NCBI RefSeq assembly: GCF_054482595.1
Contig: NZ_CM137008.1
Direction: 5' to 3' (one strand)
Length of the DNA: 64,000 nucleotides
Below, one piece after another: positions 1 through 64,000 of the stretch. The translations under genes and the position numbers were made by a program. The stretch's first letter is position 1. Each line of letters opens with the position of its first letter. Below the pieces are notes generated by a model. That model was not told where the DNA came from and did no database searches. It worked only from the letters and a program-made list of their open reading frames with translations.

Positions 1-320
1 TACTGGAACAGACGGCCCAGGCTTACATTGAATCGCATGGTGCCATTGAACGTCATCTTGGGTGTAGTGACTTTTAACGTCAGGTGATGCATAAGGGCCT
101 TTCGCTGAGAGGCCCTGTTTACACAATTAAATAAATCGAGCCCGACCAACAATTTTGATGTTAACAGCAGGATTATTGAGGGGCAATCAATGTGTTCTTC
201 GGTAGCGATTACGGTAGTGAACGGACCTGCTGTCTGAATGGCATCGATCCGCAAGCGTATCGGCGCCATATTCTGAGCGTACTACTGAAATGGCTAATGG
301 CAGTAAAGAGAGACTTTACG
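1..320 (+). mobile_element. IS66-family element remnant: degraded 3' end of tnpC plus right terminus
   Basis: Translation of about 230-300 gives GIDPQAYRRHILSVL, resembling the IS66 TnpC C-terminal motif; upstream frames are broken; a terminal sequence similar to the other IS66 ends in the window lies near 314-322. Boundaries approximate. Confidence 0.5.
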
Positions 321-407
321 TATATTTGCATAAAGCAGGATTTTACGACTAGTCAACATTCTTTATAATTCTTCAGGTTCAGAGTATCTGACATATAGGG
401 TTATGTA

Positions 408-1124
408 TTGGGGAGACATTTAATGTTTGGCCATCTGTTACGATACTTTAGTTTCTGTAAAAAAGATTTATTAGTATTTCATCCTGAATCTGATTACTCA
501 GATAATTTACATAAAGCCTTCTCTTTTACAAAAAGGCTAGGATTTAATGAAGAATGGAATGGGGTCACAAAAAACAAAGAATATGATTATCAGGATGTCT
601 TCAGTCATGTCTGTCTGCAGTCTGGTGTGACAGACTTTTCCGCTTCAGCAGGACAATGCTTAAAGTGGAGTCATTATTTTCAGCCATATTTTGAGAATAT
701 CCTTGAATGTCGGGTATGGGTTACCGTTGGACAACTCTGGAAACAGGAACGATTTATTTACAATCCGTCAGTTGCGGATTTTCAGCGCTGGTCTGAAAAA
801 GGGATTCAGCCTGAAGATTTTAGACATCACTCGGGGTTTAACTTTCATGCGTGGTTGACGACGGAAAATGGTGTGATTGTGGATGTTTCCTTTATGAGTA
901 CGTTATCGCGGCGATTACCTGAACACCTGAGTGAAGTCAGTGGAAGTGTGATTATTGGCACGCCAGAGACGGTTCTTCCTGAGTATAAATATGTTCCCAT
1001 GATTGTCGGTCAGAGGATTGTTGAGAAAATAGAAAAACGCTCTTTCATTGGTTTTCTGGCGCACGACGATATTGATTTATATACAGTACCTGCAATCTTG
1101 GTTCCGGTATGGAAAGAATGTTAA
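408..1124 (+). CDS. hypothetical protein, 238 aa, no domain recognised
   Basis: Intact ORF preceded by an AT-rich region (about 320-407); no similarity to any family I can name; lies between an IS66 remnant and an IS21-like remnant. Confidence 0.4.
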   Translation: MGRHLMFGHLLRYFSFCKKDLLVFHPESDYSDNLHKAFSFTKRLGFNEEWNGVTKNKEYDYQDVFSHVCLQSGVTDFSASAGQCLKWSHYFQPYFENILECRVWVTVGQLWKQERFIYNPSVADFQRWSEKGIQPEDFRHHSGFNFHAWLTTENGVIVDVSFMSTLSRRLPEHLSEVSGSVIIGTPETVLPEYKYVPMIVGQRIVEKIEKRSFIGFLAHDDIDLYTVPAILVPVWKEC

Positions 1125-1443
1125 AGCACGGAATAACACTATGCACTTACCGCTTTCCGGAACTCAGCTTGTTACCTGAGCGGTCAACAGAGCAGTCTTT
1201 CAGTGTCTGCACTTGGTTGCCACTAAACCGGAGTCATTTATCAGAAGTATATGTTCATGGAAGGATATTGTCAGCGCCAGTGATATAAGACGGTAATGAG
1301 GATAGCCATCCCGCATGGGTTTCCTCAACACTGGTCACTGTGACAAGCGCACCATGATCGTCTTTGTATCGCTGATTGACTTTCGATAATAGAACATCTT
1401 CTGACATAAATTTTAGTACGGTAACAATTAACTAAATTTTCAT

Positions 1444-1800
1444 GTGGTAGCACTGAATCAGGAGACTGCGTTTCCTGATGTGTGCTTCTGCAGCCGTTAC
1501 CGGATACAGACTTCGATACCAGTTACTTCGACATCCGCCATGTGTCCTGGGACCCGCTATAACGAAGTTGGAGGTAATCAGTACAGCGTTCCCGAAATGC
1601 TGTGTGGTCAGCCAGTCTCGATACGAATATCGCTGAACGATGAGTTGCGGATCTACAGTAATGAGAAACTGGTGGCCTCACATCGCCTCTGCTCAGTGTC
1701 GTCTGGCTAGCAGATAGTACCGGAACCTCACGCCCCGCTCTGGCAGCAGATCAGTCAGGTGGAACATCGACCACTGAGTGCCTATGAGGAGCTGTTGTGA
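1444..1800 (+). pseudogene. IS21-family IstA transposase C-terminal fragment
   Basis: ORF 1444..1710 contains YSVP...RIYSNEKLVASH, typical of the IstA C-terminal region; downstream frame continues to ...RPLSAYEELL; N-terminal part absent. Confidence 0.4.
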
Positions 1801-1819
1801 TGCATGTGTCAACGACGGA

Positions 1820-3590
<1,771 letters not shown>

Positions 3591-3859
3591 TACACCAGCG
3601 AAACCACACAGGTAGCTATTACCATATGTGGTAATACACTAGTTACAGGAAAAACATGCAGGTTCCGCAATACGTTGTGTGTTGCTGCTTAGTCAGGATC
3701 TTTTCTTCCATGCGAGATACGACAACACTTTTGAGGAAAGATGTTCACAACTGGTGGGGCGATTGCAACAGGTTTGTGCAGAACTCCCCCCGGATGGCAA
3801 TGCAGGGGGGAAAGGATTTTTCAGGTTGACCGCCCAGGTACATCAAATCAGTATGCTGC

Positions 3860-4585
3860 TCACGCCTGACGGTGCGATGAGTAATGTATTTCATACTCTT
3901 CCCGGTAGAGAGTTTCCCCCCAAAGAACCGGTTTATTCTCAGCAGTCAAATAAGTATGTTGTCGTACCAGAATTGGGCGGGAACGCTTTATTTTCAGCTT
4001 CTGGGCCGCATCCCGGCTGGGCAGCGCCACATGAACCTGGTTGGCAATTGTCTGTATCTCTATGCGAAGTGCCTGCTCAAAAATGTTTTGCAACGCATGG
4101 ACTTCCAGTTCCTGCTTATCTATTTGCAGGGCAAGAATTGAAGGCATATAACGAATTTCGAATGCAATTGGCTGCTGATTTATCAAGCGCAACCTTAACA
4201 GCCGATGGATGCTCTCTTTGCCTGATAACATCAGTTTTGTCCGTAAGAGTTCTGACGTTGAGACAGGTGCGAATTCGACGAGTTGATATTCGAGGTGTTT
4301 GTCGACACCAACCAGATCTTTTTCAAAAAATCCAAGAGATTGCGTATCCATTACGGTGATAATGGAAGGTTTTTTAACGAAGGTTCCACGTCCCCGAATG
4401 CGTTCAATCAATCCATCCGTAAGAAGACCCTGCATCGCATGGACCACTGTCGCTCGGGTGGTATTAAATTGGGCTGCAAGTTCGTTTTCAGAAGGTAAGC
4501 GTTCGCCTTGTTTATATACATTTTGTGCTATTCCATTGCGTAATGCTTCTCTGATCTGCAGGTAAATTGGCAAATTGCGATGCAT
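3860..4585 (-). CDS. GntR family transcriptional regulator (HutC/FarR subfamily, UTRA effector domain)
   Basis: 241 aa; N-terminal winged HTH motif (LPSENELAAQFNTTRATVVHAMQGL) followed by a UTRA-like C-terminal domain; divergent from the downstream operon. Confidence 0.85.
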   Translation of the reverse strand: MHRNLPIYLQIREALRNGIAQNVYKQGERLPSENELAAQFNTTRATVVHAMQGLLTDGLIERIRGRGTFVKKPSIITVMDTQSLGFFEKDLVGVDKHLEYQLVEFAPVSTSELLRTKLMLSGKESIHRLLRLRLINQQPIAFEIRYMPSILALQIDKQELEVHALQNIFEQALRIEIQTIANQVHVALPSRDAAQKLKIKRSRPILVRQHTYLTAENKPVLWGETLYREEYEIHYSSHRQA

Positions 4586-4608
4586 GTCAAATTAATCCTT
4601 CATTCTAA

Positions 4609-4630
4609 GTTGCATAGTCAACTATACAAC
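4609..4630. promoter_or_regulatory. near-palindromic 22 bp candidate operator in the divergent promoter region
   Basis: gttgcatagtcaactatacaac is an imperfect palindrome in the 122 bp intergenic region between the GntR gene and the amidohydrolase gene. Coordinates approximate. Confidence 0.3.
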
Positions 4631-4707
4631 TTCAAGGGTGACGGTATGTCATTTTAGCAGATATCACCTTCAGGTGTGGTCAGTTAAACATAAATGAGTT
4701 AGAGAAA

Positions 4708-5505
4708 ATGATTTTTGATACGCATGCGCATGTTTTTGTTCGAGGATTACCATTAGCGGAACATTGCCGATATGTTCCTGATTACGACGCCACACCGGAG
4801 AGTTATCTGACTCACTTGGATCGGTTTGGCATTGATGTTGGTATTCTGGTGCAACCCAGTTTTCTGGGGACGGATAACCACTATATGCTTGAGGCTCTTC
4901 GCCGTTACCCTACCCGGTTTCGTGGTGTAGCCGTTGTGGATCCAAACATTACGCGCTGTAAACTGGATGAAATGGCAAAATTAGGGGTCACTGGTATCCG
5001 CTTAAATTTAGTCGGCGTGGAAATTCCCGATCTTACGCAACCTGCATGGCAACACCTGTTAGAACATATTAAAGCCCTGGGATGGCATGTTGAGCTACAC
5101 AGAGCTGCGCGCGACTTGCCAGCGTTAATTACGGTATTACTTAAATCCGGTGTAAAGATTGTCGTTGACCATTTCGCGTTGCCTTCTCAGGAAGAGAAAC
5201 AAAACGATCCCGGATTTCAGTTTCTCCTTGAGCATGCAGAAACGCAGCAAATCTGGTTGAAACTTTCTGGCGCCTATCGCAATGGCAGTACTGAAACTCT
5301 CAACGATAACGTGGCACCGTTAATTCCTCTCCTGCTGCAGCATTTTGGACCTGCACATTTATTGTGGGGTAGCGACTGGCCACATACTCGATACGAAAAT
5401 GTCGTCAATTATCAAAAAACGTTCGAGTTACTGACGCAGCAAATACCTGATAAAGAAATGAGAAATAAAATTTTATCGGTTAGTGCAGAATCACTTATCG
5501 ATTAG
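4708..5505 (+). CDS. Amidohydro_2 family metal-dependent hydrolase (lactonase/decarboxylase-type TIM barrel)
   Basis: 265 aa; N-terminal DTHAHVF metal-binding motif and C-terminal WGSDWPH motif characteristic of the amidohydrolase-2 (LigI-like) family. Confidence 0.8.
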   Translation: MIFDTHAHVFVRGLPLAEHCRYVPDYDATPESYLTHLDRFGIDVGILVQPSFLGTDNHYMLEALRRYPTRFRGVAVVDPNITRCKLDEMAKLGVTGIRLNLVGVEIPDLTQPAWQHLLEHIKALGWHVELHRAARDLPALITVLLKSGVKIVVDHFALPSQEEKQNDPGFQFLLEHAETQQIWLKLSGAYRNGSTETLNDNVAPLIPLLLQHFGPAHLLWGSDWPHTRYENVVNYQKTFELLTQQIPDKEMRNKILSVSAESLID

Positions 5506-5536
5506 TTGGATTGAGAATATAGTCGAAAGGTATATC

Positions 5537-6886
5537 ATGAGCATATTTTATAAAAAAAGCTGGTACAAGTGGATTGTATTGGTGGTTTGTATTCTTGCCT
5601 ATTCATCAGGAAACCTGGTGCGCTGGAATTATACGGGAATATCGCAATATCTTATTGGTGAATGGCACATTGGAAAAGAAGAATTGGGGATCCTTGGTTC
5701 CGCATTCTTTTATGCCTACGCGATTGGGCAAAGTCCCTGGGGAACACTTACCGATATATTAGGCGGACGCAGAGTTATTTCTATCGGTATTTTAATTACC
5801 GCTATTATGTTCTCTCTCTTTGCTTTTGCGGGTGGCTACCATGCCGCTATCATCATTCGAGTATTAATGGGATTTGTTGGGGCGGCAACATTTGTGCCTT
5901 GTATGGCGGTACTTTCTCGCTGGTTTAGTAAAAAGGAGCGAGGTATGGTGCTGAATATCTTCTCTGGCACAGGTGGTGGATTAGGTGAGCTGTGGTCCTT
6001 TTTATTAATGCCATTGATTTCATTATTTATGGTAGGCGGCGCTACCGTGCTTGGCCTGAGCTCCTGGCGTGCATCTACGCTAATTATGGCGTTTGTCACA
6101 CTGGCGATCATGATCCTCTGTTTTGTCGGTATGCGCTCCGACCCGTCGGAATTAGGTCTTCCGTCCGTTGTTGAACAGGAGACGCGTAAGCAGGCGAAAG
6201 AACATAGCTATGCCAGGACACTGCTTAATGCGTTGCGCGATCCGTGGTTCTGGGTCATTACATTCGCCTGGCAAGGTTTTACCGTTTCTCTGCGTCTGCT
6301 ACCGGCCTGGTTGCCTATCTATGCGGCAGCTTACTACAAACAGACACAGGGATTATCCAGCGTTGAGGCGATGGTCGCAGGAGGTATGATAGCATCAGTG
6401 TATGTTGCCGGACGTATTTTGGGAACGCCTGTCTTTGGCAAATTATCTGACTTTTTGCTTGTCAGTTATAACGTACCAAGAACATTGATTATTGCTTGCT
6501 TCCATATCTTTATTACCGTCTCAATGTTTGCTCTTAGCCATCAAATGCCTTCCACATTTTTATTTGCAGTTCTGGTTTTTGTGATTGGTGCCGCGATAAA
6601 TATGTTCCCTCTGGTTAATGCAGTCGTCGCAGAAATCTGGCCGGTTAAAACGGGGGGCGCGTTAATGGGGATGGTGAATACGGTTGGGCAGTTAATAGGT
6701 GCCTCAGCGTTGGCCTACAGTGGTTTTATGGCAGAAAAATTTTCCATAGCCGGAGCAGGATACAGTTTTGAGTATCGTGGCATTTGGTATTTGGCAATGA
6801 TATTCAGTTCAATATCTATCCTGGCGTCTCTGTTGGCGATGCATCGCGAAAAACAAAGTATTCGGGAAAATGCCTTGAGTCATTAA
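5537..6886 (+). CDS. MFS transporter
   Basis: About 449 aa from the ATG with upstream AAAGG RBS; roughly 12 predicted TM segments; the longer track ORF (5483) is an upstream extension. Stop is 5 bp before the citC ATG. Confidence 0.8.
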   Translation: MSIFYKKSWYKWIVLVVCILAYSSGNLVRWNYTGISQYLIGEWHIGKEELGILGSAFFYAYAIGQSPWGTLTDILGGRRVISIGILITAIMFSLFAFAGGYHAAIIIRVLMGFVGAATFVPCMAVLSRWFSKKERGMVLNIFSGTGGGLGELWSFLLMPLISLFMVGGATVLGLSSWRASTLIMAFVTLAIMILCFVGMRSDPSELGLPSVVEQETRKQAKEHSYARTLLNALRDPWFWVITFAWQGFTVSLRLLPAWLPIYAAAYYKQTQGLSSVEAMVAGGMIASVYVAGRILGTPVFGKLSDFLLVSYNVPRTLIIACFHIFITVSMFALSHQMPSTFLFAVLVFVIGAAINMFPLVNAVVAEIWPVKTGGALMGMVNTVGQLIGASALAYSGFMAEKFSIAGAGYSFEYRGIWYLAMIFSSISILASLLAMHREKQSIRENALSH

Positions 6887-6891
6887 GCATA

Positions 6892-7947
6892 ATGTTTAAT
6901 CATATATTTACCCAGGTCAAACGTTCAGAAAATAAAAAAATGGCGGAAATCGCCCAATTCCTGCATGAAAATGATTTGAGCGTTGACACCACTGTCGAAG
7001 TATTTATTACCGTAACCCGCGATGAAAAGCTTATCGCGTGCGGCGGAATTGCCGGAAATATTATTAAATGCGTTGCTATCAGTGAATCCGTTCGCGGTGA
7101 AGGACTGGCGCTGACATTAGCCACCGAACTGATAAACCTCGCCTATGAGCGGCACAGCACGCATCTGTTTATTTATACCAAAACCGAATACGAGGCGCTG
7201 TTCCGCCAGTGCGGTTTTTCCACGCTGACCAGCGTCCCCGGCGTGATGGTGCTGATGGAAAACAGCGCCACGCGACTGAAACGCTATGCCGAATCGCTGA
7301 AAAAATTTCGTCATCCAGGGAACAAGATTGGCTGCATTGTGATGAACGCCAATCCCTTTACGAATGGTCACCGTTATCTGATTCAACAGGCTGCGGCACA
7401 GTGCGACTGGTTGCATCTGTTTTTAGTCAAAGAAGATTCTTCACGCTTCCCCTATGAAGACCGGCTGGATCTGGTGTTAAAAGGCACCGCCGATATTCCA
7501 CGCCTGACCGTGCATCGCGGCTCCGAATACATCATCTCCCGCGCTACGTTCCCTTGCTACTTCATTAAAGAACAGAGCGTCATTAACCATTGTTACACCG
7601 AAATTGATCTGAAGATTTTCCGTCAGTACCTCGCTCCCGCGCTGGGTGTAACTCACCGCTTTGTCGGTACTGAACCCTTTTGTCGCGTTACCGCCCAGTA
7701 CAACCAGGATATGCGCTACTGGCTGGAAACGCCGACTATCTCCGCACCGCCCATCGAACTGGTTGAAATTGAGCGGCTGTGTTACCAGGAGATGCCGATA
7801 TCCGCTTCCCGGGTACGCCAACTGCTGGCGAAAAACGATCTCACGGCTATCGCGCCGCTGGTCCCTGCAGTCACGCTGCATTATTTGCAGAACCTGCTTG
7901 AGCACTCCCGCCAGGACGCGGCAGCTCGTCAAAAGACCCCCGCATGA
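6892..7947 (+). CDS. citC: [citrate (pro-3S)-lyase] ligase
   Basis: Sequence recognised as CitC (MFNHIFTQVKRSENKKMAEIAQFL..., NANPFTNGHRYL motif); the track ORF starting at 6784 is an in-frame extension overlapping the MFS gene. Confidence 0.9.
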   Translation: MFNHIFTQVKRSENKKMAEIAQFLHENDLSVDTTVEVFITVTRDEKLIACGGIAGNIIKCVAISESVRGEGLALTLATELINLAYERHSTHLFIYTKTEYEALFRQCGFSTLTSVPGVMVLMENSATRLKRYAESLKKFRHPGNKIGCIVMNANPFTNGHRYLIQQAAAQCDWLHLFLVKEDSSRFPYEDRLDLVLKGTADIPRLTVHRGSEYIISRATFPCYFIKEQSVINHCYTEIDLKIFRQYLAPALGVTHRFVGTEPFCRVTAQYNQDMRYWLETPTISAPPIELVEIERLCYQEMPISASRVRQLLAKNDLTAIAPLVPAVTLHYLQNLLEHSRQDAAARQKTPA

Positions 7948-7961
7948 GAAACAGGTGAAAA

Positions 7962-8258
7962 ATGAAAATAAACCAGCCCGCCGTTGCAGGCACCCTTGAG
8001 TCTGGGGATGTGATGATACGCATCGCCCCACTCGATACGCAGGATATCGACCTGCAAATCAACAGCAGCGTTGAGAAACAGTTTGGCGATGCCATTCGCA
8101 CCACCATTCTGGACGTTCTCGCCCGCTACAACGTGCGCGGCGTACAGCTGAATGTCGATGACAAAGGCGCACTGGACTGCATTTTACGTGCACGACTGGA
8201 AGCCCTGCTGGCACGCGCCAGCGGTATCCCGGCTCTGCCATGGGAGGATTGCCAATGA
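7962..8258 (+). CDS. citD: citrate lyase acyl carrier protein (gamma subunit)
   Basis: 98 aa, [24 protein letters not shown]...; operon position. Confidence 0.9.
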
Positions 8259-9163
8259 TTTCCGCTTCGCTGCAACAACGTAAAACTCGCACCCGCCGCA
8301 GTATGTTGTTTGTACCTGGTGCTAATGCCGCGATGGTCAGCAACTCCTTCATCTACCCGGCTGATGCCCTGATGTTTGACCTCGAAGACTCCGTTGCATT
8401 GCGTGAAAAAGACACCGCCCGCCGCATGGTTTACCACGCGCTGCAACATCCGCTTTATCGCGATATTGAAACCATTGTGCGTGTAAACGCGCTGGATTCC
8501 GAATGGGGTGTTAACGACCTGGAAGCCGTCGTTCGCGGTGGTGCGGACGTTGTGCGTCTGCCGAAAACCGATACCGCTCAGGATGTTCTGGATATCGAAA
8601 AAGAGATCCTGCGTATCGAAAAAGCCTGTGGTCGTGAACCCGGCAGTACCGGCCTGCTGGCGGCGATTGAATCTCCGCTGGGCATTACCCGCGCGGTAGA
8701 AATCGCTCACGCTTCCGAGCGTTTGATCGGTATCGCCCTCGGTGCAGAAGACTATGTGCGCAACCTGCGTACAGAACGCTCCCCGGAAGGAACTGAACTG
8801 CTGTTCGCTCGCTGCTCCATTTTGCAGGCCGCGCGTTCTGCGGGTATTCAGGCGTTCGATACCGTCTATTCCGACGCTAACAACGAAGCCGGATTCCTGC
8901 AAGAAGCCGCCCACATCAAACAGCTGGGCTTTGACGGCAAATCGCTGATCAACCCGCGTCAGATTGATCTGCTGCACAACCTCTACGCACCGACCCAGAA
9001 AGAAGTGGATCACGCCCGCCGCGTCGTAGAAGCCGCTGAAGCCGCCGCTCGCGAAGGCCTCGGCGTGGTTTCCCTGAACGGCAAGATGGTGGACGGTCCG
9101 GTTATCGATCGCGCCCGTCTGGTGCTCTCCCGCGCAGAACTTTCCGGCATCCGCGAAGAATAA
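8255..9163 (+). CDS. citE: citrate lyase beta subunit (citryl-ACP lyase)
   Basis: Starts at the [10 protein letters not shown] methionine, overlapping the citD stop (ATGA); HpcH/HpaI aldolase-type sequence. Confidence 0.9.
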
Positions 9164-9173
9164 GGCAATCAAA

Positions 9174-10706
9174 ATGACGCAGAAAATTGAACAATCTCAA
9201 CGACAAGAACGGGTAGCGGCCTGGAATCGTCGCGCTGAATGCGATCTTGCCGCTTTCCAGAACTCGCCAAAGCAAACCTACCAGGCTGAAAAAGCGCGCG
9301 ATCGCAAACTGTGCGCCAACCTGGAAGAAGCGATTCGTCGCTCTGGTTTACAGGACGGCATGACGGCTTCCTTCCATCACGCTTTCCGTGGCGGTGACCT
9401 GATCGTCAATATGGTGATGGACGTCATCGCGAAGATGGGCTTTAAAAACCTGACTCTGGCCTCCAGCTCCCTGAGTGATTGCCATGCGCCGCTGGTAGAA
9501 CACATTCGCCAGGGCGTGGTTACCCGCATTTATACCTCTGGCCTGCGCGGTCCACTGGCGGAAGAAATCTCCCGTGGTCTGCTGGCGGAACCGGTGCAAA
9601 TCCACTCTCACGGCGGACGTGTGCATCTGGTACAGAGCGGCGAACTGAATATCGATGTGGCTTTCCTCGGCGTCCCGTCCTGTGATGAATTCGGTAATGC
9701 CAACGGCTACTCCGGTAAAGCCTGCTGCGGCTCCCTCGGCTATGCAATGGTTGATGCCGACAACGCAAAACAGGTCGTGATGCTTACCGAAGAACTGCTG
9801 CCTTATCCGCATAATCCGGCAAGCATTGAGCAAGATCAGGTTGATCTGATCGTCAAAGTTGATCGCGTTGGCGATGCTGCAAAAATCGGCGCTGGTGCTA
9901 CCCGTATGACCACTAACCCGCGCGAACTGCTTATTGCCCGTAGCGCTGCGGATGTGATTGTTAACTCTGGCTACTTCAAAGAAGGTTTCTCTATGCAGAC
10001 CGGCACCGGCGGCGCTTCGCTGGCGGTAACCCGTTTCCTGGAAGACAAAATGCGTAGCCGCGATATTCGCGCCGACTTCGCCCTCGGCGGTATTACCGCA
10101 ACGATGGTTGATCTGCACGAAAAAGGTCTGATCCGCAAACTGCTGGATGTGCAGAGCTTTGACAGCCATGCTGCGCAATCGCTGGCCCGTAACCCCAATC
10201 ACATCGAAATCAGCGCCAACCAGTACGCTAACTGGGGGTCGAAAGGCGCATCGGTTGATCGTCTCGACGTGGTGGTACTGAGTGCGCTGGAAATTGACAC
10301 CCAGTTCAACGTTAACGTGCTGACCGGCTCTGACGGCGTACTGCGTGGTGCTTCCGGTGGTCACTGCGATACCGCAATTGCCTCTGCGCTTTCCATCATC
10401 GTCGCGCCGCTGGTACGCGGTCGTATTCCGACGCTGGTGGATAACGTGCTGACCTGCATCACCCCGGGCTCCAGTGTCGATATTCTGGTCACAGACCACG
10501 GCATCGCTGTTAACCCGGCACGTCCGGAGCTGGCAGAACGTCTGCAGGAAGCGGGGATCAAAGTGGTTTCTATTGAGTGGCTGCGTGAACGTGCGCGTCT
10601 GCTGACCGGTGAACCACAGCCGATTGAATTCACCGACCGCGTCGTTGCCGTTGTGCGTTACCGCGATGGCTCGGTGATCGATGTTGTGCATCAGGTGAAG
10701 GAATAA
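9174..10706 (+). CDS. citF: citrate lyase alpha subunit (citrate CoA-transferase)
   Basis: 510 aa, recognised as CitF. Confidence 0.95.
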   Translation: MTQKIEQSQRQERVAAWNRRAECDLAAFQNSPKQTYQAEKARDRKLCANLEEAIRRSGLQDGMTASFHHAFRGGDLIVNMVMDVIAKMGFKNLTLASSSLSDCHAPLVEHIRQGVVTRIYTSGLRGPLAEEISRGLLAEPVQIHSHGGRVHLVQSGELNIDVAFLGVPSCDEFGNANGYSGKACCGSLGYAMVDADNAKQVVMLTEELLPYPHNPASIEQDQVDLIVKVDRVGDAAKIGAGATRMTTNPRELLIARSAADVIVNSGYFKEGFSMQTGTGGASLAVTRFLEDKMRSRDIRADFALGGITATMVDLHEKGLIRKLLDVQSFDSHAAQSLARNPNHIEISANQYANWGSKGASVDRLDVVVLSALEIDTQFNVNVLTGSDGVLRGASGGHCDTAIASALSIIVAPLVRGRIPTLVDNVLTCITPGSSVDILVTDHGIAVNPARPELAERLQEAGIKVVSIEWLRERARLLTGEPQPIEFTDRVVAVVRYRDGSVIDVVHQVKE

Positions 10707-10709
10707 GTC

Positions 10710-12123
<1,414 letters not shown>

Positions 12124-12148
12124 ATCATTAATATATCCGGAGTTAACT

Positions 12149-24109: not shown

Positions 24110-24440
24110 CAAGCGCCACCCGGCAAAACCGGCAGCAGGGGCTTATTCCCCCTGCTTTTCCAGCGCATACTTATACAACGCATTCTTCTTCACTCCGTGG
24201 ATTTCTGCCGCCAACGCCGCCGCTTGCTTCAACGGCAGCTCAGCCTACAACAGCGCCAGCGTACGCAGCGCATTGGCGGGCAGTTCGTCATCCTGGGCTT
24301 TATGGCCTTCAATAATCAGCACCATCTCGCCTTTGCGAGGGTTTTTATCTTCTTTGATCCACGCCAGCAGTTCGCCGACCGACGTGCCGTGGATGGTTCC
24401 CAGGCGGGTGTTCATCACATAACGGTATAGGGCATCATTC
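24110..24440 (-). pseudogene. rsmI: 3' fragment of a 16S rRNA 2'-O-methyltransferase gene with an internal stop
   Basis: Minus-strand translation gives [83 protein letters not shown], matching the RsmI C-terminus with an in-frame TAG; the 5' part is replaced by IS66 sequence. Confidence 0.7.
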
Positions 24441-25191
24441 AGCGGAGCCATTAACTGGCAGCACGCGTCAACCCAGTTGGAGAGTAATGCACGGCTCAGC
24501 TCGACGCCCTAACGGGCAAAGATTTCACTCTGACGGTACAGTGGCAGATGTTCGCAGTATTTCCCGTTAACACACGGGCAAGCAAGCCGGGACCTGCGAT
24601 ACCACGCTCTATCGGACGGGACGGCGCCGGTGCTTCAACAATACAGTCACATTTTGTACAGGCTTTTTTTACCCGAACAGTGCGGATCACTTTCAGGGCA
24701 CTGCTCACCAGTTCCAGCTGCTCAGCACTGACTTCCCCCAGATAATCCAGCTCACTGCCACACTCCTGGCAACAACTTTCTTCAGGTTCCAGGCGGTGTA
24801 TTTCACGGGGAAGATGTGCCGGTAACGGACGACGATGACGTGACTGTCGCAACTGGCGGGGAACCTGCGGGTCATCCTCTCGCCCACTGTAACGATCGCT
24901 GTCCTGTTCTCGTTGTTTCAGTTGGGACTCAGCCTGTTCAACCTCACGCTGCAGTTTTTCAGAACGGGTACCGAACAGCATCCGGCGCAGTTTTTCTATC
25001 TGAGCCCGAAGATGTTCTATTTCCCGTTCCTCCTCTTCGATCTTTTCTTCGGCGCGGGCCAGCGCAGAGCGCAGGAAGGCCTCCGTCTCTTCAACCAGAC
25101 TCAGTTGCTGGTCTTTCTGACGGAGGGCTTCAGCCTGCTCAGAGAGCAACCTTTCCAGTTCTGCAATGCGAATGAGGTATTTCTGACTCAT
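24441..25191 (-). pseudogene. IS66 family transposase TnpC, frameshifted and 3'-truncated
   Basis: N-terminal coiled-coil and zinc-finger region intact (MSQKYLIRIAELERLLSEQ...); after GPGLLARVLT the frame shifts, and the sequence ends in a fusion with the rsmI fragment. Confidence 0.8.
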
Positions 25192-25221
25192 GACCGTTTT
25201 TATAATGCGGTCAGGAGTTTT

Positions 25222-25572
25222 TTACAACATTGTCAGTGAGTTAAGGCGGGATGTTTTTGGCTGACGCCAGTCCAGCTTATCGAGGAGCATTGCCAGTTGC
25301 GAGCGGGTAATGGATACCTTGCCGTCACGTACCGCAGGCCAGATAAACTGGCCTTCCTCCAGGTGTTTGGTGAACTGGCACAGACCATCAGAATCGGCCC
25401 AGAGTATTTTAACAGTGTCACACCGTCGGCCACGAAAGATAAACAGGTGACCTGAGAAGGGGTTCTCATCCAGCACATGTTGTACCTGTTCTCCCAGACC
25501 GTTGAAGGATTTACGCATATCGGTAACGCCGGCAACGAGCCAGATGCGGGTACCTGATGGGCGTGAGATCAT
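25222..25572 (-). CDS. IS66 family TnpB (Orf2)
   Basis: 116 aa, MISRPSGTRIWLVAGVTDMRKSFNGL...; overlaps the tnpA stop. Confidence 0.85.
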   Translation of the reverse strand: MISRPSGTRIWLVAGVTDMRKSFNGLGEQVQHVLDENPFSGHLFIFRGRRCDTVKILWADSDGLCQFTKHLEEGQFIWPAVRDGKVSITRSQLAMLLDKLDWRQPKTSRLNSLTML

Positions 25573-26006
25573 CTTCCCCTCCCGGTCAGTTCACGGATCA
25601 ACACAGTGAGCAGCTCTGGTGAAGGATTTTCCAGTGTCATTTTACCGTAATGGAATTCCACATGGCAGGAAGCCGCACAAGCAACTGATAATGCCTCCGG
25701 AGCAGGAGCATCTGTAGCACAGAGCGGGGTGTCGGTAAGTTCCACTGGAACCAGAGTCGGAGAGGCCGGAAAAGATTGTGGTACTGTAGGGCCTACAATA
25801 GTTGGAGGTATTCTACGAGAAATACGTATTTCTCTTTGCCAGAGGCGTAGCCATTTAAAAATCAGGTTGTTATCAACGCCATGTTCCCGGGCCAGTTGTG
25901 CAACATTGGCATTTGGTTTCGAAGCCAGTTCAACCATATGAAGCTTAAATTCATTAGAAAATATCCGGCGGGTCCCAGTGCGCCAGTCTGTAGATTTATC
26001 CATCAA
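25569..26006 (-). CDS. IS66 family accessory protein TnpA (Orf1)
   Basis: 145 aa with the N-terminal FSNEFKLHMVELA...AQLAREHGV HTH-like motif. Confidence 0.85.
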   Translation of the reverse strand: MMDKSTDWRTGTRRIFSNEFKLHMVELASKPNANVAQLAREHGVDNNLIFKWLRLWQREIRISRRIPPTIVGPTVPQSFPASPTLVPVELTDTPLCATDAPAPEALSVACAASCHVEFHYGKMTLENPSPELLTVLIRELTGRGR

Positions 26007-26348
26007 TAGAACTCCGTCTAATTTAGAAGGAGCTCTAATTTAGTCTGCAAGGATCAGGTGTTACAGACGGCACTGGCTTTACGTTTACAAACAGTACGTG
26101 ATGAGTATGAGGCTTTTTTATCTGTATATAATCCCTCATTCTGTAAATTGGGATAGGGCAATTTCACAATCATCCTCCTCCCATATCACCAGTATATACT
26201 GAGCCGTGTTTATCTATTTGGTTAAAATTCGCTACAATCCCATTTTCTCTTTTGGGAATATAACAGTCTCCATTGTCTCTTTATTGGTTAATGGAGACTG
26301 TGTTTAAAGGAAGAAATCAGGAGTGATTGACAGGGTACCTGTCAGCAA

Positions 26349-27659
26349 TCAATACAATTCAGATTCCAGTTTTCCGTTCCCTGCAATTTTATTTAGTCCG
26401 GGAGAGTTCAATCTCTCCAGACATAACGAAAACAGTTCAACACCTGTATCCAGCACATTTTCATCAAAATCAAAATCAACTTCGTGATGACCTGCTTTTA
26501 AATCACTGCCAAGTATTATATATGCAGCTTTTCCTCCTCTCTTCTGTACACGGCGAATAAGGATCGTTGCATCTTCACTGCCCCCAAATGATTTATCTGT
26601 CAAAGACATGTTCATATCTTCTTGTGCTATATAGTGTATCAGATTGACAAGTAAAGGGTCATTATGTAAATCCGTTGCTTCACCAACCACTTTGTACTCA
26701 AAACGTAAACCAAATATGGAAGAAATACCTTGTGCTATTTTTAGAGCATGTTCACGCATGTATTGATTTATTGTTTCCGTTTCTCCACGAACTTCAAGCT
26801 GCATCCTTGCAAAAGACGGGATTATGTTCCTTCCTTCACCTGCGTTTAGAGTGCCAATATTTATCCGGGACATACCTTCACCATGGCGTGGAATGGCAAG
26901 TAATTGCGTTGCACAGTGACAAGCTGCTGCCAGTGCATTATTTCCCAGGTGAGGATTTACACCAGCATGTGCCGGAGTACCATAGAAAAAGAAATCCATT
27001 TTTGTCGTACACAACAAATCTGTAGGTGAAGCGACAACATTTCCTGTAGGAACTCCCATACCAATATGTGCAGAAAGGAAGTAGTCGCAGTCATCAAGAA
27101 TACCACCTTCTGCAATAGGTTTTGCACCGCGAACGCCTTCTTCTGCAGCCTGAAAAATTAGCTTAATTTTCCCGCATAACTTATGGTTATTTTCAGATAC
27201 CCATTGTGCCAATCCTAAACCAATCGATATATGACCATCATGTCCACATGCATGCATTAAGCCAGAGTGTATGGATGCAAATCCCATTTTTTCAGGAATA
27301 TGATCTTTCGATTTTGATTCACTTACCTGTACACAATCAATGTCAAAACGAAACGCAGTGACAGCTCCATTTTTTCCTGTATCCCATAAAGCAACACACC
27401 CTGTAAAGCCATCCATTTCATCCAGCAATTCATGGGGAACGCCTGAATCAACTGCACGTTTTATACTATCTGCAACTTCAGTTGCATTACGGCCCATAAT
27501 ATATTCTATTGACAGGTATTTATTCCCCGTAATAACCTGCCATCCCATACCACGCAGAATAGTAATTATCTTTGACGTTGTGATAAATTCGCACCACCCA
27601 CTTTCCGGAATATGGTGAAATTCTCTCCGCCATTTTTGTAACTGATTCAGTTCAGACAT
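26349..27659 (-). CDS. M20D family amidohydrolase (AbgA/HipO-like)
   Basis: 436 aa; HACGHDGH and other M20 metal-binding motifs. Confidence 0.85.
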   Translation of the reverse strand: MSELNQLQKWRREFHHIPESGWCEFITTSKIITILRGMGWQVITGNKYLSIEYIMGRNATEVADSIKRAVDSGVPHELLDEMDGFTGCVALWDTGKNGAVTAFRFDIDCVQVSESKSKDHIPEKMGFASIHSGLMHACGHDGHISIGLGLAQWVSENNHKLCGKIKLIFQAAEEGVRGAKPIAEGGILDDCDYFLSAHIGMGVPTGNVVASPTDLLCTTKMDFFFYGTPAHAGVNPHLGNNALAAACHCATQLLAIPRHGEGMSRINIGTLNAGEGRNIIPSFARMQLEVRGETETINQYMREHALKIAQGISSIFGLRFEYKVVGEATDLHNDPLLVNLIHYIAQEDMNMSLTDKSFGGSEDATILIRRVQKRGGKAAYIILGSDLKAGHHEVDFDFDENVLDTGVELFSLCLERLNSPGLNKIAGNGKLESELY

Positions 27660-27671
27660 ATACGCCTCCTG

Positions 27672-28961
27672 TTAAAGGAATAATAATGCAATAAACAATA
27701 CCGTCACAATCATTCCGGGGGCAGTGCGTTTTGCAATTTCAACTGGATTAACTCCAGCCAGACCGGCACAGATAATAGTTGCACCAGCCAACGGAGACAT
27801 GTTTCTCCCCAGCGCAGAAGCCAGCATAACTGCAGCACCCAGAGTATTTGTATCGTAACCAAAATTGTTCGCATGTGGTGTGACAACTTCATTGAATGCG
27901 AATGCAGTCGCATCCCCTGTTCCGGTTATAAGTCCCATCAGGAATGGCCCCAATGTACCGCCCCAGCGGGCAAATTCTGGTGAGTCAATAAGAAATCTGA
28001 TAAACACATCAATGATACCAACAGATTTTAAACCTTCAATGAAAACAGCTGCGGCAATTATGATCCCAAGAATATTTGCATATGATGTCCCCATACCCTC
28101 AAAGAAGCTGGAAACTAATTCTTTGGGATTGGATTTACTGACAATCAGGGCATAAAGACAACCGAGAATCATTGCGGCTGGAACGGTTATTTTAGTCTCT
28201 CCAAGAAAACCAAATTCAGCCAGCATAAGTAATGCTATGGGAAGAAATGGTGCTACAGATTTCAGATAAAAACAGATACCACGGTCAGTGAACTCAACCT
28301 GTGTTTGTTCTGATATGTTTCCTGCAGAATCACATTTTGTTTCTTTTCTTACAATAGCAACAACTGTAAGAATAACAGCACATATTACACCACATGTTAT
28401 CGTAGTCGGAGTATGGAATACAACGAATTCCATTAATGGTGTTTGTGATATTTTAGATATAAATGCATTATGTGCAACACCGGGATTGAGGTAAGCACCT
28501 ATAGTTCCTGAAAGGATAGCTGCCCCGGCTATTGCAGGATGAATACGTGCTGAAATAAGTAATGGTATCAACGTTGCACCAACAGCAGCTGATGCGCCAG
28601 CAGCAGATGGAATCGCGATGCAAATAATAAAACTGACGGTAACCGCAGCAGGAATAAGAAAGATACCAAGACGAGATAATCCTTTCGTTAGAAAATGAAC
28701 CAGGCATGTATCACAACCAGTGAATTTCATAACACAGGCAAAGCCCATACTGGTACAAATAGCCTGAATAAGGCCGGACTCAGTCATTCTGCTTGCAAAT
28801 GCCGAAAATGCGTTTAAAGGTGACATGGCAACTATACATAGCAGAAGACCTGCACCAATTAGTGTCGTTCGTGTGTCGTATCTTTTTATCAAAAGCACAA
28901 CTGTGATTATCAGAATCACACATCCAGTTATCACGTTAAACATGAGATCCACCTCCTTCAA
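27672..28961 (-). CDS. DcuC-family anaerobic carrier-type membrane transporter
   Basis: 429 aa polytopic membrane protein with DcuC-like C-terminal pattern; forms an operon with the M20 gene (12 bp gap). Confidence 0.65.
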   Translation of the reverse strand: MKEVDLMFNVITGCVILIITVVLLIKRYDTRTTLIGAGLLLCIVAMSPLNAFSAFASRMTESGLIQAICTSMGFACVMKFTGCDTCLVHFLTKGLSRLGIFLIPAAVTVSFIICIAIPSAAGASAAVGATLIPLLISARIHPAIAGAAILSGTIGAYLNPGVAHNAFISKISQTPLMEFVVFHTPTTITCGVICAVILTVVAIVRKETKCDSAGNISEQTQVEFTDRGICFYLKSVAPFLPIALLMLAEFGFLGETKITVPAAMILGCLYALIVSKSNPKELVSSFFEGMGTSYANILGIIIAAAVFIEGLKSVGIIDVFIRFLIDSPEFARWGGTLGPFLMGLITGTGDATAFAFNEVVTPHANNFGYDTNTLGAAVMLASALGRNMSPLAGATIICAGLAGVNPVEIAKRTAPGMIVTVLFIALLFL

Positions 28962-29078
28962 AGATAGATAATCTTTACTTTATGTGATTTGCTCAAATAT
29001 TGATCATGAACAAAAAAAACAATTAACCGGGGATACTATTATGATGGAGGTGATAACAGAAAATTATCAGGCGAAAAA

Positions 29079-29996
29079 ATGAAACATATGCCTAAACTTC
29101 AACAAATTAAATTTTTTAATGAAATAGTCCTGTGCGGAAGTTTAAGATCTGCCGCCCGTAAAATGAATATATCTCAGCCAGCATTAAGCAGAACGATAAA
29201 AGAATTGGAGAATGTATTAGGATGTAACCTTCTGATTCGAACAAGGGATGGTATCGTTTTAACAGAAGCTGGAAAGATATTCTCGGTCCATTCACGTATG
29301 ATTCTTGAAGAGGTTGAAACTGCAGCTCTTGAAGTTGCGAAAGTAAATATAGATAACACAGGGAAAGTAGCTTTTGGAATTTCTTCGCTGTTTGGCGTAA
29401 CAATACTGAATAATGTACTTGATAACTTCCGGATGAAATATCCGAAAACGCGTGTGATGATAAGAGAGGGACAGTTGTCTTCCCTTATCCCTTACCTGAG
29501 AGAAGGTGTTCTGGATTTTGCAATGGGTACATTAACAAAAGACATGCCAGTTGGAGATTTTATTGCGGTTGAATTGTTTAACGCACCGTTCACTATAGTG
29601 GCAAGAAAACACCATCCTTTAAGGAACTGTACATCAATTGATGAACTTGCAACTGCAAGATGGGTATTCCCGGAAACTCAAATGGGATACTATCATTATA
29701 TATCCCGTCTTATTCCCTTTGGACATCCTGATGAACCATATGCTCCAATATTTACCGATTCGGTAGTTTGTATTATGAATCTTGTTCTCTATGATGACTA
29801 TATAACGGTTCTCTCCAGAGCAAGGTTACAGGAAGCAAGATTCAAAGAAATATTGTGTTCAATTCCTGTTAAGTATCAACTACCCGTTAGCCAGTACGGG
29901 CTTATTTATCCACGAAAAAGGTTAATGACGGCACCAGCACAAATAATGATTGAATATTTTCAACAAGAGATACAACGATATGACTGGAATGGATGA
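29079..29996 (+). CDS. LysR family transcriptional regulator
   Basis: 305 aa; N-terminal HTH (LRSAARKMNISQPALSRTIKELE) and LysR substrate-binding domain; divergent from the transporter/hydrolase operon. Confidence 0.85.
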   Translation: MKHMPKLQQIKFFNEIVLCGSLRSAARKMNISQPALSRTIKELENVLGCNLLIRTRDGIVLTEAGKIFSVHSRMILEEVETAALEVAKVNIDNTGKVAFGISSLFGVTILNNVLDNFRMKYPKTRVMIREGQLSSLIPYLREGVLDFAMGTLTKDMPVGDFIAVELFNAPFTIVARKHHPLRNCTSIDELATARWVFPETQMGYYHYISRLIPFGHPDEPYAPIFTDSVVCIMNLVLYDDYITVLSRARLQEARFKEILCSIPVKYQLPVSQYGLIYPRKRLMTAPAQIMIEYFQQEIQRYDWNG

Positions 29997-30049
29997 GCAA
30001 TACCCGGAATGATGGTGCCGTTACGGGGAAGTCATCTTCACAGAAATTT

Positions 30050-31801
30050 TCAGTCCATTAGCATTCCGGTATTCGTACAACTTCCTTTGGTGGAGAGTAA
30101 ACAATGACCAGGATGCGATGGACGCTTGACCAGAAAAAACATCACGTTGCTGCATGGCGTGCCAGTGGTCTTACACGCCAGCAATACTGTGAACTCAACG
30201 ATATTCCCTTCACATCACTTCGCGAATGGCCGCAGGATGTCGCAAAAGCTGAACGCCGGGCAAATGAACCGACCGTTCTTCCCGTTCATATTGCGCCACC
30301 ACTGCATGCTGATGTATCACAGCCCGTCACGAATGAGCCAGTCACGCTCTTCCTCCCCGGCGGAGTACGGATGTGCTGTCAGCCGTCACAACTTACCGAT
30401 GTCTTCAGGGCGCTCAAATGTGCTCAGTCCTGATAATGTCTTCATCGCGATTAAACCTGCTGATATGCGCCGGGGCATCGACACACTGACGCAGTATATA
30501 CAGGATGAACTCAGGTCGACATGGCATGAGGGAGCCGCCTTCGTCTTTGTTAACAAAGCCCGTTCGCGTATCAAAGTTCTGCGCTGGGATAAACACGGGG
30601 TGTGGTTGTGTACCCGTCGTCTGCATAAAGGCAGCTTCCGCTGGCCACGTACAAATGACGTTGCCTGGCACCTCACTCCCGACGAGTTTAATTGGCTTAT
30701 TGCCGGTGTTGCCTGGCAGCAAGTTAAGGGACATGACCTGACGAAATGGGTCTGGCTGAATGAAGCTGAACTGCGTGCTATGGCACTTGCCATGGTGCAA
30801 AAAGTCATGTCGGAGAATGCCGAAAAAGAGCGGGAATTACTGGAGAAAAGCCGGCGCATCCAGCTTCTGGACGAAATGCTGAAACTGGTTCGTCAACAGC
30901 GCTTCGGTAAAAATGTGAGACGCTGGCTGGTATGCAACGCTCCCTGTTCGAAGAGGATGTTGATGCCGATATCGCCGCGCTCACCGCACATCTGGATAAA
31001 CTGCTCCCGCAATCCCCTGAAGAAGACGAAAAAGCGCCCCGTTCATGCCCGATACGCAAACCCTTACCGGTCCATCTTCCACGGGTGGAAAAAATTATCC
31101 AGCCGGACACTGACCATTGCCCTGAATGTGACGAGCTGCTGCACTATATCCGTGATGCGGTGAGTGAAAAGCTGGAGTATATTCCCGCTCACTTCGTGGT
31201 GAACCGTTATGTCCGTCCGCAATACAGTTGTCCCTGTTGCCTGAAGGTGTTTAGCGGTGAAATGCCGGCACATATCCTCCCGAAAAGTGCCGTTGAGCCG
31301 TCAGTCATCGCACAGGTGATCATCAATAAATACAGTGACCACCAGCCTCTGTATCGCCAGCAACAGATCTTTGCCCGTTCAGATGTCGGGCTGCCCGTCA
31401 GTTCGATGGCTGATATGGTTGGCGCGTCGGGAGCCACATTATCCCCCCTGGCGGCGTTACTCCATCGCGAGTTGATAAGCCGTCAGGTGGTGCATGCAGA
31501 TGAGACTACCCTGAAGATCCTGAACACGAAGAAAGGCGGTAAATCCTGCTCCTGTTATCTGTGGGCATACGTCAGTGGAGAAAGGACAGGACCGTCAGTT
31601 GTGTGTTTCGACTGCCGGACCGGACGTAGCCATGAGTATCCTGAAAACTGGCTTCAGAGCTGGGTCGGGACACTGGTTGTTGACGGACATAAAGCTTACC
31701 GGACTCTGGCAAACAAAGTGCCGGAGATCACGCTGGCCGGATGCTGGGCCCATGTCAGTCATGCCAGTGAAACTGGTGATGTAGTTCATGTCGATCAGTA
31801 G
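30050..31801 (+). mobile_element. second IS66-family element of a different subtype, with frameshifted and 3'-truncated tnpC
   Basis: tnpA 30104..30433, tnpB frame about 30430..30770 (inside track ORF 30126..31163), tnpC pieces up to 31801 (coiled-coil then CPECDELL zinc finger, HADETTLKIL, AGCWAH), split over frames and ending prematurely. Ends approximate. Confidence 0.75.
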
Positions 31802-32419
31802 AGTGTTGGCACGCAGCAATACGCTGTCGTGGCTTGTTGTGGCCAACATGGTCAGAATGTCCTCTGTGAGATTTATGAAGGTTGTGCGAATGCGGGGGAA
31901 TCTGCTGAACGGTGCTTTCAGAGCTGGCCTGCTACGGGATACCCGGGATTACCTGCGAGGTAATGGGCTTCCGGATCGCACACCTCACGACGATCGCAGG
32001 CGAAATCACTGAATGCTCTTTGAGTATATCTTCGCTGTCAGGTAACCAATGAACCCGTTCCACATCCCGGGAGCTTCTGGTACTGCGCCGCTTCGTCCGG
32101 TGACACAAAGCTCTTACATTGCCCATGGCATCCATAATCAACTGCTCCAGAACAGGGGCATCGAAATACGCCTTTCGGGCACATCACACCACTTTATATT
32201 CCGGCATATCAGGAGCATAGTTCCGGGTCAGAAGTACCGGTCATCAGATCGAGCAGGATGTCAGTCAATGCTGCCCCCGGGATTAACTATGCAGAAACAG
32301 TCCTGAGACACAGACAAGATCAGAGACGACGCACGCGTGTGGTTGATTGACACCAACGTGCGGGTTCAGCGAATCAGCGATCACGGTGCGATTTCGCGCC
32401 ACAGTACACAATCAATAGT

Positions 32420-32710
32420 AAGCGTAAACTGACCGCCGTATGTAGCCATTAAGCCTGTATTGGTAACGTAGGTGCCCACTTTTTCAACTAGTGGACACCT
32501 GTTATGGAACAGAAAATATTATCCGCAGAACCCCGCAGAACATTTTCAAATGAGTTTAAACTTCAAATGGTTAAACTGGCTTCACAACCAGGAGCCTCTG
32601 TTGCCCGTATTGCCAGGGAACACGATATCAATGATAATCTTCTGCTCAAATGGCTCTGGCTGATCGGCCTTCCCCCACTTTTTACGCGAGGTGATTATGA
32701 AGATCAATGA
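32420..32710 (+). mobile_element. IS66-family left end with a 5' fragment of tnpA
   Basis: GTAAGCGTAAACTGACCGCC-type terminus near 32420, then ORF 32504.. encoding MEQKILSAEPRRTFSNEFKLQMVKLASQPGASVARIAREHDINDNLLLKWL, which then loses similarity. Confidence 0.5.
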
Positions 32711-32908
32711 CTAGCCGTCGAACCGTGTGCATGAACTGCTGCACTGAAACTTCTCAGCTGTAAAGTAATCCTTACGCTACGTACTTCTCGGAGCGCTTAC
32801 GATTAATCAGATGCAGTCCTGACTGGAAGAAAGAAAAATGGAAAAATAAGAGGAATTAATATATTCCACGTTCCTGAAATCCTGGAGGATATTAATGTCA
32901 TCAAAATA

Positions 32909-33860
32909 TTAGCGAACGATAATCCCTAACAAAATACCCAGTACGCCAAAGTCAGCATCACTGGAGGTGGTGTTAGCAAAACCAATATCATCCAGCACAG
33001 GCAATAAGAATACTGGCGGGAAGGTAATAGGCAAGCCTTGAGCGAAGGCACCCAAAATCGCACCACGACGTCCCCCCGTTGCATTACCGAATACCCCTGC
33101 AGTTGCACCTACGAAGAAGTGCGGCACCATACCAGGAATAATCACGATCATGTTCAGCAGATACAACGTGAACATACCGATTAAACCTGCAGCAAAGCTG
33201 CTCAGGAAACCAACCAGTATAGCGTTAGGTGCGTAAGGGAAGACGACCCGGGAATCGAGAGCTGGTCTGGCATTCGGAACCAGCTTGTCTGAAATACCTT
33301 TGAATGCCGGGACAATCTCCGCAATCACCATGCGCACACCCTGCAGAATGATGTAAACACCTGCTGCGAAGGTAATAGATTGCATGATGGAGAACATGAA
33401 CCAGTTTTTACCACCACTAAGCTCTTTCACCACATCTGCACGCGCAAACAGGCACGTCACCAGGAAAATTATGCTCATGGTAAAAGAGATAGCAACCGGC
33501 GTGTCGCGCAAGAACAGCAGACTTTTCGGCACATTCATGTCTTCAGTCGAGTGGTCTTTATTACCAAACTTGCTGCCGATGAAACCGGCCAATACATAAG
33601 ATAATGTTGAGAAGTGGCCGATGGCAACGTCATCAGAACCGGTCACTTTCTTCATGTACGGATGCGCAATAGCCGGGAAAAAGACCATTGCCACGCCAAC
33701 AACCAAAGAGCCAACGGCTATAAGCGTAATGCCGGTCATGCCTGCTGTTGCCAGAATTACCGCTACCATCATCGACATAAACAACGTGTGATGACCGGTC
33801 AGGAAGATAAATTTCCACGGTGTGAAACGGGCAATCAGAATGTTGATAACCATCAGAAAC
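32909..33860 (-). pseudogene. PTS EIIC (ascorbate-type, UlaA/SgaT/SgcC family) gene, N-terminally truncated
   Basis: About 315 aa of polytopic membrane protein with UlaA/SgaT-like C-terminal region; first about 20 codons of the track ORF are junk overlapping the sgcE fragment; opposite in orientation to the adjacent sgcE/sgcR. Confidence 0.65.
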
Positions 33861-33861
33861 G

Positions 33862-34221
33862 CTGGACTATCCCTCGGAAACGTTAGCTGAGATCCGCCAT
33901 ACCGGCGCACGAGCCGGGCTGGCATTTAATCCGGCGACCCCAATCGACGCCTGGCAATATCTGGCGTCTGAGCTGGACGGCGTGATGGTGATGACCTGTG
34001 AGCCCGATGGGCACGGACAGCGGTTTATTCCCTCTATGTGCGAGAAAATCCAAAAAGTACGCACGGCTTTTCCTCAGACCGAGTGCTGGGCCGACGGTGG
34101 AATTACGCTGGCGGCAGCACAGCAACTGGCTGCAGCCGGGGGGCAGCATATGGTGATTGGGCGCGTCTTGTTCTTTTCATCTGACTATCGCGCGACCTTA
34201 GTTCAATTCGCCACCCTGTAA
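33862..34221 (+). pseudogene. sgcE: pentulose-phosphate 3-epimerase gene, 3' fragment
   Basis: In-frame translation upstream of ORF 33982..34221 reads ...LALNPATPIDAWQYLASELDGVMVMTCEPDGHGQRFIPSMCEKIQKVRTAFPQTECWADGGITLAAAQQLAAAGG..., matching the SgcE C-terminal half; N-terminal half absent. Confidence 0.75.
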
Positions 34222-34237
34222 GAGGAGATTGTTTCTG

Positions 34238-35020
34238 ATGAGCCAACAGAGACCTGACCGTATCAAACAGATGCTGCACTACCTGTGGCAACATCGTCAC
34301 CTCTCCACACAGCAGGCCATGGAGCTTTTTGGCTATGCGGAGGCGACTGTCCGTCGTGATTTTCAGTATATTGCCAACCAGTACCCAGGCATGATCCGCG
34401 GTCACGGTTGTCTCGACTTCGACGACAGTACTGACGACAAAGAGTACGTTTTCGATGTGAAACGTACATTGCAATCTGTGGCGAAGAGAGAAATAGTCGC
34501 CCTTGCCCGAACGATGATCAAAGATGGCGACTGCTTTTTTCTCGACTCCGGCTCAACCTGCCTCGAACTGGCGAAATGCCTGGCCGATGCACGGGTGAAG
34601 GTCTCCTGCAACGACATTAAAATCGCCAATGAGCTGGGCTGTTTTCCCCATGTGGAAAGCTATATTATCGGTGGACTGATTCGCCCGGGGTATTTTTCGG
34701 TAGGAGAGAGTCTGGCGCTGGAGATGATCAATGCCTTTTCCGTAGAACGTGCGTTTATCTCCTGCGATGCGCTGTCGCTGGAGACGGGGATCACCAATGC
34801 CACCATGTTTGAGGTCCGGGTGAAAACACGGATTATTCAACGCTCGCGTGAAGTTATTCTCATGGCCGAACACTCAAAATTTGATGCCGTTGAGCCGCAT
34901 GCTGTAGCAACACTCTCATGTATTAAAACGATCATTAGTGACAGCGGGTTACCTGAGACTATTGCACAGCGTTATCAGCGAGCCGGATGTCAGTTGTTTT
35001 TACCTCATTCAATAAAGTGA
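34238..35020 (+). CDS. sgcR: DeoR family transcriptional regulator
   Basis: Recognised as SgcR starting at MSQQRPDRIKQMLHYLWQ... Confidence 0.85.
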   Translation: MSQQRPDRIKQMLHYLWQHRHLSTQQAMELFGYAEATVRRDFQYIANQYPGMIRGHGCLDFDDSTDDKEYVFDVKRTLQSVAKREIVALARTMIKDGDCFFLDSGSTCLELAKCLADARVKVSCNDIKIANELGCFPHVESYIIGGLIRPGYFSVGESLALEMINAFSVERAFISCDALSLETGITNATMFEVRVKTRIIQRSREVILMAEHSKFDAVEPHAVATLSCIKTIISDSGLPETIAQRYQRAGCQLFLPHSIK

Positions 35021-35392
35021 TAGGTAAGTTCGTTCGAGAGGGATTTCAAGCAAAAACAATCAATGGCACCCAATAGAAAATATTGGCGATGTGCTCGAAC
35101 GAATAAAGAAGCCCTATGCGCAATCCACACGCTACGATGTTGCAACAACACTCCATCTACTTTTTATTCTCATTCACTAAATGTGGCTGTTCTGGATTCA
35201 TTATTCAAAGTGTGTACAAGATCACATTTAATCACTTCATTACGGTTCAGCATGCTGAACAAAGCATATTTTCCACTATGTAATGCCGATACCATTTATT
35301 CCATGAGCAAGGAGGAGCCATTATGGTTCGCAAAGGGGGTGATGCTGCCAACTTACTGATTTAGTGTATGATGGTGTTTTTGAGGTGCTCCA

Positions 35393-35668
35393 GTGGCTTC
35401 TGTTTCTATCAGCTGTCCCTCCTGTTCAGCTACTGACGGGGTGGTGCGTAACGGCAAAAGCACCGCCGGACATCAGCGCTATCTCTGCTCTCACTGCCGT
35501 AAAACATGGCAACTGCAGTTCACTTACACCGCTTCTCAACCCGGTACGCACCAGAAAATCATTGATATGGCCATGAATGGCGTTGGATGCCGGGCAACAG
35601 CCCGCATTATGGGCGTTGGCCTCAACACGATTTTACGTCACTTAAAAAACTCAGGCCGCAGTCGGTAA
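35393..35668 (+). CDS. insA: IS1 InsA
   Basis: 91 aa [43 protein letters not shown]... Confidence 0.95.
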
Positions 35669-36090
35669 CCTCGCGCATACAACCGGGCAGTGACGTCATC
35701 GTCTGCGCGGAAATGGACGAACAGTGGGGCTATGTCGGGGCTAAATCGCGCCAGCGCTGGCTGTTTTACGCGTATGACAGGCTCCGGAAGACGGTTGTTG
35801 CGCACGTATTCGGTGAACGCACTATGGCGACGCTGGGGCGTCTTATGAGGCTGCTGTCACCCTTTGACGTGGTGATATGGATGACGGATGGCTGGCCGCT
35901 GTATGAATCCCGCCTGAAGGGAAAGCTGCACGTAATCAGCAAGCGATATACGCAGCGAATTGAGCGGCATAACCTGAATCTGAGGCAGCACCTGGCACGG
36001 CTGGGACGGAAGTCGCTGTCGTTCTCAAAATCGGTGGAGCTGCATGACAAAGTCATCGGGCATTATCTGAACATAAAACACTATCAATAA
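35587..36090 (+). CDS. insB: IS1 InsB frame (expressed as InsAB' by frameshifting)
   Basis: 167 aa track ORF containing the InsB sequence. Confidence 0.9.
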
Positions 36091-36319
36091 GTTGGAGTCA
36101 TTACCGAATCAACCTATGGTGCGGTATGTTTAAGTATGCCGGTATTCAATATGTATAACAGAGTTAACTATGCAATCTCACTTTCTGGCGATCCGGTAAT
36201 TTATTCAGGAAATAAGATAGACAGCTATCTGGAGTTGCTCCGGAAATGCACAGGGCAAATATCATATGGGCTGGGATACAGAAACGAAAATGAACATTTA
36301 CGAAAAGGAAACTGAGGTA

Positions 36320-37225
36320 ATGAAAAAATTCAGCGGCATTATTCCACCGGTATCCAGCACGTTTCATCGTGACGGAACCCTTGATAAAAAGGCAATGCGC
36401 GAAGTTGCCGACTTCCTGATTAATAAAGGGGTTGACGGGCTGTTTTATCTGGGTACCGGTGGTGAATTTAGCCAGATGAATACAGCCCAGCGCATGGCGC
36501 TCGCCGAAGAAGCTGTAACCATTGTCGACGGGCGAGTGCCGGTATTGATTGGCATCGGTTCCCCTTCCACTGACGAAGCGGTCAAACTGGCGCAGCATGC
36601 GCAAGCCTGCGGCGCTGATGGTATCGTCGCCATCAACCCCTACTACTGGAAAGTTGCGGCGCGGAATCTTGACGACTACTACCAGCAGATCGCCCGCAGC
36701 GTCACACTGCCGGTGATCCTGTACAACTTTCCGGATCTAACCGGTCAGGACTTAACCCCGGAGACCGTGAAACGTCTGGCACTGCAAAATGAAAATATCG
36801 TCGGCATCAAAGACACCATCGACAGCGTCGGCCATCTGCGCACGATGATCAACACCGTTAAGTCTGTACGTCCGTCATTTTCGGTATTCTGCGGCTTCGA
36901 CGACCATTTACTGAATACCCTGCTGCTGGGCGGCGATGGCGCGATATCCGCCAGCGCTAATTTTGCTCCGGAACTCTCTGTCGGTATCTACCGCGCCTGG
37001 CGCGAGGGCGATCTGGCAACTGCCGCCACCCTGAATAAAAAGCTCCTGCAACTGCCCGCGATTTACGGCCTTGAAACGCCGTTTGTCTCACTGATCAAAT
37101 ACAGCATGCAGTGCGTGGGGTTGCCGGTGGAGACATATTGCCTGCCGCCGATTCTTGACGTCTCAGAAGAAGCCAAAGAAAAAGTCCACGCACTGCTGGC
37201 CGCGCAGGGCATTTTATCGGACTGA
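36320..37225 (+). CDS. yjhH: DapA/NanA-family aldolase (2-dehydro-3-deoxy-D-pentonate aldolase type)
   Basis: Recognised as YjhH from MKKFSGIIPPVSSTFHRDGTLDKKAMREVADFL; the track ORF has an 18-codon upstream extension. Confidence 0.85.
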   Translation: MKKFSGIIPPVSSTFHRDGTLDKKAMREVADFLINKGVDGLFYLGTGGEFSQMNTAQRMALAEEAVTIVDGRVPVLIGIGSPSTDEAVKLAQHAQACGADGIVAINPYYWKVAARNLDDYYQQIARSVTLPVILYNFPDLTGQDLTPETVKRLALQNENIVGIKDTIDSVGHLRTMINTVKSVRPSFSVFCGFDDHLLNTLLLGGDGAISASANFAPELSVGIYRAWREGDLATAATLNKKLLQLPAIYGLETPFVSLIKYSMQCVGLPVETYCLPPILDVSEEAKEKVHALLAAQGILSD

Positions 37226-37235
37226 GGAGAAGATC

Positions 37236-39203
37236 ATGTCTGTTCGCCATATTTTTGCTGACGAAAGTCGCGATATCTACACCGTCAGAACCCACGCCGA
37301 TGGCCCTGACGGAGAACTGCCGCTTACGGCGGAAATGCTCATCAACCGCCCGAGCGGGGATCTGTTCGGGATGACCATGAATGCCGGAATGGGCTGGTCC
37401 CCAGACGAACTGGATCGGGACGGTATTCTACTGCTCAGCACGCTGGGAGGGTTACGCGGGGCAGACGGTAAGCCCATCGCGCTGGCGCTGCACCAGGGTC
37501 ACTACGAGCTGGATATCCAGATGAAAGCGGCCGCGGAGGTCATCAAAGCGAACCGTGTCCTGCCCTATGCCGTGTATGTTTCCGATCCGTGCGACGGACG
37601 AACTCAGGGTACGACGGGTATGTTTGACTCGCTACCGTACCGTAATGACGCCGCCATGGTGATGCGTCGTCTAATCCGCTCTCTGCCCGATGCGAAAGCC
37701 GTCATTGGCGTGGCGAGCTGCGACAAGGGACTTCCGGCCACCATGATGGCACTTGCCGCGCAGCATGACAAAGCGACGGTGCTGGTGCCCGGTGGCGCGA
37801 CGCTACCCGCAAGGGATGGGGAGGATAACGGCAAGGTGCAGACCATCGGCGCCCGCTTCGCCAATGGCGAGTTATCGCTACAGGATGCCCGCCGTGCGGG
37901 TTGTAAAGCCTGCGCCTCCTCCGGCGGCGGCTGTCAATTTCTGGGCACCGCCGGGACATCGCAGGTCGTAGCCGAAGGATTAGGACTGGCCATCCCGCAC
38001 TCAGCACTGGCCCCTTCCGGCGAACCGGTGTGGCAGGAGATAGCCAGAGCCTCCGCGAAGGCGGCGTTGAACTTATGTAAACAAGGCATCACCACCCGGG
38101 AAATACTCACCGATAAAGCGATTGAGAATGCGATGACGGTCCATGCGGCGTTCGGTGGTTCAACAAATCTGTTGCTGCATATTCCGGCGATTGCCCATCA
38201 GGCCGGCTGCCATATTCCAACCGTTGACGACTGGATCCGCATCAACAAGCGGGTGCCCCGACTGGTAAGCGTACTCCCCAATGGTCCGGTTTATCACCCG
38301 ACAGTGAATGCCTTCATGGCGGGAGGTGTGCCGGAGGTGATGCTGCATCTTCGTAGTCTGGGATTGCTGCATGAAGACGTGATGACGGTCACCGGCAGCA
38401 CGCTGAAAGAAAACCTGGACTGGTGGGAGCATTCCGAACGGCGTCAGCGGTTCAAACAGCTTCTGCGCGAACAGGAGCAGATCGATGCCGACGAGGTGAT
38501 CATGTCGCCACAGCGGGCACGGGAGCGCGGCCTGACCTCAACGATCACTTTCCCGGTGGGCAATATTGCCCCGGAAGGGTCGGTTATCAAATCCACCGCC
38601 ATCGATCCCTCGGTGATTGATGATCGGGGCATCTATTACCATAAAGGCGTGGCGAAGGTTTATCTGTCCGAGAAAAGCGCGATTTACGATATCAAGCACG
38701 AGAAGATTAAAGCGGGCGATATTCTGGTCATCATCGGCGTTGGCCCTTCCGGCACCGGGATGGAGGAAACCTACCAGGTCACCAGCGCCCTGAAACATCT
38801 GTCCTATGGCAAGCATGTTTCACTGATCACCGATGCGCGTTTCTCGGGTGTTTCCACGGGAGCCTGTATCGGCCACACAGGGCCAGAAGCACTGGCCGGA
38901 GGGCCAATCGGTAAATTACGCACCGGAGATATTATTGAAATTAAAATTGATTGTCGCGAGCTTCAGGGCGAAGTCAATTTCCTCGGAACCCGTAACGATG
39001 AAACATTACCCTCACGGGAGGAGGCCACCGCAATATTAAACGCCCGACCCAGTCATCAGGATTTACTTCCTGATCCTGAGCTGCCCGATGACACCCGACT
39101 CTGGGCGATGCTCCAGGCGGTAAGCGGCGGGACATGGACGGGTTGTATTTATGATGTAAATAAAATCGGCGCGGCCTTGCGCGATTATATGAATAAGAAC
39201 TGA
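37236..39203 (+). CDS. yjhG: IlvD/EDD-family dehydratase (D-xylonate dehydratase type)
   Basis: 655 aa from MSVRHIFADESRDIYTVRTH...; recognised as YjhG. Confidence 0.9.
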   Translation: MSVRHIFADESRDIYTVRTHADGPDGELPLTAEMLINRPSGDLFGMTMNAGMGWSPDELDRDGILLLSTLGGLRGADGKPIALALHQGHYELDIQMKAAAEVIKANRVLPYAVYVSDPCDGRTQGTTGMFDSLPYRNDAAMVMRRLIRSLPDAKAVIGVASCDKGLPATMMALAAQHDKATVLVPGGATLPARDGEDNGKVQTIGARFANGELSLQDARRAGCKACASSGGGCQFLGTAGTSQVVAEGLGLAIPHSALAPSGEPVWQEIARASAKAALNLCKQGITTREILTDKAIENAMTVHAAFGGSTNLLLHIPAIAHQAGCHIPTVDDWIRINKRVPRLVSVLPNGPVYHPTVNAFMAGGVPEVMLHLRSLGLLHEDVMTVTGSTLKENLDWWEHSERRQRFKQLLREQEQIDADEVIMSPQRARERGLTSTITFPVGNIAPEGSVIKSTAIDPSVIDDRGIYYHKGVAKVYLSEKSAIYDIKHEKIKAGDILVIIGVGPSGTGMEETYQVTSALKHLSYGKHVSLITDARFSGVSTGACIGHTGPEALAGGPIGKLRTGDIIEIKIDCRELQGEVNFLGTRNDETLPSREEATAILNARPSHQDLLPDPELPDDTRLWAMLQAVSGGTWTGCIYDVNKIGAALRDYMNKN

Positions 39204-39309
39204 AAGCAAAAATAAAAACATCCAGACACCTGAATTATCCGGTTACGCATTATTCATCCTGTGCGCAGCCGGATAATGACGGGTCGTTACCCTATGATGA
39301 GAGGACGTT

Positions 39310-40659
39310 ATGCCACTAATTATCGTTGTGGCAGGGATTGCTTTACTCCTGCTTTTAACCATAAAAATTAAGCTTAATACGTTTGTTTCGTTAATTATTG
39401 TCTCGATTGCTGTCGCCATCGCCAGTGGTATGGATTTGAGTAAAGTCGTCACCTCAGTCGAATCCGGACTTGGCGGTACGCTGGGCCATATTGGTTTGAT
39501 ATTTGGGTTCGGTGTTATGCTCGGTCGCTTGCTGGCCGATGCGGGGGGGGCGCAGCGAATAGCGCTGACCATGCTGAATTATTTCGGGAAAAATAAACTT
39601 GACTGGGCAGTGGTCTGTTCGGCGTTTATTGTCGGTATCGCACTTTTTTTCGAAGTCGGTTTAATTCTTCTGGTACCTATTTTATTCGCTATTGCCCGTG
39701 AAGCAAAAATATCACCGATGTTTATGTGTGTGCCGATGCTTTCCGGTTTGCTGGTCGCACACGGTTTTTTGCCGCCGCACCCCGGCCCGACAGTAATCGC
39801 CAGAGAATATGGTGCTGATGTAGGATTGGTACTGATATACGGTATCATTGTCGGCATTCCAACCTTTATTCTTTGCGGCCCGGTATTGAATAAATTCTGC
39901 CAGCGCATTATTCCGGAAGCCTTTAAAAAAGAGGGGAATATAGCCTCTCTCGGCGCGACCCGCCGGTTCAGCGAAAGCGAAATGCCTGGCTTTGGGATCA
40001 GTTTTCTCACGGCAATGCTGCCGGTGATCCTGATGGCGGTTGTCACCATCATCCAGATGACTCATGCCAAAAGTGCCGCGGATTCAGGCTTATTCTACAA
40101 CGTGCTACTGTTCTTAGGTAATTCGACGATCGCCATGCTGATTTCACTGCTGTTCGCGATCTATACCATGGGCCTGGGGCGCGGGAAAACAATCCCTGAC
40201 CTGATGGATTCTTGCGGAAAAGCTATCGCGGGTATTGCCGGTCTGCTGCTGATTATCGGTGGTGGTGGTGCATTCAAGCAAGTTCTCATCGACTCTGGCG
40301 TTGGTCAGTATATTTCCACCCTGGTTTCGGGTATGGATATTAACCCGATCCTGATGGCCTGGGGCGTGGCCGCATTCCTGCGTATTTGTCTGGGTTCAGC
40401 CACCGTCGCGGCGATCTCTACCGCCGGTCTGGTCATCCCATTGTTGGCAGTACATCCCAATACCAACCTGGCCTTGATTACGCTGGCTACCGGTGCCGGA
40501 TCCTGTATTTGTTCTCACGTTAACGATGCCAGTTTCTGGATGATTAAAGACTTTTTTGGCCTGACCACCAAAGAAACGCTGTTATCCTGGACGCTGATGT
40601 CCACACTCTTATCCATCAGTGGGCTGATTTTTATTCTGCTCGCCAGCTTAGTTTTATAA
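39310..40659 (+). CDS. yjhF: GntP-family permease
   Basis: 449 aa polytopic membrane protein, recognised as YjhF. Confidence 0.85.
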
Positions 40660-40809
40660 TCGGGTTCTTGCCAGTGAGCCAACCTGTTGTTCACTGTCCC
40701 CCATAATTTAGTGAGTGACGGCAACCGTCTGCACGGTGACGAATCGCTGGCGATCAAAAAGGGGCGATATTGAACCGTCGATTATGCTTGTTGAGTGTAC
40801 TCTCAGTAA

Positions 40810-40844
40810 TACTGTAAAGCCGGAGCATGTCTCCGGCTTTACAG
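40810..40844. repeat. perfect 15 bp-stem inverted repeat (actgtaaagccggag / ctccggctttacagt, 5 nt loop)
   Basis: Seen directly in the yjhF-yjhU intergenic region; no T-run follows on either strand. Coordinates approximate. Confidence 0.4.
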
Positions 40845-41005
40845 TATGGGGGAACAGCGGGAGATCGCTCAAATGGTATGCTGGTTTATTTCATGTAAAA
40901 GAATAAAATATCTGTATAAAATCATGCCACTGGCAATCTGCATCAACTCTCCGGGTAAACAGGGTTAAGATGAGCATTTCCCCGGTTTAATACAGGTATA
41001 CAAAA

Positions 41006-41992
41006 GTGGATAGAGATCAAACAAACAGCAGCCTGTTCAATGATGATCCCGTACTTCATGCAACATGGCTGTACTATCAGGAAGGCAAAAGCCAGACTGA
41101 AGTTGCAGCTATCATGGGGGTGTCCCGCGTCACGGTTGTCAAATACCTGCAAACAGCCCGGGAAAATGGACTGGTTCATATCAACCTGGATGTGAATGTC
41201 TTTGGCTCTATCGACGCTGCTTTGCAAATTCGCGATAAATTCAATCTCCTGAGAGTGATCATCGTGCCGGATGGCGAACATGCCGGAAAACGTGATGATA
41301 CAAAGCTGATGCGGACTCGCCTTTCACGTGCCGGTGGCATGTATCTGAATCAGGTGATTGAGAATGGTGATGTGCTGGGGGTTGCCTGGGGAAGAACAAT
41401 CCATCAGATGAGCAAAACCATGACGCCGAAGTCATGTAAAAATGTCACCGTTATACAGATGCTCGGTTCCATGCCATCTCAGCCAGACCTGACGATCATT
41501 GAATCCTCATCGCAAATCGCCTACAAGCTTTCAGGCCGTGTCGCTTCGCTGCACGTGCCCGCCGTGGTATCAAGCGCCAGACTGGCCATGGAGTTACAGG
41601 CAGAGCCTATTATTCGATCGAATTTTGACGTTCTGACTCGCTGTACGAAAGCCTTTTTTGTCGTGGGTAACACGCTTGATGAAAATCCCCTGATTCGGGT
41701 GGGCGTGCTGAATAAGAAGGAAATGCAGACGTATCGAGATTTAGGCGCAGTAGGTGTCATTTGTGGCCGCTTCTATGACAAGGAAGGGATGCCCGTCGTG
41801 GCTGATGTTGACCAGCGTATTCTGGGAATCAGTCTGGCTCAGTTAAGGCAGATTGAACGGAAGATCTTTCTTGCTGGTGGCGAAAGAGGCTATGACGCAA
41901 CGTTGGGTGCCTTGCTGGGAGGATATGTCACTGACCTGATTGTTGATGAAGGAACGGCAGAGTTTTTGCTGGCGTGTGAATTACCACACTAA
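41006..41992 (+). CDS. yjhU: SorC/DeoR-type sugar-binding transcriptional regulator
   Basis: 328 aa, N-terminal HTH (SQTEVAAIMGVSRVTVVKYL) and SorC-like sugar-binding domain; recognised as YjhU. Confidence 0.8.
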   Translation: MDRDQTNSSLFNDDPVLHATWLYYQEGKSQTEVAAIMGVSRVTVVKYLQTARENGLVHINLDVNVFGSIDAALQIRDKFNLLRVIIVPDGEHAGKRDDTKLMRTRLSRAGGMYLNQVIENGDVLGVAWGRTIHQMSKTMTPKSCKNVTVIQMLGSMPSQPDLTIIESSSQIAYKLSGRVASLHVPAVVSSARLAMELQAEPIIRSNFDVLTRCTKAFFVVGNTLDENPLIRVGVLNKKEMQTYRDLGAVGVICGRFYDKEGMPVVADVDQRILGISLAQLRQIERKIFLAGGERGYDATLGALLGGYVTDLIVDEGTAEFLLACELPH

Positions 41993-42032
41993 AAGAATGA
42001 ACAACTGCCCCATGTGGATATGGGGCAGGATT

Positions 42033-43037
42033 TTATTGATTAGCGGCGATAATAAGAACAATACCCACAATGTATGAAATAAACATAGTCAGCAGCAGTT
42101 TATTGGTTCCGGCTGGCGCACTGGCAAATTCTCTCCAGATGAAGACTCCCCAGATCACGGCAATCATTGTGGCACCCTGTCCCAGACCGTAGGAAATGGC
42201 ATAACCCGCCTGACCAGACGCAATCAAACTGAATGCCAGACCGACACACCAAATCATACCGCCCAGCCAGCCGCAAACATGATCCCGTAAACTCCCGGAA
42301 AAATACATTTTCCTGTAGACCGGTTCTCCTGAAATAGGCTTTTTCATGACCAGCGTGTTAAGGACAAAGTTCGACAAAAACAGCCCCACTGCAAACAGAA
42401 CAAGTGCTGAGTACGGCGTCATCAGACCGCTGGCAGGCTGGCTGAAATTGTCAGACATGGAGTCCGCCAGGAAGCGGAAAAACCATCCCATGATGATACC
42501 CGCAAGAATGGCAGTGATGAGGCCTTTGTTACGGCGAGATTTATCCGCCTCCTGCGTGACACGGCCATAGGCTATCGCGGTAAAAATAATGGCGATCACA
42601 ACGCAGGCGACACCGAGGAACAGAATGAGCGGATCGCCCTGCGGATTGCCGATATAGGTGGTGATCACACCCAGAGCCAGTGCCAGCCCCACCCCCACAG
42701 GAAAAGCTACCGCCATACCGGCAAGATTAATAGAAGCCACCAGAAGAATATTGGAAATATTGAAGATAATCCCTGCCAGTATTGCCGACATCAGACTACT
42801 GCTGCTCGCCTGCTGAATATCAGGTATAAAGCTGCGACCGGCTTCGCCCATAGAACCCAGAGTGAAGGCAAATAACAAAGAACACAGCAATAATCCAATT
42901 GAATAATCCCAATAGAATAGAGGGAACTCCCATTTTTTATTACTGACAAGTTTAGTTGTATTCGCCCATGAACCCCAGCAAATCATGGTAATAAAACACA
43001 TTATTATGGCGACAGCATACGATTCCACGATAAACAT
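42033..43037 (-). CDS. DMT-superfamily sugar transporter (glucose/ribose porter-like)
   Basis: 334 aa, about 10 TM segments, resembles GlcU/RbsU-type sugar uptake proteins; family call tentative. Confidence 0.55.
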   Translation of the reverse strand: MFIVESYAVAIIMCFITMICWGSWANTTKLVSNKKWEFPLFYWDYSIGLLLCSLLFAFTLGSMGEAGRSFIPDIQQASSSSLMSAILAGIIFNISNILLVASINLAGMAVAFPVGVGLALALGVITTYIGNPQGDPLILFLGVACVVIAIIFTAIAYGRVTQEADKSRRNKGLITAILAGIIMGWFFRFLADSMSDNFSQPASGLMTPYSALVLFAVGLFLSNFVLNTLVMKKPISGEPVYRKMYFSGSLRDHVCGWLGGMIWCVGLAFSLIASGQAGYAISYGLGQGATMIAVIWGVFIWREFASAPAGTNKLLLTMFISYIVGIVLIIAANQ

Positions 43038-43140
43038 AAATAACTCCTTGTGGTAGTTACAATCAATCGTTGTGGACAGAGGGCATAACAGCCATTCCTC
43101 GAATGGCTGTTATATGTTATTAATTAAAATAAAGCTGTAA

Positions 43141-43782
43141 TTACGCTTTCAAACCATACGTTTTGAATTTTTCAAGAACGATGGTCATTTCGGCTTCAGA
43201 CAGAACGGGAACATCGTGATGTAATCCGCCACATTTGATGTATAAATCAGCCAGCGTCTCAGTTTCACCCGCCAGCCACAACGTCTTTTCCAGCGTGACG
43301 TCCATGGCCAGCATACCGTGGTGCTGCATCAGTAAGGACTTACTTTCTCTGATTCCTTGAGATACACTGTCGGCCAGTTCAGGGCTGCCAAAGGTATAAT
43401 AGGGAATACAGGGAATATGATCCGTCCCCGATACCGCCACCATATAATGAATAGCCGGAATTGAATGATTATGTATTGCCACCGCCGTGGAATTCACCGC
43501 ATGCGTATGTATGACAGCATTCAATTCTGGTCTGGCTTTATAACACGCCAGATGAAATAGCCATTCACTTGATGGTATTTTACCCGCTTCAGGTATTCCC
43601 TTATCGTCTACAAAGACAATCATGTCCGGCGTCATCTTTGAATAAGCGATCCCACTCGGTGTAATCAACATGCCACCGGTATATCTGGCACTCACATTAC
43701 CTGATGTTCCTTGATTCAGACCTGACGCATTCATTTCCCGACAAATGGAAATGATATTTTCTGCTAACTTAATCCTTTCCAT
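43141..43782 (-). CDS. class II aldolase/adducin family protein (MtnB / L-fuculose-phosphate aldolase-like)
   Basis: 213 aa with conserved His-rich metal site (HTHAVNSTAVA, LMQHHGMLAMD). Confidence 0.8.
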   Translation of the reverse strand: MERIKLAENIISICREMNASGLNQGTSGNVSARYTGGMLITPSGIAYSKMTPDMIVFVDDKGIPEAGKIPSSEWLFHLACYKARPELNAVIHTHAVNSTAVAIHNHSIPAIHYMVAVSGTDHIPCIPYYTFGSPELADSVSQGIRESKSLLMQHHGMLAMDVTLEKTLWLAGETETLADLYIKCGGLHHDVPVLSEAEMTIVLEKFKTYGLKA

Positions 43783-43812
43783 TACTGCTCCTTAACAGAA
43801 GTGATCGTCGTT

Positions 43813-44928
43813 TTAATGCAGCTCGTCCTGGAGTGCTTTACTCTTCAGGTCAGCAAACATATCCGCCAGAGCTGACTTACTGGCAGCACAGACTCCCCGT
43901 TCAGTAATGAGGCCGGTAATGTATCGGGCAGGCGTGACGTCGAAAGCGTAGTTCCCACAACGGGTTCCTTCAGGGGCGGTATTGACCCAGCTCAATTCTC
44001 CCTGAGTATTTATCCCATAGACATGGGACTGCTCTTTTCCGTCACGTTGCTCAATCGGAATGGTTTTTCCGTCCTCGATAGTCCAGTCAATAGTGGGAGA
44101 AGGTAACGCGACGTAGAAGGGAACATGGTTATCATGGGCCGCCAGCGCCTTAAGATAGGTACCAATTTTATTACAGACATCCCCTCTGGCCGTGGTTCGA
44201 TCGGTCCCCACTATACAGAGATCAACGTCACCGTGTTGCATCAGGTGGCCACCCGCATTGTCGGCAATCAGGGTGTGAGGAATACCGTGTGAACCCAGTT
44301 CAAATGCCGTGAGTCCACCCTGATTACGTGGCCGCGTTTCATCCACCCAGACGTGAACAGGGATTCCGTTTTCATGCGCTTTATAGATGGGAGAAAGCGC
44401 GGTTCCCCAGTCTACAGTCGCCAGCCAGCCTGCGTTACAATGTGTCAGGATATTGACCACACTCCCGGCCGATTTTTTCTGGGCTATTTCGCGGATGACT
44501 TCTGCACCATGTAATCCAATTTGTTCACACAACGCGACATCTTCCTCGGCAATTTCTGCCGCCAGCGCCCAGGCCACATCCTTGCGCTCTGATACACAGA
44601 GATCCTTCAGTGTGGCTATCATCCTGTCGAGAGCCCATTTGAGGTTAATTGCAGTTGGTCGGGTTTTGATAAGAAGGTCATAGTAACGCTGCAGACCTAC
44701 GTCACTGGCATTGTGGTTCATTCCCAGTGCGATACCATATGCCGCAACGACACCAATAAGCGGGGCGCCACGAACCCACATCTCCTGAATAGCCGCAGCG
44801 GCCATTTCCGCAGAGGTAAGCGCCACCACTTCAAACTTAAAAGGCAGCTTAGTCTGATCGATGATCTCTACCGCTTTTCCATCCCCGGAAACCCAGACCG
44901 TTCGGTAGTGTTTACCTTTAATATTCAT
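43813..44928 (-). CDS. S-methyl-5-thioribose-1-phosphate isomerase family (MtnA/eIF-2B-like)
   Basis: 371 aa; MtnA-like sequence pattern throughout. Confidence 0.85.
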
Positions 44929-44937
44929 AATGACCTC

Positions 44938-46197
44938 TTACTTAACCTTCGCAGACTGGATGACGGAGTCCATATTTTTAAACTGGCGGGCATTGACAAT
45001 AAGATCGCGCGCCATGGTCAATGCACGTCGTTCACATTCTGCGCGAAGCTCTGTATTTTCAATCTGTTTCAGCTCGGCAACGCCAGCAAAACCAATGATC
45101 CGGCGATTCATTTCCATGCCGGCATTCACCAGGGAATCTTCAAGCAGCGTGGCAAAAAACTGATCCTGTGCGTCCTCAAGAGCGGCCCTGTTCTGTTGAT
45201 ACATTTCTGTCGGCCACGCGTCACCCTGTGTTTTGTTGTCCCAGAGCTGGCGGAACTCCCGGGTGAAAACTGACCAGGTGTGGACAATCTGCTGAAGTAG
45301 CCATTCCTGATAGTCAGCGCGACGTTGCTCATTTGCATCCCACCCAGGGCGTGAGAAGAACGCCAGCAGGAGGTTGCCAATATAGTTGCCGATATCAAAC
45401 GCCATTGGTCCCATGAAACCGAACTCCGGATCAATCACTTTGGTATCCGTGTCGGTCACCATGATTGAGCCTGAATGAAGGTCACCATGTAACAATGCCT
45501 GCGCTTCTGTCATAAATTTGTACTTATAACGCATGGCAACCTGGAGCATCTCTACATCAGCCCAGGCCTTATGGACGGCATCGTCCAGCTCAGGAGAAGT
45601 CCAGTTATTCCGTTCCGCGTTGTAATAGGGCTCTGTGAAGATCAGATCTTCCGTAATTTTGCACAGCTCATGATTTAACGCGAACTCAGCAGTAAGCGCT
45701 TTTTTCTGTTCTGCTGACATGCCAATGTCAGACGTATTAAAGAGAGTCTGTGCTAAAAATCTGCCGATATCTTCAGCTAGCTTAGGGAATTTTTTACCGT
45801 TAATCAGTCCCTTACGCAGAATTACGTGAGGCGTCAAATACTCCATGGCAAACAGTGCCATTTCCGGGTCATAAAAATAGACCTGGGGAATCAGTGTGTG
45901 ACCCGCGTACTTGGCTTCCTGACATAAGACGTTGTACTCAAAGCCCGCACGGCTCAGAGATAAAGGCCATCCTTCGCCCCCTGCACGAAGCCAGGGCAGA
46001 GCTTGTTTTACAATGATGGTTTTATGTGTCCCCTTAACGATAAACACCATGTTCAGGTTTCCGTCCCCCACTTCTGAAACTTTCCACTCTTCTGGTAACC
46101 CTCCCGGTTCGCATGAAGGGGTCAGTCTGGACGAGAGATAACCAGGCAGCGTGTCACATGTCAGCGGCTTGTAACCTGATGGAATTGAATCCGTCAT
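44938..46197 (-). CDS. S-methyl-5-thioribose kinase family (MtnK-like)
   Basis: 419 aa; aminoglycoside-phosphotransferase-like kinase with MtnK-type motifs (HGDLHSGSIMV, DPEFGFMGP). Confidence 0.85.
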   Translation of the reverse strand: MTDSIPSGYKPLTCDTLPGYLSSRLTPSCEPGGLPEEWKVSEVGDGNLNMVFIVKGTHKTIIVKQALPWLRAGGEGWPLSLSRAGFEYNVLCQEAKYAGHTLIPQVYFYDPEMALFAMEYLTPHVILRKGLINGKKFPKLAEDIGRFLAQTLFNTSDIGMSAEQKKALTAEFALNHELCKITEDLIFTEPYYNAERNNWTSPELDDAVHKAWADVEMLQVAMRYKYKFMTEAQALLHGDLHSGSIMVTDTDTKVIDPEFGFMGPMAFDIGNYIGNLLLAFFSRPGWDANEQRRADYQEWLLQQIVHTWSVFTREFRQLWDNKTQGDAWPTEMYQQNRAALEDAQDQFFATLLEDSLVNAGMEMNRRIIGFAGVAELKQIENTELRAECERRALTMARDLIVNARQFKNMDSVIQSAKVK

Positions 46198-46711
46198 AAC
46201 AGTTCTCCTTGTCTACACAGAATGATAACTGACTTATCATATGGCAACTATACTTTATCATGTGTAAAGTAATTTGTGATGCATGTAGATTTTTTGAACT
46301 GGAGAAAATTAAAAATAATGTTGTATGGAGTCATGATCTTTACAGGAATTAGTAGGGTGCATTCCTGTTATTTATATAAAATTCATTGTATTACATAAAA
46401 ATGACGGTGCTGCGCGGGGAATTGTCTCGGGCAATCTTAGACGAAAGGAAGTATTGAAGTGACAGAATAATCTACATTTTTTATACATGTGTATTTTTCT
46501 GTTGTCTTTTGTTTTTAGCGTATGGTGTTTTTATGCCGATGTCTAATAGACAGATAGATTCGAGGGCCAACAGCCCCATTATCATGATGGAGCAACAGAG
46601 GTGAGTCTAACGTTTCCGTACTTCTTATCGATCGGCACTAACAATCCTTTGTGATAACGGTATTCCCACACAGAGAAACCCACGTACCTGAATAAAAAAA
46701 AGATTACTGGT

Positions 46712-47130
46712 GTGGAAATGGGATTAACAGATTATGCCATCAAATCGGATGGTAATGAGGTCAATAATCCTCGTCATCTCATTAACGTCAACTGTAATCT
46801 GCGACGCAAATTAGCCAGCATGATGAATAACAAACACAATCTGGCAAGAGCGTTAGGTGATGCTGATTGGCACGGCTTTATCAACAAACTGGAGTACAAG
46901 GCAGCCGAAAAAGGCGTTCATCTGGTAAAAATCGACCAGTAGTTTGTCTGTTCGAAAAGCTGCTATTGTTGTGGTTACAAAATGTCGCTTCAAAAACGGA
47001 TCTGGCGATGCCCTGAATGCGGTGTTGAACATGACCGGGATATAAATGCGGCAATCAACATAAAACTTAAAGACATACAGGAATTAAAGGCGGCGGGCCC
47101 CGTCGTCTCTGTCTATGGAGGAGCTGCGTA
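46712..47130 (+). pseudogene. IS200/IS605-family TnpB (OrfB) C-terminal fragments
   Basis: ORF 46712..46942 then a frame encoding MSLQKRIWRCPECGVEHDRDINAAINIK (TnpB zinc-finger end); no N-terminal part. Confidence 0.6.
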
Positions 47131-47395
47131 AACCCGTCGTACAGACGGTTGCAGCCTGAAAAGTGGGAAGGCCTTGCCCGATTGGGCGGGGAGTAGTCAC
47201 CCTTGGAGTCATTTTTATCCGGTGTATTAATATGCTCCTAATAGTTAATCTGGTTATAATATTTTTTTTTTGATTATGATCACGAAAATATCTCGGTTTT
47301 TATTTGCAAAACTTGAAACGTGAATCCAAAAAAGATAAATATTTGTCCGCAGTGACTTCTTTTCTGTTGAAAAGTTCAATCTAAAGGGCAAAAAA

Positions 47396-48508
47396 ATGAA
47401 AAAAATTACAGTGGCACTTTCTGTGGTTGCGGCATCTGTTCTGATGGCAATGTCTGCACAAGCGGCAGAAATCTATAACAAAGACGGTAACAAACTGGAT
47501 CTGTACGGCAAAGTTAATGCAGAGCATTACTTCTCTTCTTCAGCTAGTGATGACGGGGATAAAACTTATGCTCGTATGGGTTTCAAAGGTGAAACTCAGA
47601 TTAATGACCAGTTAACCGGTTTTGGTCAGTGGGAGTACGAATTTAAAGGTAACCGTACTGAAACTGAAGGTTCTGATAAAGATAAAACTCGTCTTGCGTT
47701 TGCAGGGCTTCGCTTTGGCGATTATGGTTCGCTCGACTATGGTCGCAACTACGGTGTAGCTTATGATGTTGGCGCTTGGACTGACGTGCTGCCGGAGTTT
47801 GGTGGAGATACCTGGACTCAGACTGATGTATTTATGACCCAGCGTGCTACTGGCGTAGCGACCTATCGTAACAATGATTTCTTCGGCTTGGTTGATGGTC
47901 TGAACTTTGCTTTGCAGTATCAAGGTAAAAATGATAGTGCTGCAAAAGTGAATAACTGGAAAGGCCGTGACGAAGTTGAATCTAATGGTGATGGCTTTGG
48001 TCTGTCAGCTACTTACGATTATGAGGGATTTGGCGTTGCTGCAACCTATGCAAAATCTGACCGTACTGATGGGCAGGTATCCTATGCTAAAGACAGCCCT
48101 CTGAATGCCTCTGGTAAAACTGCTGAAGTATGGGCTACGGGCCTGAAATATGATGCAAACAACATTTACCTGGCTGCAACTTATTCTGAAACTCAGAATA
48201 TGACAGTCTTCGGTGATGACCATATCGCAAACAAAGCGAAAAACTTTGAAGCTGTTGCTCAATACCAGTTTGATTTCGGCTTGCGTCCGTCCATCGCTTA
48301 CCTACACTCTCGCGGTGAAAATATTGGTGCGTTCGGTAACCAGGATCTAGTTGAATACATCGACGTAGGTGCGACTTATTACTTCAACAAAAATATGTCC
48401 GCTTTCGTTGACTACAAGATCAACCTGATTGATGAAAGTGAATTTACCAAAGCATCTGAGGTTGCAACCGACAACATCGTTGCTGTTGGTATGACCTACC
48501 AATTCTAA
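47396..48508 (+). CDS. outer-membrane general porin (OmpC/OmpF/PhoE family)
   Basis: 370 aa; signal peptide [39 protein letters not shown] start and C-terminal ...VGMTYQF. Confidence 0.9.
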
Positions 48509-48664
48509 TTTTGGTAGGTAAGAATATGCGGGAAGGGAGTGATGTCACTGCCCGCATATAGGTGGCACCCTCATGCCACCTTTGAAGAGGCAATTTTATT
48601 GCCTCTTCTCAATTTAACTTCATGTTATTTATTACCCTTTTATTGATTTGAAACTCTATTGTTG

Positions 48665-48690
48665 GGGCGCTTTGTTGCGCCCATTTTTTT
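48665..48690 (+). terminator. rho-independent terminator-like hairpin downstream of the porin gene
   Basis: gggcgc-tttgtt-gcgccc followed by a T7 run; further hairpins at about 48530-48590. Coordinates approximate. Confidence 0.5.
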
Positions 48691-48761
48691 ACACCAATTA
48701 GGTAAAGTTATTTTTAAGTAATCGAGCAACTTGATCCTACCCACGTAATGTGGACACGGCC

Positions 48762-49616
48762 CTAAGCGAGATTATGGTTTTCAAATTGTTCCGGGCTGAG
48801 ACCGCCACAGGCACTGTGACGACGCCAGCGATTGTAATCACACTCGATATAATTAAACACCGTTGCCCGCATTATTTCCCGGCTGCTAAAGCGTTCCCCG
48901 TGGATACATTCCACCTTCAGCGAATGAAAGAAGCTTTCCACACAGGCATTGTCATAACAGTAGCCTTTCGCACTCATACTGCCACGCAGGTTGTGTCGCT
49001 TCAGCAGCGCCTGATAATCCCCTGAACAGTATTGACCACCACGGTCCGTATGAACAATGACGCTTTCCGGGCGTCTTCTCCGCCACAACGCCATTTGCAG
49101 TGCATCACAGGCCAGTTGTGCTGTCATTCGCGGTGACATCGACCAGCCAATGACGGCGCGTGACCACAGGTCGATGACTACTGCGAGATACAACCAGCCC
49201 TCATCGGTACGCAAGTACGTGATGTCACCCGCCCACTTCTGGTTCGGGCCACTGGCGCTGAAGTCCTGCTCCAGCAGATTCTCCAATACGGGCAGACCAT
49301 GTGCACGGTAGCTGACCGGGCTGAACTTCCGGCTGGCTTTCGCCCGCAGCCCCTGACGACGCAGGCTGGCGGCAATGGTTTTAATATTGAACTCCGGCAG
49401 TTCGTCAGCAAGGCGGGGATCACCGTATCGCTGCTTTGCCTCAAAGAATGCCTTATGGACAGCGGCATCGCAGGTGAGCCGAAACTGTTGGCGCAGGCTC
49501 ATCTGGTGACGACGCCTGAGCCAGACATACCAGCCGCTGCGGGCAACCCGAAGTACACGACACATCGCTTTGATGCTGAACTCTGCCCGATGATTTTCGA
49601 TGAAGACATACTTCAT
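48762..49616 (-). CDS. IS3 family transposase OrfB (DDE integrase domain)
   Basis: 284 aa with DDE region ([10 protein letters not shown]...HTDRGGQY...[11 protein letters not shown]). Confidence 0.9.
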
Positions 49617-49912
49617 TTCAGGCGCTTCGCGAAGTATGTCGCGGCCTTTTGGAGGATGGCCAGTTCCTCAGCCTGCTCCGCCAGTTGTCGTTTAAGGCGG
49701 ACATTTTCAGCGGCCAGTTCGCTTTCGCGCTCTGACGAACTCATTTGTTGCTGCTGTTTACTGCGCCAGGCATAAAGCTGAGATTCATACAGGCTGAGTT
49801 CACGGGCTGCGGCGGCCACACCGATGCGTTCAGCGAGTTTCAGGGCTTCGTTACGAAATTCAGGCGTATGTTGTTTACGGGGTTTCTTGCTGATTGATAC
49901 TGGTTTTGTCAT
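49613..49912 (-). CDS. IS3 family transposase OrfA
   Basis: 99 aa [47 protein letters not shown]... Confidence 0.9.
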
Positions 49913-50244
49913 GAGTCACCTCTGGTTGAGAGTTTACTCACTTAGTCCTGTGTCCACTATTGGTGGGTAAGATCACGGCGGGGTTAGGTGCGTGCGCTGA
50001 ACAAAATGACGAAGGTAGGAATGCCAGAAAGCGTGCGTATTGCCTGACGGTAGCAACCAGCTGAAGGGATGCTTATCCCCAAACCTGATTTATTCAACAA
50101 AGCCGCTATAGCCTTACCAGAACAATCACCACCTCCCCTGGAGGTGGTCAAGAATACAGCTCTGGCGAGCCGCATACCTTTAATTACCTGCTCTGATTAG
50201 ATAAATCAGATGCAGGTACATAAGTATGCCAGCATTATATGCAA

Positions 50245-51435
50245 TTAACGTTTCCGTCCTGGAAATACAAATAGTGCAATAACGGGAGATATTACCATCA
50301 GAACAAAAACATAGGTAAATCCAAGTGTAAATCCGCCTGTTAGATCGACCGACCAGCCAATTAACTGACTGTTTATCGTTGCCAAAATAAATGTACAAAC
50401 CCAGAAGGTGGACATTGAATAAGTAACAGTTTGGGTATTCGCATTTTTTTGTTCTTCTTTTGGAATGGAGAAGATGAATGCAAACCAGGTGGCAAAAATA
50501 GAACCCGTCAAAAACGAACAAACCAATATAACGATATCATTAGTGGCAAATAACATTGCAAAGGTTGTAATAGCCATAAAGATACTGGAAATAAATAGCC
50601 ATGATTTATAATTATACCCACGGTTTTTAAAGTACGGCCCCATCAATGCACCAAGTAAAATTCCCACCTGATTGACTGTGCCACTCAAGTGAGCACAGGA
50701 GTCAGGGGGAAGATTAGCATATTTTGCATAGTACAGAGGCAGAAATGTGAACATAAAAATCATCATGATCATTGCCCCAGCATACTGAATAATCATTCCC
50801 CAGACAATACGATTAAACAATACATCCTTTAATACAGATATTCGCTGTTCATAACTTATAGATATATGGCTATTCTGTTGTTGCTCTTCATCCGTGAAAC
50901 ATATTATCCAGACAACCCCCAATATTAACGTAATTATTCCATAGATAGCTAACAGATTACGCCACCCGTTGAACAGCAGTGATAAATAACCTGCCAATGT
51001 CAATGCAATAATTGTACCGATAATATTTGAAGTGCAATTTATACTATTTAATGTTGACGCCATTTTGTTATCGAAAAAGCGAGCAACCGTGGGCACCAGT
51101 GATACAAGGCAAATAGCCCCCCCCAGCCCACCAAGAAAACGAATAATCAATAACAAAGTAAAGTTATTAATAAATGGAATGAGCAAGGAGCTCCCAATCA
51201 TTATACATCCAAGAAAATAGGATTTTCGGGTGCCGAGCCGGGAAACAAAGACTGCAGTACAAACAGCTCCCACAATTTTAGCCCATAAAATTACATTTGA
51301 CATCAATGCAGCATGTGATACATCAACATTAAAATCACTCATAATTTGTGGCATTACGGCCCCTGTCGTAGCCCAGGCGGCACCAAATACCATATAAACG
51401 GTGTAAAGAATGAATTCAATGACCCATTTTTTCAT
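50245..51435 (-). CDS. MFS transporter
   Basis: 396 aa, about 12 TM segments; AT-rich gene; start overlaps the stop of the upstream pepT-like gene. Confidence 0.8.
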   Translation of the reverse strand: MKKWVIEFILYTVYMVFGAAWATTGAVMPQIMSDFNVDVSHAALMSNVILWAKIVGAVCTAVFVSRLGTRKSYFLGCIMIGSSLLIPFINNFTLLLIIRFLGGLGGAICLVSLVPTVARFFDNKMASTLNSINCTSNIIGTIIALTLAGYLSLLFNGWRNLLAIYGIITLILGVVWIICFTDEEQQQNSHISISYEQRISVLKDVLFNRIVWGMIIQYAGAMIMMIFMFTFLPLYYAKYANLPPDSCAHLSGTVNQVGILLGALMGPYFKNRGYNYKSWLFISSIFMAITTFAMLFATNDIVILVCSFLTGSIFATWFAFIFSIPKEEQKNANTQTVTYSMSTFWVCTFILATINSQLIGWSVDLTGGFTLGFTYVFVLMVISPVIALFVFPGRKR

Positions 51436-52685
51436 TTTTGTACCTCAGGGACACTTAGCTCAACCATTTCCAGCAGCATTTCACTGGCAAGACGCAGGGA
51501 TTCCACAGGCAAAAACTCTCTGGTTGAGTGAAAATTGTGCGCCCCTGTAAATATATTAATAGTAGGCAGCCCTTTTGGGGTGATGACGCTACCATCATAA
51601 CCACCGCGCATAATCAGTGGTTTTGGTGTAATGCCAAGGTTACGCATTGCCTTTCTAACGTTATCTAAGATTGCAGGTGTTTTATCAAGCGCTGGTTTGA
51701 CATTTTCATATATATCGGTTAACACTAATGTTATTCTTTCACTCTTCCAGCGCTGATTAATACTCTTAACAATGTTCTCGAGTACGGCTTTACGTTGTTT
51801 ATATCCTGTTAACTCAAAGTCCCGAATAGCAATATCAAGCGTGGCGCTGGCTGTATCACCATGGAGATTATGGACCCAATAATATCCTTCCCGTTTTTCA
51901 GTATGCTCAGGCCTTTCTTTTTCAGGTAATGCGGCGATAATTTCCGTTGCTATACACAACGCATTAACAAGCTTACCTTTAGCACTCATTGGATGTGCTG
52001 TAACACCACGAACTGTAATTCGTGCACTACCTGCATACCAGTTTTCAACAACATATTCTCCAATCTCACAACAGTCGAGACAGATACCAAAATCAGAATT
52101 CAGTTCACCAACATCAAGCGCTTTTGCCCCTCTGATACCGGTCTCCTCATCAGGCAAAAGAACAAGACGAATATCACCATGAGAAAAGGAGGGTGTATTA
52201 ATCATATATTTGAGAGCTTCAACACCTGCTGCAATGGCAGCTTTGTCGTCAGCCCCCAGCAAGCTGGTGCCATCAGTTACAATAATATCCTGACCGATAT
52301 AGTTGAGTAGTTCTGGATTATCCTGTGGGGATAGTTTTTCCACACTCCCTGCAAACGGTATAGCACCTCCGTTATACTTTTTCACTCGGAAAGCATGTGT
52401 ATCTGTACTGTGGTCCGGAGCTGTATCAAGGTGTGCAAAGAATACGATAGAAGGTGCATCAGGAATATTAGCGGGTAAATGAATTGTGGCAATAGCATTT
52501 TCTTTTATGCTTGTTTGTACCTCTGGAACATCAGAAAATTGATTTACAACATATTCTGCCAGTTTATATTGATTTTTACAGCTTGGAAGCTCCTTGCTAC
52601 CATCAACCGATGTCGTATTTATTTTTGTGTAATATAAAAAAGTCTCAATTATTTTCTCTAAGTCAATGCGTTTTTTCATGATCAT
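51432..52685 (-). CDS. peptidase T-like tripeptide aminopeptidase (M20B)
   Basis: 417 aa; PepT-like motifs (FFAHLDTAPD, GADDKAAIAAG, LLPDEETG); AT-rich, so likely a horizontally acquired paralogue. Confidence 0.85.
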   Translation of the reverse strand: MIMKKRIDLEKIIETFLYYTKINTTSVDGSKELPSCKNQYKLAEYVVNQFSDVPEVQTSIKENAIATIHLPANIPDAPSIVFFAHLDTAPDHSTDTHAFRVKKYNGGAIPFAGSVEKLSPQDNPELLNYIGQDIIVTDGTSLLGADDKAAIAAGVEALKYMINTPSFSHGDIRLVLLPDEETGIRGAKALDVGELNSDFGICLDCCEIGEYVVENWYAGSARITVRGVTAHPMSAKGKLVNALCIATEIIAALPEKERPEHTEKREGYYWVHNLHGDTASATLDIAIRDFELTGYKQRKAVLENIVKSINQRWKSERITLVLTDIYENVKPALDKTPAILDNVRKAMRNLGITPKPLIMRGGYDGSVITPKGLPTINIFTGAHNFHSTREFLPVESLRLASEMLLEMVELSVPEVQK

Positions 52686-53076
52686 ATACCTAATTGTTTA
52701 CTATCAATATCCTGACTATCTATATTTAGATAATATCCTGCAAAAATTAGTGAGTATAGAAAAGGTCGTCAGTTCCTGACTGGTAAATGTCCCTTCGAGA
52801 TTTATTAGAGTCATAATTTGCCTCATCCCAATACAAAAAACAATACGAAAGTATGAAAAAGTGTAGTGATCAACAAAATATTGCCACGTTTGTTTCGGTG
52901 TTATTGGAGAGGTTTTTGGTGTTTTGTCCTTACGAGCATCACGCAGTTGTTTGCCCCATCTTGTCATCGTGGAAAGGCGACATCAATAGCTTGGTGTAAC
53001 TCTGGTCAACAACCAGTTGCACGGAGTTGCATATGAATTCAGGAGCTTTTCACTGGTGCACCTATATTGGCATATC

Positions 53077-53196
53077 TGAACCGCCCCGGAAATCCTGGAG
53101 ACTAAACTCTCTGAGAAAGAGGCAAACAGGATGACTAAAAAAACACGTTTTTCCCCCGAAGTCCGTCAACGGGCAGTTCAATGCTTTGTCGAATAA
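53077..53196 (+). mobile_element. IS629/IS3411-like (IS3 family) left end with first about 20 codons of orfA
   Basis: TGAACCGCCCCGGAAATCCTGGAGACTAAACTCTCTGAGAAAGAGGCAAACAGG then ATG..MTKKTRFSPEVRQRAV, then a premature stop. Coordinates approximate. Confidence 0.6.
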
Positions 53197-53602
53197 ACAT
53201 TTACCTGAACGATTAACTGCAACGGCTATCCTTACCGACAATCAACGTCAATAAAAATCTGTACTGACTCGTCAGCACTGGGTTCGATCAGTAGGAACAT
53301 GAATTCAAAGGCCTCCTTGCTGAATCTCAAGACTCCTCCGATTCCAAAGATAAACCCCGTCTTAAGTTCGCTGGCCTGAAATTCGGTGACTATTGTCTAT
53401 ATCGGGATCACCACGGTTGTGTGATTAATCATCGTCGATCATAAAGCGTCTATGGATGTACTGCGGCGTTCCTGCTACTGGTGATCACCCTGTGGTTGTG
53501 CAATTCCAAACGGATGAAGCGAGAGTAACAGACATCACGCCGCAATCGGGGGCGGCGTGTAGACGTGGTTAATTACTATCAAATATATTAATCAGGCCGA
53601 TT

Positions 53603-55054
53603 CTATTTGCTTTCATTTATGGTTTCCATCATGAGCTGTTGCTGCTTTTCTTTGGACAGTCGAGCGATACCAAAGCCTGTGAACCCCCACAGCGTCGCAA
53701 AGAAAATGCCACTCCAGCAGAGAATAGCCCACGGAAGATAGCTTAATGTAGCAACGCCAAGTGTACCTGCCATGTAGGCACCCGCGGCAGTCCAGGGCAG
53801 AATTGGTTCAAATATGGTGGCAGAGTCTTCTACAGTCCTTGCCAGATTTTTTGGATGTAGGCCGCGCTCAATATAAGCACTTCGTAGCATTTCAATCGGA
53901 ATCAGGATTGATATCTGACCATTACAGGTCACGCTAATCATTGTTAAACCACAGGCAATAGTCGCAAGAATCATGGTTCCTGTGGAATGAACTAATTTGA
54001 GCAGATTATGGACGATGACTTCTAAAGCGCCGCTCAAGGCTAATGTTCCTGCAAATGAAAGGGCGCAGAAACAAATAAGCAACGTACTCATCATCGAGTT
54101 CATGCCACCGCGGTTTAACAAATTACCTAATAGCGGATTAACATCTTTATCGGTAAGCATTGAAACGTTAAATCCGTCTACTGCACTTTTAACAATGTCG
54201 TGTAGTGCGAACCCCTGAATAACGCTGGCGTTGATCATGGCTACCAGTGCCGAAACAAGCATAATTGGAATGGTTGGTTTCTTGGTAATCGAACCGTACA
54301 GGACAATGGCAATGGGTAGCAATAACAATAAATTAAAATGATAAATTCCTTTTAATCCTTCAGTGATTAGCTGAATTTTTTCGGGAATGGTTGAGCCGCC
54401 GAGCTCGCCATTCATCCCATAGAGCGTCATAACAAAGGCTGACAGTATCAATGAAGGAAGGGTTGTATAAAGTAAATGAGCGATGTGTTCATAGAGATCT
54501 ATCTGGGCTGCCATTGCGGCTAAGTTAGTATCACCAGAAAGGGGAGACAGTTTGTCCCCGAAGTAAGCCCCTGCCACAATAGCGCCTGCAGTTGCTGCCA
54601 GATTAGCCTCCATTCCGATAGCCACACCCATAAACGCAACACCGACGGTGCCTGCGGATCCCCAGGATGTCCCTGTGCATACAGAAACGACGGCAGTAAC
54701 GAGCAGGGCCGTCACATAGATCATGGAAGGATTTATCAGAATAAGGCCGTAATAAATCATCAGCGGAATAGTACCGCCTATCATCCATGTCCCAATCAGG
54801 AGGCCCACGCTGATCAAAATTAGCAGAGCAGGCATTGTTTTAGCGATTTTCTGCGATATTGATTCAAGGATTGCATTGTAGCCATACCCCAACCGCTTAA
54901 CTAACAGTGCAGCAATGACGGTTGAAAGAACCATTAATGGCTCAGGTGGCAGATCGAATGCCGCATAACCAAATCCCAGCAATAGTATCATCGCTAGTAT
55001 TGGTAATAATGATTCCACCAGAGTTGGGGATCTTGGAGTATTGTTATTATTCAT
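53603..55054 (-). CDS. NhaC-family (Na+/H+ antiporter-like) membrane transporter
   Basis: About 483 aa from MNNNNTPRSP; polytopic membrane protein with NhaC-family pattern; AT-rich. Confidence 0.75.
   Translation of the reverse strand: MNNNNTPRSPTLVESLLPILAMILLLGFGYAAFDLPPEPLMVLSTVIAALLVKRLGYGYNAILESISQKIAKTMPALLILISVGLLIGTWMIGGTIPLMIYYGLILINPSMIYVTALLVTAVVSVCTGTSWGSAGTVGVAFMGVAIGMEANLAATAGAIVAGAYFGDKLSPLSGDTNLAAMAAQIDLYEHIAHLLYTTLPSLILSAFVMTLYGMNGELGGSTIPEKIQLITEGLKGIYHFNLLLLLPIAIVLYGSITKKPTIPIMLVSALVAMINASVIQGFALHDIVKSAVDGFNVSMLTDKDVNPLLGNLLNRGGMNSMMSTLLICFCALSFAGTLALSGALEVIVHNLLKLVHSTGTMILATIACGLTMISVTCNGQISILIPIEMLRSAYIERGLHPKNLARTVEDSATIFEPILPWTAAGAYMAGTLGVATLSYLPWAILCWSGIFFATLWGFTGFGIARLSKEKQQQLMMETINESK

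Positions 55055-64000: not shown

Follow-up and report, generated by a model that had tools for sequence, protein, structure and literature searches.

Two adjoining minus-strand genes in the 64,000-nucleotide stretch of contig NZ_CM137008.1 (RefSeq assembly GCF_054482595.1) analyzed here (the window), encoding a PepT-type M20B metallopeptidase and a major facilitator superfamily (MFS) transporter, on balance probably constitute a self-contained, horizontally mobile catabolic cassette for the import of a peptide-like amide and its hydrolysis in the cytoplasm by the PepT-type enzyme. In the proposed route, the peptidase and the transporter would be made from one transcript through a 4-bp translational overlap, the MFS protein would use cation symport to take up a small peptide-like amide that probably bears a carboxylate, and the cytoplasmic Zn-dependent peptidase would cleave the imported substrate to amino acids, with a tripeptide or a tripeptide-like conjugate possessing a free N-terminus as the likeliest substrate. 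We infer the direction of transport, the class of substrate and the co-transcription of the two genes from sequence; searches of the literature on pepT/MFS, on hipO and its neighbors and on M20/MFS uptake returned no experimental reports on either protein.

Gene pair and genomic setting

The TGA stop of the peptidase gene and the ATG start of the transporter gene overlap by 4 bp at a junction that reads ...CAAAAATGAAAAAATGG (Table 1), and the end of the peptidase and the start of the transporter are arranged likewise at homologous loci. Through this ATGA overlap, translation of the transporter may be coupled to that of the peptidase. The two genes share a strand, have no minus-strand terminator-like sites between them and are followed by a stem-loop only after the second gene, and they are predicted to be co-transcribed. 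The GC fraction across positions 50250-52750 is 0.37-0.44 (38-41% GC for the cassette DNA), compared to a window-wide value of 0.49 and to 0.53-0.58 in the adjacent IS. A preliminary description of this DNA had placed a PepT-like gene overlapping an MFS gene in AT-rich DNA flanked by an IS3 copy and an IS629-like remnant, and the reading frames, overlap, base composition and flanks all bear this out. The flanks consist of an ISEc16 copy and a remnant with 91-96% identity to the ends of IS3-family/IS1203 transposase genes in >4,600 E. coli records (megablast); IS1203 is an isoform of IS629. The region as a whole is a mosaic of IS-bounded fragments.

Table 1 Positions of the cassette genes and adjacent features in the window
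Feature	Position	Strand	Details
IS3-family ISEc16, orfA/orfB, programmed frameshift	48762..49912	minus	NCBIfam NF033516, 320 bits; RefSeq annotation
Stable stem-loop directly 3' of transporter stop	50165..50244	minus	RNA fold, -31.9 kcal/mol, z = -4.9
MFS transporter gene	50245..51435	minus	ORF, 396 aa
ATGA stop/start overlap, peptidase/transporter	51432..51435	minus	Read from sequence
PepT-type M20B metallopeptidase gene	51432..52685	minus	417-aa ORF; RefSeq start at 52679 gives 415 aa
Upstream leader common to both E. coli alleles	52680..52760	minus	Alignment of window and plasmid allele
IS3-family IS1203/IS629-like remnant, ~100 bp	53077..53179	.	megablast

Linkage of the transporter subfamily to M20 hydrolases

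An M20 hydrolase adjoins the transporter homologue in every full-length context inspected, from 93% down to ~27% identity, and the two reading frames usually overlap or nearly abut. At 54-100% identity to the window transporter, the gene immediately upstream is of the PepT type; such members occur in E. coli (two alleles), Escherichia sp., Kluyvera, Salmonella, Citrobacter braakii, five Buttiauxella species, Scandinavium-like isolates, Psychromonas, Vibrio and an Arcobacter MAG, while members with ~27-49% identity instead adjoin an M20D amidohydrolase (TIGR01891, HipO/CpsA-like), as in Photobacterium proteolyticum (two loci), Vibrio sinensis, Campylobacter, Helicobacter and two metagenome contigs. 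One homologue with 35% identity has a PepT-type partner, and no such MFS neighbor accompanies the housekeeping, unpaired PepT of Campylobacter. As judged from these comparisons, evolution has retained the transporter but exchanged its hydrolase partner, which is the pattern expected if the transporter feeds amide substrates to a cytoplasmic hydrolase.

Across >20 species and contigs with entirely different flanking genes, the two genes again occur as a pair with stop/start overlap, and the identities of the peptidase and the transporter to their respective homologues co-vary (r = 0.97, 16 pairs). Functional coupling of the two proteins is strongly supported by these genome comparisons, and the linkage of the subfamily to M20 enzymes lends support to the idea of import followed by hydrolysis. 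Of the earlier suggestion that a dedicated transporter is coupled to a tripeptidase, the coupling stands, on the M20 neighbor in all full-length relatives inspected and the co-variation of the pair; the dedication to a specific substrate is taken up with the peptidase below. The gene neighborhoods inspected have neither a regulator nor an accessory enzyme in common beside the pair, and they share no biosynthetic or immunity genes close by. The transporter gene has decayed in Escherichia sp. MOD1-EC7003 and Vibrio owensii, and in C. jejuni NCTC 11168 cj0987c survives as a pseudogene (PMC12795558); given this decay in several lineages, the benefit is conditional.

The transporter

Membership of the MFS is indicated by both a profile match (Pfam MFS_1, PF07690, E = 7.3e-36, alongside a weak MFS_4 match) and a 12-TM, two-bundle fold, with an AF2 model that is all-helical (pLDDT 88.7). 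A fold search with this model returned 441 PDB MFS matches at E ≤ 0.001, of which the best is the galactonate:H+ symporter DgoT (6e9n, TM 0.82) and others include sialin (8u3h) and NorA, though fold matches discriminate poorly among MFS proteins and the transporter is only 13-16% identical to the matched structures. A search of solved structures by sequence gave no match. The ACS family of the MFS, which includes DgoT and sialin/SLC17, is the best-scoring NCBIfam family as well as the source of the best fold match, but the transporter is a non-member, its 83.8 bits falling far short of the 395-bit cut-off (TIGR00893). Efflux models score lower, with 35.2 bits for TIGR00710 (Bcr/CflA; cut-off 200.9) and 35-37 bits across the Bcr/CflA and multidrug models. 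By these profile scores, the transporter belongs to no curated MFS subfamily, and its own subfamily is very small, with 32 representatives at E ≤ 1e-30 among 1.84 billion proteins.

No pattern like the DHA1 antiporter motif C (G-x8-G-x3-G-P-x2-G-G, TM5) is found in the transporter sequence, and conserved basic residues (K53 and R99) are located within its transmembrane helices. Due to the closest family and fold being of the anion:cation symporter type, the absence of motif C and the intramembrane K53 and R99, the transporter resembles a symporter more than it does a drug exporter. A point against the import model is that the Pfam scan found no PTR2 domain (PF00854), so the transporter does not belong to the POT/PTR2 proteins (DtpA-D, DtpT), the MFS family known for the import of di- and tripeptides.

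The peptidase

The peptidase exceeds the curated cut-offs of three peptidase T models, NF009920 (NCBIfam; 455.2 bits, cut-off 293), NF003976 (430.8 bits, cut-off 255) and TIGR01882 (319.2 bits, cut-off 285.75), and is annotated in RefSeq as 'pepT: peptidase T' (51432-52679). It matches the solved PepT structures of Salmonella (1FNO) and E. coli (1VIX) with E = 3e-76, is collinear with 1FNO over residues 10-412 and shares the two-domain M20 architecture of peptidase T (MEROPS M20B), as precomputed Pfam matches on the identical protein P0107 identify a catalytic domain (PF01546) and an inserted lid/dimerization domain (PF07687). In the 1FNO and 1VIX alignments, all five metal ligands (His78, Asp140, Glu174, Asp196 and His379; Salmonella numbering) and the catalytic Asp80 and Glu173 are kept, and these residues are likewise conserved in 17 sequences of the paired clade. 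The numbering, which we take to be that of the 1FNO paper, matches the positions extracted from the alignment. The intact residues and the scores above curated cut-offs support catalytic competence, and membership of the PepT-type family predicts an aminotripeptidase activity, i.e., removal of the N-terminal residue from tripeptides. As read from the sequence, the N-terminus lacks a hydrophobic or signal-peptide-like stretch and the enzyme is presumably cytoplasmic, such that a substrate must enter the cell.

Identity to the Salmonella PepT is just 36.7%, and in contrast to the enterobacterial PepT the window peptidase falls within the Campylobacter-like NF009920 subfamily (~48% identity). The paired clade differs from the unpaired Campylobacter-type PepTs by a handful of clade-specific changes, including S82A beside the His78/Asp80 motif and a replacement of SIYE by ST(R/K)E just past His379, in a loop that has reportedly been proposed to bind the C-terminus of the substrate. 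Three further motifs (DCC, HPMSAKG and AHNFHS) were considered as signs of a new specificity and rejected; they differ from enterobacterial PepT, yet are common to the unpaired Campylobacter-type PepTs. With so few residues specific to the paired clade, the sequence gives no sign of a special substrate, and the 'dedicated, specific' substrate of the preliminary description may be regarded as plausible.

Distribution and selection

Out of 5,426 complete genomes of E. coli, 23 carry the cassette; O157:H16 Santai is one carrier strain. It occurs as two alleles with a 13% nucleotide difference, one chromosomal and the other mostly on ~62-kb plasmids, and the cassette plasmids are carried by human urinary E. 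coli isolates. Homology between the alleles is confined to ~50179-52760. Between the two E. coli alleles, the peptidase and transporter genes do not differ in dS (0.558 and 0.557), and their dN/dS values are 0.11 and 0.09. Both genes are under purifying selection (dN/dS ~0.1) and, on their equal dS and the co-variation noted above, evolve as a unit; the pair is also mobile as a unit. Horizontal acquisition is well supported by the rarity of the cassette, its low GC, the two diverged alleles (one plasmid-borne), the IS bounds and the confined shared homology. A canonical pepT resides elsewhere in the E. coli chromosome, and the view that the present gene is an extra, horizontally acquired copy agrees with both its sporadic occurrence and its low identity to the Salmonella enzyme. 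The cassette gene also differs from the canonical pepT in that it is always in an operon-like arrangement with the MFS gene.

Comparison with known systems

Among operons that combine an M20 hydrolase with a dedicated importer is abgABT, responsible for p-aminobenzoyl-glutamate utilization in E. coli. By analogy, the cassette would operate in the same manner, with a dedicated secondary transporter feeding a peptide-like amide to the cytoplasmic M20 hydrolase of the adjoining gene, but AbgT is not an MFS protein, AbgA/AbgB are M20D rather than M20B hydrolases and abg has a LysR regulator, whereas none is conserved beside the cassette. A precedent for a non-POT MFS protein that imports an intact tripeptide is NgtA, the glutathione importer of Francisella (preprint 10.1101/2023.02.02.526638). 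NgtA is a member of the Pht family and, likened by description, would be a functional analogue only.

At the presumed HipO locus of Campylobacter, the MFS protein (cj0987c/cj0986c) is a full-length homologue of the window transporter (37% identity over ~400 aa) and its gene lies immediately upstream of that for a 383-aa M20D enzyme, an aminoacylase-type partner where the cassette has PepT. Going by the HipO sequence and the Cj0985c gene order, this M20D enzyme is presumably HipO; hippurate hydrolysis distinguishes C. jejuni from other Campylobacter species. The hippurate hydrolase of C. jejuni is cytoplasmic (preprint 10.64898/2026.07.27.739834), so an importer is needed there too. A broader and more tentative proposal, possible though on present evidence falling short of probable, is that the transporter represents a previously unrecognized, very small MFS family that imports peptide-like amides (tripeptides or N-acyl amino acids), with each member dedicated to an adjoining cytoplasmic M20 hydrolase and with swaps between PepT-type and HipO/aminoacylase-type partners. 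The Campylobacter member would then be the missing hippurate importer, and the E. coli cassette a mobile trait that serves the use of a specific tripeptide-like compound from host or diet and is now found on plasmids in human urinary isolates.

The transporter-plus-cytoplasmic-hydrolase design is commonplace and both genes are already annotated correctly at the family level by automatic pipelines; the cassette is of an ordinary catabolic type, with an uncharacterized transporter family at its core. If the inference is true, it would provide a function for that family, a route for the uptake of small peptides or acyl-amino acids independent of Opp, Dpp and POT, a candidate for the missing hippurate importer beside the Campylobacter M20D gene presumed to be hipO, and a niche-adaptive trait moving between enterobacterial chromosomes and human urinary E. 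coli plasmids. Such transporters can be entry routes for peptide-mimetic antibiotics.

Alternative explanations

The pair could represent a generic, redundant peptide-scavenging module, in which an ordinary broad-specificity aminotripeptidase accompanies an importer of ordinary small peptides or amino acids. This would fit a peptidase that scores above the peptidase T equivalog cut-off, has few clade-specific positions relative to the unpaired Campylobacter-type PepTs and lacks a conserved regulator or accessory enzyme beside the pair, but is unlikely, as E. coli already has PepT and the Opp, Dpp and Dtp systems, and such redundancy is hard to square with the strength of purifying selection and repeated horizontal spread. 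The small, specialized transporter subfamily and its other branch, which pairs with aminoacylase-type enzymes acting on N-acyl amino acids and not ordinary peptides, also argue against it. It is distinctly unlikely that the MFS protein exports hydrolysis products or a toxic peptide-like compound, with a role in detoxification, resistance or secretion instead of nutrition. Many MFS_1 proteins do export, direction is unreadable from sequence, and the weak Bcr/CflA and multidrug matches and the NorA fold match point that way; the efflux-family matches, however, are far under their cut-offs and weaker than the match to the ACS symporters, motif C and conserved biosynthetic or immunity genes are absent, and tight coupling to a cytoplasmic hydrolase of interchangeable type is easier to reconcile with delivery of a substrate than with removal of a product.

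Two remaining explanations concern the extent of the functional unit. A larger pathway that includes the neighboring nhaC-like transporter and PatB/MalY C-S lyase, e.g., for the breakdown of cysteine- or glutathione-S-conjugates in which the peptidase trims the peptide and the lyase cuts the C-S bond, is suggested by the location of the four genes on the same strand within 6 kb and by the precedent of skin bacteria, where Cys-Gly conjugates are broken down jointly by M20 peptidases and PatB-type lyases. It is very improbable: an IS remnant, a psiE pseudogene fragment and a terminator-like hairpin separate the two pairs, and their independent distribution, with nhaC-patB lacking pepT-MFS in other E. 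coli (e.g., AVS0533) and pepT-MFS lacking nhaC-patB both where it is plasmid-borne and in all other genera examined, largely refutes the link. Accidental adjacency of two unrelated passenger genes would suit the mosaic of IS-bounded fragments and is hardly credible, being refuted by conserved synteny, i.e., the recurrence of the pair amid different flanks and the co-divergence of its genes.

Leader and 3' stem-loop

The leader common to both E. coli alleles contains a ribosome-binding site and weak promoter-like hexamers. A promoter consensus scan returned 15 sites where 10 ± 3.7 are expected, which is chance level, and the sole sigma-70-like match in the leader (9/12, positions 52707-52678) is likewise of chance frequency. 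No upstream motif conserved across genera was found in the comparison of homologous loci, and neither the scan nor the cross-genus comparison yielded a convincing promoter, regulator or conserved operator for the cassette. An FNR-like TTGAT-N4-AACAA at ~52707-52694, read by eye, was rejected because the start codon is too near for an activating site and because it is unconserved beyond the two E. coli alleles. A riboswitch or leader RNA was also dropped, with just two chance-level matches in an Rfam search of 49900-53700 (E ≤ 1). The stem-loop directly 3' of the transporter has a counterpart in the plasmid allele, where RNA folding predicts a strong hairpin at the same place (z = -3.8), and, with a clear U-tract absent from the window copy, may act as a transcript end or stabilizer.

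Organization of the gene pair and its island

The preliminary description had placed a PepT-like M20B peptidase gene and an MFS transporter gene in AT-rich DNA, with the stop codon of the former overlapping the start of the latter and with an IS3 copy and an IS629-like remnant as flanks, and each of these features was recovered. Both open reading frames occur at that interval (see table), the upstream TGA and downstream ATG share 4 bp at the junction (CAAAAATGAAAAAATGG), the GC content over the pair is 0.37-0.44 vs 0.49 for the whole window, and the flanks are a copy of ISEc16 and an IS3/IS1203-like fragment. The cassette sits in a mosaic island with yjh genes, an integrase and CP4-like prophage remnants. 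In the stretches compared (50000-53600), the window matches E. coli O157:H16 strain Santai at 100% identity, and at 26-29 kb its ORFs lie 204 bp below the positions expected from the Santai record (NZ_CP007592.1); therefore, the window has at least one indel relative to Santai or comes from a close relative.

Features of the window in and around the peptidase-transporter cassette
Feature	Position	Strand	Remarks
Peptidase gene	51432-52685	minus	417-aa ORF; 415 aa from the RefSeq start at 52679
MFS transporter gene	50245-51435	minus	396-aa ORF
ISEc16 copy (IS3 family)	48762-49912		downstream of the pair
IS remnant, ~100 bp	about 53077-53179		upstream of the pair; 91-96% identity to IS3-family/IS1203 transposase genes in thousands of E. 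coli records
NhaC-family transporter and PatB/MalY C-S lyase	53603-56339	minus	TIGR00931, 593 bits; TIGR04350, 369 bits; reading frames overlap
OmpC-like porin gene, extra copy	47396-48508		NF007841, 532 bits; between a TnpB/InsQ pseudogene and ISEc16
Second M20 hydrolase and transporter module	26349-29996		436-aa M20D amidohydrolase (TIGR01891, 261 bits), DcuC-family carrier (NF037994, 444 bits), divergent LysR-type regulator
Cluster of mtnK (methylthioribose kinase), mtnA, fuculose-phosphate-aldolase-like gene and GRP-family sugar transporter	about 42030-46197		presumably resembles the DHAP-shunt salvage cluster of extraintestinal pathogenic E. coli
GntR regulator, amidohydrolase, MFS transporter, complete citrate lyase set (citCDEFXG) and second acnB	about 4700-14750		coordinates from the Santai record; those in the window may differ by about 200 bp

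The nhaC-patB genes were considered as part of the same unit and rejected, as they form a separate transporter-plus-enzyme pair. A terminator-like hairpin follows nhaC, the two pairs are separated by an IS remnant and by a fragment of psiE, other E. coli such as AVS0533 possess nhaC-patB without pepT-MFS, and the plasmids and all other genera examined possess pepT-MFS without nhaC-patB.

Linkage of the transporter to M20 hydrolases

When 100,044 species were scanned, each represented by a single genome, 21 loci were recovered; the partner was typed by tblastn at these loci and in contexts fetched by exact-protein look-up. Transporters 54-100% identical to the query have, in every instance, a PepT-type gene directly upstream that ends at the transporter start, and are distributed across E. 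coli (both the chromosomal allele of the window and a second, diverged allele), Escherichia sp., Kluyvera, Salmonella, Citrobacter braakii, five Buttiauxella species, Scandinavium-like isolates, Psychromonas, Vibrio, and an Arcobacter MAG. At about 27-49% identity, the transporters instead lie alongside an M20D amidohydrolase (TIGR01891, HipO/CpsA-like), as in Photobacterium proteolyticum (two loci), Vibrio sinensis, Campylobacter, Helicobacter, and two metagenome contigs, while a single transporter at 35% identity, unlike these members, has a PepT-type partner. Only a truncated transporter fragment, found in Buttiauxella agrestis, departs from M20 pairing. Genes flanking the pair are unrelated between genera, no conserved regulator was found beside it among the genera compared, and a housekeeping Campylobacter pepT has no such transporter neighbour. 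Identities of the peptidase and the transporter to their homologues are correlated (r=0.97, 16 pairs). The functional coupling of the two genes, as first proposed, is strongly supported by this synteny across genera.

Judged from these arrangements, the hydrolase partner has been exchanged between two M20 subfamilies with the transporter retained, and this exchange argues most strongly for a transporter that would feed amide substrates to the adjoining hydrolase. An autonomous import-and-hydrolyse cassette is the best-supported model and its mechanism is plausible: the MFS protein would import (we infer both direction and substrate) a small peptide-like amide, probably with a carboxylate, for subsequent cleavage by the PepT-type enzyme in the cytoplasm. 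The design of a transporter with a cytoplasmic hydrolase is the familiar one of abgABT, but the cassette is built around an uncharacterised transporter family, and a literature search found no paper characterising either the peptidase or the transporter.

In Campylobacter, the transporter gene is followed directly by that of a 383-aa M20D enzyme, a putative HipO orthologue on the basis of its sequence and the hemN-to-Cj0985c gene order. The hippurate hydrolase of C. jejuni is cytoplasmic (preprint 10.64898/2026.07.27.739834). Split tblastn hits indicate a frameshifted transporter gene in Escherichia sp. MOD1-EC7003 (locus L024:1949-3135) and Vibrio owensii (locus L034:3967-5052). Among the Campylobacter orthologues, cj0987c of C. 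jejuni NCTC 11168 is a pseudogene (PMC12795558), and the copy in strain NW has a 649-bp deletion (PMC2669091). Decay of the transporter has thus occurred on several occasions, with the hydrolase remaining.

Among the M20D-linked loci, P. proteolyticum (L027) has a LysR regulator, two copies of D-serine ammonia-lyase and a GntP permease as neighbours, and V. sinensis (L028) has a CdaR-type regulator and a glycerate kinase inserted between hydrolase and transporter. These contexts hint that the substrates may be acyl conjugates from which serine or glycerate is released.

Properties of the two proteins

With each of the three NCBIfam models for peptidase T, the peptidase scores above the curated cut-off (top, NF009920, 455 bits). 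It also matches solved PepT structures (E=3e-76) and keeps His78, Asp80, Asp140, Glu173, Glu174, Asp196, and His379 (Salmonella numbering). It is presumably cytoplasmic, as its N-terminus lacks a hydrophobic signal-like stretch. Identity to Salmonella PepT is only 36.7%, compared with about 48% to Campylobacter-type PepTs. Differences from enterobacterial PepT include DCC (after the Asp ligand), HPMSAKG, and AHNFHS; these were rejected as marks of new specificity because they also occur in unpaired Campylobacter-type enzymes. Substitutions confined to the transporter-linked clade are few (S82A, F169L, Y193I, A250R, S362T, C368T, and SIYE to ST(R/K)E after His379). Protein cluster P0224 (359 members) bears the name 'peptidase T [Escherichia coli]', but its sequence (MDIVERFINYTKINTTT...) is of the Campylobacter type rather than that of enterobacterial PepT; contamination or mislabelling may account for the source label.

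For the transporter, a Pfam scan identified MFS_1 only (E=7e-36), with no PTR2 domain. The top NCBIfam match was the anion:cation symporter family TIGR00893, far under its cut-off, with efflux-family models scoring lower still, and antiporter motif C is absent. A sequence search of solved structures gave no match. The AlphaFold2 model (50-sequence alignment) is confident (pLDDT 88.7), and its best PDB fold match is the galactonate:H+ symporter DgoT, followed by G6PT and sialin, though MFS folds discriminate poorly and NorA, SPNS2, and FLVCR are close behind. K53 and R99 are conserved within transmembrane helices. Among 1.84 billion representative proteins searched with a profile, only 32 representatives scored at E<=1e-30, followed by a steep drop in score, and the transporter evidently belongs to a very small, distinct MFS subfamily.

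Mobility, selection and regulation

The cassette is present in 23 of 5,426 complete E. coli genomes and in only three of 72,556 PLSDB plasmids. Nine of the carriers have chromosomal copies of the window's allele; the other 14 have the second allele (87% nucleotide identity), in 12 cases on ~62-68-kb plasmids from human isolates, two of which came from urine according to the collection records inspected. Homology between the alleles is limited to about 50179-52760, with different IS elements as flanks, and horizontal acquisition of an extra pepT copy, also part of the preliminary description, is supported. The equal dS of the two genes (0.558 and 0.557) and dN/dS of 0.11 and 0.09 between alleles show that both are functional and have travelled together. 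Based on the GC content of the E. coli alleles (38-41%) vs the Kluyvera and Salmonella copies (46-55%), the donor was probably a lower-GC organism.

Co-transcription is likely because the reading frames overlap, and we infer a single transcript. Both alleles have a stable stem-loop 3' of the stop codon that ends the transporter gene. At the cassette, no Rfam element and no promoter above chance were found, nor was any upstream motif kept across genera. Four Buttiauxella species (loci L017, L019, L020, and L023) share a perfect palindrome, TTCATAATATGAA, about 100 bp upstream of pepT; absent upstream of the E. coli alleles, it could be a genus-specific operator.
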